Assembly: GCA_000165345.1 (NCBI GenBank)
Contig: CM000435.1
Coordinates: 1,056,001 to 1,120,000, forward strand
Reading direction: 5' to 3'
DNA length: 64,000 nucleotides
Shown here: positions 1 to 64,000 of the stretch, piece by piece
Layout of the letters: each line of letters starts with the position of its first letter
How positions within the stretch are numbered: position 1 is the first letter of the stretch
Made by a program: the position numbers and the translations under genes
The notes under the pieces: model-generated
Seen by the model: the letters and a program-made list of their open reading frames with translations, nothing else
What the model was told of the DNA's origin: nothing
Database searches by the model: none

Positions 1-1
1 G

Positions 2-148
2 ACAAATCCAGAAATCCTAAACAGAGAGGCCAAAAGAAAGCTCGAGTATATTTATGACAAGCTTAATAATATTAAGGAAACTAATACTAGTAGCAATGCT
101 TATAGTGCTGTTAAAGTCGGTATGGGATTTGGACAGTTTGGATATTGA
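2..148 (+). CDS. 3'-terminal fragment of an upstream gene (partial CDS, stop TGA at 146-148); product unknown
   Basis: Open frame runs from the window edge (…TNPEILNREAKRKLEYIYDKLNNIKETNTSSNAYSAVKVGMGFGQFGY*). It is too short to be in the ORF track and I recognise no family. Confidence 0.3.
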   Translation, partial: TNPEILNREAKRKLEYIYDKLNNIKETNTSSNAYSAVKVGMGFGQFGY

Positions 149-341
149 AATTCCCAAATTTAATTAACTAAAAAGTTTTCTCATTTCAAAGCCTAACCAA
201 TTGGCTAAGACTACAGAGCTATTAATTACTTTTCCCTTCTTTTTCTCTTTTCATCCTCTTTTATTCTATTGAATTCTTTATCTTTTCTCTCATATTACTA
301 AAATCAACTGTTTGGATGAATACAGTGCATACATCTCTTCA

Positions 342-740
342 TCACGCTTTGACCTCTGAGGAAGACGAGGATGCTGAAGCAGACGAAGAAATACCCATGT
401 TTGATTCTTTATTAAGATTCTCAATTAAAGTTTTAAGTTCCTCCTCTATCGATTCATATTGCTTCTCTAGCTCGGAAATTGCTGAGTCCAAGGCAGCCTT
501 TTCCTTTTCCAGTGCAGGCTTTACTGTTTTCACAGTCCTTTCCACCATAACTCCGCCAATTACTCTAAAACATCTCCTTTCTGGGTCAACCTTCTCAAAA
601 GCATTAAGTACAAGACCATGTTCTTTACTATCTTGAGATAATTCTGAAATCTTACTGCTCAAAACCTTTAGCTTTCTATCTAACTGTGAGATCTTCTCTC
701 TAGAAGCTCTTTCTTTGTCTATAGGAAAAGAAGAATTCAT
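342..740 (-). CDS. PFDN2: Prefoldin beta-type subunit (prefoldin subunit 2-like), 132 aa
   Basis: ATG start checked (cat at 738-740). Coiled-coil flanks surround the central motif RCFRVIGGVMVERTVKTVKPAL, which is typical of prefoldin subunit 2 (GIM4). Confidence 0.65.
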   Translation of the reverse strand: MNSSFPIDKERASREKISQLDRKLKVLSSKISELSQDSKEHGLVLNAFEKVDPERRCFRVIGGVMVERTVKTVKPALEKEKAALDSAISELEKQYESIEEELKTLIENLNKESNMGISSSASASSSSSEVKA

Positions 741-1055
741 TTTAATTAAATTTGAGATATACCAATTTCATGTCTATACAGACACTTCCTCCTAGAAACT
801 CACCTGTAGACATTTTGCTTATTTTACCCGAATTACCGAAAGAAGGAACTTCTAGTTGTATTTCTTTTTTTTCTTGCACCGTTTTTTTCCCTCAAAATTC
901 GGTACCTCTAAATTAATTTTAATATAAATTCACATGGGGACCTTATTAATGGAAAATGCCAAGTTTCCCGCCAAATCATAATTTATGCAATTAAATAAAT
1001 GTCAGAAAGAGAATAAATAGATTTGGCAAAGGAAAAAAAGAATTTGATTGAAAGA

Positions 1056-1961
1056 ATGAAGTACCTTCCAATGGTCAGTTCTTCACTTAATTCTACTTCC
1101 TATAACAGATTTTTATCAAAATTTGGAAGTAAGCAGAGACCAGTATCTAGTAAGAATAGGATATTATTAACGGGAGTGTACACATCAAGGAATCCAACGA
1201 AGCCACCAGGATATGAAAATGAGGACTCTTGTTGCGTAGGAACAAGTTATATTTGTGTTGCGGATGGAGTTGGTGGTTGGATTTCACAGGGAGTTAGTTC
1301 AGCTATGTATAGTAGACAGCTTGTAAATTACATAGAAACATGTATTAATGATTACTCAAGGGAACAGAAATGCGAGTTGGACAAAGATAAGTTCATTGAA
1401 ATGGTGAATAAGTGTTATGAAAATATGAAATCTTCCAAAATTATTGGTAGTTCTACGCTCTGTTTAGCTTATTTGGATAATAATAACAAACTTCATGTAT
1501 TTAATTTAGGGGATTCAAAGTGCGTAATATATAGAAAGGAAGAAAAAGAAGTCATTTTTGAGTCAGAGATTCAGCAACACAACTTTAACACTCCTTTTCA
1601 ACTAGGAACTGGGAGTATTGATACTCCTTATAATGCAGATTATATGATGTTAGAAGGTATCAAATCTGGAGATGCGATTATTGTAGCAACTGATGGACTA
1701 TGGGATAATATTTCAATGGATAAAGTTATTCGAATAGTCGATAATAATTTGTTGTATGAACCACAGAAAATTGCAGAAAAGCTTGGGAGGGAGGCTTTAC
1801 AGCTATCTTTGAACTCGGAGCATATTTCTCCATACTCGATGAGTTTAAATAACTATTTAAGCCAGAAATTGCAGTCGAATATTCAATCAAATGGTACTTT
1901 TGGTTTTGTATCTGGAGGAAAGCCTGATGATATCACTGTATCGATAGGGGTAGTCCAATAG
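1056..1961 (+). CDS. PP2C-family protein phosphatase, PPTC7/SpoIIE-like (301 aa)
   Basis: The ORF-track start at 1023 is TTG; the first ATG is at 1056 (MKYLPMVSS…). PP2C metal-binding motifs are present: ICVADGVGGW, IIVATDGLWDN and GGKPDDITVSIGVV. Confidence 0.75.
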   Translation: MKYLPMVSSSLNSTSYNRFLSKFGSKQRPVSSKNRILLTGVYTSRNPTKPPGYENEDSCCVGTSYICVADGVGGWISQGVSSAMYSRQLVNYIETCINDYSREQKCELDKDKFIEMVNKCYENMKSSKIIGSSTLCLAYLDNNNKLHVFNLGDSKCVIYRKEEKEVIFESEIQQHNFNTPFQLGTGSIDTPYNADYMMLEGIKSGDAIIVATDGLWDNISMDKVIRIVDNNLLYEPQKIAEKLGREALQLSLNSEHISPYSMSLNNYLSQKLQSNIQSNGTFGFVSGGKPDDITVSIGVVQ

Positions 1962-1987
1962 TTTGCCAGAAGTATGTCTTTAATCTT

Positions 1988-2473
1988 CTAAGGTCTAGAT
2001 TCTTGTTTATTCATCGTAACCTTAATTGAAATTCCACTCACATTTCTTGTGCTTTTCGAAGATTCCCATTCTCTTTCTTCATTAATATGTACATCAGTTA
2101 CTTTGATAGTATTTGTAGTCACTTCAATCTTGATTTTATCTCCTAAATTTGACTTCAAGTCCTGAACAAGCCAAATTGCTGTCATTATACAGGCTCCCAT
2201 TCCATGTATTACTACAAATTGTTCATTTTTTCCTGACTTAAAAAGCTTTTTATTCCGTCTACATCCAAGCCTTTCTTCGTAAATAGAATTATGAGCCTCT
2301 GAAACTGTGAGAAGATTCATTGCTCTTCTAAAGTATACTATTAATGGTCTCTTTCTTGTTACATAGATATCATTTTCCTTAATTTCCTTTGGTATCACTG
2401 CCTTCTTAACCATTCGAGTCTTTTTTTCTTCTTTACCTACTTCATCAGGTACTTTCATCAACACATCATTCAT
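1988..2473 (-). CDS. POP7: RNase P/MRP protein subunit POP7/Rpp20 (Alba-like fold), 161 aa
   Basis: The blocks NDIYVTRKRPLIVYFRRAMNLL and QFVVIHGMGACIMTAIWLVQDL match those of human POP7 from memory (NDIYVNMKTDFKAQLARCQKLL and EIYIHGLGLAINRAINIALQLQ), as does the C-terminal SGISIKV. Confidence 0.6.
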   Translation of the reverse strand: MNDVLMKVPDEVGKEEKKTRMVKKAVIPKEIKENDIYVTRKRPLIVYFRRAMNLLTVSEAHNSIYEERLGCRRNKKLFKSGKNEQFVVIHGMGACIMTAIWLVQDLKSNLGDKIKIEVTTNTIKVTDVHINEEREWESSKSTRNVSGISIKVTMNKQESRP

Positions 2474-3462
2474 CTTTCACTCTCAAAATGGCTATTTTTG
2501 CACGTACAAGATTAGAGATCTCAATTTTTACAGACATTAGTCTATGTTAATTTGGGTTTTGGCGCCAACCACTCATTATATTTGAAATTAAGCTTGGAAT
2601 AATAGAAAGGCCAAAGGTTACTAAATAAAAGTTATTTATCAGTATTACAACAAATTAAAACGAGTTTTATTGTTTTTCTATTTACTTCATTACTAATATT
2701 TATTTTCTTCTCTATTTGTTGTATAAGTAGAGAGTAGTCATTTTAAGCTAAGGATCAAGTTCATTTAAAAGGATAATATACAATATTCTAAGTAAATTAT
2801 TGCAATTTTAAATAGATCTGAAAGGGAAAATATCTTAGAAATATAAAATAAATTAGAAAACTATTCGTTCAAATATAATTATTACTATATATAAAAAGGC
2901 TTTTGCGTATTCATAATTTTAATTTTGACTTTATTATATTCCATTATTACGTGAAGACCTCGAAATATAGGTAAACAAATTCAAGTTTTAACTTAACAAA
3001 ATTTGTTAAAAAAAATTGTCCACAATTTTAACATATTTCCCACCAAAAATAACCAATCCAAAATATTTGTAACTCAATATATCAATTTCATTTATTTGCA
3101 TGTAATTATAATGTCAGCGCGCATAGTACCGGAGTTTTGGCGGTAACTACACCCACAAATTGATTATTGGCCAATGAAATAGAAACAAATAAAAACTTTA
3201 TCAATTGAACCTGCTTTTCTTTGAAATTAAGAACAAATGGGCCGATTATTCCCATGTATCAATAGATCATCCTTAATACTTCTTATTTTTTTTAATCCTT
3301 TGATCTTTTGGTCTAATTTTTTCTTTTTTTTTAATCAAGATATAAACTCGATGTGGATACCCGCGATGTCTCGTATGTCTTATTTAGGTACTGATTTGAA
3401 ACTTGGAAAAGAGCTGATTTAAACTAGGAGATATTAATATAAAGGTGATATTGTAGTTTAGA

Positions 3463-4860
3463 ATGGCTAGGATGTTATTAAAGAACTTTATTATATTTTT
3501 ATTGTCAGCTTTATGCTTGGCTTTTGTGCCAAATTTTGCTGTACTTGGTGCGGAAAATGAGACTGGATCTTACCAAACCAAAAGCCTTTCGATGGAATCA
3601 TTCACCTCATCTTCTTCTTCATTTAGTTCATCTTATCAATTTCAATCTTCTACAACAACCCCCGCTACAGAATGTAGTGAATGTCCAGATTCCATGTTCC
3701 CCGAGAAGAGTGAAGATGGCGAGAAAGACTCACAATCTCCAATATTTTTAGATGAACTTTATTCCAAATATTACGAATTTAAGAGTAGCCAGGAAGGTTC
3801 AAGTATTGATGAATCCTCTTCTGATCAAATTGTTCTTGTCACACCGCCTGTAACCACGCCAGTTGCGACGCCAATTCCAGCTCCAAGAACTACAACTACT
3901 ACAACTACCACTACTACCACTACTACCACCACTACCACCACCACCACTACTACTTCGCCTACTGAATCTCCAAAGTTCCCTCTTGATGATATAATTGTTT
4001 CAGTTTCTCCAATTGACGAATCATTTTTATACTCTCCTAAAAATGAAAATTCAAAGTATTTCAATGAATGTATAGGTCAAGACTGTATGGAACTTGCAGC
4101 AGTCGGTTCAAAGGTCAGTGATTTGGTTAACATATTTGAGCAAGGACCTTCCGATTTTGCTAAGCCAAGAGGTGAATCCTCGAGATCAGAGGTTGCAAAG
4201 CTTGTCAATGTATTCGAGAAATTTGATGATGAAGACCAGTTTGAACCCAAAGTTGTTAGTCCAACTTTGAATGCCTTGAGGGAAGGTACCTTAGAATACT
4301 TACAACTCCCAGAAAAGGTTGAGCCTGAGGTTTCCCATTTTATAACAACTAGGGAAGTTGTACCAAAGATGGCTTTGAAATTCGAATCTCTCAAATATGA
4401 AGACCCTAAAAACGAGATTGATGATGAATATGTTGCTACTTCTCTTGTGGAAGTTACTGATCGTTCTTCTGAGAAGCAATTAAGGTCCAGAGTAACTAAA
4501 GAGGCTGTTCCAAAGCTTATTGAAGCTTGGGAAAGTCTTAGAAAAGACGAGGAACTGATTCCTCTCCGTTCTAGAAAGACTGGATACACCTTTAAAGAGT
4601 TTTGCGATGATAAGATTAAGAAATGTTCAGATTCATTAACCGAGAAGCCTGCTTTAATTGAAGGCATTCAATTCCCTCCAGCAGAATATGATATTGTTGA
4701 AGTTCAACCTATTAAGAAACACAAAATCAAGATTAGAGCAGTATCCAATAATCCAGAATCCGCAAAGGAAGAGCTCAAAAAAAGTGCCAAAAAATTAGGA
4801 TTGGATTTGGAAGATGAAAAAATCAAAATTTCTAAATTAAGAGGGTACAAATTAATATAA
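3463..4860 (+). CDS. Secreted mucin-like glycoprotein with an N-terminal signal peptide and a Thr22 tract, 465 aa
   Basis: ATG checked. Hydrophobic N-terminus LLSALCLAFVPNFAVLGA. A Ser-rich stretch precedes 22 consecutive Thr (a likely O-glycosylation region). The C-terminal half is acidic and Lys-rich. Confidence 0.7.
   Translation: MARMLLKNFIIFLLSALCLAFVPNFAVLGAENETGSYQTKSLSMESFTSSSSSFSSSYQFQSSTTTPATECSECPDSMFPEKSEDGEKDSQSPIFLDELYSKYYEFKSSQEGSSIDESSSDQIVLVTPPVTTPVATPIPAPRTTTTTTTTTTTTTTTTTTTTTTSPTESPKFPLDDIIVSVSPIDESFLYSPKNENSKYFNECIGQDCMELAAVGSKVSDLVNIFEQGPSDFAKPRGESSRSEVAKLVNVFEKFDDEDQFEPKVVSPTLNALREGTLEYLQLPEKVEPEVSHFITTREVVPKMALKFESLKYEDPKNEIDDEYVATSLVEVTDRSSEKQLRSRVTKEAVPKLIEAWESLRKDEELIPLRSRKTGYTFKEFCDDKIKKCSDSLTEKPALIEGIQFPPAEYDIVEVQPIKKHKIKIRAVSNNPESAKEELKKSAKKLGLDLEDEKIKISKLRGYKLI
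3889..3954 (+). repeat. In-frame (ACT/ACC/ACA)22 trinucleotide repeat encoding poly-Thr
   Basis: Read directly: 22 consecutive Thr codons inside the mucin CDS. The antisense frame gives the poly-Val ORF 3825..4064, which is an artefact. Confidence 0.85.
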
Positions 4861-5609
4861 AACTTACTACCTTTACAAATAGGGCGTGACATTCCCCTAA
4901 TAAATTCCCTTTTACATATTAGTTCATCCCCATCATCTATTGATTTTATAGGAATGTTATAGCTTTGGTCAAACATTAGTAAATGCCTGTATTCCTATGG
5001 AATCAAGAATTACAATCCTTCTATGAGTTAGCTTATATATACTTAAAGGGAGAATTATAGAGAAGTGACGGGTGATTACCGTTAATCCCTATCTTCAAAG
5101 ATAACAACATGCTTTATGGCATATTTACAGTGTTTTAACATACAAAATAAGGATCTGTATTTGGAAGGTCCTGGTCTTGAACTTTTTCCAGAGTCTCAAA
5201 TTGGAAATCCTGAAATCTACAGTACTAACTTTCGAAGATTTGGTCAAAAATCCAAGTTGAATGACTTTTTTCTTGGAATCGGCAGATCATCCAGGAATAA
5301 TAAAGGTTATTTGTTCCTCTCAATAAGAATTTTTTAATTGCGAGTAGTAGTAGGTATTCTTCAATAGACTCAACCATACGCGAATAGGCCCTTTAAAATT
5401 CATGTTCCTGTTTGTAACAAGCTCTGCTAAAGACCTATTTTCCATTCTTTCTCCCCTCACACCCCCTCCTTTTCTATCGAACTCTTTTCTTATAAAATCA
5501 TTCAACTTTCTTTGCCATTATATTATTTTGAGTGGGGAGAGATTTGGCGGGCTCAACGGGTCCAGATATTGTATTAACTTAGTAAGAAGTAGAGGTAAAA
5601 AGAAAAAAG

Positions 5610-6065
5610 ATGACAAAAAGTTCAGAAATGAGTGGATCAGTAGGAGGTAAAAACATTGAAAAGTTGATAAATAGTAGTCTAGATGACATTGTGAGAGAGG
5701 CCAAGAAGGAAAGACAAAAGAAGGCAAATCTTACACAGAGTAGAGTAAGGAATGGAAGAGGTGGTAAAGGCCAAAATTTAAAGAAGAGGGGTGAAAGAAG
5801 ACCAAATAGTGTGAATTCAAATGGTAGGAGAAACTTTAAGGGTTCTCCAGGTAAGATTTCAAGAAGTAGAGGAGGAAATCGAGGAAGAGGTTTTGATCAA
5901 GGGAAGAGGATGAGTAGAGATCAAGTTAAAAGTATCCAAATTGTAGCCAAGCTTGATTCTATTCCAACCCCAACAGCACAACAGAAGGCGGGTTTAAATA
6001 ACTTGGAGATAATTCCAAGCTCAATTTCGTCTCAAAAGGCCAGGAGAAATCGAGTATTTAGTTAG
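5610..6065 (+). CDS. Small basic RGG-rich nuclear protein with an N-terminal UAP56-binding-like motif (SLDDIV). It looks Aly/REF- or CHTOP(FoP)-like but has no RRM. 151 aa
   Basis: ATG checked. The motif LINSSLDDIVREAKK resembles the UBM of Aly/REF, UIF and CHTOP. It is followed by RGG/GRG repeats (RNGRGGKGQ…SRGGNRGRGF). An E2F-like box TTTGGCGGGC lies at 5544-5553 upstream. Confidence 0.5.
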   Translation: MTKSSEMSGSVGGKNIEKLINSSLDDIVREAKKERQKKANLTQSRVRNGRGGKGQNLKKRGERRPNSVNSNGRRNFKGSPGKISRSRGGNRGRGFDQGKRMSRDQVKSIQIVAKLDSIPTPTAQQKAGLNNLEIIPSSISSQKARRNRVFS

Positions 6066-6185
6066 AAGAGTCAAGGAAAGTGAATAGGAGAGAAGAGAGA
6101 AAGGAATCATAATTACTTTAAACTGAATAAATTAGGATATTACTTGAAACTTAACTCATGAGGGATATACTAAGTCATATTTCCT

Positions 6186-7352
6186 CTACCTAATAAACTT
6201 GCTGGGTTTTGGGACAACTAAACCCATTTTTTGCAATTGACGATACCAATTAGTCATCATTCCGCTACACCATTGTTTAAGTTCTCTATTAATTGAATTA
6301 CTCACAACTCGGTTGATTTTATTGCTAAACATCATTCCAGATACAGTTAAATAATGTAGTTTGAAGGCCTTGTGATAGTTGTTTGTACACTCAGTAACAG
6401 TTTTTGATAGTTTCATCCCAAGTGGAGGGATACGTTTAATAATCCTAACATTGTCAAGTTCTGGGCTATAGGATGTTAAGAAAAACCTCCATTGCATCCT
6501 ATTTAGATCGTAGTCAGATGGGTGTTGAGGTTGGATTGGCAAATAGCCTTTTGGGGGAATTGCTTGTATGGGGGAATTTTGTGAAAATGTAGGTGAAGCC
6601 AGCTCCAACTCTGGAACAGTGGTCTTAAAGGTATCCCTGAAAATACCCTTAATTCCTTTTCTGCCTGCAATTGGAGGTGTATTCTGTTCTTCGAAGTATC
6701 TTGCAATGTCTGCTTCATCAGAATCTCCAGGAACTGTAGTTGAAGTTTGATATACTTTTTGAATTCTGCTAGGGATAGTTTTTCTTTCAATTCTAGTTTG
6801 TTGCAAAGCTGGATATCCTCCTGCTCTAGTATTGTACTCCCTGTGGCTTTTAGTTGAGATTGAGGGCATTTCTTGAAGCTGTAAAGGTGAAGCTTCATCG
6901 CTTTGACTCTCCTCGTCCCAAGTAAATTGTTTTCCTTGTTGTTGAGTAATAGATGGCTGAACTAATTCAAAACTATCTTCTGAGAACATTTCTTGATCTA
7001 ATTCTTCAAATGAAGGAGACATAATTCTTTCCCTATACATTTGTGGAACTTTTCTAGGTTTTCTGGACAACTGTGACCTCATTTGTTTCACCATTTGAGG
7101 AGGTACTCTCGACTCACTAACTGGAATCCACCCTGTCCACCTTCCATTTATTCTTCTTGAACAAAGCCATCCGATGGAACCATCTGAATATAGTTCCCCC
7201 CTGAACCTCTCCGGAAGGGGTCTGGTTGGGATTTTCTTCCTTGAAACATAGACTGTTCTATAATTAGGACTTCCTAAATGAATAGCATTCGCACACAAAA
7301 TGTGTGTAACAATAAGTAATAAGCATCCTAGTCCAACTAGAACCTTCATCAT
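6186..7352 (-). CDS. Hypothetical secreted or signal-anchored protein (388 aa)
   Basis: The ORF-track start at 7448 is TTG; the first ATG is at 7352 (MMKVLVGLGCLLLIVTHILCANA, a signal peptide). The sequence skipped by moving the start holds a GCATGC box (7438-7445), which fits non-coding DNA. No family recognised. Confidence 0.5.
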   Translation of the reverse strand: MMKVLVGLGCLLLIVTHILCANAIHLGSPNYRTVYVSRKKIPTRPLPERFRGELYSDGSIGWLCSRRINGRWTGWIPVSESRVPPQMVKQMRSQLSRKPRKVPQMYRERIMSPSFEELDQEMFSEDSFELVQPSITQQQGKQFTWDEESQSDEASPLQLQEMPSISTKSHREYNTRAGGYPALQQTRIERKTIPSRIQKVYQTSTTVPGDSDEADIARYFEEQNTPPIAGRKGIKGIFRDTFKTTVPELELASPTFSQNSPIQAIPPKGYLPIQPQHPSDYDLNRMQWRFFLTSYSPELDNVRIIKRIPPLGMKLSKTVTECTNNYHKAFKLHYLTVSGMMFSNKINRVVSNSINRELKQWCSGMMTNWYRQLQKMGLVVPKPSKFIR

Positions 7353-7481
7353 TGAAAGAATCTCATTTATTCCACTCTGCTTTTTTACTGAACGAGCAAC
7401 ATTGGCATTTTTAGATCGTAATGGCGCCAAAGCATGACATGCATGCAAATTTATTGTGGGGCGGGAGAAAGAGTCTGGAAA

Positions 7482-10226
7482 CTAAGAAAAGAAGTCAGAA
7501 ACTTGAACTTCCATTTTGACAGCGTCAGTACAGCCATCGTTGTACCTGTAAATGCAGAAAGAGCTTGGTTTCTCTGAATTAATTTTTGATTTTTCTTTAA
7601 CTTTTAGTTTGTTAATTAGATCTTGGAATTTAGGAATAGAGACAAAAATATCAGCCGGTACTTGTTTTTCAAGTAACTTATTTTTTTCATTTGATCGTGT
7701 ATTTTTTTTACAAGAAGATTTGGGGTTAAAGTAGTGAATTCCTGGGATAATTTCTTTGGAAATATCTTCTCTGAAAAAATCTATCAACTGGTTAATGAGA
7801 GTGTAAAACCCAATATCGTAAATGAACTTTCCAGGGCTTGGAGGTAAAACTGAGGGATTTCTGACATATCCTGACTCTATTGAGTTAGTCAGACATTGAA
7901 AAGTGTAAAGGGATTCAATATTTGGCTTGAGGAAATGTGAGATTTTACTGTTTGTAGTATTTTTCTCAGAAAATAAGCCACGGGTTTGGTCTTCAAACTT
8001 TAATCCAAAGCAAATCATCTTTGAGATGAGGTTTTTGAGAATTGAGAGGGATTCTAACTCCTCAGAACTGAGAGATTTTCTGTCATTATTGATGAGACAT
8101 TTAAATTTTGGGAAAATTTTGGTGGATTTCCATACATTGAGATTTTTTAATAAACCAATTCCATTGAAATGAGTTAACATGGAAGGTAAAGTGTATACTT
8201 TGAAGGCATTTGTCATGGTTTCTACTCTTATTGTTTCTATTGTTGAGGAGGAGATATCCCTGTAAATACTGTTGATCGAATTTGAAATATTTTGTGAAAA
8301 AGTAAAGGTTGAGGAGCCTAGATGCCTAAATTGGTTACAATGAAGTCCCATGATTCTCTTGGAAACAAGAGTTGCTGAACTTAAGAATGGAACTAATGAA
8401 TTTGTTCTTGAGAAAAGAATATTATGTTCAACAATTGAGTCTAAAATTAGTTTCAAATAGTCGTAGTAGAAATCACTCATCAAGTTACAACGGTATATAT
8501 TCTCGTTAAGTAATCCAGCAAGGTTTAATCCGAAATTTGCTAAACATTCTTCTCCATATTCCAGCACATATTCAAAGACTTCATTTTTCTTTATTCCAGA
8601 TTCAAGTCCAAAACATGTTTTAATAAACCCTGAAATATCCTGATCCAGATCTTTGGTATAACAACAATTCTCAAAATCCTCCCAATATATTGGAATCTGA
8701 GCTTTTTTCTCTCTTATATTCCCATTTTCCCCATCTTCTTTACTAACCTCTTTCTGGCTCATCAAATATATTGAGTTAAGACATGATCTAATATCACAAT
8801 TATGGATCTTAATAAGTTCATTCAGAATTTCATCATCCTCTAGCTTCAATCTTTCGCTTCTACAAACATAACTAAGCCTTTTAAAGATCTTTTCCTTTGG
8901 AGGAGATGGAATTACAATGTTTAATGACTTCGCTCTTAGAGATCTTAGAGATCTTTCGTGGATATCGTTACAGATACATATTATTGGCCTACTAACTGTC
9001 TCACGGGTTTTAGAGTGAGTTTCTGACAATTTTACCAGGAAATTAAAACAATCTGATCTCTTCACAGCTCCACTATTTGACAAACTATCCAACTCATCTA
9101 TCATTATTAAGCTTGGCTTACTAGACCCTCGAATAGTCCCAAAATTAATTCCCATCTTAATTGAGTTCTCAAAGCTCTCTATTGTCTTCTCATCTGAAAC
9201 CTTTATCTCATTCACATTATATCCACATTGTTTTGCTAAGATCTTAACCATACTTGTCTTTCCACTCCCAGATGGACCTCCAATTAATAAAATAGGAATT
9301 TCTGGTGCCTCAGAACCTTTATTAGAGCTTTCTGATTTGAATACAAAGTTATCCCAGCTCTTAATCCATCTCAAAATACCTCTAATTGAACCCTCATCAT
9401 TTACTAAGTCTAAACAAGACTTTGGTATATATTTGGTTGTTAGTACTGGCCTATTTGTATATGTTCTTGAGATTTCATTCTTTTCAAAATCATTATTTGA
9501 ATCTTTGCTTGTCTTAAACTCTAGTAATGATTCTTCTAACAAATCCTTCTCTAGTTCAAGTTCTACAACATCAACATTTAATCTATTCCTTTTAATACTT
9601 CCTACAGGCCTTTCTTTAGATTTTATCTCCCCAAGTAAATTCAAAGTATCTTCTTTTTCCCAAGTTTCAACAAAGAATGTCTTAGAAGGGTTATATACAC
9701 CTGAAAATCGAATTATGCCTTTATTTAATCTTTCCATAGAAGAAATATTCTCAAAGATCTTATTTGATCTAGAATTATGTTTATCAATTTGCAATGTCTT
9801 TATGGAATTTAGGCCAAAAGTATCGTAAGCTTGCTCAAAGTCTAAATCATAGTCTATTGACTCAAATCTTGAGAAATCTAACTCTATTAATTCTTCTTCT
9901 TGAACTCCCATTCTATGATCTGAACTCTGACTTAGACTAAAATCCATGCTCACATCCATACCTGAATCCATTTTAATGCTTTCCTTTGTTCTAGAGTCGT
10001 TTAATCTTTTGTCCAGGTTATGTAAAGCTTTGGAAAGGGAAGTTTCACGAATATTTATAGAAGAGTTCTCATCAAGCTCTATACTTTCGCTTCCAGATAT
10101 GGGTTGGGGAGGAACATGTAATTCCTCACTCTTTTTCTGACCATCCAATTTCTTTCGCTTGGTTTCTGGCTTCCCTACCAAGCCAAAGGATTCATCCTCA
10201 CTCCAGTCTTCTTCTATGTCCCACAT
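7482..10226 (-). CDS. CTF18: Chromosome transmission fidelity factor 18 (RFC-like AAA+ clamp-loader large subunit), 914 aa
   Basis: Walker A LLIGGPSGSGKTSMVKILAKQCGY and Walker B LIMIDELDSL are present. The block RPIICICNDIHERSLRSL…CDIRSCLNSIYLM matches human CHTF18 from memory (RPIICICNDQFAPSLRQL…NDIRACINTLQFL). Confidence 0.7.
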   Translation of the reverse strand: MWDIEEDWSEDESFGLVGKPETKRKKLDGQKKSEELHVPPQPISGSESIELDENSSINIRETSLSKALHNLDKRLNDSRTKESIKMDSGMDVSMDFSLSQSSDHRMGVQEEELIELDFSRFESIDYDLDFEQAYDTFGLNSIKTLQIDKHNSRSNKIFENISSMERLNKGIIRFSGVYNPSKTFFVETWEKEDTLNLLGEIKSKERPVGSIKRNRLNVDVVELELEKDLLEESLLEFKTSKDSNNDFEKNEISRTYTNRPVLTTKYIPKSCLDLVNDEGSIRGILRWIKSWDNFVFKSESSNKGSEAPEIPILLIGGPSGSGKTSMVKILAKQCGYNVNEIKVSDEKTIESFENSIKMGINFGTIRGSSKPSLIMIDELDSLSNSGAVKRSDCFNFLVKLSETHSKTRETVSRPIICICNDIHERSLRSLRAKSLNIVIPSPPKEKIFKRLSYVCRSERLKLEDDEILNELIKIHNCDIRSCLNSIYLMSQKEVSKEDGENGNIREKKAQIPIYWEDFENCCYTKDLDQDISGFIKTCFGLESGIKKNEVFEYVLEYGEECLANFGLNLAGLLNENIYRCNLMSDFYYDYLKLILDSIVEHNILFSRTNSLVPFLSSATLVSKRIMGLHCNQFRHLGSSTFTFSQNISNSINSIYRDISSSTIETIRVETMTNAFKVYTLPSMLTHFNGIGLLKNLNVWKSTKIFPKFKCLINNDRKSLSSEELESLSILKNLISKMICFGLKFEDQTRGLFSEKNTTNSKISHFLKPNIESLYTFQCLTNSIESGYVRNPSVLPPSPGKFIYDIGFYTLINQLIDFFREDISKEIIPGIHYFNPKSSCKKNTRSNEKNKLLEKQVPADIFVSIPKFQDLINKLKVKEKSKINSEKPSSFCIYRYNDGCTDAVKMEVQVSDFFS

Positions 10227-10543
10227 TGCGGAACAACGACCTGGAGGATTGAATCTGATTTAAAGCTAATTAGTTAATTAATTCCCTGAGGGTTTTTTGT
10301 GTGATTTTTAACTTGTCATGCGGCATTTTCACTTCCCTTTTTACCTTTTCACATCATTTTGCTACTTTAATACGGACTTAGCACCCCTCTTGTTTTGGCG
10401 CGCATATGCATTAATTAAATTCAAGCATGCTGTAAGATTAATGATTAAAAAAAAGGTATTAAAGTTCAGAAAGAAGGTATTAAAGAAACCAGAGCATTAA
10501 TTGGCTGTTTGAATGGGAATAGCGGACCATTAGACCGTCAAAA

Positions 10544-11191
10544 ATGCCTGAATATATTCAGATAGTGGGAGATGAAGATTCAAGAAGTAATACAAATGAT
10601 ACATGTTTTATATGCCTTGAAGATTCGTCCCAAGGAAAGCTTAAGCGATGTTGCTCTCAATGCTATGCAGTTGTACATGGGAAATGTTGGTCAAAATGGA
10701 GTAGTTCACAACAGATTGCAATCTTGAGAAGTATTTTGCTTGGAGAAGAGAGAAGAGAGTTAAAGCTATGTTCAATTTGCAGAAGTGGATCTATTAAGAT
10801 TGAACATTCAGAGGATGACTCTGAAGATTTTTCAAAAGCTCTGAATGGAGGTTTAATTTATAGATTCTTTAGAATTATTGCAAACAGAGTATATGGTAAT
10901 CAGTATGGCTCTTTTATGGTTTCATCAGTAGATAATCCTTTCTCAAACCTTAGAACCTTACTAATAAATGGAGTGTTTCTTTCACTATTTTTTATATATA
11001 TTCTATATCAAGAAGAGCATTCAGATGCCAAGAGTTTGATTACAATATCTTTATGGGCATATATTACATTAGTATTACAGTTTCTGACAATAACAGGAGT
11101 ATATAGAAGACAAGTATTGGATGAACTGGCAATAGATGAGCCAAGTCTAACTGATACATATGAATCTGTGAGACCAAACGAACAAATATGA
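10544..11191 (+). CDS. Membrane-anchored RING-variant (C4HC3, MARCH-like) zinc-finger protein, putative E3 ligase, 215 aa
   Basis: N-terminal pattern CxxC-x11-CxxC-x4-HxxC…CSIC. Two C-terminal hydrophobic helices (LLINGVFLSLFFIYILY and LWAYITLVLQFLTITGVY). Confidence 0.55.
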   Translation: MPEYIQIVGDEDSRSNTNDTCFICLEDSSQGKLKRCCSQCYAVVHGKCWSKWSSSQQIAILRSILLGEERRELKLCSICRSGSIKIEHSEDDSEDFSKALNGGLIYRFFRIIANRVYGNQYGSFMVSSVDNPFSNLRTLLINGVFLSLFFIYILYQEEHSDAKSLITISLWAYITLVLQFLTITGVYRRQVLDELAIDEPSLTDTYESVRPNEQI

Positions 11192-11288
11192 TAGGAATTT
11201 AGATTATGTTTAAAGAAGAAAAAGTTTAAGTGAAAACTTAACAAATCTTAGGTTGGAATAATTCTATAATATTTAGATTTCTACATAA

Positions 11289-12284
11289 TTACTTATCTTC
11301 TTCTCGGGTAGATGAGCTTTCTGAGATTTCATCCTCTTTATCCTGTGAAAAGTAGAGGTCAATATTGTCCAACAAGTGTTTTTTCAATGCATTCAAACTT
11401 TGAAGTTGGGTAGCGAGGACAATCCTTTGTAACATTAACGGGACAGAACCACCAAGATCCATCTTTTGAGCGAAAAAGAGTTCAGTTTCACCTTTAAATT
11501 GACGAATTAAGAACCCAACAAACTTGATTTCTCCCCTTACATATGACTCAGTGACAGGAATTTCCTCTTCAGATTCAGTAAGATTTTTAGTATCAGACAC
11601 AGAGGAAGCGACCAAAGCATAACAATTATCGCTTAGGGTAAAGTTTCTCCCCATAATGAGAAATTCCCTTCCTTGAACTCCCATCATTCCTCTATAGCAC
11701 TGTTTAGCCAATGCTAAATGCCCTAAATAATAAATAATAGATGATTCTGCACAAGTACTGTCGTACAAAGGTTTGTTCTCAACATTGATCATGAAGTCAA
11801 AGATTTGCTTTGGTGTTAAGGATGTTCCAAATGAGCATTTCCCAACGTAAGTAGATAATGCGTCTTCTGATTTGGAAGAAGAAGAATCAAATCTACTACA
11901 GAGTGCATCCCCCATGTTTCCCAGATTCACATGAACTTGTGGAGTTTTCTGGCAGCTACCAAGCGCTTTAAAGTTGGATTCGCTTTCTTGAGCGACATTA
12001 AAATCTTCAATTACGCTTAGAAAAGAGTTCAAAGCTTCTTGGGTCTTCTGGATATACTCTTGGTATAAAACTTTTTCCCTTTCTGTTTTTGGATATACAA
12101 CTTCAAGCCGTTCTCCAATGATAGCCCCATTGCTCGCTACATTTGAAGGATACTCGGAAGTAGTGTTTCTTGTAGCACATCTAGTTTGATTCGGGGACGA
12201 AGTACCTTGGTTTTCTGTTGTTTTCTTTTCTAGTTTGTTAGAGACAGAATTTGTCCCATTTACTCCACTTAAAAGATCCCACAT
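11289..12284 (-). CDS. START-domain (StAR-related lipid transfer) protein, 331 aa
   Basis: The C-terminus …ELFFAQKMDLGGSVPLMLQRIVLATQLQSLNALKKHL resembles the START C-terminal helix (D.KG.IP..v.N…). The N-terminal third is low complexity. Confidence 0.5.
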   Translation of the reverse strand: MWDLLSGVNGTNSVSNKLEKKTTENQGTSSPNQTRCATRNTTSEYPSNVASNGAIIGERLEVVYPKTEREKVLYQEYIQKTQEALNSFLSVIEDFNVAQESESNFKALGSCQKTPQVHVNLGNMGDALCSRFDSSSSKSEDALSTYVGKCSFGTSLTPKQIFDFMINVENKPLYDSTCAESSIIYYLGHLALAKQCYRGMMGVQGREFLIMGRNFTLSDNCYALVASSVSDTKNLTESEEEIPVTESYVRGEIKFVGFLIRQFKGETELFFAQKMDLGGSVPLMLQRIVLATQLQSLNALKKHLLDNIDLYFSQDKEDEISESSSTREEDK

Positions 12285-12633
12285 GGACTAATTATTACAA
12301 AGTTAAAAATACGTCAAATATCAAGGAAAATGTGAATTTTATTTAGCTTTTCCTTTGGGGTTCCCCCTATCTCTTCCCAATGCAAAAACGCATACTAGTT
12401 GTACCGCCCATTACGTGTTCTGCTCGAATTTTTGTAGTGATGGATGGCGCACAAAAAAGCTTTGCATGCAGCTCGGAAAATGGGAGAAAATAGGTCCAGT
12501 ATGATGAATAGGAAAAATTCTAGAAATATAGGAAGTGAGCAATATATAGAATAAGGAAAGAATATAATATATATTTGTTGAGGATTAGGATGGTGGATTA
12601 AAACATAGGAATATTTCTACCTCATTTTTGCAG

Positions 12634-13470
12634 CTACTCTGGGTCTGATGAGTCAGAGTCTGACTGATTACTAATTAAATGTAAACCTCTATATTTTGAA
12701 TGAGAGTGTGTTGAGTGTTTGTGTGCATGGCTTTCATGAATATTTGTTGTTTGTTGAGGAGTTTCGTAAGAAGCACTATTGTCCAGGTCGTGAAATGAAC
12801 CGGAAACGTCTCTTGAAGAGATTTCAGATCCATAATTCGACTCATATTCTTGAATGCTAAAGCTTTGTTCAACTGGCACACTATTATAAAATCCTGGCTT
12901 ACTAGAGAAAGCTTTGATTAAATAGCTTCCTAACCCTTCAACATAGATAGGCTCTGAATATATCTGTTCTTTTGAGCCATTTAACTGGTAAATAATAACA
13001 ACATTCTTTTGAATAGATGTTATTTCAATTCTTTTTGAAGACGGAGATATTTCAATAAGTTTTATCTTGGGTTTTAAACACGGGAGTTGTTTAGCATTAT
13101 AAAGCTGTGATAACTGAATATGAGCAATTGATGGACAGGGAAATCTGTAGCTTGGCCTTTTGGAGAGATCTTTACCTGTAAGATCATCATATTCAGGAGG
13201 AGCTCTGGTTGTTCCAGAATATCTTAAGCTGATATATGCTATATTTCCGAGAGTTAGATTCTCAAGAACAGACTCTAATTAATTAAAAGTATAAAATTTA
13301 GTATTCATACATTTATATTAAAGCAATTTCTTAAAATTGAAAAATTCATACTTACCTTGGTTTTTGGATCTTTCTATGAGCTCTAATCTATGGTCAACTC
13401 TTGCCAATGTAGACTCTATTTTTCTCTTTAACTCAATAAATTTATCAATATTCTCATCGTTTACAATCAT
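12634..13470 (-). CDS. Two-exon gene for a 251-aa coiled-coil/globular protein of unknown function. Exons 13356..13470 and 12634..13274; intron 13275..13355
   Basis: ATG at 13468-13470 follows an in-frame TAA. The donor is CAAG|GTAAGT and the acceptor is TTAATTAG|AG, in phase 1. Splicing joins MIVNDENIDKFIELKRKIESTLARVDHRLELIERSKNQ to the previously orphan ORF 12634..12879, giving …ESVLENLTLGNIAY…SDPE*. Confidence 0.55.
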
Positions 13471-14111
13471 TTAAGCAGATATATCAATTTTTATCAAAAC
13501 CAAATTCAACAAAAATTGAGATCCCTATATAGACTCCCACTTTTCCTTCTCCTTTCCGTCCTTAACTCAGATTAACTAAATTACTATATATTATGAGAAG
13601 ATCTTTTTAAACCTAATAATATAGTTTTTTAAAGATAAATAAATTTGCCTACTATTTATTTTTTTCTTCAAGTTATTTATTTTTATTATTCTTCTATGTT
13701 AAGGGGTAACGTAATTAAAGGACCCTTGCGGGATTTAAAGTAACTTAGATCTACAATAATTTAAGAACTTTTGGCGGGAAAGTGCAGCACATTTTTTAAA
13801 CAAATTATTACATGCGAATAGAAAATATGATAAGATTGTTTAAAAAAATGCATGAAACAACTATAAGATATAAATATAGGATATGGGATCTGGCAGAGAA
13901 GAGAAGAAAAAAGAAAGTCATGATATTTAAAGTCAACATAAAAGAACTCTGTAATAGTGATCGCAATTGATTGAATGTGTAATAGAGACAATACATGGGA
14001 GGGTTTAATGTCACGTCGTTTTTGTGCGTAGTAAAGCGAAAAAGAGAGAATTTGAATTTAAAAAATATATATATATATAGGAAAGTAGTGACGAAATCAT
14101 ACTTTTGAAAT

Positions 14112-14831
14112 ATGGAAGAGCCCAGAGTCACTTATTCAGAAGACCGTAGACGCCAATCCGAGTTGTTAGCAGAGGCTCAAAATCAGGCAATGGAGGGGGA
14201 ACTCTCTAGAGGCTTCTTTGTATCAACAGAGGTGGAGAATAACCAATCAAGCGTCTGCGGAATTGGCTGTGGATCAAATGGGCAAAGACTTACCCATACT
14301 ATACGTGCGTTCACTAAGCCAATCCCAGTAGCTCCAGGTCAAGTAAAGCTAAATTCTGCTGATGAATTGATTGGAAAGCCAATAATTAAGCAAAGATTAA
14401 ATGAAATGTACACTAACAGGAACCTAAATACATCTACAACCAATAAATTTATGTCTTTTGGAGTAGCTTCTTTGAGATCAATGAATTCTAATGCGCTTTC
14501 GTCATATCGTTCAACAGGTTCAGGTTCTATGCCTACGAATAGAAGCTATACATATTTAAGCCAAGTAAATACTAACAACTTTAGCACCATGAATACAGGT
14601 ATTTCCCAATATTCAAGAGGAGTCACTTCAAATACTTCATCAGTCTTTAATACTTTCACAACAATCTTGAATGGCTTGTGTAGTTGTCCAGGATTCATCT
14701 CGGTATGCAATAACAAGAAAAAAATACATGCAATCGAGCAAGAGCAAATACCTTCGGATTCCGACTTTGCTGAATCTGGCTCTGAGAGTGATGATGCAGG
14801 CCTAGATGTTGCTCAGGAAGAGCAAAACTAA
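14112..14831 (+). CDS. Hypothetical S/T/N-rich low-complexity protein with an acidic C-terminus, 239 aa
   Basis: ATG checked. No recognisable domain. Confidence 0.45.
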   Translation: MEEPRVTYSEDRRRQSELLAEAQNQAMEGELSRGFFVSTEVENNQSSVCGIGCGSNGQRLTHTIRAFTKPIPVAPGQVKLNSADELIGKPIIKQRLNEMYTNRNLNTSTTNKFMSFGVASLRSMNSNALSSYRSTGSGSMPTNRSYTYLSQVNTNNFSTMNTGISQYSRGVTSNTSSVFNTFTTILNGLCSCPGFISVCNNKKKIHAIEQEQIPSDSDFAESGSESDDAGLDVAQEEQN

Positions 14832-15757
14832 TCGATAGTTAATGAAAACTTAATATCGGAGTAACAAGATGTAAATCAAACCACATATAAGTTTATTATT
14901 TTTTTTATTCAAATATTAATTTTTTTATATAATAGAAAAGAAGTAATTAATTTCCACTTTTTCAAAGTCGGAGCACCGAATGCAACTTAAAAAGATTAAT
15001 GATTTCTATTTCTATTTTGAAAAGTTGACCGATTTTCAGTAAATGTTTTTTTCCTAATGTATTTTTTGAGCTATTATGAGTCATTTTTTCAGCAGTAGAA
15101 GATAAACAAAATCTAAAATACTTTATTCTCTATTGAAAGAAGAAAGAAAACTCAAACAAATTAAGAATTTTCAAAAGAAGATAATAATTCATATCTAGAG
15201 TTTAACGAAATTTGACTACAGGACTCATTCCAAAATAGGTTTTAACTGTAGATATTCTGCTCAGTTCTTTCTAACACATAACTTCATTAATTTATTTAGT
15301 AATGAAGATAAGGTTTCCCCGATAAATTGAACATTGTGCGCTTTTTGCATTGGCCTGCATGAAAGCAAATATCCTCGGAATTTAGTGGAAAATTCAGCAA
15401 TAGATAAAAATTGTCCACATGATTGTATATAAAAAAAAATAGTTAAATAATAGTAAATAAAAAATAGTATTTCGCACAATTAGCATTTTTTGGTTTTGAG
15501 AAAGGCCAATTTAAATTCTAATCAATGTTTCAAAGATTTATAAATCTTAATTCTTGCAGTTCTCCTCTGTATGTTCTTATTAGTATTACTTTTCCTCCCA
15601 TAGTTATTTCTGCTATAACTCTTACTTGTATACCAGAAGTTACATTATTTGAGAGCTAAATTGTGAGTTACTTTCCCGCCTTGTCTTTTTGTAAGTTAAA
15701 CAAAAAAAAACAATTAAAGGTAGAAAAAAGTCGATTCAAAAAAATTTAAGGAACGCG

Positions 15758-16783
15758 ATGAAGATTAAGATCAGAACAGTTCAGAATACAGAGATGGAGG
15801 TAGAGGTGGAAGCAGATTATTCTATTGAGAAAGTAAAGCAGGCAATTCAAGAATTGAACCCAGTAATGGAGGCTTCGAGACTAAAGCTCATTTTTGCTGG
15901 AAGAATATTGAATGATTCTCAAACTGTTCAGGATGTTGGAATAAAAGAGGGAGAGCGATTGGTAGTTCTTTTATCTAAGGGTGCTTCCCAGAAGGCAGCA
16001 GAAAGTCAACAGAATAAACAAAACAATACGTCAAATGAATCAAACACAAATACAGATCCAGCAGCAAGTGCTACAACTTCAAATATCCAAGCTCAATCAG
16101 GGAATTCTGATCCATCAATAGATTCAAGAGCCTCAGCTTTATTAACAGGGACAGAACTTGAGAAAACTATTACAAATATTGTAAATATGGGTTTCGAAAG
16201 AGAACAAGTTACAAGAGCAATGAGAGCAGCATTTAACAATCCAGATAGAGCTGTTGAGTACCTTACTTCAGGATTACCAATTCCAGAGAATCCAGTGGCA
16301 CCTAATCACACTAATATTACACCAGTAAACTCAAATGCTTCTTTGAATGCAGGCTTAACATCATCAGAAGACTTGTCATCAGAACAGCTCCCGGGAAATT
16401 TGGAATCGCTTAGAACTAACCCATTATTCCAACAACTGAGGTCTGTAGTTCAACAAGATCCAAGAATCCTCCCAGAGCTACTTGTAAGAATTGGTCAGTC
16501 AAATCCTGAGATCCTCCAACTTATTACAGAAAATCAAGAAGAGTTTATACGAATGATGGAGAGAACTGACTCTGATGAAGTTGGAGAAACTTCCCAATTT
16601 CCAATGCAGACAACTATTCAGCTTACTCCCCAGGAAGCCGAGTCCGTTGAACGTCTGCAGGCCCTCGGATTCCCAAGAAATGCTGTCATTGAAGCCTATT
16701 TAATTTGTGAAAAGAACGAGGAGCTTGCTGCAAATTATCTTCTCGAAAACAGTGCCGATTTCTTTACTGATGGTGCGAACTGA
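15758..16783 (+). CDS. RAD23: UV excision repair protein RAD23 (UBL-UBA1-XPC binding-UBA2), 341 aa
   Basis: N-terminal ubiquitin-like domain. UBA1 (LEKTITNIVNMGFEREQVTRAMRAAFNNPDRAVEYL). XPC-binding helix (NPLFQQLRSVVQQDPRILPELL…). UBA2 (ERLQALGFPRNAVIEAYLICEKNEELAANYLL). Confidence 0.9.
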   Translation: MKIKIRTVQNTEMEVEVEADYSIEKVKQAIQELNPVMEASRLKLIFAGRILNDSQTVQDVGIKEGERLVVLLSKGASQKAAESQQNKQNNTSNESNTNTDPAASATTSNIQAQSGNSDPSIDSRASALLTGTELEKTITNIVNMGFEREQVTRAMRAAFNNPDRAVEYLTSGLPIPENPVAPNHTNITPVNSNASLNAGLTSSEDLSSEQLPGNLESLRTNPLFQQLRSVVQQDPRILPELLVRIGQSNPEILQLITENQEEFIRMMERTDSDEVGETSQFPMQTTIQLTPQEAESVERLQALGFPRNAVIEAYLICEKNEELAANYLLENSADFFTDGAN

Positions 16784-17117
16784 GCCTCCTTTAACTCTTT
16801 TTTGACTATAATGTTTTACCGAAAATCATTCAAGTATTTAATTCTTTAATTTAAATTCACTAGATCCAACTCTTCAGATTTTATAATTCACCTCACTTTT
16901 CACCTTCTTCTTTCCTCTTATTACACTCTCAAAGTTTCTCTTTTTTCTTTCTTCGCATTTTAAACTTCTCCTTTCCCACCTTATTCTTTGTTGTTTTCTT
17001 AATAAGAAGATTAGTGCGAAACTTTAACTACATGTCATTTTGGCGCCATTGACATTCGGCACCAATTTGTATATTTAAACCCAATTTCTATTTGAAATAC
17101 TTGATACTTTAAAAATT

Positions 17118-18881
17118 ATGGAAACCTCCCAAGATGGAGACTACTGGGATGTGATTATTATTGGTACAGGGTTGATAGAATGTATTGTTGCTTCAGGCCT
17201 CTCAATGAGAGGATATTCGGTTTTAGTTTTAGAGTCAAATACCTCATATGGAGGCTTAAATAATACACTTAAACTCCCCACAGTTCATAATTGGATCTCA
17301 AACAACCCAGAACATTCAGAATCTCTATTTGAAACTTCTTCTTTCTTTGAAAAAGAGTGTGATCTTCAGTTATACTCATCACTAACTGAAGCAGAATCTC
17401 AATCTTTAAAGAATATATATGTGGATATGATGCCTAAAGTACTATTTTGTCGTGGCCATCTTGTAGAAATGATTTTATCGTGCAATATTTCTGGTTATCT
17501 AGAATTTCAAGGAATAAATGATATTTATTTTGCAGAAATTAAAGATAATGAGACATTTAGATTAACAAAAACACCATTTTCAAAAAAAGAGGTATTTTCC
17601 TCATCCGATTTGAATTTGGTAGAAAAGAGACAAGTTATGAGGTTGTACAGTGGAATTAGAGATATTTTAGAGATATCCAAAATTGAGGAAAAGGTTGATT
17701 TGGATTTGGTTTCTGATCCTTTTAGGTCCCCAGCATTAATTGTAAATTGTCAAAATAGTTCTAAAAAGGTTAATGAGAGCAATAATGACCAAACTAATCG
17801 TAACCGTAGTTTTGGTGGCAGTAGTAGAAATGCATGCATTCCTGAAGTAACTTCTTTCTCAGACTTTCAAGATTTCTGGAAAATCAATGACAGAGTGTTA
17901 AATTTAGTTAAACACAACGTAGTTTTTAGCAATTCACACCAAAACAATAATTTTGAATGGGAAAAGAACTTTACAAGGTATTTTAACCTTCTATTAAGTT
18001 CATTAAATCAACATGGATGTGTAGGAACTCCTTTTTTGTATCCAAATTATGGTACATGTGATCTACCTCAGTCATTTTCTAGACTTGCAGCAGTTAAAGG
18101 ATCTCTTCAAAGACTTGGGACAACCATTTCAACTATTCAAAAACAAGATGAAAAGGAAAAACTATGGAAAGTTCATATTAACTCAAGTAATTCAAAAGAA
18201 GTTATTAAGTGTAAGTCAATATTGGGGTCTTTAACAAATCTTTCAAAATACTTGAAGAATTCTGTAAATAATTTAATAGAAAACAAGGTTTTGTGTTATT
18301 TCATGATTTTAAATCGTCCATTAATCAAACCAAAAAACTCTCAGAATACTAAAAATCTTTGTCTCACAAGTATCCAAATTGGAGAAAACCAATTTGAGAA
18401 TAATATAGCTTATATTCTACAATGTGACTATAGTACAGGATGTTGCCCTCCTGGATATTATATTGTTTACATAAATAAGGTAATGGGAAAAGAAGAAACT
18501 ATTTTTCATGCAAGAAGTCAGGTCCAAAATGGAATTAACTCACTGTTATCTGCGAAAACAAATGATGAGACAAAGGTTTTATATAAAGCAAGTTATATTT
18601 ATATACAAAGGGTTGAGAATCCACAACAACTTGGAGACGGATTAATACTTTTGTCAGATCCATCTATTAACAACAATAGCTTCTTACTTCTGGATGAAGA
18701 TGTTGATAAAGCTTTACTAGCTCTTGATAAATCAATCAAGTTTCTAGATTCTCAACATAAGGATTATGTGACATTTAAGAACTTTTCAAATTCTAAAAAA
18801 GATCAAAAAGAAGAAAATTCAAAAATCCGAGATTCAAATAATCAATATTTTATAGAGAAGTTACAAAACATCTTAGACTAA
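17118..18881 (+). CDS. Rab GDI/REP-family protein, probably Rab escort protein (Rab GGTase component A), 587 aa
   Basis: FAD/GDI N-terminal fingerprint DVIIIGTGLIECIVASGLSMRGYSVLVLESNTSYGG and the block MPKVLFCRGHLVEMILSCNISGYLEFQ. The length and divergence fit REP better than canonical GDI (~440 aa). Confidence 0.7.
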   Translation: METSQDGDYWDVIIIGTGLIECIVASGLSMRGYSVLVLESNTSYGGLNNTLKLPTVHNWISNNPEHSESLFETSSFFEKECDLQLYSSLTEAESQSLKNIYVDMMPKVLFCRGHLVEMILSCNISGYLEFQGINDIYFAEIKDNETFRLTKTPFSKKEVFSSSDLNLVEKRQVMRLYSGIRDILEISKIEEKVDLDLVSDPFRSPALIVNCQNSSKKVNESNNDQTNRNRSFGGSSRNACIPEVTSFSDFQDFWKINDRVLNLVKHNVVFSNSHQNNNFEWEKNFTRYFNLLLSSLNQHGCVGTPFLYPNYGTCDLPQSFSRLAAVKGSLQRLGTTISTIQKQDEKEKLWKVHINSSNSKEVIKCKSILGSLTNLSKYLKNSVNNLIENKVLCYFMILNRPLIKPKNSQNTKNLCLTSIQIGENQFENNIAYILQCDYSTGCCPPGYYIVYINKVMGKEETIFHARSQVQNGINSLLSAKTNDETKVLYKASYIYIQRVENPQQLGDGLILLSDPSINNNSFLLLDEDVDKALLALDKSIKFLDSQHKDYVTFKNFSNSKKDQKEENSKIRDSNNQYFIEKLQNILD

Positions 18882-18924
18882 GTTAAATATAATATAAATA
18901 TGTATACAAAGAGTAGACTATCCT

Positions 18925-19665
18925 TTAATTAATAATATCTCGTGAATATGGAACATTTGTATCAATAGGAGCAACAATCAAATCGTTCCTATACAAATAT
19001 TTCATTAACATTTGAACAGCTTCTAGCCCTTGAGCATGATCTTTAACCTTGTGTACTAGAATATAGTTAACAGAGACTACAAAACAACATTGAGTTATCT
19101 CATTTTTTGCCTCTTCTACTTGCTCATCTGGAAATCTAAGAAACTTATTAGCTGATGTTGTGTCTTCATTGGAATAAATACCATTTGGTTGAAAACTTAT
19201 TATCATAGCTGTATAGAGCTCTGGATCAAAGAGTATTTCAAAAACGTGATTACTAGCAATAATAGTATTATATAATTTAAATATATTTATTAATCCAATT
19301 TTGGATGGCATTTCAACTCTCAAGATAGAATTCACTTGTTTGATTTCTAAAGGAACTGATGGATCATGCTGTCTAAACTTCTTTCTAAGCCATGAAATAT
19401 ATTCAGTACAAGTTTCCTCGTTCTCCCCAATACTCAAAATATACCCACTATTATAAGCAATAATACACCCATCCTCCTTCACTCCTCTACGTCTGGGAGT
19501 TGGGCAAATTAATGCTTTCTTACTATGACAATAAACAAACATTTCTGAACTTTTCCTTAGCATATTTTTGTATATGTCCCATGATGTTACACTATTCGAG
19601 AAGTCTAGATATCCCTCAAGGACAATCCTTCGTCTAGTAGTAACCTCAGGGATTGTCAGGTCCAT
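18925..19665 (-). CDS. Hypothetical conserved-looking globular protein, 246 aa
   Basis: ATG checked. No family recognised. Confidence 0.5.
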   Translation of the reverse strand: MDLTIPEVTTRRRIVLEGYLDFSNSVTSWDIYKNMLRKSSEMFVYCHSKKALICPTPRRRGVKEDGCIIAYNSGYILSIGENEETCTEYISWLRKKFRQHDPSVPLEIKQVNSILRVEMPSKIGLINIFKLYNTIIASNHVFEILFDPELYTAMIISFQPNGIYSNEDTTSANKFLRFPDEQVEEAKNEITQCCFVVSVNYILVHKVKDHAQGLEAVQMLMKYLYRNDLIVAPIDTNVPYSRDIIN

Positions 19666-20261
19666 TTCTGCTGTTTTTTATGTGTGAACTTGAAGCATGC
19701 AAATTCAGATTCTTAGGTTAGGTTAACCAGAACAACTTAACTGAGGAATTTGGTTGTTGTTTTTAAATGAGTAATTCTAATTTAAAATTTTACATACGTC
19801 CCTTTTTAAATACCGTTTAAAACAACTTTTTTTTCCTTGCAATCACCAAGAAAAATTAAAAAATTATACGGGAAAAATTCAACCATTTTTTTGACAAATA
19901 TTTTTAATTAATTTAGGCGCCACATGCCATTAATAATTAGTAAATATTTACATACCGGTATTTAGTCAGAATGATAATATTTTTTTTTTAATAAATAATT
20001 AAACAATGTTGGCGCCTTAGGTGTATAATTACTATTTAATAATAAATTATAATAATGGAAAGTGGTAAATAAAATGAATAGTAAATAAATTAAAAAAAAT
20101 GGAGACATATTCAATTTTGACGCATTATTATTAATTATAATTAACAATAATCGAGACGGGAAAACAAAATAGATAAATACAATCAGCTTGGTTCAAGTTG
20201 AAGGCGAGGCTTTAAGCTAGGAATTTTAAAGTTGTAAACTGTATTTTAGAATTAGTAAAGA

Positions 20262-21481
20262 ATGGTAAGTTAGGAGTATTTTTAAGCAAGACGAGGAAGT
20301 TTCTAACTGGAGCTTGTTAATTCTTTAGGCACGTGGTCCAAAGAAGCATTTAAAGCGTGTGGCAGCTCCATCCAACTGGATGTTGGACAAATTGACAGGT
20401 GTATATGCACCTCGTCCATCAAGTGGTCCACATAAACTAAGAGAATGTATTCCATTAGCAATTTTACTCCGTAACAGATTAAAGTTTGCTTTAACATATA
20501 CTGAAGCAAAGTATATTGTAATGCAACGTCTTATCAAGGTTGATGGTAAGGTCAGAACTGATATCTGCTTCCCATTAGGTTTGATGGATGTTGTAAGCAT
20601 TGACCGTGTTGGAAAGAATATACGTATAATGTATGATACAAAGGGTAGATTCGTACCAGTCCAAATTGATTCTAAGGAGGCAGGATTCAAGCTATGCAAA
20701 GTAACTAAGGTTGCTCTTGGAGCAAAGGGTATTCCAACTGCCACAACAAATGACGCCCGTACTTTGAGATACATCCACCCAGATGTCAAGGCAAATGATA
20801 CTGTTAAAGTTGACTTGGCCACAGGAAAGGTAAGTTGATTTAGAAAAAATTGGTTCAAATAAGGCAATGAAAGGGGTGAGACGAGGATATTTTTGGTAAT
20901 TTTTATTATATAGTCGATTTGACGTGTTGGCTTTTCGGTGATGAACAACGACTTAAATGGGAATCTCTCTTACAAACAAATAATATGGTGAGATATGGTC
21001 TCGACTTTCTGTCATGATTGTCCTGATGTTCTGCTTAAAACACGTCATTTTTGTACTTTTAGAGTTAACAAAGATTCCAATATACCCTCATATATGATTA
21101 TTGCATATTTTATAGAAAGATTTGGTATTCTTATTTCTGATTTGCCTTGAAACCAAATATACTTTACTGAACAATATTTAATTTCCCCCTTTAATATAGG
21201 TAATTGACTTTGTCAAATGTGAAGTTGGTAACATGTGTATGGTCACTGGTGGTAGATCCCAAGGCCGTGTTGGTACCATTACTCACTTTGAGAGAAAGAT
21301 GGGTGCTCAGTGCATCGTCACTATTCGTGACCAAAAAGGTGCTACCTTTGCAACTTTAATGAAGAATATCTTCGTTATTGGAGAGGAGGGCAAACCCTTG
21401 GTCACTCTTCCAAAGGATAAAGGTATTAGATTATCAAATGTGGAGGACAGAAACTTAAGAATGAAGAAGCACAGGAACTAA
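20262..21481 (+). CDS. RPS4: 40S ribosomal protein S4 (three exons: 20262..20264, 20329..20829, 21200..21481), 261 aa
   Basis: Exon 1 is the ATG alone, followed by GTAAGT. Exon 2 starts [43 protein letters not shown] and ends …VDLATGK|GTAAGT. Exon 3 begins [25 protein letters not shown] after the acceptor ATATAG. This is the canonical eS4 sequence. Confidence 0.9.
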
Positions 21482-21738
21482 TTAGAGACTGATTTCCAGG
21501 AACACATGCATTAGTTAAGATATTAGTCATTTTTTTCCTCACATAGTTTCATAATTGTTTCAATTTTATTTTAACACTTGCGGAATTGATTGTCTCCTTT
21601 TCTGTCTCTTATCTTGTTACTCAAGTGGAATTTATAACTCTTGTTGGAAATATCATCTAATAATATTAAAAATAAAATCTACAGTTAATTGAATACTAAT
21701 TCTAAATAATAATTACTTATGAAATCTAGTTATTTTAC

Positions 21739-22128
21739 TTAATCTAAAATTAATTCATCAATCTTCCAGTCCTCATAATTCCCATTTGGGAGATATCTTC
21801 TAATAACAAAAGGAATTTTCTTAGTATAAAGCTCTTTCTCCGCTATTAATAAAGGATCGGTTTCTCCATCTAATGGTATTGCAACCGGAGCATTCATACT
21901 AATTTGTAGTGCTCTTGTTCCAATAATTCTTGCCTTTTCAAACTTTGTCATATAAGGAGTTGTAATACGAGGACCTTCATTTGGTTTACCATCATATCTA
22001 CTATGTACTGCATCTTCTGTCAATATTTCTATATTCTCATCTCCTTCTATCTCTTCTTCTATTAATTCCTCTTCCATATACTCCTCTTCCTCATCATAAT
22101 TTCCTCCTGATTCATCATAATCATTCAT
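21739..22128 (-). CDS. RPB6: DNA-directed RNA polymerases I, II and III subunit RPABC2 (Rpb6), 129 aa
   Basis: Acidic N-terminus, then [27 protein letters not shown]…[13 protein letters not shown], the Rpb6/omega signature. Confidence 0.9.
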
Positions 22129-22648
22129 TTTTATAAATTACTTTAAACTGCTCTAACTTGACAGCTTTTTTGTTTTAATTAAATAATTATTTTAATTCTT
22201 AATTAAAAAGTCTTATTCAGAAACTCCTAACCCCGGAAAAAATAAATTCATGAACAGGCGGGAAAATCAGTTCACTATTGTAAAAGTTGCATGCTAAAAT
22301 TTAGTCATGCAAAAACAAATTTATGAATAAAATGAAAATTAATGTACTGTAGGTGGCTTTGCAGAGGGAAGAATATGGGGGAACCATCGAATAGTTGATT
22401 TTTTTTAAAATAATAGACTAGATTAACGTTATGATCTGACAATTATCTTGAATTCTGTTTGAAAAACTATTTATTAAGTTTTAAGTAAATAGCATTTCTA
22501 TTAAGCGTTGTATAATAAATATAATTTTTTCAGAAAATTCAAACATATAATAAATTACGTGTAATTACCTGTAATTTGACTGAATTTATTGAGGAAAATT
22601 ATTATTTTTTTGAATAGAAAAAAGGACTTAATTAGATTTTCACTACTA

Positions 22649-23553
22649 ATGGAATATATTGGCTCTTTGGATAATCCATTAAGACTCATTTACTTTTCAT
22701 GCAGGTAAGAGATATTACATAGAACTCAAGGAAAATATGGAGTTATGTTACTGGAAAATTATTTAGAAAATATGTAAAATCCAGTATCAGTTAATGGAAT
22801 GAATAATTCAATTTATATTTTAGAGGAACTTGTGATGTAATAAGGTTGCTGCTGGTAGACCAAGAAATACCATATGAGGGTAAGTGAAGTGAAGTCAATA
22901 TTATTATGTAATATACAATAAACTTTAATCTGAATTATAAAAATGATTGAATATTTAGAGCATAATATTTCAGGAAAAGACTTTTTACAGCCCGAGTTTC
23001 AACAAGTCCTAGTGGAATCTGGGAACTTTCCAATGCTCCCATATTTGTCAGACTCAAACAATGAAGTCGAGCTAACAGGATCATTCACAATATTAAGGTA
23101 CCTCGCAGATAAGTGTAAGTTGATGGGTAAAAGTCCTGAGGAAAGAAATAAGATAGAAAATTGGCTGGAATATCTTCAATCTTTACTACATTCAGTATGG
23201 GATTTCGAAAATATGTCAGATAATTATACAGGAATCCAACAGGCAAAGAAAAAGAGCCAGTTTCTATTAGAAACTCTTCATCCAATGCTTAAATGTATAG
23301 ATGAAAAGATTGAACAAGGAATCTGGGCTCTAGAATCCTATTCAGTAGTGGACATTGTCCTATATTCAGCAATAAGCGTGATAATTAGATCTTGGGGAAG
23401 CGATCTATTGAAACCTTATATTAGGTAAGTTATCATTGTATGGAAGGATCAGCTGTATAACTAACGAATGCCAGAATATTAACACATAAAAAGAATATGG
23501 AGAAATTGAGAAAGCAAATAGATTCGTTTAAGGATGACCCTAGACGTTTTTAA
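22649..23553 (+). CDS. Glutathione S-transferase (four exons: 22649..22704, 22824..22879, 22959..23424, 23475..23553), 218 aa
   Basis: The spliced N-terminus is MEYIGSLDNPLRLIYFSCRGTCDVIRLLLVDQEIPYEE, then …FPMLPYLSDSNNEVELTGSFTILRYLADK, matching the GST thioredoxin-like domain. The last donor GTAAGT overlaps the TAA that ends ORF 22943..23428. Exon 4 adds ILTHKKNMEKLRKQIDSFKDDPRRF*, which aligns with a GST C-terminus. Confidence 0.65.
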
Positions 23554-23578
23554 AAAGAAATAACTAACTAGTAATAAA

Positions 23579-25633
23579 TTAATCTCTTGAGTATTTGAAT
23601 TGATCAGGTCTACTATTTAAAATGATTTGATCTCGCTCACTTACAACCCATGCAACAACAACTGTAATGTCATCAAGCTTTCCTCCAGTACTAAACTGCC
23701 AAAGTTCATCGCTGACGCTACAATGTCTGTTAAAAGGGGTCTTTGCCTTTGGATCCAAAGATTTGATGTATGCTGCATTTGCTAGAGCCTTGGATATGTT
23801 ATGAGGGCTTGAATATAATTTGGGATCTTTTAGTAACCTAATTGCCTCATATGGGGAGATTGCTCCGCTACATATGCTACAAATTTCATAATCAAACAAA
23901 TTATCAAATAAACCATCGGTAGCAACTACAATTAAGTCACTTTGGGAAAGGGTAATCTCTTTGGTTATTGAATGAGATGGTAAATCCTGAGGAACATCCT
24001 CGCTATTTTTAACAAGATTAATAAAACAAGTCAATCCCTTTTCTTGTAACATTGGAAAATCTTCAGGAGTTGGAAGCCTTGATAACTGAAATGGACAATT
24101 AAAAGAATGTTGCTGAGCTGGACTTCTATAAACAATACCCATCCTAAAAGTTTCAGGAGTTCTTCTTAATATAATTATCCCAGAGTCTCCCAAATATGAA
24201 ATCTGAAGTTTGCTAGTCTTTGGGTCAAAACATGCAACAAAAGCTGTAGATGAGCCAAAAGACTGCGTATTCTTATATCCCTCCATCAACAAAAACTGAG
24301 AGTAAGAAAGAGCCTGAGAGTCACTGTTGAATTGTTTTCCTAAGTTAAACATTTCCTCTTTATCGTCTTTATCCAACTCATTCTGTGGCTCAGTCCTTTC
24401 TTCCATACTGTAACCTATATCAAACTTTAATTTTGCTCCTTTAGAACGATGCGTAAATCCACGAAATTCCGAGACCTCCCTACTTTCCATTGTCATTTTC
24501 TTTGTCGCATCTGGCTTAATGTTTGCATGCACCACATTTTTCTTTAAAATTGCCACGTCATTAGGCGGGGGGCGGGGTTGCATGCATTTTGTATTAAGAT
24601 AAGCTTCTCTCATTCCAGAAATGAGTTCAGAAGCGAATAATTTTGGGTTAACTCCAAAGTTGGCCCATTCTCCCACTCCATCGGCAATTCCGATTACATT
24701 TTCCTCATAAAAGTGTGCATCCTCTCCTCCGTAGTGAACTTTTGAAGGATGGGGGTGAGAGCAGCTCCCAATGGATAAATTCAAGACTGCTCCATCTTTT
24801 TTTGGTCGAATATATTCTGGAATTCTAAGGAAAATATCAATTCCTTTAAGGTAGCTAGTAACATTTGAAGGCCAAGCTTTATTAGAGTGTGTTGAAATCC
24901 TCCTAAGTCTGTCCTCTTTCAGAGCCATATTTAGCCTTTCCATACCATCGTCATTATAGGGTGGAAATGCAACAGTAGTACTTGTCATAACTCTGTATAT
25001 GGCGGGCCGTCCTGAAGTTGGAGTATTAGAAGAGGGAGAGTTTATGGTAGAGGATGCAGATGAAGATGCAGAGGTACTTTTTGAATAGTCATAAATATCT
25101 TTATTAACATTCCATTCGTATACTTCTCTTTGGGTAGTTGTTTTGTCTTGTCCTTCTACTTCTAACTCCAATTCTAAATCCAAAATTTCTCCCGAATAAA
25201 AGTTACTATTCTGACTGAGGTTTGAACGAGCAAACATTAGACCATCGCTAAAGCATCTACTCATGAAGGATTTCTGGTAAATATTGTCATTACGTTCTCT
25301 TTTTCCTTGGCTACTTTCTTCGACTTCTATTTCTGCCTCCCTACTACCTTCTGAGCCCTTTGACCAAGCCTCATTTGGGCTCTGATTGGACGTTGCATTC
25401 TGGGATGGAGAGAAATTACCTGAAATTGAACCAGCTGTTGACTGGGATGAATATCTTTTTGAATGGTAAAGCTTTTCAGGAAGCTCTTTTGAAAATATCC
25501 TCAATACATTCTTTGAATGGCTTACTATACTCTCTCCTCCCAAATGGCTATTCCTTGCTAAATCCTCCAAAAACCTCCGAAATATTACAGAGGGCTCTTG
25601 CTCTTCCTGTATTCTTTCATTTTCTTTATACAT
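23579..25633 (-). CDS. PP2C-family (PPTC7-like) phosphatase with a long low-complexity insert, 684 aa
   Basis: The ORF-track start at 25657 is GTG; the first ATG is at 25633. Motifs IGIADGVGEW, LIVVATDGLFDNL and GGKLDDITVVVAWV. This is a paralogue of the gene at 1056..1961. Confidence 0.7.
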   Translation of the reverse strand: MYKENERIQEEQEPSVIFRRFLEDLARNSHLGGESIVSHSKNVLRIFSKELPEKLYHSKRYSSQSTAGSISGNFSPSQNATSNQSPNEAWSKGSEGSREAEIEVEESSQGKRERNDNIYQKSFMSRCFSDGLMFARSNLSQNSNFYSGEILDLELELEVEGQDKTTTQREVYEWNVNKDIYDYSKSTSASSSASSTINSPSSNTPTSGRPAIYRVMTSTTVAFPPYNDDGMERLNMALKEDRLRRISTHSNKAWPSNVTSYLKGIDIFLRIPEYIRPKKDGAVLNLSIGSCSHPHPSKVHYGGEDAHFYEENVIGIADGVGEWANFGVNPKLFASELISGMREAYLNTKCMQPRPPPNDVAILKKNVVHANIKPDATKKMTMESREVSEFRGFTHRSKGAKLKFDIGYSMEERTEPQNELDKDDKEEMFNLGKQFNSDSQALSYSQFLLMEGYKNTQSFGSSTAFVACFDPKTSKLQISYLGDSGIIILRRTPETFRMGIVYRSPAQQHSFNCPFQLSRLPTPEDFPMLQEKGLTCFINLVKNSEDVPQDLPSHSITKEITLSQSDLIVVATDGLFDNLFDYEICSICSGAISPYEAIRLLKDPKLYSSPHNISKALANAAYIKSLDPKAKTPFNRHCSVSDELWQFSTGGKLDDITVVVAWVVSERDQIILNSRPDQFKYSRD

Positions 25634-26041
25634 TATTAAATTATTGCATTTCTGCACACGACTCCTCCTCTAACATGATTTCGCCTCTTGGCGCCTAAAT
25701 GCTGGACATGCCGCTCACAGGTACCGAATCTAAAAATACGTTTGGGGGCCCCCAAAGCTGGTGTAGGAGAAAAATATCAAAAATTAATTAAATATCAAAA
25801 ATTACAAAGGAGACAAAAATATAAGATATTATTCAGGAAAAATTTCTTCAGGATTAGATTTATTAAGGTTTTATTTTCCTTTATTGATACTATTATGATT
25901 ACGGCTATTCCTTTAAATCTATCTACGTTCTCAGCAGATTCGACTATTCATCTTTAATACTTACCACGATTTCTCCTTTTTTTCCCATATTCCAGCTTCT
26001 TCCTCTTCTTAGTTTTCACCCAGCTCAATCTTTTTAACTGA

Positions 26042-27847
26042 TTATATTATGCATACTAGATTTCTAGGATTGGTCTCCCAACTTAAAATTGCCATAGTAA
26101 CGGAGGTAAAGGAGATTACGCTACCAATAAAAACCATAAATCCAATAAAGAGTTGTCCGGCTTTTGAAATTCTCTCCCTATTAAGACTGAAATAGAATAA
26201 AGGTGGATAAACAAATGCTAAAGGAACACATAATAGTCCTCCAGTAATTGTTACAAAGCTTCCTAACTCATCTTCAAAGTTATAGGCTAAAATCCCACAT
26301 AATAAAACCAGAGAATAAGAAATTAAAGCCCTCAGAGCTGAGTGGTGGAACTTTGATCTGGAATCTATGAGTCTGTCTTGGCTCAAGTCAACGATCTGGG
26401 CCCCATCGTCTTCTATTTCCTCTAGCCTTTCCAAGCTTTCCTTCTTTACTATTCTTGGAATACTTTTATTACTCTTATCACCGCCAATACCGCTACAAAT
26501 ATCAGTCTCCAAATTCTCAATAACTGCTCCTTTCTCTGATTTATTCTCTTTATTAGCCTTCATATTTTCCAATTTCAAACTGGAAGTTGAATTCTCCACA
26601 GGAGAGTAAACCACTTTGTTCCCAATGGAGGAATCCCAGCTTTCAGATATTGACGCAAGCTGAATAATCTTTGAAGTAGAAAACAGATTGTTCTGGAATG
26701 ATGATATATTCTCTGAATTCTTCAAAGAGGAGGAAGAAAAATTCAGCTGAGAAGCCCTTAAAATATTTGTACTCGTAGGATTTATCCGGATATTCTTTTT
26801 TGAAAGCTCACTTTCATGCTGGTCATCTGTGATCATGAAAAGTTCTTTCTTAATCTCTTTTCCGGTTACTTTCTCTTTATCAACTTTTGAAACAGGATTT
26901 GTCTCAATCTTCTCCAGATTCTCCATACTCTTTCTTCCTATAAAGGGAAGTTTTATCTGAAATATATATTTTTCTATAATCCCCATAGATGGGAAAAGCT
27001 GTAATGGGACGGAAAACATTATTGCAGATGAGTATATTATTAGAGAAATTATTTTGGCTTTTGGATTCAATATATTCTCAGTTACTGGAGAGGTAGTATC
27101 ATCACCAAATGAATAGTAAACAAAGCTTGCAAAGAAGTTTGAGATTACCCCAATCAATATCATTGTAAAGGTTAATATTGCTGGAAAAGCTTGGAGTAAA
27201 TACTCCGGAGTTGAATTCCTTATTGGAAGTATCAACGCTATTCCTTCATAATTAAATGCACTTGTTCCAAGTACTAACCCTGCTCCATATATGCTACCAA
27301 GCCTTGAAATTTCTGGTCTACCAATCGGATATCTTTCCAGATTTTGATAACCATAATAGATTATTACTCCAAGTACTGAGAACACTGAAATATTTGCTAA
27401 TACACTGAGAAATCCCAGATTTTCAATATCTCTCAAAAAGATAAAGGGTAAGTAAATTACCATCTGGAAACAAATCAGCTTAAGTATTGGAATTTCTAAC
27501 TGGCAACTTGAAATGGAATATATTATTTCTTGAATATTATGAGATACAAAAATCATATAAACTGTAGAAAAGCCTAGCTGAGAAAAGAATATTGAAGTAT
27601 CAACCAAAATTAATCCAGATCTTCCCCAAACTCTCTCTGCTAACTCTCCTAAGGTTTCTTTGCCTTGACAACACTTAACCAAAAATCTGATTGAAATGAT
27701 AGCCAAGAAACAAACCAAAGTTGATAATATATTTCCACTAATAATACCTGAAACTCTAAACGTTCCTGGCAAAAAGATAATCCCAGTCCCAATAAAAGAC
27801 TTGATCAGTGTGACCATTATCCTCAAGCACGGCCTCACTCTTTTCAT
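26042..27847 (-). CDS. Amino-acid transporter of the Aa_trans (SLC32/36/38-like) family with a large hydrophilic insert, about 600 aa
   Basis: The ORF-track start at 27871 is TTG; the first ATG is at 27847. Signature LIKSFIGTGIIFLPGTF, about 11 TM helices, and a 190-aa soluble loop. Confidence 0.7.
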   Translation of the reverse strand: MKRVRPCLRIMVTLIKSFIGTGIIFLPGTFRVSGIISGNILSTLVCFLAIISIRFLVKCCQGKETLGELAERVWGRSGLILVDTSIFFSQLGFSTVYMIFVSHNIQEIIYSISSCQLEIPILKLICFQMVIYLPFIFLRDIENLGFLSVLANISVFSVLGVIIYYGYQNLERYPIGRPEISRLGSIYGAGLVLGTSAFNYEGIALILPIRNSTPEYLLQAFPAILTFTMILIGVISNFFASFVYYSFGDDTTSPVTENILNPKAKIISLIIYSSAIMFSVPLQLFPSMGIIEKYIFQIKLPFIGRKSMENLEKIETNPVSKVDKEKVTGKEIKKELFMITDDQHESELSKKNIRINPTSTNILRASQLNFSSSSLKNSENISSFQNNLFSTSKIIQLASISESWDSSIGNKVVYSPVENSTSSLKLENMKANKENKSEKGAVIENLETDICSGIGGDKSNKSIPRIVKKESLERLEEIEDDGAQIVDLSQDRLIDSRSKFHHSALRALISYSLVLLCGILAYNFEDELGSFVTITGGLLCVPLAFVYPPLFYFSLNRERISKAGQLFIGFMVFIGSVISFTSVTMAILSWETNPRNLVCII

Positions 27848-28666
27848 TATTAATGGCTCTAAAATTCCCAAGTTATAAAAGAATATTGTACAATTATCTT
27901 TCTATGAGCCAGTTACACTGTATATCATAACTCCTTCTTGTATTTTTCTCTTTTATTTTTCCTTTTTTCTCTTCTTCCAGATAATTTCTCTTTTCTCTTT
28001 ATTAAATGCTTTTACATGCAAAAATGCACCAAATTTTGAGATTATGCCGCCAAAAATGATTGTCTTTAATTATATTCCCAATTAGAACCAGAGGAATTAA
28101 TTTGAATGAGTGTTATAGATCGAACTTTTTTAAAGCATTTCTATAAAATATGAACTCAACATATTTGGATTCTTATATTCTTTAAAACTTACCTTGGTTA
28201 AGTTTGGACTGATCTAACTTACCAGAATATTAGAAGCCTTGATTTCCAAATTAATTATAGCTTTTATTATCCCTAATAATATAGAAGGGATTTTTAATAT
28301 AATATATCTGATCTTGAGAAATGATTACTCTGTTTATGAAGGAAATCTGAAAAGAAAAAAACAAAATTGAAGTTGAGTAATATTAATTTATTAGGTGTGG
28401 GAAGATGAAAATTGGTTTCTGAACTGATGAAAAGATAGACTGCATTGAACTGAGTTAAACAAGAAATAATTAATAATCTGAAATATAAATTTCTATAAGC
28501 CAATAATAAATTAATCTTCTTGCTGTTTTTGAATATAAATCTTTATCATATATTGATCAGCTTTGGCTGGAAGAATAATTAAGAATGATTTGCTGTATAT
28601 AGGGAGTCGTTATATTGTTTATTTGGATTATAAGATTTGCATACAATACAGTAAAATTCTTTTCTA

Positions 28667-30805
28667 TTACTCTGTAGAAGTTGTAGTACTAGTAGTATCC
28701 TTTGTACAACTCTTTCCGTAAATCATAAAGGAACCACCAGTTTGAGTGCTATCAACAAACATTTGAGAAACCTCAATCTTGACCTCCTTTGCAGTTAATG
28801 GGTACTGTAACATATATTTATGAGCATTTAGACTGGCAGTGTGGGCAAGAGTAAACTTCTCTTGGACGTTAGTCTCATGCATTTCATCAACTTGTTGTTT
28901 AATATACATGGTCAATGAAGCTGGCCACATTGATGGATTATCCAATGGAATATATTGGAAGTCAGTGACTTCAACAGGTTGCTTGAATTTGATGGTAATG
29001 CTCTCACCGATAGTATTTCCTACAGAAGTTTTCCAAGCTCCAAAAGGCTCATCGCGATTCTTTCCCTTTAATGCATAGATCCCATCATATTCAGGACTTT
29101 GAGAAGATGAAGACTTTACAGATTCAACAAAAGCATCAGTACTGAGGAGCTTTCTTTCTGAACATTGTGTGGTAGCTAAGGATGCTTCAGTTGGATGCTG
29201 CTTGAAGAAGAGAATGAAAGGTTTGGATTCATTAACCTTAAGAGAGATATCAGTTGCTTTTGGGATAGTTACTTGTGCAACCTTCATTGTTTGAGTTTCA
29301 ACAGCCTTGCTGGAATCAGTTTTGTCAGTCTTATAGATTGAGAATACAGAGTCAGTGTTAGTGAATTGGAGATTTTCAGCAGTGACTGGCAATTTATCAG
29401 TAACATCAGCAGCAATGAACATTGTGCATGGCTGATTAACACTAACCTTCATATTGTGTAGTTCTGGGGAAGATGATGACTTAAGCATCTTTAAGCCTTC
29501 AAATCCAGATGGTAAGTCAGCAATGAAATGGGTATTACTATCCTTGTGAGCAAATTCTCCATTTCTTAAAGTAGAGATCTCATAAAATACTGGGTTAACA
29601 CCTGAAAGTTTCAATGGTTGTCTTGGATTTCCAGTATAGAAGTATGAACTTGGGATAACCTGCTCTTGAATATTTGAAGTCTTCCACATTAATTTAATTG
29701 AGGCAATATCTGGATTTTTATATCTAAGATGACTGCTATGGAACATCTCAACTCTAATTCTATACTTTTGCCCACCAACTAATTCTTGAGCTACTGAAGT
29801 AACTTTAACTGGGCCATCATGTCTTGCATCCAATAATAATGGAACAGCTCTCTCAGAGGAGGCATCCCCAGAGGAAGGTTGTGGCATTCTGTCGATAATG
29901 ATTGCTCTTCCACCCAAGAATAATCTTGCTCCACAATCAGCTTCAATGCTGAAGTAGTATCTTCCAGACTCAGGAGCAAGTAAAAATCCGTCCCATCTGA
30001 TGGAAAATTGCTGATTTGGAACACCCTCAATCGGGTCCTTTGAAATATACATCATATTAATATTTCTATCATTTCTATAATTTCTTGGAGCACCATCAAA
30101 CTTTGGATTGTCATAATATGACCCTCTTAAACCATCTGGGAAAGGAATATCTTCATATCCTGGTAACAACTCACAGTTTTCTGGTCTGCTCAAAGCAAAG
30201 TCACGATCTCTTACGATATCTTTTTCTAATTCATCAATGCTTGTTTTTAAAACATCAACCTTTGTAATTGATTCTTCAATCTTATTCAGGCAATGCTGAC
30301 CTTTCTGAATTAATGACTCAATATTGTCCAATCTACTGCTTACTATTGATTGCTGAGAACCACAAGTACTGTTGTATCTCTCAAGCAAGTCTGTTAATCT
30401 TGAAGCTTGGTTATCTAATTGATTTGCAATCTTAGCTGATTCTCTTGCCTTGACTTCAAAAATCTCATTTGCCTTTGTACGGAGCATATCATAGTTCACA
30501 ACAGGTAAGCAGTAATTCCAGTTCTTTGAACCTTGGGATGCTACCTGTGGCTCAACATAACACCACTCTCTTCCAGAAGTCCCATCTGGAGACTTTGCTA
30601 TTGTACAATCTGTATATGTCTGGAAATCCTGTACAAATACTGCAGAACAGAGTCTTCCATCTACTGTTCTCCTAAATTGTTGTCTATACTGAGCAAGCTC
30701 CTGAAGAAGCTGCGAAGTTGGTGCTTGTTGAGTTGTTTGGCTCAAAGCATTTCCTGCCAATAATATGAAGCTTAGGCCTTTAAATACACCCTTGAATTTC
30801 AACAT
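28667..30805 (-). CDS. Secreted protein with a fibronectin type II/kringle-like Cys module, a coiled coil and a PA14 domain, about 712 aa
   Basis: The ORF-track start at 30979 is GTG. I start at M59 (ATG 30803-30805) because it gives the signal peptide MLKFKGVFKGLSFILLAGNALSQ, and the skipped sequence (30901-30975) holds a cluster of GCATGC boxes. FN2-like module: CSAVFVQDFQTYTDCT…DGTSGREWCYVEP…WNYC. PA14: GLRGSYYDNP…FSIRWDGFLLAPESGRYYFSIEADCGARLFLGGRAIII. Confidence 0.6.
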   Translation of the reverse strand: MLKFKGVFKGLSFILLAGNALSQTTQQAPTSQLLQELAQYRQQFRRTVDGRLCSAVFVQDFQTYTDCTIAKSPDGTSGREWCYVEPQVASQGSKNWNYCLPVVNYDMLRTKANEIFEVKARESAKIANQLDNQASRLTDLLERYNSTCGSQQSIVSSRLDNIESLIQKGQHCLNKIEESITKVDVLKTSIDELEKDIVRDRDFALSRPENCELLPGYEDIPFPDGLRGSYYDNPKFDGAPRNYRNDRNINMMYISKDPIEGVPNQQFSIRWDGFLLAPESGRYYFSIEADCGARLFLGGRAIIIDRMPQPSSGDASSERAVPLLLDARHDGPVKVTSVAQELVGGQKYRIRVEMFHSSHLRYKNPDIASIKLMWKTSNIQEQVIPSSYFYTGNPRQPLKLSGVNPVFYEISTLRNGEFAHKDSNTHFIADLPSGFEGLKMLKSSSSPELHNMKVSVNQPCTMFIAADVTDKLPVTAENLQFTNTDSVFSIYKTDKTDSSKAVETQTMKVAQVTIPKATDISLKVNESKPFILFFKQHPTEASLATTQCSERKLLSTDAFVESVKSSSSQSPEYDGIYALKGKNRDEPFGAWKTSVGNTIGESITIKFKQPVEVTDFQYIPLDNPSMWPASLTMYIKQQVDEMHETNVQEKFTLAHTASLNAHKYMLQYPLTAKEVKIEVSQMFVDSTQTGGSFMIYGKSCTKDTTSTTTSTE

Positions 30806-30900
30806 TTCTTCCTTTTTTATTTTGAAACTCTCAAGATGAGAATATTTCTTGTTTTTAAAAAATATATTTTCAAAAACTATTACTTTTACTATCCTGTAAT

Positions 30901-30975
30901 TGCATGCGTGGGGACCATATTTGCATATACCGTCTTTATTGGCATGCATACTTGCAAATTTGCATGCGCACTTGT
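30901..30975. promoter_or_regulatory. Cluster of four GCATGC-type boxes upstream of the PA14 gene
   Basis: GCATGCGTG…GGCATGCATAC…TTGCATGCGC…CACATGC within 75 bp, about 100 bp upstream of the proposed ATG at 30805. Confidence 0.35.
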
Positions 30976-31217
30976 CCACATGCTTAATATTAATTTAATT
31001 AAAATATATATGAAATTCCAATATATAAATTTCAAAGTTTTATTTGTTAGTTAAAAGAGGTAAAATTTCAATATTAACCCTACTTTGATTTTTTTTTTTT
31101 ATAATTTAAATTTAAAAATTCTATTTATAGTTAATACTAAAAAGGATATAAATATAGATATATGTTATTTTATTTAGAAATATCTGGATACTTTGATTAA
31201 TTGAACCAATTTATGCC

Positions 31218-32405
31218 TTATTTTTTTATTAACAAAAAGCATAAAACGGCCAAAACAAGCAAAGCCCCAAACCCTAAAACCAAATAAAATGTATTACTAG
31301 ACAAGAACGATTGCAGACTGTTTGGAGGTTTTCCACTGAAGACGATTTGTCTTCCTAGCTGTAACTCTCTGCTAACCTCTCTTGGCACCTTCCTGCTAAT
31401 CTGTACCTTTTCTGTATATTTGTAATTCTTCTCTGCCTCGTCCTTATCTTCATCTTCTTTGTTAGATGATTGTGCGTTTTTTGATACCCTCCCATGTTCA
31501 AATTCCTCAAAGTCCTCCTCATCTTCATACTCCTCCTGCTGTACCGTATTTCCAGGATAATCTTTCAAAAGTCCCTGAACAATTTTATATTGTGCTAACT
31601 GTGATTCAAGCATCCTTGAACACGACAAACGGAGGCAAAACTTATAAAATCTCATATCACATGATTTTTTTTCTTTGCATTTAGCTTTAACTTTAAATTC
31701 ATATGGTCTATAAACCCCAGACCTATCAAGTGGTAAAGAAAATGATCTAGAAATCATTGTCATGGTTTCTTTCGTCTTCTTGTGTTTTAATTTTAATGGA
31801 TTCAAATTATGGGTAATCGGACAAAGAGAATTTCCTCTTGATGCCCTAACATTCATACCACGCATATTAATCTCCTCCAAGGTTTCATCTAAATCAATCT
31901 GAAATTCAATTGGAGGAATTGTCTTACCTTTTGGCTTATTGATCAAGACCGCAATGTTAAAAGTGACAGTGGAATAAAGTGAAGTATAACTACCTGTTGA
32001 AAATGCTGAGTAGGCAGAATTATAGTTAAAATTCTCCAACTGGCATTTACTTAAATCTATGGGTTCATTTTCTCCCCAATCTGCACTTAAATCCTCGAAT
32101 GTATTCCCACTTATCTTTGAATTTGAATATATTGAACCATTTGCCAGTAAAATCCTTTCAAACTTTCCTAAATTCCATCCACCGCAAATATGTGTTAATG
32201 GTTTAAATGAGTTCAATAAGCACTGACTACAAAATACTGATTGACCACATGATGTATAATAATTCGGGTTATTGGCCGTTTTACAGCCAAAGTTCTTGCA
32301 TTGTTCTTCCGGAGTAAGTCCAAATAACCTAGTAGTTTTTGCATTTGAAGCAAAAGTAAGGTAAAATTGAGAAAATAGCCATATTAATTTGAAAATAGCC
32401 CACAT
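31218..32405 (-). CDS. Cys-rich type I membrane protein (signal peptide plus C-terminal TM), 395 aa
   Basis: ATG checked. N-terminal signal MWAIFKLIWLFSQFYLTFASNA, a Cys-rich ectodomain, the TM helix LVLGFGALLVLAVLCFLLI, and a terminal KK. Confidence 0.5.
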   Translation of the reverse strand: MWAIFKLIWLFSQFYLTFASNAKTTRLFGLTPEEQCKNFGCKTANNPNYYTSCGQSVFCSQCLLNSFKPLTHICGGWNLGKFERILLANGSIYSNSKISGNTFEDLSADWGENEPIDLSKCQLENFNYNSAYSAFSTGSYTSLYSTVTFNIAVLINKPKGKTIPPIEFQIDLDETLEEINMRGMNVRASRGNSLCPITHNLNPLKLKHKKTKETMTMISRSFSLPLDRSGVYRPYEFKVKAKCKEKKSCDMRFYKFCLRLSCSRMLESQLAQYKIVQGLLKDYPGNTVQQEEYEDEEDFEEFEHGRVSKNAQSSNKEDEDKDEAEKNYKYTEKVQISRKVPREVSRELQLGRQIVFSGKPPNSLQSFLSSNTFYLVLGFGALLVLAVLCFLLIKK

Positions 32406-32989
32406 AACTTCGAACTACTTGTCCATTCTAACCTTAAATAAGGCTATTTTTATTCAACTCAACTTTTTGGCAGTCCTTTTATTTTCTAAACTATTCCTCT
32501 AGAAAATTTGTGTGCAGTGTGTAAGGGCAATTCAATTTATCTTTGCATCTTATAAAGTAAACTGTTAATAAGTAAAAGTTGTTTTTGAAACAAAAATAAC
32601 TAAATCTTTCACTCATACATTACCTATTATTTCAGAAATACCTCTTTTCTTATGCTTAAGTACTACTCTAAATTATATCAGCTATGAGCAACTTTGTGAT
32701 TTAGAATACTAGAATGGAAAAACTGATCAGATTACTCCTCCATTCAAGGTTAACATTTTCATCATAACTTATTAAAAATACTAATTTTCCCTACATATAT
32801 TTCTCTCACACATTTCTAACCTTTCAATTTTATTTTTACTCTTTCAATACCCCAAATATCTCAATTATTCCCATGCATTTATTATTCTCCACTTTAGGCG
32901 CCAATCCTGATAGATCCATTCAAAAATTAATTGCATGTATGGGGAAAAATAGCTTTTCAAAGAGTAATTAGAGCAGATAATGTTAAGAA

Positions 32990-35854
32990 ATGGAAAACCT
33001 AGGCCCAACTGATGATAAGAATCATGTAAATGCTGGGAAGGGTCGAAGAGGAACAAGATTTTCTATAATATGGAGGAAGCCTGAAGAAGATAAGGAAAGA
33101 ACAAATGAAAAAAGAGAACACCATCGATTCTCGATCTGGAATCAAAAGCCATTAGGCGAAAAAAAAACAATAAACGCAAAAGCTTCGAATATTGATGCAA
33201 AGAATAACGTGGATAAAATTGGCGTTTTCTTGGGTAGAAATGAAGATGAACAAAGTATATGTACGAATCAATTAGAAGATGAAAAAAGCCAAAGGAATAT
33301 ATTCCAAAAACTAGGAAGTGACTTATTCTTTAAAAGGCCCAGCAAAGTTTTTGAAGAGAAGAAGGAAGAAGAAGAAGAGGAAGATGAATCTGAGACTTGG
33401 ATATATACAGTGTTTAGGTTTTTCTTCCCAGATTCCGCCCCACTATCCTGGCTCTTCTTTTTAGCATGTTCTTCTATTGCAGCATATGTCAATTATCTAA
33501 TAGATAACAATTTTTCTGTTAGTTCTGCTAAATGTGCAACAGTTATCTATTTTATGGATGTTGCAACGTATTTGTTCATGATGATTGTCAGGCTGATCAT
33601 TTTCAGGCTCATTTTGCCATGGTTATGTCCAGAGGGAAGAATATTTGCTGCTCTTTCTGGGACAGCAGATCCTGAACTTATTTACTGTTTATGGGCAGGT
33701 CAGATCAGTTTACTTTGGAAATTGCAGTTAACATTGAACAAAGAAGAAAATGGATATACTCTTCCTCTTTTAAATGATGATTCTGTTATTCCACTTCTCT
33801 CAGGATCCATAATTTTGAAGTCAAGATTAATGGTTTTAATTTTTGCTATTAGAAGACTTATTCTTGCATTCATAATGTTCTTCTTTATGCTTGACTTTAT
33901 TGGATCCATGTCAAAACTATTGGTGGGATTCCTTCTCAAATATCGATTCTTAAGGCTAATTAACTGCAATTGGACTAAACTGCGCCCTCATATTGTCGAA
34001 GGCCTTAGGATGATTCCAAACCAGAATAGTCGTTTTTTGTTAAGTAAATTCTCTTCAAAGAATCGTTCTAAAGAGAAACCAATGAATAAGGGAGATTCCA
34101 TTACTTTACCTTATTTTTTGACAGAAGAAGGAATTTCTCAAATAAAGAAGAAGAAATACCAAAATTGGTTGGCAGTTCAATTTGTTAAACAATACTCAGC
34201 TCTATTTTATTTAGATGATCAGTTTGTGGAGGTTAAAAATAAGAAAGATGCCAGAAAGTATGCAAAATTGTTATTTAATGATATGATAGAACATACAAAT
34301 GAAATTTTACTATTCATGGGGAAGTGGAAATATAGGCAAAAGGATAAAAATCACGCAAACTCAGAATTTGGTGAGGAAGCAGAACGCATGCATGCATTCG
34401 AAGCCAATGAGGCTAGAAGCGCCTCAGGAGAACATATTTTTAAAGCTTTAACTTCGATAAACATTCCATTATCTTCTCAAAATTCTTCCTGTTCAGTTTC
34501 ATCTTCTAGTGAAAATGAAAGAGAATCTATCTCAAATACTGAAATGCCAAAAAGTAATCATGACGATGAATCTGCGTGGGATACTTCCATAAAAATCAGT
34601 AATCCAACAATATATGAGTCCAAGATCAACCAGCCTGACTTTAAAAGCAAAGATAAGAAAAAAGAGGGGAAGAATGAAGAAGAGAAAACTGAGGAGAAGA
34701 AAATAAGTATTCTTCGTGCAGAAGAATTTAAGACAGTTCCAATTCAAGAAGATGAAAAGCTTATTCAACCATCAGTGTTTACTGGAGGGAAACAAAACTC
34801 TGATTTAAGAAAAGGAAAGAGATATAACTCATTTTTCCCAACAACTCCATATGGAGTCTTTAATTACAATGACTTTTGTTTGTTTGAGGAAGAAAATGAT
34901 AAGCCTTTGGCACTGAATTTAGATGTATTAAAGGTATTGTATGGAGAAAATGTAGAAGCATTTCTGAAGAAGATAGACCCAATTGGAAGAAAGGAGTACA
35001 ATGAGGATGATTGGGTTAGATTATTAGTAACTACATATGAAACGAGGAAAAAAATGATTAACACTTTAGAATCTCAGGAGGGAATTGCAAAGGTATTTAA
35101 ACGTATGGTCTCAATAGTACTTTGGTTCTTTTCATCTTTATTCATTCTAATAATAATTGGAATTAATGTAAATACTCTGGTTATTTCGGGTGCAGCAGTA
35201 GTCTCCTCAATCTCAGTTGCTTTAAATAGGCTTTATAGCAACTTTATAAGCTCTGTTATTTTTGTGGTTTTTGAAAATCCTTACAACCAAGGTGATAGAA
35301 TTCGAATTAATTGTGGTCCAATCATGACAGTTAGAAAGATCAAAACGTTTTGTACTATCTTTTCAACACTGGAATCAGTACCAATCATGTACCCTAATTA
35401 CTGGTTAATTGATCAAAGTATTTCAAATGAAAGTAGAGCAGTACAAAGTAGTCATATCCTAACTTTCTATATGTCAGACTTAACAAGTCCTTTTGTTTTT
35501 GATGCATTAACTAAATCAATAAAACAATACGCAGATGACAGACCAAGAGATTTTATTCCAAACTCAGTATATGTATATATTCACTCAATTCAACCGGGGC
35601 ACTTCATTGAAACAAGAGTCTCTTTTTCTAATGTTAACCCTTCATTTGAATGGGAAAAATTACTAGAGATTAGGACTCCCTTCTATCTATTCATTCTTCA
35701 TACATTAAGACAGCATGGAGTTGAATATTTCCTCCCAGAGAGTCGAGTTCTTTACAGTACATGGTCTGAGAGGGGAAAAAGAAGATCAAACCAAGCCTTT
35801 AAAGATCCTAGACCTTTAATTCCTAACAACTTGGCAAATACCAAAAAGTCTTAA
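32990..35854 (+). CDS. Mechanosensitive ion channel, MscS-like (MSL) family, 954 aa
   Basis: The C-terminal block LVISGAAVVSSISVALNRLYSNFISSVIFVVFENPYNQGDRIRINCGPIMTVRKIKTFCTIFSTLESVPIMYPNYWLIDQSISNESR matches the MscS pore and beta domain. There are several TM helices upstream of it. Confidence 0.7.
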   Translation: MENLGPTDDKNHVNAGKGRRGTRFSIIWRKPEEDKERTNEKREHHRFSIWNQKPLGEKKTINAKASNIDAKNNVDKIGVFLGRNEDEQSICTNQLEDEKSQRNIFQKLGSDLFFKRPSKVFEEKKEEEEEEDESETWIYTVFRFFFPDSAPLSWLFFLACSSIAAYVNYLIDNNFSVSSAKCATVIYFMDVATYLFMMIVRLIIFRLILPWLCPEGRIFAALSGTADPELIYCLWAGQISLLWKLQLTLNKEENGYTLPLLNDDSVIPLLSGSIILKSRLMVLIFAIRRLILAFIMFFFMLDFIGSMSKLLVGFLLKYRFLRLINCNWTKLRPHIVEGLRMIPNQNSRFLLSKFSSKNRSKEKPMNKGDSITLPYFLTEEGISQIKKKKYQNWLAVQFVKQYSALFYLDDQFVEVKNKKDARKYAKLLFNDMIEHTNEILLFMGKWKYRQKDKNHANSEFGEEAERMHAFEANEARSASGEHIFKALTSINIPLSSQNSSCSVSSSSENERESISNTEMPKSNHDDESAWDTSIKISNPTIYESKINQPDFKSKDKKKEGKNEEEKTEEKKISILRAEEFKTVPIQEDEKLIQPSVFTGGKQNSDLRKGKRYNSFFPTTPYGVFNYNDFCLFEEENDKPLALNLDVLKVLYGENVEAFLKKIDPIGRKEYNEDDWVRLLVTTYETRKKMINTLESQEGIAKVFKRMVSIVLWFFSSLFILIIIGINVNTLVISGAAVVSSISVALNRLYSNFISSVIFVVFENPYNQGDRIRINCGPIMTVRKIKTFCTIFSTLESVPIMYPNYWLIDQSISNESRAVQSSHILTFYMSDLTSPFVFDALTKSIKQYADDRPRDFIPNSVYVYIHSIQPGHFIETRVSFSNVNPSFEWEKLLEIRTPFYLFILHTLRQHGVEYFLPESRVLYSTWSERGKRRSNQAFKDPRPLIPNNLANTKKS

Positions 35855-36240
35855 TTAATGTGTGGCGAAATAATTACAACTATCATTCACGCGCCTTTCA
35901 TAGTTTTTTATTTTATCAATGCTCACACCGGTACTATGCATTAATTTATTACGATTGCATGTATCCACATTATGTGTATAATTGCATGTTTTGGCGCCTA
36001 AACCATTATTAATTTCTTTCTATAAATTAATAATTAATTTGGGGCCTAATAATTAATAAAAAATAATATAGGGATCAGGGAACAGAATTTTTTAGAGAAA
36101 AGAGTAAAATTAAATAATTTGCTTTCCTTATTAAATCAGATTAAGACACTTTTCAGATAAGAAAGTATATGTTTAGATCTTCAATTGTGTTTCAAATTCA
36201 AGAATAAATTTAAAGTTTTTAGATCTTTGTTGTGTTAAGA

Positions 36241-37047
36241 ATGTCAACTACAAATCCAACAGAAATTACTACTCAATGGGAGGATCAAATGGTTAAACGG
36301 GGAATATGGGCTCCAAGGGAACAAGAGAAGAAGAATGAAGAATTGTATAAAGAGAGAATTGATGCTTTGGAGTCTATTAATCTTTTTGAAAATGCAAAAC
36401 TAGAGAAACTTATTGATGTTGAGGTTGATAAAGACGAGAGTTTTGAAAAGGAACTTGTTGCGATACGAGCAAGAAGGTTGGCATCCTTGAAAAACAGAGC
36501 CGAAGAAAACTCCAGATTTGGAGAGTTATACTTTATAAGAAAACCAGATTTTGTGAAAGAAGTTACAGAAGCGTCAAAAGATAACACAACAGTTGTTGTC
36601 CACTTGTATAAGGAATCAAATGAGGATTGTCAAATCATAAATCGACTTTTATCTGAGACAATTGCAAAGGAATATGGTAAAATCAAATTTGTTAAGGGTA
36701 TTTCTAGTGATATTGTTCCAAACTATCCAGACAAATCATTACCGACAATGATTATATACAGAAATGGTACAAGTATTTCTCAAATCACAGGTAGTTCAAG
36801 CTTTAAAGATAAGAACAGGAAGATTACTATCAAGTCAATTTTAAAGTTGTTTGTTCAAAACAATGTTATTAAGAATAGTGAAATCACTGAGCATTCTAGA
36901 TTTGAGAAAGGCTCAGAATATTCCAATAATTACTCAAGTAGTGATGATTCTGATTCTGATGATGATAATAGAGACAATGGTAAATGCTATAGTTCCACAG
37001 TTTTTGATAAAATGCAGGATAGAATTAAATACTTACAAAAAATCTAA
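36241..37047 (+). CDS. Phosducin-like protein (thioredoxin-fold, PhLP family), 268 aa
   Basis: The ORF-track start at 36232 is GTG; the first ATG is at 36241. An N-terminal coiled coil, then VVVHLYKESNEDCQIINRLLSETIAKEYGKIKFVKGISSDIVPNYPDKSLPTMIIYRNG, the PhLP thioredoxin-like core. Confidence 0.7.
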   Translation: MSTTNPTEITTQWEDQMVKRGIWAPREQEKKNEELYKERIDALESINLFENAKLEKLIDVEVDKDESFEKELVAIRARRLASLKNRAEENSRFGELYFIRKPDFVKEVTEASKDNTTVVVHLYKESNEDCQIINRLLSETIAKEYGKIKFVKGISSDIVPNYPDKSLPTMIIYRNGTSISQITGSSSFKDKNRKITIKSILKLFVQNNVIKNSEITEHSRFEKGSEYSNNYSSSDDSDSDDDNRDNGKCYSSTVFDKMQDRIKYLQKI

Positions 37048-38123
37048 AAAGATTTCCAATCTTAAGGCCTGTTTTGCAGTAATCCTTTCTGTTGAGCTGG
37101 GATTTAATGAAGATATTATTAGTTCAAAGAAAGCTTTGTCTTCTTTATTGATAAGTTTTAACAAGTCCCAATTTGTTTTAAAAATAGGAAGAACTAGTCC
37201 AGATTCTGAAATTGAAGGTAAACTCTTTAAATAATCCAAGCTTGTTCCTAATGGAGTTCCAACTAATCTAAAAATACCAAATAGTTGGTCAATCTCATTC
37301 CTCCCATTAAACAACGCCTTTCCAGTTAGGAGCTCCAAAGCTATACATCCAAAGGACCACATATCGCTAGCAAATAGATCATTTGAATTTCTTGTCCCTA
37401 AAAGCCTTTCTGGACTTTTATATTTCAAATTTGTCAAAATCTGAAGTTGTAAAAAATTGAAAAAAAAAACAGTTAATTAGTCAAATTCAAGTATTTTTAT
37501 TGCATCTTTTCACTATTATTTGATATTACTCTATGCTCTCAGATTCGCCTTTTTAATTCAAATTACTATTGTTAGCTGTATTAAACTAAAAAACTTAAAA
37601 CAGTAATTTTCATCAAAAAATAATCCATCATTGAGCAATAAAATAACTATTTTGTTTGTAAATGACTTACCTTGTTGCATTCAATTATCTTATTATTGGT
37701 TTCAGTGGCCATTCCAAAGTCACAAATCTTGATATTGAAATCCTTACTTACTAAAATATTCTCAGGTTTCAAATCATTATGAGCAATTTTGAGGCTATGA
37801 ATATAATCAATTCCTTTTAATATACCAAACAATATCTTTTTCTTCATGAAAAAGTTATTAGCCTCTCCTTGAAGTATTATCTTTCTCAGATCTGCTGGAA
37901 AATATTCCAGGATTATCGTAAATAGTCCATTCTCGTTCATGAAAGAGCCATATGTCTCAACTACATGTTTCCCCCCAAGCTTTCTAAGCAAGGCCTCCTC
38001 TCTTTTTAAATCATCATTTTTCTCAACTGAATTTGCAGTTTTATTAACTATTAGCTTCCCTGATTCCGAATCTCTTAAAAGTTTGACTGTACCGAAAGTT
38101 CCCCCACCAATGAAAAAATCCAT
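37033..38123 (-). CDS. CDK-like (CMGC) serine/threonine protein kinase (two exons: 37671..38123 and 37033..37440), 287 aa
   Basis: Exon 1 holds IGGGTFGTV, HNDLKPENILV and DFGMA, and ends …IIECNK|GTAAGT. Exon 2 follows the acceptor …TTCAG and begins ILTNLKYKSPERLLG (the APE motif), so kinase subdomains VIII-XI continue in frame. The ORF-track 'M' of 37033..37437 is TTG. Confidence 0.7.
37534..37637 (-). ncRNA. Candidate box C/D snoRNA inside the kinase intron
   Basis: On the minus strand: 5'-TGCTC-aAUGAUGG…UGAUGA…CUGU…aauCUGA-GAGCA-3'. A 5-bp terminal stem (TGCTC/GAGCA) brackets a C-like box and a canonical D box. The intron is 230 nt, long for this genome. Confidence 0.3.
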
Positions 38124-38248
38124 TGGATACTTTCTTTCCTTCTCGTAGTCAAGATTTTAAACAAATACTTCAATCCATTACGATATTTCTCCTTGTCCTT
38201 TTTTCTGTGCTCATGCTTTTCAGAGACAATTATTTGATTTAGGCACAT

Positions 38249-38269
38249 GTTGGCGCCATGGCGCCAACC
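38249..38269. promoter_or_regulatory. Palindromic tandem E2F-like box GTTGGCGCCATGGCGCCAACC in a bidirectional promoter
   Basis: Read directly. It sits between the divergent kinase gene (start 38123) and the large gene (start 38299). The same GGCGCC/GGCGGGAA family recurs in most intergenic regions of the window. Confidence 0.45.
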
Positions 38270-38298
38270 ACGAGAAAATTGCAAATTACCTATAGATA

Positions 38299-41200
38299 AT
38301 GTCAGAAAAGGACAAAAGTGTCCATGCTAAGAATCAAATGAGCTCGGATGTGCTAAGGGTAAGGTATAGACGAGAGCTCAATTCCCTCTCTCTTGAACCT
38401 GAAACTCATCAGAGTTTTGACAGAAAAAGCCTTGCTATTTGGTTTTTTGAGTGGTATGATTCAAAAGGTAGAAGGCTTCCATATGGAAAAAATGACAAGA
38501 GATTGAATGAAATCCCAGAGGAAGAGCTGGAATTTTTGCATGGAATACTGAAAGAGCTCCCAGGAGATTTCCCAATGATCAGATACTCAGCTCTATGGTC
38601 CAAATGGTTATTTCCTAATGTTAATATTAGTCATTCTAGAAAATCCTTTGATTTTTGGTTGAAAATTATGAAAATTATGGAAGAAAAGTTCCCTACTGTT
38701 TATGTGAATGATCTGGATCCTCTTATTAAGCTTGTTTCTGATTATTTGGACTCTGCCTCACCTAATGAATTTGAACTATGTTACGTAGGAGTCAAACTCC
38801 TTAGGAAGCTCGTTTCCATGTATATTCCTCCAAGAAAAGGCTTTGGAATAGTATCTTCCCGCCTATTAGAGTCTTTTGGAAACTTTTATGTAAAAGAAGG
38901 CTTGGAAAGTCCCTTTTTTATGCAAATTAAAAATGAGATTGCACAACTTATTCAAATTTGTGTGAATGATAAGCATTTGCCATCCTTTCTATCTATTCTT
39001 AGGAATGAAGTTTTTGCTTTAACTGGAAACTCTAAACAAAAATCTTCTTCTAACTACACATTTGACTTTTATAAGGCATTAGTTGGCAAAGGTTCCAAAT
39101 TTGATTGTTTCATTCCTCTTATTATAAAGAAGATTCACGAGGTTGAAAGATCTAATTATAAAGAAACCCAGACTTCTAATAGTATTGGTGGTGATTATCT
39201 TCTATTCTTTCTCTATTTGAGCCTAAATCTGGAAGATTTGAAAGAATTCTATGAAAAGGCTAATTATGTTAATGAATGCTTTAACTTCTTTATTGGAGTC
39301 AATACTTTCAATATTAGAGAGTCTGATGACGAGTTTGGGAACAATTTTAAGCTTAGAATCTATGAATTAATCCTTGGGAAGCTTCAAGAAAGCATTCTTA
39401 GAGATACTTTAAATCCCAAAATCTGGAAAACTATAGAAAATTCTATTATTATCGATCCCATCAAATGTTTAGAATTCCTCCCAAAGATTTTTCTCTCTAG
39501 TAAGGATGAAAAACTTGTAATTCCCAAATCTGCAAAAGTTTCTCATAAATATTATATATATGGTCCTCTTGAAATTCTACTTGGCTTTATTTCAGGAGAA
39601 GATTTTTCTAGTCATATTATGGATTCATATATGCCAACTTCTGAAAGTTCATTCTCTTCCTCTCTTACTATTTGTATCACCAAGTACATTCTTACATTTA
39701 TAAAGCTTCATGACCTTCCATTATTCTTTAATTCTCTCTCGAAAGTTCTTTTGAAGAATATTAAGACAAAAGACCTTCATGAATTAGAAGCCATCTTTCT
39801 AAGTACTCAAGTTCTTCAAATTATTAAGTATAATATTGGTATTTCTATTCTTCCAGGTCAAACTTCTGATATTTTTGATTCATTCCTTGGATTTCTTAAG
39901 GGAAATTCTTCTAATTCACTCCTATATGAGTCTATCTCTACTTCCTGGATTGGAATCTTAATGATTTCTATTCCCTTATCTGAATCTTCTATTCCAATCT
40001 TAGAGGATGCTGCAATCCAAATACACCAATACATTAGTAATTCAAAAATTACTCAAACTACATGTATTTTGGGACTTATACATCTCTTGAGAAAGTTATT
40101 AACTTGGAATATTGAGCAAAAAAACGATCTACTTGAAATTCTTAACTTTTATTATGACAAGATTCTAACACAAAATTACCAAGAAAAACCTATACAAAAG
40201 GATTCAATTCATCCTTCATTCAATCTCTATTGTATGTTTGTACAATTAATTACTCTGATTACTAAGCTTAGAGATTTAGGAACTCTCAATCAAGATGATT
40301 TTAACAAGATTTTTGTTTTATATGGACTAATTTTAGATGGTTGTTCAAGTTTAATTCCAGATGATCATTCTTGGTCCATACGAATTAACAAAATTCTTAC
40401 CAAGTTTATCCTTCAAAATATTTCTTATTTAAAAGGTATTGAGAAATTTATCAAACATTACGTAGAAAGTAAAAATAAAGATAAATTCTCAGAATTTGGT
40501 TTGTTTACAAGATCTTTATATCAAGAATATATTCAAACCAATAATGTCTCAAACTCACTTTTTAGAAATCTGGTCCAGATTCCATATTTGACAAGTCTTA
40601 TGATATATTTGGCTTTACAGGAGTTGGATAGCTTTATAGAAACTGGTAGGAATAAAAGAAGAAGATTAAACTTTGATCAATCCTCTCAAGAACTTGGTTT
40701 CTCTATGTCTCATGATTTACAGATGATTGATTTTTGGAATCGAAAAGATCTTGTGACTTACTTCATTAATAATAGGACTGAATTATTACTTGGAGACATA
40801 TTTTCAGAAATTTCTAGTTTATACCTAAAATTAGTTTTTGAAATTGATTATGTCTCAGGCTCAAAAAATGATCATTCTTCCTCATTACATCTTCTTGAAA
40901 AAGCTGTCGAAGGAATATTGAGATGGATTAATATAGAAAGCGAGATTGGAGCAAATGATTTTGTAATTAAATTCTCTAAAGCCATTTTTAGTCCTGAAAA
41001 TGAAGAAAACAAGACAAATTTATTAGTTAAGTTCTTAGAATTAATTAAAGTTGTCGAAACAAATACCAAATTATCTCAAAATCTGAATGTTATTCTAAGA
41101 AAATCAGTCAATAATGCTTTTGAATCTGAAGAAGATTCAAAAAAAACTGGTGATTTTGTAATAAGTCAAATGGAATCTTTGGATTGGTGGTGGTGGTTGA

Positions 41201-43113
41201 ACATTAAAGACAATTTCGAAGGTCTTTTAACTCAAAATATGTCTTGGGTTAATCAAATACAATTATCCATAGATTTATGCTCGGAAAATAGTTTTAAATC
41301 AATGAAAGAGAGAATTGTGGGAAATATTGACATTTTTCAGACTCTTAATGGATTGAAACATAAACTAAAAGTTAAGAAAAAAATGGAATTGCTTTACTCT
41401 ACAAAGATTTGTGAACTTTATCTAAAAGCTGATCCTAATATTCAGAGATGGAATTTGAATTATGAGGAAATAATTGATGGAGAATTGGATGAGACACACA
41501 AGAATTTGCCTTTATTAAAAATTAAAACTGTAATTGACATTTTGGGTGATCTTTTAAAAAAGATTCAAAAAGTTATTGATGATCCTGAAAAGAAAAAGTA
41601 TCTTATAAACGAAGTTTTTACTCTGATTGATTTGATCATTAGTTATTTGAAACAGGTAATCCAAATTATTAATAAAATAATATCAGAATTGAAAAAGAAC
41701 CAAGTAGAAATGAAGCTTTGTTTTGGATTATTAGAAAAGACTTACTCTGAAACTTTTAAGTTAATTTTGGAACTTATTAGAATAAATCTTGAATTTGGAA
41801 TATATGGGATAAACCAATATAATTATGATTTACCAAATTTTAAAAATCATCAAAAAACTGTCTCGGAATGGAGTAGATATATTGTCAAATGTATTTTGGA
41901 AGGAAGTTCAATAAGAAAAGAAGACTATAGTCATTCATTTCAAATTTATAGACAAATGGATATTTATGAGATAGTTTCAATATTAATAAATGGTTCAATA
42001 ACCAGTCTTATAAACTATGCAATTAATGAAACAATGGTCAAAGTTGATTTTTCCAAAGAAGAGAACTTATTTGTATTATTAAGTTACTTGGATTTATTTT
42101 GGGGAGTAATTCGTAACAAAGGTCAGATTTATAGATGTTTATCTCCTTGTTTAAAAGGAGGATTATTTTCTAAGATTTCAACATGGGGAGCTTCAGATAA
42201 ATTAGAATTTAGTTTTGAAATAGTGATTTCAAAATTGATAGATTCTATAGAAAGAAGACAATCAAATATAAGGAATGAATATATTTTATATACTTTTTCA
42301 TTTATCAGACTAAGTAATATTATTTCAATTTTATATTCATGTTGTATTGGATGTTATATAGAAAGTATTAAAGAAAATCCAAGGTTAAGTCTAAATAATA
42401 GCCGAATAATTCCCATTTCTAATATGTTATTAGTAATTTCATCAAGACTTTCAAGTATTGGTCTTGGATTAAGATTGGATGATCTGGAGGAAGTTATAAG
42501 AAAGGAAAGAATAGATGATAATACAAGAGAATCATTTTATTTGGCTTTATTTGAATGTATCACAATAAGTCCTTATATACCTTTATATACTTTGTTAAAT
42601 CCTCTTTGGGATCAATCAAGTAGAAAAAAGAATAGAAATCAAATGAGTACAGGTCATTTGGATGTTTGGATTTCTCAATTTCACTTAATAGAGGAGAATT
42701 TAAAGAATTTGGTGAATTTAGGAGATCAGATAAGTCAACATCCTTTAGGACTTAACCTTTATACTCTTCATAACAAGAGGATAAGCAGATTATATCCTCT
42801 AATAGTTTCTCAAATAACTAAGAATAAAGTTCAGAGATATTCAATATCTCTTGCTTGCGATTTAATTAACTATATAAATATAATAAATAAGAGACTAGAA
42901 TTAGTGGATGAGGATGAAGAACATTTGAGAGAAATTATTAATATAAATGCTCAAATTATCAAGAATTCGTGTTTGAATCCAATTTTATCAGTTATTGATG
43001 ATCATTGTAAACAGAGTTTATTCACAATGTTAAAGGATGAGCAGAGAATCATTTTCAAACAAATAAACAAAAAGAATTCTGAGCTTTTATCATTTAGTAA
43101 ATTAGAAGGTTAG
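38299..43113 (+). CDS. Large alpha-helical (HEAT/ARM-like) hypothetical protein, 1604 aa
   Basis: ATG checked. Uninterrupted 4.8-kb ORF. A palindromic tandem E2F-like site lies 30-50 bp upstream. No family recognised. Confidence 0.65.
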   Translation: MSEKDKSVHAKNQMSSDVLRVRYRRELNSLSLEPETHQSFDRKSLAIWFFEWYDSKGRRLPYGKNDKRLNEIPEEELEFLHGILKELPGDFPMIRYSALWSKWLFPNVNISHSRKSFDFWLKIMKIMEEKFPTVYVNDLDPLIKLVSDYLDSASPNEFELCYVGVKLLRKLVSMYIPPRKGFGIVSSRLLESFGNFYVKEGLESPFFMQIKNEIAQLIQICVNDKHLPSFLSILRNEVFALTGNSKQKSSSNYTFDFYKALVGKGSKFDCFIPLIIKKIHEVERSNYKETQTSNSIGGDYLLFFLYLSLNLEDLKEFYEKANYVNECFNFFIGVNTFNIRESDDEFGNNFKLRIYELILGKLQESILRDTLNPKIWKTIENSIIIDPIKCLEFLPKIFLSSKDEKLVIPKSAKVSHKYYIYGPLEILLGFISGEDFSSHIMDSYMPTSESSFSSSLTICITKYILTFIKLHDLPLFFNSLSKVLLKNIKTKDLHELEAIFLSTQVLQIIKYNIGISILPGQTSDIFDSFLGFLKGNSSNSLLYESISTSWIGILMISIPLSESSIPILEDAAIQIHQYISNSKITQTTCILGLIHLLRKLLTWNIEQKNDLLEILNFYYDKILTQNYQEKPIQKDSIHPSFNLYCMFVQLITLITKLRDLGTLNQDDFNKIFVLYGLILDGCSSLIPDDHSWSIRINKILTKFILQNISYLKGIEKFIKHYVESKNKDKFSEFGLFTRSLYQEYIQTNNVSNSLFRNLVQIPYLTSLMIYLALQELDSFIETGRNKRRRLNFDQSSQELGFSMSHDLQMIDFWNRKDLVTYFINNRTELLLGDIFSEISSLYLKLVFEIDYVSGSKNDHSSSLHLLEKAVEGILRWINIESEIGANDFVIKFSKAIFSPENEENKTNLLVKFLELIKVVETNTKLSQNLNVILRKSVNNAFESEEDSKKTGDFVISQMESLDWWWWLNIKDNFEGLLTQNMSWVNQIQLSIDLCSENSFKSMKERIVGNIDIFQTLNGLKHKLKVKKKMELLYSTKICELYLKADPNIQRWNLNYEEIIDGELDETHKNLPLLKIKTVIDILGDLLKKIQKVIDDPEKKKYLINEVFTLIDLIISYLKQVIQIINKIISELKKNQVEMKLCFGLLEKTYSETFKLILELIRINLEFGIYGINQYNYDLPNFKNHQKTVSEWSRYIVKCILEGSSIRKEDYSHSFQIYRQMDIYEIVSILINGSITSLINYAINETMVKVDFSKEENLFVLLSYLDLFWGVIRNKGQIYRCLSPCLKGGLFSKISTWGASDKLEFSFEIVISKLIDSIERRQSNIRNEYILYTFSFIRLSNIISILYSCCIGCYIESIKENPRLSLNNSRIIPISNMLLVISSRLSSIGLGLRLDDLEEVIRKERIDDNTRESFYLALFECITISPYIPLYTLLNPLWDQSSRKKNRNQMSTGHLDVWISQFHLIEENLKNLVNLGDQISQHPLGLNLYTLHNKRISRLYPLIVSQITKNKVQRYSISLACDLINYINIINKRLELVDEDEEHLREIININAQIIKNSCLNPILSVIDDHCKQSLFTMLKDEQRIIFKQINKKNSELLSFSKLEG

Positions 43114-43201
43114 AGATTATTCAAAATATAATAATAGGAAATTATAATAAATGACCAATTTAATATTAACTTTTTTAATATTCTATTTATAGTTAAAAAT
43201 A

Positions 43202-43772
43202 TTAATTTTCTTCATCCTTTGAAAGATCATCTTCAAGAAGATCTTTTGAAATGAATTGCTTGAGATAATCCCAATATTTAATTCGATCCTCTCCAACTAG
43301 AGAGCCATCAAGTTTTGGACATATAATATCTTTACTATTTGATTTACAAAGCATAAAAACTTCATTTTCCCCACATTCTGGGAAACCATGTTTGTCATAT
43401 ATATTAATCTGAAATTAGGAAAGAATGGAATTAAGCCGATTCCAGGATTAGTTTAAGGATAAAAAAGAATAGAGTAGGTTATAAAAACTTACGGGAGGTC
43501 CTCTTCTTAGTAAAGATTTTTGTTCTTTAAGGCATTTAGTTTCAGTAACTGAATCACAGTATCTCTTAAATTGAGTCTTTTTCAAAGTTGTAATACATTC
43601 AAAACAAAATCTATATAAAATTGATTAGGGAAAGTATGATAAGAAAAGTTAAGAATTAAATAGACAAAAGAAATTTTACTTACAATGACTTAAACCATTC
43701 TGAATCTGAAGAGGTTTTATAGTCAACAGAATTAATTTCATCCAAATCAGCAAAGCAAATTAGGCACTCCAT
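43202..43772 (-). CDS. Three-exon gene for a small CxxC…CxxC zinc-ribbon-like protein (137 aa). Exons 43684..43772, 43493..43610 and 43202..43408
   Basis: It is absent from the ORF track. ATG at 43770-43772 follows an in-frame TAA. Donors TT|GTAAGT and CCC|GTAAGT, acceptors TATATAG| and TTTCAG|, with phases consistent. Product: MECLICFADLDEINSVDYKTSSDSEWFKSLFCFECITTLKK…INIYDKHGFPECGENEVFMLCKSNSKDIICPKL…DEEN*. Confidence 0.5.
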
Positions 43773-44502
43773 TAATATAGTCCATTGAGAATTAATTTTC
43801 GGTTTTTGAAGTCTTTTAGGAAAATGGATTCGTTTCCTATGTTTTCTTATAAATCTCAAAAAAGAATTAATTTTTTCAATGTGATTGATTTATAACTTTC
43901 CGCCTAAAAATTGACATATACTTGCTTAGATAAAATAACGTGGATTCTTAAAACCTATTAACTTTTCTTCCCCTCTTACCTTAAAAGTCTATGGGGGAGG
44001 GGGGGTATAAGATTTAGGCATAGAAAGAACATTATATTAAGTTCTGATTATTCTAAACAAACTGTTGTTTTTGGTAATCTTCTTCTCTATAGTATATCTT
44101 GCTTATTAAACAAACTATAATTCTAGCAAATATTGACAGAAAACTATAATTCAAGAACTAACAAAGATCTTATAGAAAATAAGATAAACAAAAAAGATAA
44201 AGAATAATGAAAACTTATTTTAAAACTACAAAAAAAAGGAAAAAAATCCCTTTTAATATTATTAACCAATAAAACTAGTAATTATAGCTTTTCTCACACT
44301 TGGATTAATTAAATACAGATGTTACCGCCTAAACACGTCATTTTTTGAAAAAAACCGGTATATGCTAGTAAAAAAAAGGTCAAATTAAAAAGTAGTAAAA
44401 AGGTATATAAGGTAGAAAGAAGAAAAAAGAAAGAATACTCAAAATTGTGTGAGTGGAGTCAAGTTTGAGAAATTTAGAGATAGTAATAATATTAATGGTA
44501 GA

Positions 44503-44751
44503 ATGGGAGAAGTGAAAGAAGGAAAGAAATCCAACCCATTCAAAAATTCTCTTAAGAAGGCAAAAATTCTGGAGGAGAAGAGGAAAGAAGAAGCAATAGA
44601 AAGAGAAAAGTTGAAACGAGAGAAAAAAATGAAAGTTAAAGAACGATATGATAAAAAGAGGGCTTTGCTAAAAAAAACAAAAAAAGGCCAGCCAGTTTTA
44701 TCGAGAAGAGTCAATTTTATGCTCGCAAAATTGCAAAAAGCCGGTAATTAG
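44503..44751 (+). CDS. Small basic coiled-coil protein, possibly of the Fyv7/TAP26 (CCDC59) rRNA-processing family, 82 aa
   Basis: The ORF-track start at 44449 is GTG; the first ATG is at 44503. A K/R/E-rich helix ends in KKTKKGQPVLSRRVNFMLAKLQK, which resembles the Fyv7/TAP26 C-terminal motif. Confidence 0.35.
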   Translation: MGEVKEGKKSNPFKNSLKKAKILEEKRKEEAIEREKLKREKKMKVKERYDKKRALLKKTKKGQPVLSRRVNFMLAKLQKAGN

Positions 44752-44859
44752 CAAAAAATATTACATGTTCGAATTAATGTGGACAATTTACATGCATTTC
44801 AAGACTTGAGTCAAAATATGCTCACTTTAATTACTGAGTGAAATTAATTAAAAATAAAA

Positions 44860-45846
44860 ATGAAATCTATTTTCCAGTTAATTTTCCTTGCTACATTCTT
44901 TCTTTTTGGGATTTTGAATGCTTTACAGATTCATGAATCTGTGACTTCTGCTTCAGTGGATAATTCTCTCTTGGGAAATGAAGTTTTTGACATGGATTCT
45001 GAAGTTGAAACCAAAGTTGATGAAAAAACCAATTCTCAAACTGATAATAAAATGACCACAGAATTTGATTATGATGAAAGTAAATCATCCAACTCAGATA
45101 TGTCTAAACAAACTGGTACATCCAAAGATACCAATACATCTTCACAAACTTATAATTCCAGTAGTGAATCTGATATTTATGAAAATGAATCAACAGCTTC
45201 TACTCAAGATTTTGAAACTTATCAAAGTATGGATAAGACTACTACTGGTACTACTACTAGTACTGATAAGAGTTATGATCAGACATCTAATGTTGATACA
45301 ACTGTTCAAGCAACTACCATGCCAAAACAGACTAGTAAAGTTATGAGAGCTGATCAGACCAATTCTTATAAGACTGTTACTCCTATGGGAACTTCTGATG
45401 ATTTGGAGATTGAAGATTATACTGTTGGCAAAAATACATATAACAAATCAGATGATGGTTATCAGAAGGATGTTACTAAATATCAATCAACTTCTACTAC
45501 ACCAACAGAAACTTCCACAACTAAGCATGTTACATTTGATGGAGAAGGATTCTTAAAGGCTGTATCTAAGTTGGTCAATATTAGAAAGAGAGTTAATACA
45601 GGAAATGATTCAGTTGCTACAACTAAAGATTATCAAAAGAGTGTTACTAGGGATACTACTGATTCTACAAAAAAGCCAACTGATAATCAAGGCGATCATG
45701 ATAATGATGATGAAGATGATCAAGAATCATTCTTTGATAAATATGGAATTCCAGAGTATGTATTTTGGATTATTGTATATACAGTTCCAGTCTTGTTTGT
45801 CCTCTTACTTTGCCTCACTTCTTACTGTTGTTGCTGCAGAAGATAA
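44860..45846 (+). CDS. Mucin-like Ser/Thr-rich type I membrane glycoprotein, 328 aa
   Basis: Signal peptide MKSIFQLIFLATFFLFGILNA. A long T/S/D/N-rich ectodomain. C-terminal TM helix IIVYTVPVLFVLLLCLTSY followed by CCCCRR, a possible palmitoylation site. Confidence 0.65.
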   Translation: MKSIFQLIFLATFFLFGILNALQIHESVTSASVDNSLLGNEVFDMDSEVETKVDEKTNSQTDNKMTTEFDYDESKSSNSDMSKQTGTSKDTNTSSQTYNSSSESDIYENESTASTQDFETYQSMDKTTTGTTTSTDKSYDQTSNVDTTVQATTMPKQTSKVMRADQTNSYKTVTPMGTSDDLEIEDYTVGKNTYNKSDDGYQKDVTKYQSTSTTPTETSTTKHVTFDGEGFLKAVSKLVNIRKRVNTGNDSVATTKDYQKSVTRDTTDSTKKPTDNQGDHDNDDEDDQESFFDKYGIPEYVFWIIVYTVPVLFVLLLCLTSYCCCCRR

Positions 45847-46153
45847 ACTTAAGTAATTGGATACTTTTAATAAATATATAGCATTCTAATCTATACAATT
45901 TATTAAAATATAAGTATTCATTATTGAATGATTTATATAGTAAAGCTTATTTGGTATAGTTACAGGTATTTCAAAGTATTCCAAGTATTATGAAGGAAAA
46001 ACTTTAATGAGAAGACAAGCAATTAAAACTTTTAATATTAGCTTTACTATTTTCCCTATTATATAAGAAAAAACAAGAATGATGATCACTATTAAGTAGA
46101 TATTTAAACATACTATTTACCTCTATTTTCTTTGATTAATATACTAAACCTTA

Positions 46154-47353
46154 TTACTTAACTAAGTATACATCATTTGAGATTATTGGACGAGTGTCTA
46201 TGTAAAAACGATTATTATTTATACTTTTATAAAGCTTCTTACACTCTTTCTTCTCTCTCAAGTTAGTTTTCTTTCTTACAAGGTGAGTATCATTTGAATT
46301 ACTTTTTCCTTCATTAAGTTCTTTCTCTCCGTTTTTCAATACATTTCTCTTCTTAATATTCTTTTCCAGCTTTTTAACATCCTCCTTTTGTTTATTTCTT
46401 GGGATATCCTCATAAGATTCTGGTATTTCTTCTTTTTCAACCTTTTCATTTCTAACTTTTTCATTTAGATTCTTCTCTTCTCTATTCTTCTCAACAAAAA
46501 GATTATCATCTTGAATATTATTTATATCTTTGGTTACTTTCACTTTGAAAGGAGTTTTAAGGTTACGAGTGCTGTATTTAAGATTTGACACGTCATTATT
46601 AAGACCATCTATAGTTTTTGTGTCTTCAAAATTAAAATTATTGTTGTAAATAAACAAATTTCTTGAGTTGGAATAGTCATTGATAATTTTTTCAAGAGAG
46701 TCGTTATCTTCAGGATTAAATTCGTTTTTTCTTTCTATTCCTATTTCTCTTTCATCCACAATTAAAGTCTTATCACTTTTTTCGCTACTAAGTATGAATT
46801 CAATTTGATCATATTTTTGAAAAGTATGGGTTTTGTCTAAAGTACTTACTCCCTTGTAAAACTTAGAATTATCACATACATTCAAGATATTAAAAGCTCC
46901 ATTATAATTTGTATCATTAAACAAAATATTATACATTGCATAGTTTTCTGTTAATGTTAGTGATTGAAAATCACTTTCTTTAAGTTTTTCAACAAGTTGA
47001 GATTTTTCCATGGATGTCAAAATATGATCCTCGGAATTTAGTATTTGAATATTATCATTGTAATTAACCCATGAAATAAAATTATATTTGATTAAACTCA
47101 AAATTTCTTTTTTTTGTTTTCCAGTTAATTCAGTTTCACCTAATTCTGAAAAGTATGTGGGAAAGAATCGAAAACATTCTTCTTCTTTCTTAGTAATTTG
47201 AATCATATGGTTATTCTCATTCCTTGTTAACTTAATATTTTCAATAAATGTTACTAAGGCTGGATCATTTGAATAGGCCTCTTTGAATTGGATAAATATA
47301 TTAAATAGAGAAAGAATGAGAAATAAAAGAACTTTTTTTGGTTCAAAAATCAT
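46154..47353 (-). CDS. Secreted Lys/Asn/Glu-rich hypothetical protein, 399 aa
   Basis: ATG checked. Signal peptide MIFEPKKVLLFLILSLFNIFIQFKEAYS. No TM helix. Confidence 0.5.
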   Translation of the reverse strand: MIFEPKKVLLFLILSLFNIFIQFKEAYSNDPALVTFIENIKLTRNENNHMIQITKKEEECFRFFPTYFSELGETELTGKQKKEILSLIKYNFISWVNYNDNIQILNSEDHILTSMEKSQLVEKLKESDFQSLTLTENYAMYNILFNDTNYNGAFNILNVCDNSKFYKGVSTLDKTHTFQKYDQIEFILSSEKSDKTLIVDEREIGIERKNEFNPEDNDSLEKIINDYSNSRNLFIYNNNFNFEDTKTIDGLNNDVSNLKYSTRNLKTPFKVKVTKDINNIQDDNLFVEKNREEKNLNEKVRNEKVEKEEIPESYEDIPRNKQKEDVKKLEKNIKKRNVLKNGEKELNEGKSNSNDTHLVRKKTNLREKKECKKLYKSINNNRFYIDTRPIISNDVYLVK

Positions 47354-47894
47354 AGTATTGTTTCATAAAGTATTGACAAAAAGAAATACTATTTCTAAAA
47401 TGATTGACTTTATTTAAATTTTGAACCCCTCAACTTTTTTTTACCCTCAATTTTTCACATATTACACATTTTGCACAATTTCGGTACCGTGTAGTCATTA
47501 TAGAAAATTTCACTATTTTCAAATTTAAGAAAACTTTTAATATTTTGATAAATTGGAGTAGAATAGCACTTTAATAATATACAAATTCCTAATTAAAACA
47601 ATTTCCTTTTTTTATAGTCAATTTTAAAAATTTTTCTATTTGTCAATTATTTTAATATAGATCTAATGAGTGTGGTACCGAACGATTTAGGCGGGGAATT
47701 GCAGAATAAATAAAATATAGAAAAAGATAAGCAAGTTAAATTTTTAGCAATAAGATATTGAAGTAAAAGAAGGAAAGAAGAGATTTCCACAGAAGAAGTC
47801 AAGGTGTTTGAAGATTAATGAATTAAAAGTTGTGTAGATGAGTGAGTATTTAAAGGCTTGAATTAATTATTAATACCATCCTTCTGAATTGATA

Positions 47895-50627
47895 ATGGGG
47901 GAGAATAAAGATGAGTTTCAGGAAGGAGAAAATGGACTCTTTCGGTTAGTTGATTCTCAAGAAAAAAAGAACGAAGATATAGTCAGAATTGATTCGGAGG
48001 AGGATATTGAAAAAACAGAGATGAGTGTTCTTTGTTTGTATTCAAGTTCAGGTTCAGTATCAGATTCATACTCTTCAGTAGGCTCATCAGGATTTATTTC
48101 TATTTCAACAGGATTATCCGGATCAATTTTAACAAATGATAGTATTTCTCCAGTTTCTTCAAGGTCAGATTCAGAAAGTTACTCAATTGGATCACTATCA
48201 GAAAGTTCGATACCTACTTTTCCAACATTTAAAGATTCAAGTTTTAGAACATCACACTTTTCAAAAGAAACATTAGAAGAAGAGGTAGATCAACAAGAAT
48301 GTATAGAAGATATCCCACAAATTAATTCAGAGAATTCGCTTGAGGAGTTACTTTTTAAAAATCTAACAATTAATGGACTAGTAATGAAGAATTTGAATAG
48401 CTTAACATCAAAATATTCAGGCGATTTACTTTCTGAGTTGATGAGGCTTAACTTAAAAGATTTAGTAGAGAATTTCTTTGGAATTTATTCAATAGAATAC
48501 TATGAAAAGAATTTACCATTAATTTGCTCTTTTCTTTCAGTTCTTTTTGAACTTTCTTATAATGAAAATAAACTAAGTGAATTAAATGTAAAATTATGGA
48601 TATTTTTTGAATTGACGTTTGAGGAGATTTTAAAGATTTTTAATATTAAAGAGATTGATGAGCTCCCATTAATTCCAGTAGTCTACTGGATGATAGAGAA
48701 TTGGAATAAGTATGACATGTTTCTAAATTTTAAGAACCATGAAAATAAAGTAGAAGAAATTAAAAATAAGCTAAATGGAATCCTTTTTTCTTTACACCTT
48801 AGAAAAGATTTTGAAGTTCCTGGCCCAGCAGTAGAGTATTACTTTAGATTAATATTGGACTATAGGTCAGGAGATGCATTTCAGGGATGCATTTTATATG
48901 TAATAAAATCCATAAAATTCCTTGTGAATTACTTACTAGGACCAATCAAAGTGAAATCTGATAAAGCCAATTTTAAAGGAATTATTGAGATTTTAAATAA
49001 TTTTGATCAAAACAGAACCCAAATTTTCTCAAGAACATTAGATATTTTAATCTTAAATTCAAAATCAAATGAGCGTGAAAACCAAATTCAAGATATGGAA
49101 CTTAATTCAACTTTCGAAAAGACTATCCCAATTTACTTCTTTTCAGCATTCTTCCTAATCAAATATCCAGAAGACAAAATCATCCAAAACATCCTCCTGG
49201 ACATAATTATTTCAATCTGCAACAATAATTCACTAAAATTCGAGCATAGAAAACAATCAATTGTCCACATTATTAGTTTAATTTTACATGCATGCAAAAA
49301 CACGTCATCAGGCGGGACATTAGAACGGTCAATAGTGGACTTATTATTGCAAGTATTTAATTTAGAAATATGGAGTTACCTGGATAGTTTTAAAATTATG
49401 GAAATTTTGGATACGGTGGATGGAGTTATTAGGGGAATGACAGAAAGAGCGAGATTAGGTGATTCTGCGAAGAATGAGTTTGAAATAATTTCAAGATTAT
49501 ACCAGTTACAAAGTATACTACTGGTGACATCTAGTAATGGCTTTAAAAATGAAGACAAAGAGAAAGGCGGTGAGGCTTATAATGATTACGAGGTGGAGTT
49601 CAATGAAAATGGTTGGAGGACTAAGCTAATTAATTCTTATATGAATTTAAATGAAAAAGATAAAGGTATACGAAATATTGGAAATACTTGCTATTTAAAT
49701 TCAACAATTCAATGCTTGGCGTTGAGTTACTATTTTATCGAATGGCTTCATGAATATATGAGAAACAAATTCTCTAAACCAAATAAATTAATTTTGTATC
49801 TTTTCGAATTTTTAACTTGTATATTAGAGCCAATTAAACAAGATGGAAAATATAACATAGTTGCAAGGATTTGCAGTAACAATAATGCTAAGTCTGTAGA
49901 TTTAAGATTTGTTAAAGAAATATCCAATACATTCAGTTTTGGGAAACAGCATGATGCTTCTGAGTTTTTAAGATATTTATTAACAAATATTGATGATAAT
50001 TGCTCACCTTTCATAATGTTGACAGAAGATTACGTTAAATGTTTATCTTGCGGAGCGATTGAGTCAAAGAAAAATCATTCATTATCTATTATTGATTTAT
50101 ATGTTTTTAATAACTCTTTATCTCATTCAGATAACAGAGAAAATCTTAACTTAAGTAATGATTATATAATAACTCTGGATTCTCTGATTAAAAATCACTT
50201 CTTATCTGAAAATATTCCAGATTCTCTTGACTGTGACCATTGTCAACAGAAAAGTGCCTCCGAAAGATGGAATTCAATAGTTAATCCCTCTAAGTATGTT
50301 ATTTTGGCATTACATAACTACTTTTGGGACCAAAAATCAAATAAAGGCATAAAACAAAACGAGATAAAAATAATCTTTAATGAACTATTTATGCTTAATA
50401 ATCACAAATACATTATTTACGCACTCATCTTTCACAAAGGAAAGACTACCAACTCGGGACATTATTACACTATAGGAAGAAAACATTTCTACGATAATTC
50501 TAAAGAAAAAAACCCAAGTTGGTTTGAATACGATGATAATATTATCTCATATATTGAATCATTCTACCAAATTCAGAAATCTAATGAAAATCCTTTCCTA
50601 ATTTTTGCCTTACTTGCAGATAAATAA
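47895..50627 (+). CDS. Ubiquitin carboxyl-terminal hydrolase (USP/UBP family), 910 aa
   Basis: The ORF-track start at 47889 is TTG; the first ATG is at 47895. Cys box GIRNIGNTCYLNSTIQCLA and His box GHYYTIGRK…WFEYDDNIIS in the C-terminal third. Confidence 0.8.
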   Translation: MGENKDEFQEGENGLFRLVDSQEKKNEDIVRIDSEEDIEKTEMSVLCLYSSSGSVSDSYSSVGSSGFISISTGLSGSILTNDSISPVSSRSDSESYSIGSLSESSIPTFPTFKDSSFRTSHFSKETLEEEVDQQECIEDIPQINSENSLEELLFKNLTINGLVMKNLNSLTSKYSGDLLSELMRLNLKDLVENFFGIYSIEYYEKNLPLICSFLSVLFELSYNENKLSELNVKLWIFFELTFEEILKIFNIKEIDELPLIPVVYWMIENWNKYDMFLNFKNHENKVEEIKNKLNGILFSLHLRKDFEVPGPAVEYYFRLILDYRSGDAFQGCILYVIKSIKFLVNYLLGPIKVKSDKANFKGIIEILNNFDQNRTQIFSRTLDILILNSKSNERENQIQDMELNSTFEKTIPIYFFSAFFLIKYPEDKIIQNILLDIIISICNNNSLKFEHRKQSIVHIISLILHACKNTSSGGTLERSIVDLLLQVFNLEIWSYLDSFKIMEILDTVDGVIRGMTERARLGDSAKNEFEIISRLYQLQSILLVTSSNGFKNEDKEKGGEAYNDYEVEFNENGWRTKLINSYMNLNEKDKGIRNIGNTCYLNSTIQCLALSYYFIEWLHEYMRNKFSKPNKLILYLFEFLTCILEPIKQDGKYNIVARICSNNNAKSVDLRFVKEISNTFSFGKQHDASEFLRYLLTNIDDNCSPFIMLTEDYVKCLSCGAIESKKNHSLSIIDLYVFNNSLSHSDNRENLNLSNDYIITLDSLIKNHFLSENIPDSLDCDHCQQKSASERWNSIVNPSKYVILALHNYFWDQKSNKGIKQNEIKIIFNELFMLNNHKYIIYALIFHKGKTTNSGHYYTIGRKHFYDNSKEKNPSWFEYDDNIISYIESFYQIQKSNENPFLIFALLADK

Positions 50628-50677
50628 TTACTACTTCATTTATTCCTTCATCTCCTCTCCATTATACTACTATCATC

Positions 50678-50719
<42 letters not shown>

Positions 50720-51432
50720 CACACATTAATACACTAGTTAAAGCACTTTTAACTTTTACTTTCCAAATTGTAATTTTCTCCAAACTGAATTATCCCAAAT
50801 ATTAATTACATGTTACCGGTAGACAAGACGTGTGCATGCAATGCAGGGAAATATCGATTTACGAGACATAATGTATCGCGGAATCTAAAAAACGCTTTTT
50901 ATAAATAGAGAATAAATTAAAGAAGCGTGTAAGCAATATGTATAATATCACGATAATGTTATTAACAAAAATGGCAGGAATTTTCATGTAAGACAAAACG
51001 TGTTATAATGATAATTTAATATCAAAATATAATATTAATAGTTTATAAAGAAATAGGTGCATTTTAGGAATTTGAACAAAACTCTGTCGTTTGAACTGAT
51101 ATAATTTACTAAACAAGATTCTATTATTTTGTCAACAATATATCAGTGTTAAAAAGGAGAATTATTAACAAATTTATATATTTAGAAGAAGTTAAATTAT
51201 TTGATGTTCCTTTATTATTATTAGTGCGAACACTAAATAATTTTTTTCCCAAAGAGAAGTTTCATTGAATTTTCAATTTAATTTCCAGAAAATCAATCAA
51301 ATTCAAAACTGTTTATTAAAATTCTCCAATAAAAAATTTTCCCTTATTCAAACAATATCGTCTTCATTTTTTGAAATTTGAGTTTTACTTATTATATGGA
51401 AATTTGTTCAAGATAGCTTAAAACAATAAAAA

Positions 51433-52368
51433 ATGACAGGGTTTGGAATTAATGACGCTATTTTAGGATTGGCATTTATGTATTCAAGTGCAGATTTAAT
51501 ATCTCAATGGGATAGTTTTTCTACATGTTGCCATCCAATACAACTTTGGTTAATTATAAGTTATATCACAATTATTGCTTTCAGAGTGATTCACTATGTT
51601 TCAAATTATCTTTCAGAAGGAAGTGATGATGTATTACCATATAGCAGTACCTCAGGAATTCCATTCTGGTTAAATTTATCAGTAGTTTGTTTAATTTTCC
51701 CATTCTTCCTTTCTTGGACAGTTGTTGGAACTGTTTGGTTAAAGAATATTGAGTCCAAAACTCCACAATGTTTAGCTGGAAATGGCTCAAGCCACCCTTG
51801 GTTTTTGATCTTTTGGCTTGTACTTTGCTATATTTGGATCGTTGCTTATACTGCTTTTATTAGCATCTCTATATTCTTCGAGTTTAGAGTTAGAAGAGCT
51901 GAAGAAGATCTCTTATTGTTAGAGAATGATGAAGTTATGAGACGTTGGGGAAGACTCAGATTACTTGCAGACTATGGTATCCACTTTATTAGACATGGTC
52001 TTACCCCAGTCGAAGTTGCTGCTTTACCTTTAAGCAAAGTTAAAGTTGAAGAGTTTAATGATCCTTGTTCTATTTGTATAGAAGACTTTAAGTTAAATGA
52101 AGAAATTCGAACCTTACCAGCATGTGGACATTCTTTTCATAAAGGATGCATTGATGCCTGGTTACTCCGTAATGCTATTTGTCCTAATTGCAAGACTTTA
52201 GTGAGATATGGAAAAACTGAAACTGGTACTTCACCTTGTAGAGGAAGTAGTCATATTCCAGATCATCAAAATTCGTCATATAGATCAAATTCTCGAGATT
52301 CAGTATCTACAATGGATACTAGAAGAGAGGCTGGAAGAGAGAGAAGTTATGACAGTTTGATGGTATAA
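51433..52368 (+). CDS. Multi-pass membrane RING-H2 E3 ubiquitin ligase-like protein, 311 aa
   Basis: Four N-terminal TM helices, then CSICIEDFKLNEEIRTLPACGHSFHKGCIDAWLLRNAICPNCK (C3H2C3 RING-H2). Confidence 0.7.
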   Translation: MTGFGINDAILGLAFMYSSADLISQWDSFSTCCHPIQLWLIISYITIIAFRVIHYVSNYLSEGSDDVLPYSSTSGIPFWLNLSVVCLIFPFFLSWTVVGTVWLKNIESKTPQCLAGNGSSHPWFLIFWLVLCYIWIVAYTAFISISIFFEFRVRRAEEDLLLLENDEVMRRWGRLRLLADYGIHFIRHGLTPVEVAALPLSKVKVEEFNDPCSICIEDFKLNEEIRTLPACGHSFHKGCIDAWLLRNAICPNCKTLVRYGKTETGTSPCRGSSHIPDHQNSSYRSNSRDSVSTMDTRREAGRERSYDSLMV

Positions 52369-52657
52369 GGATTCAGTTTTCTTGTTGAAGGGTGATAACC
52401 TCTCAAGCAATACTGGTTTTGTTTGATTTTTTATATTTAACGTTTGTTTTCCCTTATATATACGAATCTTGATTTCCATACATTAGAGATATAGAAATAA
52501 CAAATAAATATTTATATATAATGCAGGAAAAATTATTAATAGTTTCTAAGATAATAGTATAGTATATTAAATAAATTGTATAAGATATTAAACAAGATAT
52601 AAAAGATAATTTTGAATATAATTAATAATTAATTCAGTGTTTGTTGATTTCCTTAGC

Positions 52658-54833
52658 TTAAATGGAGGAAATGCTTAAGTTAACGTTTTTTTTGTGATTT
52701 AAATCTTGATTGACAGGCATACAGCTAATTCTGTATTTGGTTGCATACTTCCACTCAAGGATTGCATGCAAAATATAAATAGTTGAAATAATATATAATC
52801 CGATTTCGAACGAACCAAAGAAATTGGTTGTTATGTGAAGAATCAAAGAGATAAAAGCTATAATAAGACCATCAACAATGGTAACAATAATTCCAGAAAA
52901 TGCAGATAATTTTCCTAATAAAGGATATTAGAAATGTTTTCAAAAGTATGATTTTGAGATAATTAATTAAACCTACCTTGTTTCTTCTCATCATCCATAT
53001 GTAGTTGATATATAACACTCAACCCAATCTTCGGAACCGAATAACAACCAAAGAAAATGGCTGAAAAGGCAAATATTGCACAAAGACCTGCAATAAAAAT
53101 GGTTAACATATTTCTCAAAGTATTAGGATGCGCGCCTTTATTTTTGGCATTGCATGCATTTATGTGGATAACTTACATGTAATCTGCATGAAAAAAAATT
53201 GAGAATAAAATTTCATAATGGAGATAGATACTGGGAGAATGATGACTGATAGATCTGCAATTGAAATTTGAAGGAATAGTCGGTTAAGGGTATTTTCATT
53301 GAGGAACTGAAAAATGAATTTGGAATAGGAGATATCAGTGGATGAAGGTGTAGATTCTGAAGAAATTGTATGATTTTCTGTGGAGAAGTTGCACTCAAAG
53401 TCTTTATTTGCATTGACTTCAAATTCTTTGTTTTGAATATATTCTTTTTGATACTTCCATGTAACAATTAAGCTTGATAGTTTTCCAAATCCTAGGGTAA
53501 TTGCTACTAGAAGTAGAGATAGAGGTGCCCAATAGCTTTTAGGGTTTTGTTTTTCGAAAGAAAACTTTTCTAACAATTCTTTTGAGGTATGGATGATTGT
53601 TAGAGGGATAATTATTGAAATCATGACATCTTCAAATGCTGTTTCAAAAGCCAAACAGAATATCCGATTTCTAATATTGATATCTTGGCAAACAAATACA
53701 AAACCTTCTGAGAAGTTAGAGATTTTGTTCTGGATTTCTTTGATAGTGGATCTGGGAACAAGGCTTGCAGCGTTTTCTTCTAATTCAAAAACTTTTTGAG
53801 CTCTCTCTTGATTAATATTTAGATAGTATTCGCCAGAATCTTCGTTTGTGGTTAATCTAGACTCTTTGCTTACTGGGATTCCAAATTTATAATATATAAT
53901 TGATATGGTTGAAAGAGTTTGAAAAATTGAAATTATCATAAGAGCTGGAATCTCAATACCAGAATTACCAAGATCAAAACTAATGTATTTATTCAATTCC
54001 ATATCTGAAAATTCTACATTTGTTACTTTCATTAAATTATACCAAAATACTAAACATAGTATTGAAAAAGCCAGAATAGGATTCAGTAATACAAATGAAA
54101 CATCAAAGATTGTCAAGTGAGTGTATACCGCTTGAGATTTTTGAGTTGCTGTGATTTCTATATCATATTGATTGGAAAGATAATTCAGACCTCCACAATC
54201 CAAATCAACAACGTTTAATAATGAAATAAGTACACCATCTAAAGCTATTAGTATATAGAATTGGGTATTACCAATAATTTCGTATATTGATTCATGCCCA
54301 TAATATCTTCCAACAACATAAACAAAAGGAAGATAAGAACTCCACATAAATGATCGTAGCATTGTTACATAAACAAGGATAGTTCTCATTGAGAACTTCT
54401 CAGAAATCACTCTTGATACTGGCGACATTATTACGAGCATCAAATTAAAAACCAGTCTAGCATTTCCAGCTGCTAACTCTGACTCCATAATAAATGTGAT
54501 TACTGTTCCAAAAAAACCCCACCAAATTGCTGCTGATATTACACTAATTAGTTGTCCATAGACAAACGATCTATAAATTTGGTCTCCATTTCTTTCTCCT
54601 GAAAAACTACTTGAAAACCAAGAAAGTGTGCTATAAAATAAATAATATATCCATCTCTTTAATATTATGAGTTTCTCTCTGACTATTACCATGAAAGTCG
54701 GTATCCTTCTTTCTTCTAAATTTAATTCTGGTGGAATTATTCGAATTGTAGGTATCTGAAGGTATCCTTGACTCAGACGAGGAAACTCATCTCTATTGCT
54801 GTTTTCATATTCTAGTCTATAACTTTCTCCCAT
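52658..54833 (-). CDS. Polytopic (about 12 TM) membrane protein, possibly an MFS-type transporter. Proposed three-exon model: 53177..54833, 52977..53087 and 52658..52914, about 674 aa
   Basis: ORF 53160..54833 ends 13 nt after an in-frame T|GTAAGT donor. The acceptor TTTTATTGCAG| at 53088 continues in frame (C LCAIFAFSAIFFGCYSVPK…KKQ), and a second intron (donor CAAG|GTAGGT, acceptor TTTATTAG|) joins to GKLSAFSGIIVTIVDGLIIAF…SISSI*. The added exons supply three more hydrophobic helices, giving a 6+6 arrangement. Alternative: 52658..53109 is a separate 127-aa membrane-protein gene starting ATG 53107-53109. Confidence 0.45.
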
Positions 54834-55458
54834 GTAAATACTTTAAATGGCAATTTTTATTCACTTTTATTTGCCTTAGGAGACATTTAAGAAGAAGAAA
54901 TTAACTAATTTCTTCATTATTAACTTTTCTTATCTTTGAAAATGTTATATATTTCTTTTTTTACTCAGTCCCCCCCACATCACTACCTTTTTTTTAATTC
55001 TATATTAATATTTCATAAATGGTCAAAACATAAAAATTTCTATTGAAATATCAAAAGATTATAAACTTGTCATTGAAAATCAAAAATGAGTAAAGGACCC
55101 TATAGAGTTTAATTTTTATAGCTTTATTATTAGAATCGTATTTTACTATTAATTTTAATCACCCCTTGAGTAAATAAAATTTATTAACTGCATGCAATTA
55201 GACTGTATTATTATGTGAAACAAAATACAAATTTTTCAACAAGACAAAATAATTCATCGATTATTTAATTCTTTTAAACTTTATATTTTGTTAAAAATAT
55301 CAAGAAAAATGTCAATTCTGACCGAGTTTTCTTCCAGAATTTAACAATGATATATTATTGAATTGGGTTTTGGCGGGAAGCCAAATTAATTTAATAAAGT
55401 AAATAAATACTGGTATCAATTACATTATGATGTGTGTAAAATAAAATTCACAAGGAAA

Positions 55459-56425
55459 ATGTATGGAAGCATCGGAATATCAATATTTCTATTTTTGTTT
55501 GCGCTCAGATTTTATTTTTGGGTTAGAGGAAGATTTTCTTTTAATGTTGGGAGCAATGAAAAGCTAGAAAGAAAATCGAATTGTGGCGAGAAAGTTAAGA
55601 TATTAGTAGTTTTGGGTTCAGGAGGTCATACAGCAGAACTATTAATGTTATTAAAGGATATGGATTTGAGAAATAAAGTTTCCTTAAGCTGCGTAGTAGC
55701 AAACACTGATAAGTTTAGTTTGGAGAAGGCAATAAATGAATTTTCTGAGAATTTGAAGGTGGACAAAGACAATGTAAGGAACTATGTGGAGTTTTACAGC
55801 ATAAAAAGAAGTAGAGAAGTTGGACAGAGCTATTTTTCATCAGTATTCACGACATTGGCATCTTTTATGGATTCAATGAGGATATTATTTCAAGATAAGT
55901 ATGATTTAATAATGGTAAATGGCCCTGGTACATGCATTCCTATATGCTTTGGGTCTTTGATATTGGAGGTAAGTAATTCTATTAAGAGGGGTTAGATGCA
56001 TGTAAATAGGTAGAAAGTGTACACATTTGAATTAATTACTTTGAAATTACATTAAACAATTTCCCCTCGACCAAAATTATTAAATATATTAAACATATTT
56101 TGAATACTTTTATTATCCCTTTAAAATTATAGTTTCTACTTATAAAAAGCTCAAAGATTGTATTTATTGAAAGCTTTTGCCGTACAAAGACTCTCTCGTT
56201 AACGGGTAAACTATTATTGCCATTTGTAGACAAGTAAGTTAAAAAATGATGATTAAAAAGTTTGAAATTAAAGTTAATTTGACTAATTTATGAATGAAAT
56301 TATTTTCCACTTTATTTAAATTATAAAAATACTAAAAAAAAATTTTTTTTTCAAGGTTTATTGTTTTATGGCCATATTTAGCTGATAAATACCCTAAGTG
56401 CGAATATTTGGGTGTATTATTTTAA
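55459..56425 (+). CDS. ALG14: UDP-GlcNAc transferase subunit ALG14 (three exons: 55459..55968, 56133..56233, 56356..56425), 226 aa
   Basis: The ORF-track start at 55432 is GTG; the first ATG is at 55459. N-terminal TM anchor. ALG14 motifs ILVVLGSGGHTAELLML and NGPGTCIPICFGSLILE. GTAAGT donor, then exon 2 FLLIKSSKIVFIESFCRTKTLSLTGKLLLPFVD, a split Lys codon, then exon 3 FIVLWPYLADKYPKCEYLGVLF*. Confidence 0.75.
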
Positions 56426-56550
56426 TTCCCATAGTTAAAGAATTAACTGATAAACATAATATAGTTATATTTGAATTATTATAGGGCCGATTAGAGTTTT
56501 AATTGAGTTATATAACATAAGTATAAGAATAGTTGACAGTAGTTTTAAAG

Positions 56551-57882
56551 ATGTCAGAAGAAATTTTGGATATTGGGGAGATTGCAAGGAGATCAAGAGA
56601 ATCAGGAATACAATTATCTTCCAGTACAGTTGAGGAGAGGAATGCAATTCTAGAACACTTTGCAGAAGAAATATATCTGAATAGAAATGAAATTCTAGAA
56701 GCAAATATGAAAGATATGGATAATTCTAATAAGAATAATATTTCTGAGCCAATGAAAATGAGATTATTATTGGATGAATCGAAGCTTAAGGCATGCATAA
56801 GCTCTGTTAGGGATGTAATGAATTTGGAAGACCCTTTAGGAAAGTATACGTTATCTAGGGAAATCACAAGTAATGGGCTAAAACTATATAGAAGAACTTG
56901 TCCAATAGGAGTAATTTTAGTTATTTTTGAAGCAAGACCAGAAGTAGCTATCCAAATTAGTTCGCTGACTATAAAAAGTGGGAATGCAGTCATATTAAAA
57001 GGCGGAAAAGAAGCAATAAATACTAACAAAGCAATTTTGAATTGCATAGAAAATGCAATTAATCAAGTAAAAAAAAACTATATTAATATAAATAGAGAAA
57101 TAGTACAAATGGTTTTTTCTCATGAAGATGTAAATAAACTTCTTTCCTTTAACCAATTTATCGACCTTGTCATACCTAGAGGGTCTGGTGAACTTGTCCA
57201 CATGATAAAAAAAAATACGTGTATACCGGTATTGGGTCATGCAGATGGTGTGTGCATGTTATATGTGCATGTGGATGCAAATATATCAAAGGGAGTTGAA
57301 ATTGTAATAGATGGGAAATTGGATTATCCAGCTGCATGCAATTCACTGGAGACTTTGTTAATTCATAAAGATAAGTTATCCGAGTTTTTACCAGCATTAT
57401 TGTTGAGATTAAAGGAACAAGGAAAGCACATAAAGTTTTATTCTGACAAGGAATGTTTAAAATACTTGGAAGGTGAGAATGATGTTTGCGAGTTGATTGA
57501 GGATTTGTATCATCATGAGTTTAGTTCAAATGAAATGTGTGTCAAGTCAGTTTCAAGTATGGATGAGGCTATTGCACATATTAACCAATATGGTTCTCAC
57601 CATACAGATGTAATTTTGACTCAAGATGAAAAATTAGCAGCATCATTCATGAATAGAGTTGACTCTGCATGCGTATTTCACAATTGCTCTTCAAGGTTTT
57701 CAGATGGATATAGGTTTGGGTTTGGTGCTGAAATTGGAATTAGTACAACAAGGATTCATGCTCGTGGCCCGGTAGGTCTGGAAGGTTTGTTGACATACAA
57801 ATACACGTTAAGAGGTCAAGGACAGACGATAACTCAGTTCAAACACGGCAAGTTTACTTTTACAAAGAGAGATATTGTATAG
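56551..57882 (+). CDS. proA: Gamma-glutamyl phosphate reductase (glutamate-5-semialdehyde dehydrogenase, ProA-type), stand-alone, 443 aa
   Basis: The ORF-track start at 56533 is TTG; the first ATG is at 56551. Catalytic region PAACNSLETLLIH and C-terminal signature CSSRFSDGYRFGFGAEIGISTTRIHARGPVGLEGLLTYKY, diagnostic of GPR. No fused glutamate-5-kinase domain lies upstream. Confidence 0.85.
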   Translation: MSEEILDIGEIARRSRESGIQLSSSTVEERNAILEHFAEEIYLNRNEILEANMKDMDNSNKNNISEPMKMRLLLDESKLKACISSVRDVMNLEDPLGKYTLSREITSNGLKLYRRTCPIGVILVIFEARPEVAIQISSLTIKSGNAVILKGGKEAINTNKAILNCIENAINQVKKNYININREIVQMVFSHEDVNKLLSFNQFIDLVIPRGSGELVHMIKKNTCIPVLGHADGVCMLYVHVDANISKGVEIVIDGKLDYPAACNSLETLLIHKDKLSEFLPALLLRLKEQGKHIKFYSDKECLKYLEGENDVCELIEDLYHHEFSSNEMCVKSVSSMDEAIAHINQYGSHHTDVILTQDEKLAASFMNRVDSACVFHNCSSRFSDGYRFGFGAEIGISTTRIHARGPVGLEGLLTYKYTLRGQGQTITQFKHGKFTFTKRDIV

Positions 57883-58118
57883 TCAAGAATAGATGAATAA
57901 AGGAATGAAAATAAAAACGAATGAGATTGAATTAGTTTATATGTAGTAATATAAATTAAGAAATTGAGGTTCTAGAGTAGAAAATGGTGCTCCAAAAATG
58001 GGCTAGAAAAGGATATGAATGACTAAAAAAGCCATATAAAGGCAGCTTTGTATTTCGTAATTATCCAAATTCAGGGATTCTGTCTAGCCTTGGTTAAGGA
58101 TCATGATAGTCGTGAATT

Positions 58119-59210
58119 TCAATTACATTTGTGGCTTAAATAGGCCCCAATTGCTCCAAAAAATCCATCCAAATAATGGAAAAAGACATTAACTTTATCA
58201 TTCAGCATGTAAGAGTATTTTTTAATGGACTTGATTATGATCTTGTGGTGATTAGAGACGTAATTTCCACAAAAAACTATGTTTTCATATTTATAGTTGG
58301 ATGATATCAAGCATATAAGGTATGACAAATCACTATACATCATATTTACAATATTGTGGACAAATTTTTCCTTTTGCTCAGCTTCTCCGAGATATTGAGG
58401 CAAAGATAAAGAGGTAATAGAGGACTCCTTAACAAACTCTTTAAAGAAGCAACCACTCGAATGTGTTGATTCACCTAAATTTTGTCCGTTCTTCCGTTCA
58501 TAGCTTGAATATAGCTTTAATAAGTCACCGTAATTCTCAACTCCCAGTAATTTTGAAATCCCAAATACAGTACCTCCACCAAACCTAGTCCCAGAAACTC
58601 TTTCGAATTGATTTTGGTTCTCGACTCTGATTATTGAGACACCTGATCCAACTGAAATTACTAAACTTGGAAATATTCTGGTTTGAGAGTCCATTCTAAC
58701 AAGAAATGTTTCTCCTTTTAATATACTATAAAAATGCGGCTGCTGAAGGTTGCCTGTCGACAAGTTACCAAAGAGCTCAAAACATCCATTTACAATGCTT
58801 CTCATTTCGTCAAATCGGACAACTTTAATTTTGTATTTTGACTCAAGTATAGTTTTGAACTTTACTGATCCTCCGCCAGTCATTGGAACACTATTGGGTT
58901 TGTATAGTCCTCTTTCCTTAAGGAATCCAAAAATGTCCCCAATCTGTAATTCTATTTCTTTGTTCACTGGAGCTATCAGACAAAATATCACATACTTCCT
59001 ATTAGTTCTCAGTGCCTCAATATCGTAGAAGTTCTTTCTCATATTTTCAAGTTCATATTCAAAAAGCTCATCATTCTCCAAGCTTAATGTATAAACCAAC
59101 TTAATTAAAGTTCCTCCTATATCGAGCCCATAGTGACTATCGTTTGGAACTTGATTTAAAACTCCTACACCAATAATATCTAAACTATATTTTTCAAAGA
59201 GGGACTTCAT
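58119..59210 (-). CDS. Pantothenate kinase, eukaryotic type II (Fumble domain), 363 aa
   Basis: ATG checked. Motifs GLDIGGTLIKLVY and …GTRFGGGTVFGISKLL, the ASKHA-fold motifs of type II PanK. Confidence 0.8.
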   Translation of the reverse strand: MKSLFEKYSLDIIGVGVLNQVPNDSHYGLDIGGTLIKLVYTLSLENDELFEYELENMRKNFYDIEALRTNRKYVIFCLIAPVNKEIELQIGDIFGFLKERGLYKPNSVPMTGGGSVKFKTILESKYKIKVVRFDEMRSIVNGCFELFGNLSTGNLQQPHFYSILKGETFLVRMDSQTRIFPSLVISVGSGVSIIRVENQNQFERVSGTRFGGGTVFGISKLLGVENYGDLLKLYSSYERKNGQNLGESTHSSGCFFKEFVKESSITSLSLPQYLGEAEQKEKFVHNIVNMMYSDLSYLICLISSNYKYENIVFCGNYVSNHHKIIIKSIKKYSYMLNDKVNVFFHYLDGFFGAIGAYLSHKCN

Positions 59211-59334
59211 ATTCCAATAAAATTGTCCTTGATGAACCTTATGTTATAATCTTTGATTTCTTCTCACCTTTTCTCTGGTTTTCTTACTGGGATTACTTTT
59301 GAGTATTGTGATACAATATTAAATATATATATGT

Positions 59335-59372
<38 letters not shown>

Positions 59373-59821
59373 CATATATATATCTACTACACACATATAT
59401 ATTATATTTAAACAGTTAAAGAGTTTGACTCCAAACCGTAATAGTAACGATTTATGTATATTTTGTTCTTTATTATTATTATATTCACACAAATTTGTTA
59501 TTAATCTAGAACTTTCCGTCTTTATCATCCATCTTTAGCTCTATATTCTGTAATCAGAGCTTTCTATTTTCACCAGTTTAGGGTTTGAAATATCAAAGCT
59601 TTTAGATATTCTTATACACTCCAAATTGAATTATTTGCCGTGCAAAATTGTGTTTTCTCTCTAATATAACAGTTAATTAAATTACTAATGATTCTAATTT
59701 GATTCAATAAAAAAATTTCTTTTTAATGAATAACAGTAATAATATTGATATTTTATGCTAAAGTTACCTAACAATCAATTTTATAATGGGGGAAAAAAAA
59801 TTAATCGGGGGAAAAAAATTA

Positions 59822-59894
59822 AGCGGAACGACGTTTCGATCGTCGGACCTTCAGGTTATGAGCCTGACGCTCTGAACCTCTGAGCTATTCCGCT
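59822..59894 (-). tRNA. Initiator tRNA-Met (anticodon CAT)
   Basis: Minus-strand sequence AGCGGAAUAGCUCAGAGGUUCAGAGCGUCAGGCUCAUAACCUGAAGGUCCGACGAUCGAAACGUCGUUCCGCU folds as a cloverleaf (7/4/5/5-bp stems). It has the A1:U72 pair and the AUCGAAA T-loop (A54, A60) typical of eukaryotic initiator tRNA. No CCA is encoded. Confidence 0.8.
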
Positions 59895-59947
59895 TGCGCT
59901 ACTAAGTGGATACCCCAAAAACAGTTATTTAAACAATAATAAATGTT

Positions 59948-59972
59948 TCAGGCGGGTAAAAGTAGGCGGGTT
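59948..59972. promoter_or_regulatory. Tandem E2F-like boxes CAGGCGGGTAAAAGTAGGCGGGTT
   Basis: Read directly, in the intergenic region between the tRNA and the CNOT4 gene. Confidence 0.35.
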
Positions 59973-60377
59973 AATGCTAACCTGTGCGAAAATGCGCTCG
60001 TGCATTTTTATATATGAGGTCCTGCAAAGCAGAAAAACAAAAAAAATATCCAAAAGTAATATATATTAAATATAATTTACAGTATATTAAACGCTAAATG
60101 TAATTGATGATTCTTGAGAAATGGTGGGATATAGTGAGAATGAGACGAAGCAAAAATGCCATACATCTGCTTACTAAGGTTGCATATTAAAGAAGTGAAA
60201 AAAGATAGTAATCTGCGATAAATAAGTTCTGGATTTATCACGAATATTAATCAATAGTGTGCTTATAAATATAAAAGTATTAGCTGAAGTAATAATTGTT
60301 TTTAAATTATTTTAGTAATAATGGCGGTAACATGTAAAAAAAAATAATAAATCAATGCAAGGCTGACTTAGTAGACA

Positions 60378-62432
60378 CTATTGACCCTGAATTGTAATAT
60401 TTGCATGAGGCATCATAGCACGAAGAATATTGATGCCACTTTCAAGAGAAGAGTTACCCACATTGATTTGTTCTGTAATATCTCTATTCTGGATACCTTG
60501 AATAATTCCAGCTTGAACATCCGAGAAAGTTTTTCTATTATTGGATGCACAATTTTGGCCCAATTGATTAGAGAAGATAGAGTGAAAGTGCTGACCATTT
60601 TCCAGTGAGTTTAAACTTATAAGAGGATTTTGTCTATCTTGCATATGAATAGGGCCTTCACAAGTCTCCTCAATCATTTTTTCAATATTATTTTTAATTT
60701 CAAGTTCAAATAAGTCATTTTCTGGATTAATATTATCATTGTATTCTACAAGCTTTTGGGGAATGGCGCCATCTATTGCATATAATTGGTTTTGAATTTG
60801 TGCCTGATTGAACTGAATATGACTATCAAGTTGGTGGTTTGAAATAATAGGATGTGGGAACTTTTGCATATGTATTTCATGCATATGCAAATTATTGTTT
60901 CTATGGAATTCCAAGTTCATAGGTTTTTCCTCTTTTTCTTGGTTAATATTAGGGGTCGGGTAGTAGTAAATACTGTTTGGAATAGTTTGGGTAATGTTTT
61001 GAAGATTTTCATGCATTCCAACTGGGCAGCCATTTCCCGCCTTCTGGAGATTGTTACTTCCAAAGTTGATAGAACTGAAGCTTTCAATATTAGTGTCAAT
61101 TTGAATTCCGCCTTTAGTATTAGAGCTGGTTTGAATTTTCTCATCCTCTTCTATTCCCTTAATTTTCCTATTCTCTATTTGGTTATCCTCTCCTATTATA
61201 TTTTCCCTTTTATATTCATAATTTGGTTTTTCATTAACTAAATGGACTTGTTCTTGTTCATGGATTGATTGAGTTTCATGGTTATTTTGAGAAATTTTAC
61301 ATTCTTCAGGAGTTTCTTGGGAGGTGGGTGTATTTTGATCATTGGATGATGCTTCAATGGGCTCTTGACTATCATGTTGCTTATTACTGACTTCTTGCTC
61401 ATTTAATTCCCTGATTTCATCTTCGTTCTTATCTGTAGAGTTATAATTTTGGTTATTAGTATTGGAATATGGTCTTCTACCTTTGCTTTTAATTGCCCTT
61501 CTATCCTTGTTATACATTTCATGTCCGTTCTTGGCATTTTGTTTAAGTTCCCTTAAAGGCTTTAGGGCAAATTTATTAGATGAATGAAAGTTTATAAGTT
61601 CAGATTTACTAATACAATCATTAGGATCAACAATTTCATGAACATAAGCACAGTTTGGATTATTACATACAGAATTTCTGATAAAGCTATTACAGTATTT
61701 GTTTGTTCCAAAAGAACATCTAATAATATTTTGTCCAAACATCTTTTTTCCATTAATATTTTTAATAGCTTTAGTAGCTGACAATTCATCGTAATATGTA
61801 ATAAATGCACTGCATGTATCGTTATTATTGGGTAAAATCCTCATATTTAATATCTTACCATACTTACCAAAAGAGTTCTCACAAGATAGTATCTCTCTCT
61901 TAGCAATAGAATAACTTAGACCTACAACATATACTAAATTTCTCTGAATAATTCTCATGTCTTCCAAATTAGAAATATCATCTGATTTACCAAGATGATC
62001 AATAGTGTCATGATTATCGTTCTGTAACTTATTTGATTCATTGTTTGTAATTCTAGAAACAGTATTTCCACACCAATTAAAGCCTTCATCTTTACTTATT
62101 GGTTCAATTTCACGATCACAGGGTCTATTTGTAAGACTATTTTCGTATTGTTGTCTACATGCTGGGCATTTATTGTCCAATTGATCTCTGACGTGGTAGA
62201 AACACCATAAGCATATTTGATAGCGGCATTTACAAGGGTAAAACTTCTTATCTGTTTCGTCCATCTCTTCCATACACAATGGACATGTATAATCAACTTT
62301 TGTAAGAGCAGGTCCAGGAGTATTACTACTCACTGTTTGACTTTTATTCGAATTCCTACTCGAAACTACTGAAGTCCCTCCTTTTTCTTTGAAACTCGAG
62401 GCTGACGGGCTCTGCCTTCCAATATTACTCAT
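60378..62432 (-). CDS. CNOT4: CCR4-NOT complex subunit 4 (NOT4/Mot2 E3 ligase: RING plus RRM plus C3H finger), 684 aa
   Basis: N-terminal CPLCMEEMDETDKKFYPCKCRYQICLWCFYHVRDQLDNKCPACRQQY (the NOT4 RING). An RRM follows (LVYVVGLSYSIAKREIL…AFITYYDELSATKAIKNING), then a CCCH finger. The C-terminal half is Q/N-rich low complexity. Confidence 0.85.
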   Translation of the reverse strand: MSNIGRQSPSASSFKEKGGTSVVSSRNSNKSQTVSSNTPGPALTKVDYTCPLCMEEMDETDKKFYPCKCRYQICLWCFYHVRDQLDNKCPACRQQYENSLTNRPCDREIEPISKDEGFNWCGNTVSRITNNESNKLQNDNHDTIDHLGKSDDISNLEDMRIIQRNLVYVVGLSYSIAKREILSCENSFGKYGKILNMRILPNNNDTCSAFITYYDELSATKAIKNINGKKMFGQNIIRCSFGTNKYCNSFIRNSVCNNPNCAYVHEIVDPNDCISKSELINFHSSNKFALKPLRELKQNAKNGHEMYNKDRRAIKSKGRRPYSNTNNQNYNSTDKNEDEIRELNEQEVSNKQHDSQEPIEASSNDQNTPTSQETPEECKISQNNHETQSIHEQEQVHLVNEKPNYEYKRENIIGEDNQIENRKIKGIEEDEKIQTSSNTKGGIQIDTNIESFSSINFGSNNLQKAGNGCPVGMHENLQNITQTIPNSIYYYPTPNINQEKEEKPMNLEFHRNNNLHMHEIHMQKFPHPIISNHQLDSHIQFNQAQIQNQLYAIDGAIPQKLVEYNDNINPENDLFELEIKNNIEKMIEETCEGPIHMQDRQNPLISLNSLENGQHFHSIFSNQLGQNCASNNRKTFSDVQAGIIQGIQNRDITEQINVGNSSLESGINILRAMMPHANITIQGQ

Positions 62433-62626
62433 CTTTAACTACTAAAAACTTGCTTTCAAAATACTGTTTTTCAAATCCAAGAAAATAAAATGTTTCCTCA
62501 AATTCTTTACATCAGAGCAAATTTATTATTTTTTTCTTCCTTTCCAATTATTATTTCTCTGATTTCACTTTATTTCTTACACTTTGCCTTATTATTTCCT
62601 TTTCTGTATTAATTTAATTAATTTCG

Positions 62627-62657
62627 GTCTGGCGCCACAAAAATGGCGCCGCATTGC
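62627..62657. promoter_or_regulatory. Tandem E2F-like boxes GGTCTGGCGCCACAAAAATGGCGCCGCATTG upstream of CNOT4
   Basis: Read directly, 200 bp upstream of the CNOT4 ATG. Confidence 0.4.
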
Positions 62658-63728
62658 CAAAAAAAAATTAGCGTGAAATGGAAATACTAGAGGAAGCAAA
62701 ATTAAAGGTGGTATTGAGAAGAGGGATAAGCGAATAAAAAATGGGAGATGGGAGAGGATGATTTTGAGGGAAAAGTATAGGGGAATTAGGAGGTGGATAA
62801 GTGAGAGTGGAGGAGAAACAGAAGGTAGAACAAATTTTGTTTCAAATAAAACTCCGCACTTGAGAAAGATCTTCTAGTGATATTATATTTTGATCTTATT
62901 ATAGCTTCAAATTAAAGTAGTTCCATTATATCCTTATATTTATGTACACGCACATTATTTGTAAACTCTGCATGCAGTTTAATTTTTTTTTAATCTAGCT
63001 TTGGTAAGTTTGCCAGGATTTGCCGCCAAACCATTATGGCAATGGCCTGCTATAACTAAGTCTGTCATTGAAACTTCTTATATTATCAACTCTAGAATTT
63101 TCTTTATTATGCTACTATCGCTATGCTTTCATTGTGGACACAAACAATTAGTTTCTAGCAGACTTAACCTTGAATATTGCTGAAAGCTAGCCAGATCTTA
63201 ATATATATATATATATATATATTACAGGCCTATTCTCCTTGTTCACACACCATATAGCCTAAAGCTATTTTTAAAAGTATTTAATTTTTGTATTGAAATA
63301 TTAAATTAATATTTAAAATTCCTGCATGTATTACAAATGTTTAGGCGGGAACACACATTTATATTAGCAATGAATTTAGAAAGGTGAGAAATATAAGAAG
63401 GAAAAGGTTTATATGATAAATCAAGGTTGGATTTTTTTTTTTCCAGGAAATATGTTTAGATAGAGTAAGTTAGGAGGTAGATGAGAAATACCATAATAGA
63501 AGCTGGTTAAACTAGACGGATTTCCACAAAAACAACCCAAGTTGTTTAACTATTTTTAAATATAAATAGGATAAAATTAGTTGAGAATTCTTTTGAAGTG
63601 AAGTTAAGTGGTTATACTAGAAATACCAGAATAAGGTCATAAAGATCAAGTTCTATCAAATAATAGAATAATAATGCAAAGTAGTATAATTAGAATAAAT
63701 AAACTGTGGATGATAGTTCTCAATAATA

Positions 63729-64000
63729 ATGATACTACTTGAAAAAGATGTCCAATGTTTGTTTTTTGAATTTTTATCAGGTAAAATTAATATTTCAATA
63801 AATGATGAGAATTCAAAATTGGGAAATTATAATATAAAATTAACAAATGATATGAAAAGAGAATCATCAATTGTTATAAAACAACCAGAAAATGAAGATA
63901 TTGTGGAGAAACTGAAGGAGATATTTCAAGGGAAAGAGAATAATTGTATTAGCTATGATGAATGGGAAATATTGATAGTAGAAGGATTATTGGGAATGAA
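63729..64000 (+). CDS. 5' part of a gene running off the window edge (partial CDS), product unknown
   Basis: ATG at 63729 follows an in-frame TAG. The frame is open to position 64000 (MILLEKDVQCLFFEFLSGKINISINDENSKLGNYNIKLTNDMKRESSIVIKQPENEDIVEKLKEIFQGKENNCISYDEWEILIVEGLLGM…). The ORF track omits it because it is unterminated. Confidence 0.3.
   Translation, partial: MILLEKDVQCLFFEFLSGKINISINDENSKLGNYNIKLTNDMKRESSIVIKQPENEDIVEKLKEIFQGKENNCISYDEWEILIVEGLLGM

Follow-up and report, generated by a model that had tools for sequence, protein, structure and literature searches.

The window analysed here is a 64,000-nucleotide stretch of Cryptosporidium parvum DNA with a computed G+C content of 31.8%. 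On its minus strand, from 54833 to 52658, it very probably holds a single three-exon gene whose 674-aa product would have twelve helices in the 6+6 arrangement of the MFS fold. The parts of the gene are:

53177..54833, minus strand: exon 1 coding sequence, 1657 nt from the ATG at 54833; residues 1-552 and the first base of codon 553
53088..53176, minus strand: intron 1, 89 nt, phase 1; GTAAGT...TTTATTGCAG
52977..53087, minus strand: exon 2, 111 nt; residues 553-589 and part of codon 590
52915..52976, minus strand: intron 2, 62 nt, phase 1; GTAGGT...CCTTTATTAG
52658..52914, minus strand: exon 3 coding sequence, 257 nt including the stop codon TAA at 52660..52658; residues 590-674

The donor of intron 1, ACA T/GTAAGT, splits codon 553 after its first base, so that the first intron base is 53176. 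The acceptor, TTTTATTGCAG, ends at 53088, and the pyrimidine-rich tract there is TTTTTATTGCAG (polypyrimidine score 8/10). Intron 2 begins at 52976 with the donor CAAG/GTAGGT and ends at 52915 with the acceptor TTTATTAG. The frame resumes as T+GT (Cys553) after the first intron and as G+GA (Gly590) after the second, and the removal of both leaves a 2025-nt coding sequence for 674 aa with zero internal stops. The unspliced ORF, 54833..53160, encodes 557 aa with the C-terminus ...FMQITCKLST; its false stop is the in-frame TAA at 53162..53160, inside intron 1. Intron 1 also includes an ATG, at 53109..53107, that is specific to C. parvum. Exon 3 runs into ORF 52658..52846, whose start in the ORF list is TTG. 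The mean intron length in C. parvum is 84-99 nt (Table 1, PMC4637869), making 89 and 62 nt typical lengths. Both introns have the properties expected of spliceosomal GT-AG introns: the donor and acceptor context, a restored frame, a conserved position and phase, and a typical length.

These features confirm the splice observation in a preliminary description of the locus, and the two-intron reading given there is supported. That description had seen an in-frame donor T/GTAAGT near the stop of the 557-aa ORF, which is present on the minus strand at 53176. It had then proposed an 89-nt intron with a pyrimidine-rich acceptor that resumes the same frame, found here at 53176..53088 with the frame open, and a 62-nt intron (GTAGGT...TTATTAG) leading into ORF 52658..52846 with its TTG start, found at 52976..52915. 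The position of the first donor stands; its distance from the stop, given as 13 nt, does not, as 14 intronic nt precede the TAA.

Exon 1 encodes an N-terminal tail, TM1-TM6, a central loop and TM7-TM9 (helices from the AlphaFold model). Exon 2 codes for TM10 and the family-wide motif F565...P571-K572-I573-G574, and exon 3, which holds the nearly invariant T601 and D604, codes for TM11, TM12 and a short C-terminal tail. On the proposed route of expression, the 89-nt and 62-nt introns, both short, GT-AG and in phase 1, would be cut out of the pre-mRNA by the spliceosome, and the resulting mRNA would be translated into a 674-aa polytopic membrane protein. Helices 1-9 would be supplied by exon 1, helix 10 almost exactly by exon 2 and helices 11-12 by exon 3, and the three exons would jointly give the complete 12-helix, 6+6 MFS fold. 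Intron-retaining isoforms of the gene may also exist.

Splice signals and their conservation across Cryptosporidium

The hexamer GTA[AG]GT occurs in the window at 0.34 per kb per strand. A crude scan of the window, covering ORFs of at least 150 aa (n=33), sought a donor-like hexamer near the stop together with a GT..AG intron that extends the frame; three of the 33 ORFs were positive, the present gene included. The other two were one genuine intron-bearing gene, for ribosomal protein S4e, and one ORF with a poor acceptor. By themselves, the splice motifs are suggestive and exceed chance only moderately; it is the comparative data that make the case.

The S4e gene (window 20262..21481, plus strand) opens with a single-codon exon, the ATG at 20262..20264; the next 64 nt, 20265..20328, are intron 1 (GTAAGT...TTCTTTAG). 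Its exon 2, 20329..20829, ends in ...VDLATGK, with a strong GTAAGT donor at 20830. The KOW-like C-terminal part of S4e lies within ORF 21233..21481, so the second intron would be roughly 350-400 nt, which is long for Cryptosporidium. The poor-acceptor ORF, 26042..27847 on the minus strand, encodes a 601-aa polytopic membrane protein that appears to resemble an amino-acid transporter. A donor-like site, GTATGC, lies 12 nt ahead of the stop of this ORF, and a 127-nt intron at 26056..25930 is conceivable. This is probably a chance match, because the acceptor GCTGAG comes without a pyrimidine tract and the 40 added residues look non-coding.

The comparison used the syntenic locus, in which the order is Alg14, the gene described here and a RING/SIS3_N gene. 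It covered nine species: C. parvum, C. muris, C. ubiquitum, C. bovis, chipmunk genotype I, C. canis, C. felis, C. andersoni and C. hominis. At each of these loci, tblastn located both peptides, that of exon 2 and that of exon 3, past the end of the first ORF, in a frame relative to exon 1 that varies among species. Exon 3 is kept in 9/9 species (tblastn E 1e-14 to 1e-53). An exhaustive search of GT..AG pairs, scored by open frame and similarity only, returned precisely the two claimed introns in C. parvum. With a donor-consensus filter, intron 1 (78-104 nt) and intron 2 (49-79 nt) are each in phase 1 in 9/9 species, and exon 2 is precisely 111 nt in all nine. Aligning the spliced product to relatives, as the preliminary description had proposed, thus finds exons 2-3 and both introns recurring in every species compared. 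The intron lengths over the nine species occupy all mod-3 classes, which means that the protein can be kept intact by splicing alone and not by read-through.

When the search was run unfiltered, it placed donors 13-18 nt off in C. muris and C. andersoni, at the weak sites GTCTTA and GTAAAG. We rejected these and prefer the GTAAGC/GTAAGT donors in both species, because they give the same 111-nt exon 2 as elsewhere and match the annotated junction 1 of C. muris.

Exons and introns also diverge differently. Against C. ubiquitum and chipmunk genotype I, exons 2-3 show 82-87% identity with 0-2 gap columns, whereas the introns show 67-75% identity with 8-13 gap columns (intron 2 alone, 67% and 8-11). 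Intron 1 contains indels, and its identity to relatives falls below that of the flanking exons. Exon differences from C. ubiquitum by codon position 1/2/3 number 3/3/14 in exon 2 and 9/4/17 in exon 3. Exons 2-3 are shown to evolve in a coding fashion, with mainly third codon positions changing, and the comparison between species settles the splice model.

The neighbouring Alg14 gene presents annotation questions of its own. Its ORF adjoining the gene described here lies at window 55432..55995 on the plus strand, with a GTG start in the ORF list. The C. hominis Alg14 model (locus L008) spans 966 nt for 226 aa, so that Alg14 in the window, too, probably contains one intron or more, or else an exon further upstream. 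In C. ubiquitum (locus L002, 9..2374) and C. felis (locus L006, 1..2108), a single annotated product combines the adjacent Alg14 and aldehyde dehydrogenase, with 603 aa in the first species and 725 aa, running off the locus, in the second; PF08660 and PF00171 are both present in it. The merger is likely an annotation fusion; the two genes are separate in other species.

Public annotations and rival gene models

Exact look-ups place three products of this locus in public databases. The 557-aa unspliced product is XP_628636.1/EAK90455.1 of the 2004 C. parvum Iowa II annotation. The 593-aa product, from which only intron 1 has been removed, is WKS79185.1, with analogous C. hominis models. The 674-aa two-intron product is QOY40818.1 and WRK33675.1, whose locus tags are CPATCC_0010820 and cpbgf_7004920. 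These two records have the same sequence and exon structure as the two-intron product, with zero sequence differences, but they are named only 'Uncharacterized protein', 674 aa, and carry no fold or family assignment. The classical identifier of the gene is probably cgd7_4920, going by the cpbgf locus tag. The CPATCC tags are those of the IOWA-ATCC (CpIA) reannotation, whose authors state that 100% of introns are RNA-seq supported, a statement about the annotation as a whole and not specific to this locus. An earlier reannotation, aided by RNA-seq and cDNA, raised intron-containing genes from 4.3% to 10.8% (PMC4637869). The three-exon model entered the public record with the C. parvum IOWA-ATCC and BGF annotations, and because the identical model stands in current annotations, the gene structure is already known.

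The orthologue models of C. ubiquitum and chipmunk genotype I are likewise 674 aa each, with 100% query coverage. Not every public model agrees: that of C. parvum Iowa II has 557 aa and that of C. tyzzeri 556 aa, and C. hominis UdeA01 is among those with 593 aa. The 3′ end appears truncated or mis-terminated in the public models of C. parvum Iowa II, C. tyzzeri, C. hominis UdeA01, C. muris, C. andersoni, C. bovis, C. xiaoi, C. ryanae, C. canis and C. felis. Orthologue models that look wrong run into intron 1 or intron 2, or end early. The C. muris model has 638 aa and ends in ...DKAGKCKV; those of C. bovis, C. xiaoi and C. ryanae terminate within intron 1; in C. canis the model (479 aa) carries a tail in a shifted frame, and that of C. 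felis (451 aa) has an internal Met start.

It is very unlikely that only intron 1 is removed, which would give the 593-aa protein with its stop inside intron 2 (...KKQGRFN). This model is in GenBank as CUV07481.1, WKS79185.1, KAL5367813.1 and KAL3127290.1; it is carried by C. hominis UdeA01, by Cryptosporidium sp. 43IA8 and by a number of other deposits from C. parvum and C. hominis, and one such record stems from the reannotation aided by RNA-seq and cDNA (PMC4637869). However, the GT-AG signals of intron 2 are conserved in position and phase in all nine species, within the 49-79 nt range given above, and the exon 3 protein, in which T601 and D604 are nearly invariant, is conserved both genus-wide (E down to 1e-53) and among distant homologues. 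Exon 3 changes are biased to third positions, and the 593-aa product would have ten helices, an incomplete MFS fold.

We give still less credence to a locus without splicing, at which a 557-aa, 9-helix protein ending at the TAA at 53160 would be accompanied by a separate three-helix membrane protein of 129 aa, itself needing the removal of intron 2. The 557-aa ORF is the original 2004 annotation (XP_628636.1), and C. parvum does have an in-frame ATG 50 nt past the upstream stop. The preliminary description had raised this alternative, with the 50-nt distance right and the size, given as 127 aa, in need of correction to 129 aa from ATG 53109. A Pfam scan of the small ORF gave nothing above threshold. 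In C. hominis, C. ubiquitum, C. canis, C. felis, C. bovis, C. muris and C. andersoni, no in-frame ATG lies between the preceding stop and exon 2, and in chipmunk genotype I all such ATGs fall within the read-through ORF from exon 1. A stand-alone small gene is not credible, because it has no conserved start and conserved splice signals directly adjoin it. The frame offset between exons 1 and 2 changes from species to species, precisely as expected for spliced introns of variable length, and the exon 2-3 region is fused to the rest of the protein in distant homologues, transcript-derived ones included. A 9-helix product would also be without three helices of the C-terminal MFS bundle, which are packed with high confidence in the predicted model.

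The chance is negligible that intron 1 uses another in-frame acceptor, an AG 41 nt past the donor that would put 16 extra residues (AHPNTLRNMLTIFIAG-like) ahead of exon 2: this option also keeps the long frame (89 - 41 = 48, a multiple of 3), but its acceptor has pyrimidines at 3/10 positions vs 8/10 for the 89-nt intron, the added segment is not conserved while exon 2 is 111 nt in 9/9 species, and the public 674-aa models use the 89-nt intron.

Fold and family of the spliced product

The three-exon product was not placed in a family by generic domain models. In a Pfam scan, the spliced protein had no match above threshold, and the same held for 10 Cryptosporidium orthologues and for 37 diverse homologues. 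The best match to an MFS model was MFS_1 (PF07690) on a distant member, P0046, at 23.2 bits against a cut-off of 33.4 bits, in register over TM1-TM3, and there was one LacY_symp match among family members (E 0.012). Profile searches of PDB sequences gave just marginal matches to SecY and others, which we judged compositional.

Word-indexed homology searches, with a single sequence or with a profile, gave matches only within Cryptosporidium. The profile built from ten Cryptosporidium sequences has 560 positions and covers essentially exon 1 only, because the tail is missing from most public models. An exhaustive HMMER search of 1.84 billion representatives found 149 relatives, 33 of them with E < 1e-30. 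Named relatives (profile HMM E 1e-59 to 1e-41) include Toxoplasma gondii TGME49_310210, sequences from Hammondia, Cyclospora and Eimeria stiedai, Chromera velia Cvel_28955, and transcript-derived ORFs from the gregarine Lankesteria, from Colponema vietnamica and from TSA record GHVT01. The family, an uncharacterised alveolate one that lacks a Pfam model, spans Colponema, chromerids, gregarines, coccidia and Cryptosporidium, along with many environmental sequences.

The spliced tail of the C. parvum protein (residues 541-674) aligns as one collinear block, over both junctions, with the C-termini of more than 50 homologues. In the 37-sequence alignment, exons 2-3 hold two invariant residues, F565 and K572, and four that are nearly so, P571, G574, T601 and D604. 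This collinearity and conservation in distant homologues argues that the tail is integral to the protein family. TGME49_310210 and its homologues have the same 12-helix layout as the C. parvum protein and share with it the signature residues D199, D212, G215, K451, P534, F565 and P-K572-I-G, although identity is 20-27%, loop lengths differ, and each is labelled a hypothetical or a transmembrane protein. Two motifs stand out. V-V-D-[IL]-D-C-G-G-L, at C. parvum residues 208-216 in the loop after TM4, includes the invariant D212 and G215; F...P-K-I-G-F, at residues 565-575, follows TM10. These DxDCGG and PKIG motifs are strongly conserved, occupy pseudo-symmetric cytoplasmic positions in both halves and have no obvious counterpart in canonical MFS signatures.

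An AlphaFold model from a shallow 10-sequence alignment had a pLDDT of 40 and was not used for a fold search. From the 37-sequence alignment, the model reached a pLDDT of 74 and a pTM of 0.75, with twelve long helices arranged 6+6. The N-terminal half has helices at 82-116, 121-146, 149-177, 182-208, 229-271 and 294-318, and the C-terminal half, after the loop, at 385-423, 432-478, 513-542, 547-582, 586-622 and 625-649. In the helices from exons 2 and 3 the pLDDT is ~86-96, and in exon 2 about 89-95. The expectation in the preliminary description of roughly 12 TM helices in a 6+6, MFS-like protein agrees with this predicted structure.

The predicted model superposed over its full length on solved MFS transporters. 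Among these are human SPNS2 (8qv5), E. coli MdfA (4zp0), NupG/YegT and FLVCR1/2, at 8-12% sequence identity. The C. parvum protein is unlike them in its long central loop, its long TM8-TM9 loop, and its DxDCGG and PKIG motifs. We also tested for motif A, G-x3-[DE]-[RK]-x-G-x-[RK]-[RK], in the TM2-TM3 turn. The family consensus there (residues 141-151) is G-x-x-x-E-R-x-S-x-R-[RK], with E in 29/37 sequences and R/K in 26/37 and 33/37. The C. parvum version, R-V-I-S-E-K-F-S-M-R-T, is degenerate, retaining E145, K146 and R150 and losing both glycines. A profile comparison of the N-terminal and C-terminal halves (hhalign) gave no significant repeat (probability 0.6%, E 0.097). In bona fide MFS families the repeat is often undetectable in sequence, and such a result is weak evidence either way.

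The 674-aa protein is predicted from the model to have an MFS fold. By analogy with other MFS members, it most likely works as an alternating-access secondary transporter, and we describe it as a putative one. The ApiAT/NPT proteins offer a likeness, as they are also apicomplexan MFS-type transporters poorly covered by generic domain models. We considered an ApiAT/NPT identity for the gene and rejected it, because C. parvum has a single ApiAT, cgd2_1310, which lies on a different chromosome, and TGME49_310210 is absent from the supplementary lists of the same paper (PMC6386423). A search of the accessible literature on cgd7_4920, TGME49_310210/TGGT1_310210 and homologues found nothing relevant, and no experimental work on the gene or its Toxoplasma homologue. 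Our data are about evenly poised on whether these proteins make up an unrecognised and unnamed MFS-fold transporter family restricted to alveolates, with neither a Pfam model nor a literature of its own.

The gene structure itself carries small weight, as the correct three-exon model is already public. The outcome does show that a reader can recover true splice structure from the raw sequence. The intron coordinates derived here would correct the mis-terminated public models of the orthologues. A protein named only as uncharacterized can now be described as a putative transporter with an MFS fold, belonging to a conserved alveolate family, a label relevant to inventories of the small transporter repertoire of Cryptosporidium. 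If these proteins do form an unrecognised transporter family of alveolates, its retention by Cryptosporidium, despite the strong reduction of that genome, would indicate an important, and possibly druggable, transport function.

Follow-up and report, generated by a model that had tools for sequence, protein, structure and literature searches.

The closest described counterparts of the Cryptosporidium parvum reductase ProA include the gamma-glutamyl phosphate reductases (GPR) of coccidia. In Toxoplasma gondii, G5K (TGME49_265010), GPR (TGME49_270550), and P5CR are separate genes, and their products are cytosolic by LOPIT (PMC7909243, including its Table S1). The GPR of Besnoitia besnoiti (P0306) likewise stands alone with a separate G5K gene, and both coccidian proteins belong to the same ortholog group as the C. 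parvum enzyme (PMC7909243). Table S1 of that study counts GPR orthologs in six coccidians and Chromera, and at least one ortholog each of G5K, GPR, and P5CR in C. parvum and in Cryptosporidium muris. Stand-alone ProA is also found in yeast (PRO2; PDB 1VLU), many other fungi, Aplanochytrium, Galdieria, and Perkinsus; the proteins from Besnoitia (42% identity) and Perkinsus (46%) lack a kinase domain. The fused arrangement, bifunctional P5CS, is represented by human ALDH18A1 (PDB 2H5G) and Arabidopsis P5CS2 (PDB 8J0E). Bacterial ProA includes a classical short form (413 to 420 aa, ending in GQVR) and a form with a long C terminus (425 to 445 aa), the latter in cyanobacteria, Clostridia, and Acidobacteria.

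An earlier sequence-only reading of this locus had taken a fused P5CS to be the usual eukaryotic arrangement. This premise is too broad, given the stand-alone ProA of fungi and protists and the separate G5K and GPR genes of Toxoplasma. Because separate G5K, GPR, and P5CR occur in C. parvum, C. muris, coccidia, and Chromera, an unfused ProA is the apicomplexan norm, as in fungi and other protists, and is no anomaly. We conclude that the C. parvum gene cgd7_4940 very likely encodes a cytosolic, monofunctional, old, and vertically inherited ProA of the eukaryote type, which acts in a retained glutamate-to-proline pathway.

Identity of the C. parvum ProA gene

We analyzed a 64-kb window whose source is C. 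parvum chromosome 7; all coordinates below refer to this window. Two features define the gene and its predicted active site:

56551..57882, + strand: intron-less ProA coding sequence, 443 aa (cgd7_4940 / CPATCC_003713), from the open reading frame list, NCBIfam, and an exact match to EAK90457.1 / QOY40820.1
57337..57339, + strand: codon of Cys263, the predicted nucleophile, in motif YPAACNSLETLL, from the translation

The open frame spans 56533..57882 (+). Its first ATG, at 56551, yields the 443-aa protein; upstream of this ATG are six in-frame codons, starting from TTG and preceded by a TAG stop at 56530-56532. We dismissed a 179-aa antisense open reading frame (56508-57047, -) as a side effect of coding on the other strand, since it overlaps the conserved ProA frame.

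Results from the protein family models were consistent with a monofunctional reductase. The protein scored 482 bits against the equivalog NF001221 (glutamate-5-semialdehyde dehydrogenase; cut-off, 289) and 462 bits against TIGR00407 (proA; cut-off, 317); the matches ran over model positions 7-416 of 418 and 2-398 of 398, respectively. Against the model for bifunctional P5CS (TIGR01092), it reached 431 bits, short of the cut-off of 797, and matched the reductase half only (model positions 291-707). The sole Pfam domain was PF00171 (Aldedh), with no match to the amino-acid kinase PF00696 in a Pfam search of the protein, and the reductase domain begins at residue 8. Judged by its equivalog scores and coverage, cgd7_4940 is a predicted gamma-glutamyl phosphate reductase/glutamate-5-semialdehyde dehydrogenase (ProA, EC 1.2.1.41).

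The protein carries the motifs EARPE at residue 127, LKGGKEA at 149, PRGS at 209, and GHADG at 229, as well as YPAAC(263)NSLETLL and, at about residue 400, RIHARGPVGLEGL; HARGPVGLEGL is present too. The motifs for catalysis and cofactor are thus intact, and they line up with their counterparts in the yeast, human, and plant enzymes of solved structure. In particular, YPAACNSLETLL aligns with YPAACNA(M/L)ETLL of Arabidopsis P5CS2, yeast PRO2, and human P5CS. Established knowledge of ProA and aldehyde dehydrogenases predicts that Cys263 serves as the nucleophile for catalysis in the aldehyde-dehydrogenase fold. The sequence-only reading had described a monofunctional ProA of 443 aa with intact catalytic and C-terminal signatures, and both descriptions hold, the first by the open reading frame list and the NF001221 and TIGR00407 scores above cut-off, the second by the motif alignments. 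Its doubt as to whether the gene was annotated in reference genomes can be set aside: the protein is identical to EAK90457.1 and QOY40820.1. The gene is thus confirmed as real, correctly identified, and already known.

Comparison with other reductases placed the C. parvum protein among several related forms. Besnoitia P0306 is 42% identical throughout the domain and shares the catalytic motifs, and coccidian and Cryptosporidium ProA have a C-terminal extension of the type ...(Y/F)T(H/K)R..(L/I) in common. Coccidian ProA is longer (530 aa), having an N-terminal extension of ~60 aa and a four-residue insertion near residue 60, whereas Cryptosporidium ProA lacks both. Yeast PRO2 is, like C. parvum ProA, monofunctional and of similar length, scoring 337 bits over query residues 10-431. 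PRO2 and other fungal ProA fell within the eukaryote clade with Cryptosporidium in a neighbor-joining (NJ) tree of 88 taxa; they differ in an identity of ~45% or less and, in yeast, in insertions at query residues 300-320. The reductase domains of human ALDH18A1 and Arabidopsis P5CS2 represent the same catalytic domain (337-340 bits) and share the motifs RFSDG(Y/F)RFG and EGLLT with C. parvum ProA, which, unlike P5CS, has no N-terminal glutamate-kinase domain. Bacterial ProA with a long C terminus falls in the same length class, is 46-48% identical, and has a C-terminal extension of the ...FTHKDL type in common with C. parvum ProA. Classical short bacterial ProA is more distant still (mean p-distance, 0.625).

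Gene neighborhood and synteny

The ProA gene lies between two neighbors that are not part of it, as the sequence-only reading had proposed:

55459..56425, + strand: ALG14, UDP-GlcNAc transferase subunit, 226 aa, exons 55459-55968, 56133-56233, and 56356-56425 (Pfam PF08660)
56426..56550, + strand: spacer of 125 bp from the ALG14 stop to the ProA ATG, from the sequence and exon mapping
58119..59210, - strand: pantothenate kinase (PanK, Fumble family), convergent, 363 aa (Pfam PF03630, 149 bits)

The spliced ALG14 translation equals P0123, and both ALG14 introns have the donor GTAAGT. The 125-bp spacer must contain the promoter and 5' untranslated region of ProA. With ALG14 directly beyond it, a kinase exon therefore cannot fit upstream of ProA. 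The earlier claim that no kinase domain lies upstream is accordingly borne out, both by this distance and by the Pfam and TIGR01092 results, and we found no ProB exon spliced to the gene. Downstream, 236 bp separate the stop codons of ProA and PanK.

Orthologs were present in every sequenced Cryptosporidium species that we checked, with ProA identities of 58-98% in C. meleagridis, the chipmunk genotype, C. canis, C. felis, C. ryanae, C. bovis, and C. muris. The gene order of C. muris and C. ryanae runs RING, a gene of unknown function, ALG14, ProA, PanK, RING/RRM, and EF-hand. The C. parvum window agrees with this order over its extent, from RING to RING/RRM. The arrangement ALG14, ProA, PanK predates the divergence of the Cryptosporidium species.

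Evolutionary origin

Our phylogenies were distance-based only, and Cryptosporidium has a long branch with a biased composition. NJ trees of 173 and of 195 taxa had backbone supports of 0-5%, and the Cryptosporidium branch shifted between runs. In place of these trees, we used a curated NJ tree of 88 taxa, rooted on classical bacterial ProA, together with four-cluster bootstraps. In the curated tree, all eukaryotic reductases, including those of Cryptosporidium, formed one clade (79% bootstrap) with Clostridia and cyanobacteria outside, although support for this clade collapsed under Dayhoff-6 recoding. The four-cluster bootstraps joined Cryptosporidium to eukaryotes at frequencies of 87-98% (20 states) and 68-88% (Dayhoff-6). 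A specific sister relationship between Cryptosporidium and coccidia was not recovered in the 195- and 88-taxon NJ trees.

Two sequences appeared as NJ "sisters" of Cryptosporidium ProA. For one of them (P0224, EukProt g1983), a homolog search returned no close relative; the search brought in the Besnoitia and Perkinsus sequences. For the other (P0141), the relatives were a EukProt protein and then Clostridia at 48-50% identity, and Cryptosporidium was not among the best 120 matches listed. The pairing of P0141 with Cryptosporidium is probably an effect of composition or long branches.

Taken on these distance trees and on sequence features, ProA looks eukaryotic in origin and does not look like a recent bacterial acquisition. 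Two departures from vertical descent have to be weighed against this. It is unlikely that the Cryptosporidium reductase is a split-off P5CS half, or what is left of an ancient transfer into the stem of the Apicomplexa, as opposed to the vertical counterpart of the coccidian gene. Translation as an ER-anchored ALG14-ProA fusion in some species is a separate and likewise unlikely reading.

The first departure is gene fission, in which ProA would descend from a bifunctional P5CS after the kinase half was lost or split off, and not from an ancestrally separate ProA. Among the matches listed, the best outside the genus was the 763-aa P5CS of Mallomonas (P0011; 432 bits). In the 20-state NJ tree, Cryptosporidium was sister to the whole P5CS clade (68% bootstrap), four-cluster replicates paired it with P5CS over stand-alone eukaryotic ProA in 69-82% of cases, and its RFSDGYRFG and EGLLT residues are P5CS-like. 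Yet Cryptosporidium was sister to the P5CS domains and not nested inside them, and the C. muris sequence RFADGFRFG is nearer to the stand-alone type. Under Dayhoff-6 the P5CS grouping vanished and Cryptosporidium fell among stand-alone eukaryotic ProA, a pattern typical of attraction between two long branches. Separate genes are also the arrangement in the other alveolates sampled, namely, Besnoitia, Perkinsus, and, by the literature, Toxoplasma (PMC7909243). We therefore regard fission as quite unlikely.

The second is horizontal transfer from bacteria into the Cryptosporidium lineage, which the sequence-only reading had raised by analogy with several other metabolic genes of the genus. Many of the top non-Cryptosporidium matches among those listed were cyanobacterial ProA (46-48% identity, 400-420 bits), the coccidian ortholog was no nearer than bacterial proteins, and one large NJ run pulled the long Cryptosporidium branch toward classical bacterial ProA, at 3.5% support. 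ProA is also devoid of introns, but the majority of C. parvum genes are intron-less anyway. Against transfer, no bacterial sister group to Cryptosporidium had any support in the distance trees, where the 79% eukaryote clade includes it, and, of the four-cluster replicates with 20 states, only 0-13% placed Cryptosporidium with cyanobacteria or with Clostridia. Long-C-terminus bacteria fell outside the eukaryote clade of the curated tree; the cyanobacterial signature KMPPRGP is absent from Cryptosporidium ProA, which has RIHARGP as in other eukaryotes. The gene resembles its neighbors in composition: GC (0.339), GC3 (0.275), and RSCU distance (0.865) all fell inside the limits set by 22 other window genes, so that the codon-usage comparison proposed by the earlier reading gave nothing atypical; an atypical composition would be expected only of a recent transfer. 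Its place in the locus is the same in species from C. muris to C. parvum, and its distribution is not patchy, with stand-alone homologs in Besnoitia and Perkinsus and orthologs counted in coccidia and Chromera (PMC7909243). Terms for the ProA enzyme were absent, by word search, from a 2004 catalog of transferred C. parvum genes (PMC545779). Given the trees and four-cluster bootstraps, all from distance methods, together with composition and synteny, bacterial acquisition by Cryptosporidium is unsupported and, in our estimate, very unlikely.

Among the matches listed, raw similarity to cyanobacterial ProA (~420 bits, 46-48% identity) equals that to the best eukaryotic matches and exceeds that to Besnoitia. 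Because it is this high, the entire eukaryote-type ProA subfamily may have an ancient bacterial or endosymbiotic origin.

The glutamate-to-proline pathway

With motifs and HMMs, literature, and trees taken together, the sequence-only reading stands in part: monofunctional ProA and a kept route between glutamate and proline remain, and the fused-P5CS premise and bacterial transfer find no support. The literature agrees with a retained route: published pathway tables mark the step from glutamate to proline as positive for every Cryptosporidium species (PMC5146892; PMC7371110). Neither a G5K nor a P5CR gene was found within the 64-kb window; the presence of C. parvum ProB and P5CR is taken from the published ortholog matrix and pathway tables. 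Mass spectrometry has detected the cgd7_4940 protein, and RNA-seq puts the highest signal of the gene at 12 h postinfection (PMC12604037).

In the proposed pathway, glutamate would first be phosphorylated by the separately encoded glutamate 5-kinase. ProA would then take this labile gamma-glutamyl phosphate and, using NADPH and Cys263, reduce it to glutamate-5-semialdehyde; the semialdehyde would cyclize spontaneously to pyrroline-5-carboxylate. A separate P5C reductase would complete the route to proline, and this conversion would be among the few amino-acid conversions left in the reduced parasite. A literature search returned no enzyme assay or complementation for Cryptosporidium ProA. Our analysis shows the family membership of the C. 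parvum protein, its lack of a kinase domain, its genus-wide conservation and synteny, its host-like composition, and its eukaryotic neighborhood in the trees; we infer its enzymatic activity, the direction of flux, its cytosolic location, and the reason for its retention. A proline pathway kept by a reduced parasite is a reasonable, though not new, topic for drug-target and physiology studies.

ALG14-ProA fusion models and annotation

Some public gene models join ALG14 to ProA through one additional feature:

56414..56532, + strand: putative intron with donor GTATTA and acceptor AATAG, which joins ALG14 to ProA in some public models

If these models were correct, ProA would form the C-terminal portion of a 672-aa fusion (cgd7_4933), and the reductase would be tethered to the ER membrane. 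Splicing out the GT..AG interval at 56414-56532 brings the two frames into exact register and yields the public models of 672 aa (cgd7_4933, C. hominis PPS95654.1, and C. tyzzeri TRY50379.1); our reconstructed product was identical to P0126 at 666 of 672 positions. Annotations made independently for C. parvum Iowa II, C. hominis UdeA01, and C. tyzzeri fuse the two genes, and in C. felis a 725-aa model carries both Alg14 and Aldedh domains. The donor is nevertheless weak compared with GTAAGT in both real ALG14 introns, and the stop codon of ALG14 itself sits three codons past it. At the site of the C. parvum donor, neither C. muris (GGA|ATC) nor C. ryanae (GGT|TTA) has a GT, and both genomes are annotated with ALG14 and ProA as two genes. 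The newer Iowa-ATCC annotation also has separate genes, of 226 aa and 443 aa (PMC9713705), and the start of the 443-aa form coincides with the start of ProA orthologs elsewhere. The intron and the resulting fusion are probably an annotation artifact, and an ER-tethered reductase is highly improbable.

Product names at the locus are also shifted from one neighboring gene to another, with ProA labeled "pantothenate kinase 4" and ALG14 labeled "ALDH/gamma-glutamyl phosphate reductase." For discovery, the locus offers little, since the gene, its product name, and the conversion of glutamate to proline are already in CryptoDB/NCBI and in published comparative-genomics tables. Its practical value is curatorial and lies in these shifted names and the probably false ALG14-ProA models, which, being present in several genomes, can mislead pathway reconstructions.

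Identity and surroundings of the ProA gene

The feature is real and its identity as ProA (gamma-glutamyl phosphate reductase) is correct. It lies between two genes identified by Pfam, in the order that had been read from the sequence alone:

55459–55968, 56133–56233, and 56356–56425, forward strand: the three exons of ALG14 (PF08660), upstream of ProA
56533–57882, forward strand: open reading frame (ORF) of ProA, which from the first ATG at 56551 encodes 443 aa
58119–59210, convergent: Fumble-type pantothenate kinase (PF03630), downstream of ProA

Ahead of the ATG, the ProA frame contains six in-frame codons, the first of which is TTG, preceded by a TAG stop. The protein matched two single-function families end to end, namely NCBIfam NF001221 (glutamate-5-semialdehyde dehydrogenase, equivalog; 482 bits, cutoff of 289) and TIGR00407 (proA; 462 bits, cutoff of 317). 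Against the bifunctional P5CS model (TIGR01092), it scored 431 bits, below the cutoff of 797, and covered only model positions 291 to 707, the reductase half. Pfam identified an aldehyde dehydrogenase domain only. The motifs of the family (EARPE, LKGGKEA, PRGS, GHADG, YPAAC(263)NSLETLL, and RIHARGPVGLEGL) are all present and align, position by position, with those of the plant, yeast, and human enzymes of solved structure. These results confirm the 443-aa ProA of the sequence-only reading.

We found no ProB kinase domain upstream, in keeping with that reading. Both ALG14 introns have GTAAGT donors, and splicing yields exactly the public 226-aa protein. Only 125 bp separate the ALG14 stop from the ProA ATG, so a glutamate-kinase exon cannot fit in between. 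Furthermore, Pfam detected no AA_kinase or P5C-reductase domain in the larger ORFs across the 64-kb window. A 179-aa ATG-initiated ORF on the opposite strand (56508–57047, reverse) overlaps the 5′ region of ProA and most likely arises as a side effect of the AT-rich coding strand.

Conservation and annotation across the genus

The protein is identical to C. parvum EAK90457.1, QOY40820.1 (CPATCC_003713), KAL5367815.1, and WKS79187.1 at NCBI; its UniRef name is glutamate-5-semialdehyde dehydrogenase. In the literature, the chromosome 7 locus appears as cgd7_4940 or, as a fused model, cgd7_4933 (PMC9713705; PMC12604037). Orthologs occur in seven further members of the genus.

Identity of ProA orthologs to the C. 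parvum protein
C. meleagridis: 98%
Chipmunk genotype: 90%
C. canis: 82%
C. felis: 66%
C. bovis: 61%
C. ryanae: 60%
C. muris: 58%

C. muris and C. ryanae share the gene order RING, unknown, ALG14, ProA, PanK, RING/RRM, and EF-hand; the window follows it from RING as far as RING/RRM and ends there. Because this order is common to all three, ProA was at the locus before the gastric and intestinal species split. ProA is a housekeeping gene that is already annotated, syntenic, and present throughout the genus, and its pathway is already listed as retained.

Some annotations merge ALG14 and ProA into one protein, of 672 aa in C. parvum (cgd7_4933), C. hominis (PPS95654.1; UdeA01), and C. tyzzeri (TRY50379.1) and of 725 aa in C. 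felis. The putative fusion intron (56414–56532; GTATTA...AATAG) is weak and removes the final three codons and stop of ALG14. Where C. parvum has this donor, the sequence is GGA|ATC in C. muris and GGT|TTA in C. ryanae, with no GT at that position in either, and the newer Iowa-ATCC annotation splits the two genes (PMC9713705). The fusion is probably an annotation artifact.

In several public annotations, product names around 55459–57882 are also displaced by one gene. The name “pantothenate kinase 4” is attached to ProA in the C. parvum Iowa II, C. canis, and chipmunk-genotype annotations, and ALG14 is misnamed “ALDH/Gamma-glutamyl phosphate reductase” in several records. Shifted names occur in EAK90457.1, QOY40819.1, KAK9171764.1, and the C. 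canis and chipmunk-genotype orthologs.

Proline pathway and expression

The suggestion that the parasite keeps a route between glutamate and proline agrees with published tables, which score the conversion of glutamate to proline as present in every Cryptosporidium species examined and in Toxoplasma and as absent in Plasmodium falciparum (PMC5146892; PMC7371110). In T. gondii, glutamate 5-kinase (G5K; TGME49_265010), the ProA reductase (GPR; TGME49_270550), and P5C reductase (P5CR; TGME49_236070 and TGME49_271610) are separate genes whose products are all cytosolic by LOPIT (Table S1 of a 2021 review, PMC7909243). The same table counts one ortholog of each enzyme in C. parvum; one, two, and one, respectively, in C. 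muris; and orthologs in six coccidians and Chromera. It counts none in piroplasms and neither G5K nor GPR in Plasmodium. According to this literature, the complete proline pathway is present in C. parvum. For C. muris GPR, the table gives two, but there was one C. muris protein among the homolog matches listed.

Expression of cgd7_4940 is supported: a secretome study detected the protein by mass spectrometry, and the transcript reaches its maximum at 12 h postinfection (PMC12604037). Secretion is doubtful, because the secretome list includes many cytosolic housekeeping enzymes (PMC12604037).

By homology, a separate kinase would supply gamma-glutamyl phosphate to ProA. In characterized ProA enzymes, a thioester forms on the catalytic cysteine, phosphate is released, and NADPH reduces the intermediate to glutamate-5-semialdehyde. 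The C. parvum enzyme would likewise form the thioester on Cys263, its predicted catalytic residue, with release of phosphate; NADPH would then yield the semialdehyde, which would cyclize to P5C for conversion to proline by P5CR. We infer ProA activity, the direction of flux, and a putative kinase-reductase complex by analogy. A cytosolic location is suggested by the lack of an N-terminal extension and by the cytosolic T. gondii ortholog. One may speculate that the pathway is kept for the proline supply of secreted or wall proteins, for osmotic protection, or for NADPH turnover.

Origin of ProA

Animals, plants, and some protists, Mallomonas among them, typically carry a fused P5CS. The premise that eukaryotes normally use this fused form is too general, since unfused reductases occur in yeast (PRO2; PDB 1VLU) and other fungi (Pyronema, Tuber, Russula, and many chytrids), as well as in Aplanochytrium, Galdieria, Besnoitia, and Perkinsus, where the reductase domain starts at residue 11 without a kinase. 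A 759-aa Perkinsus olseni model (P0354) carries ProA at residues 11 to 428 and a C-terminal 3′-5′ exonuclease domain (PF01612); it is probably another merged gene model.

Our alignment separated classical short bacterial ProA (413 to 420 aa; GQVR end, IPVI...G.C, RPGVCN, and TDGG(E/Q)F) from a long type (IPVLGHADGIC, YPAACN, RF(A/S)DG(F/Y)R(F/Y)GFGAE, and a C-terminal ...FTHKDL-like extension). Cryptosporidium has the long type, as do all eukaryotic reductases, both stand-alone and P5CS, along with cyanobacteria, Clostridia, Acidobacteria, and others. The C. parvum protein scored 432 bits against Mallomonas P5CS, 431 against Aplanochytrium, 400 to 420 against cyanobacteria, and 403 against Pyronema, but such ranks carry little information because all long-type groups are ~42 to 50% identical to one another.

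Large neighbor-joining trees of ProA were unresolved. We rooted a curated 88-taxon tree on the classical type; in it, every eukaryotic sequence, those of Cryptosporidium included, fell into one clade without Clostridia and cyanobacteria (79% bootstrap). Cryptosporidium was sister to the whole P5CS clade (68%), a tentative placement inside the eukaryotic group, given the distance methods used and the long, AT-biased Cryptosporidium branch. Under Dayhoff-6 recoding, the P5CS link was lost, as expected if it were a long-branch effect, and Cryptosporidium took a poorly supported position among the stand-alone ProA of eukaryotes. Four-cluster bootstraps, with cyanobacteria, Clostridia, and classical bacteria as alternatives, placed Cryptosporidium with eukaryotic groups in 87 to 98% of replicates with 20 states and in 68 to 88% when recoded. 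Cryptosporidium ProA also has RIHARGP, as in other eukaryotes; cyanobacteria have KMPPRGP. GC, GC3, and codon usage of the gene were within the range of 22 other window genes, and the terms searched for the enzyme were absent from a 2004 phylogenomic catalog of transferred C. parvum genes (PMC545779). Nothing in these comparisons supports the proposed acquisition of a bacterial ProA by this genus.

Other features of the window

The GC content is ~0.33 to 0.37 over the first 40 kb and 0.26 to 0.30 at 40 to 56 kb. There was no Pfam match (E ≤ 0.001) for several long ORFs, at 38299–43113, 3463–4860, and 44860–45846 (forward) or at 6186–7448, 31218–32405, 46154–47353, and 53160–54833 (reverse); one of these encodes 1604 aa. 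Directly 5′ of ALG14, a 557-aa ORF is hydrophobic and multipass in appearance. Three reverse-strand ORFs had domain matches:

26042–27871, reverse strand: 609 aa, strong Aa_trans match (PF01490), one of the amino-acid transporters that this parasite depends on, ~29 kb from ProA
28667–30979, reverse strand: 770 aa, PA14 and F5/8 type C (discoidin) domains
37647–38123, reverse strand: 158 aa, match confined to the N-terminal half of the protein kinase profile (positions 7 to 151 of 263)

The kinase-like gene probably runs on past an intron or frame change, and the domains of the 770-aa ORF suggest a secreted carbohydrate-binding or adhesin-like protein.
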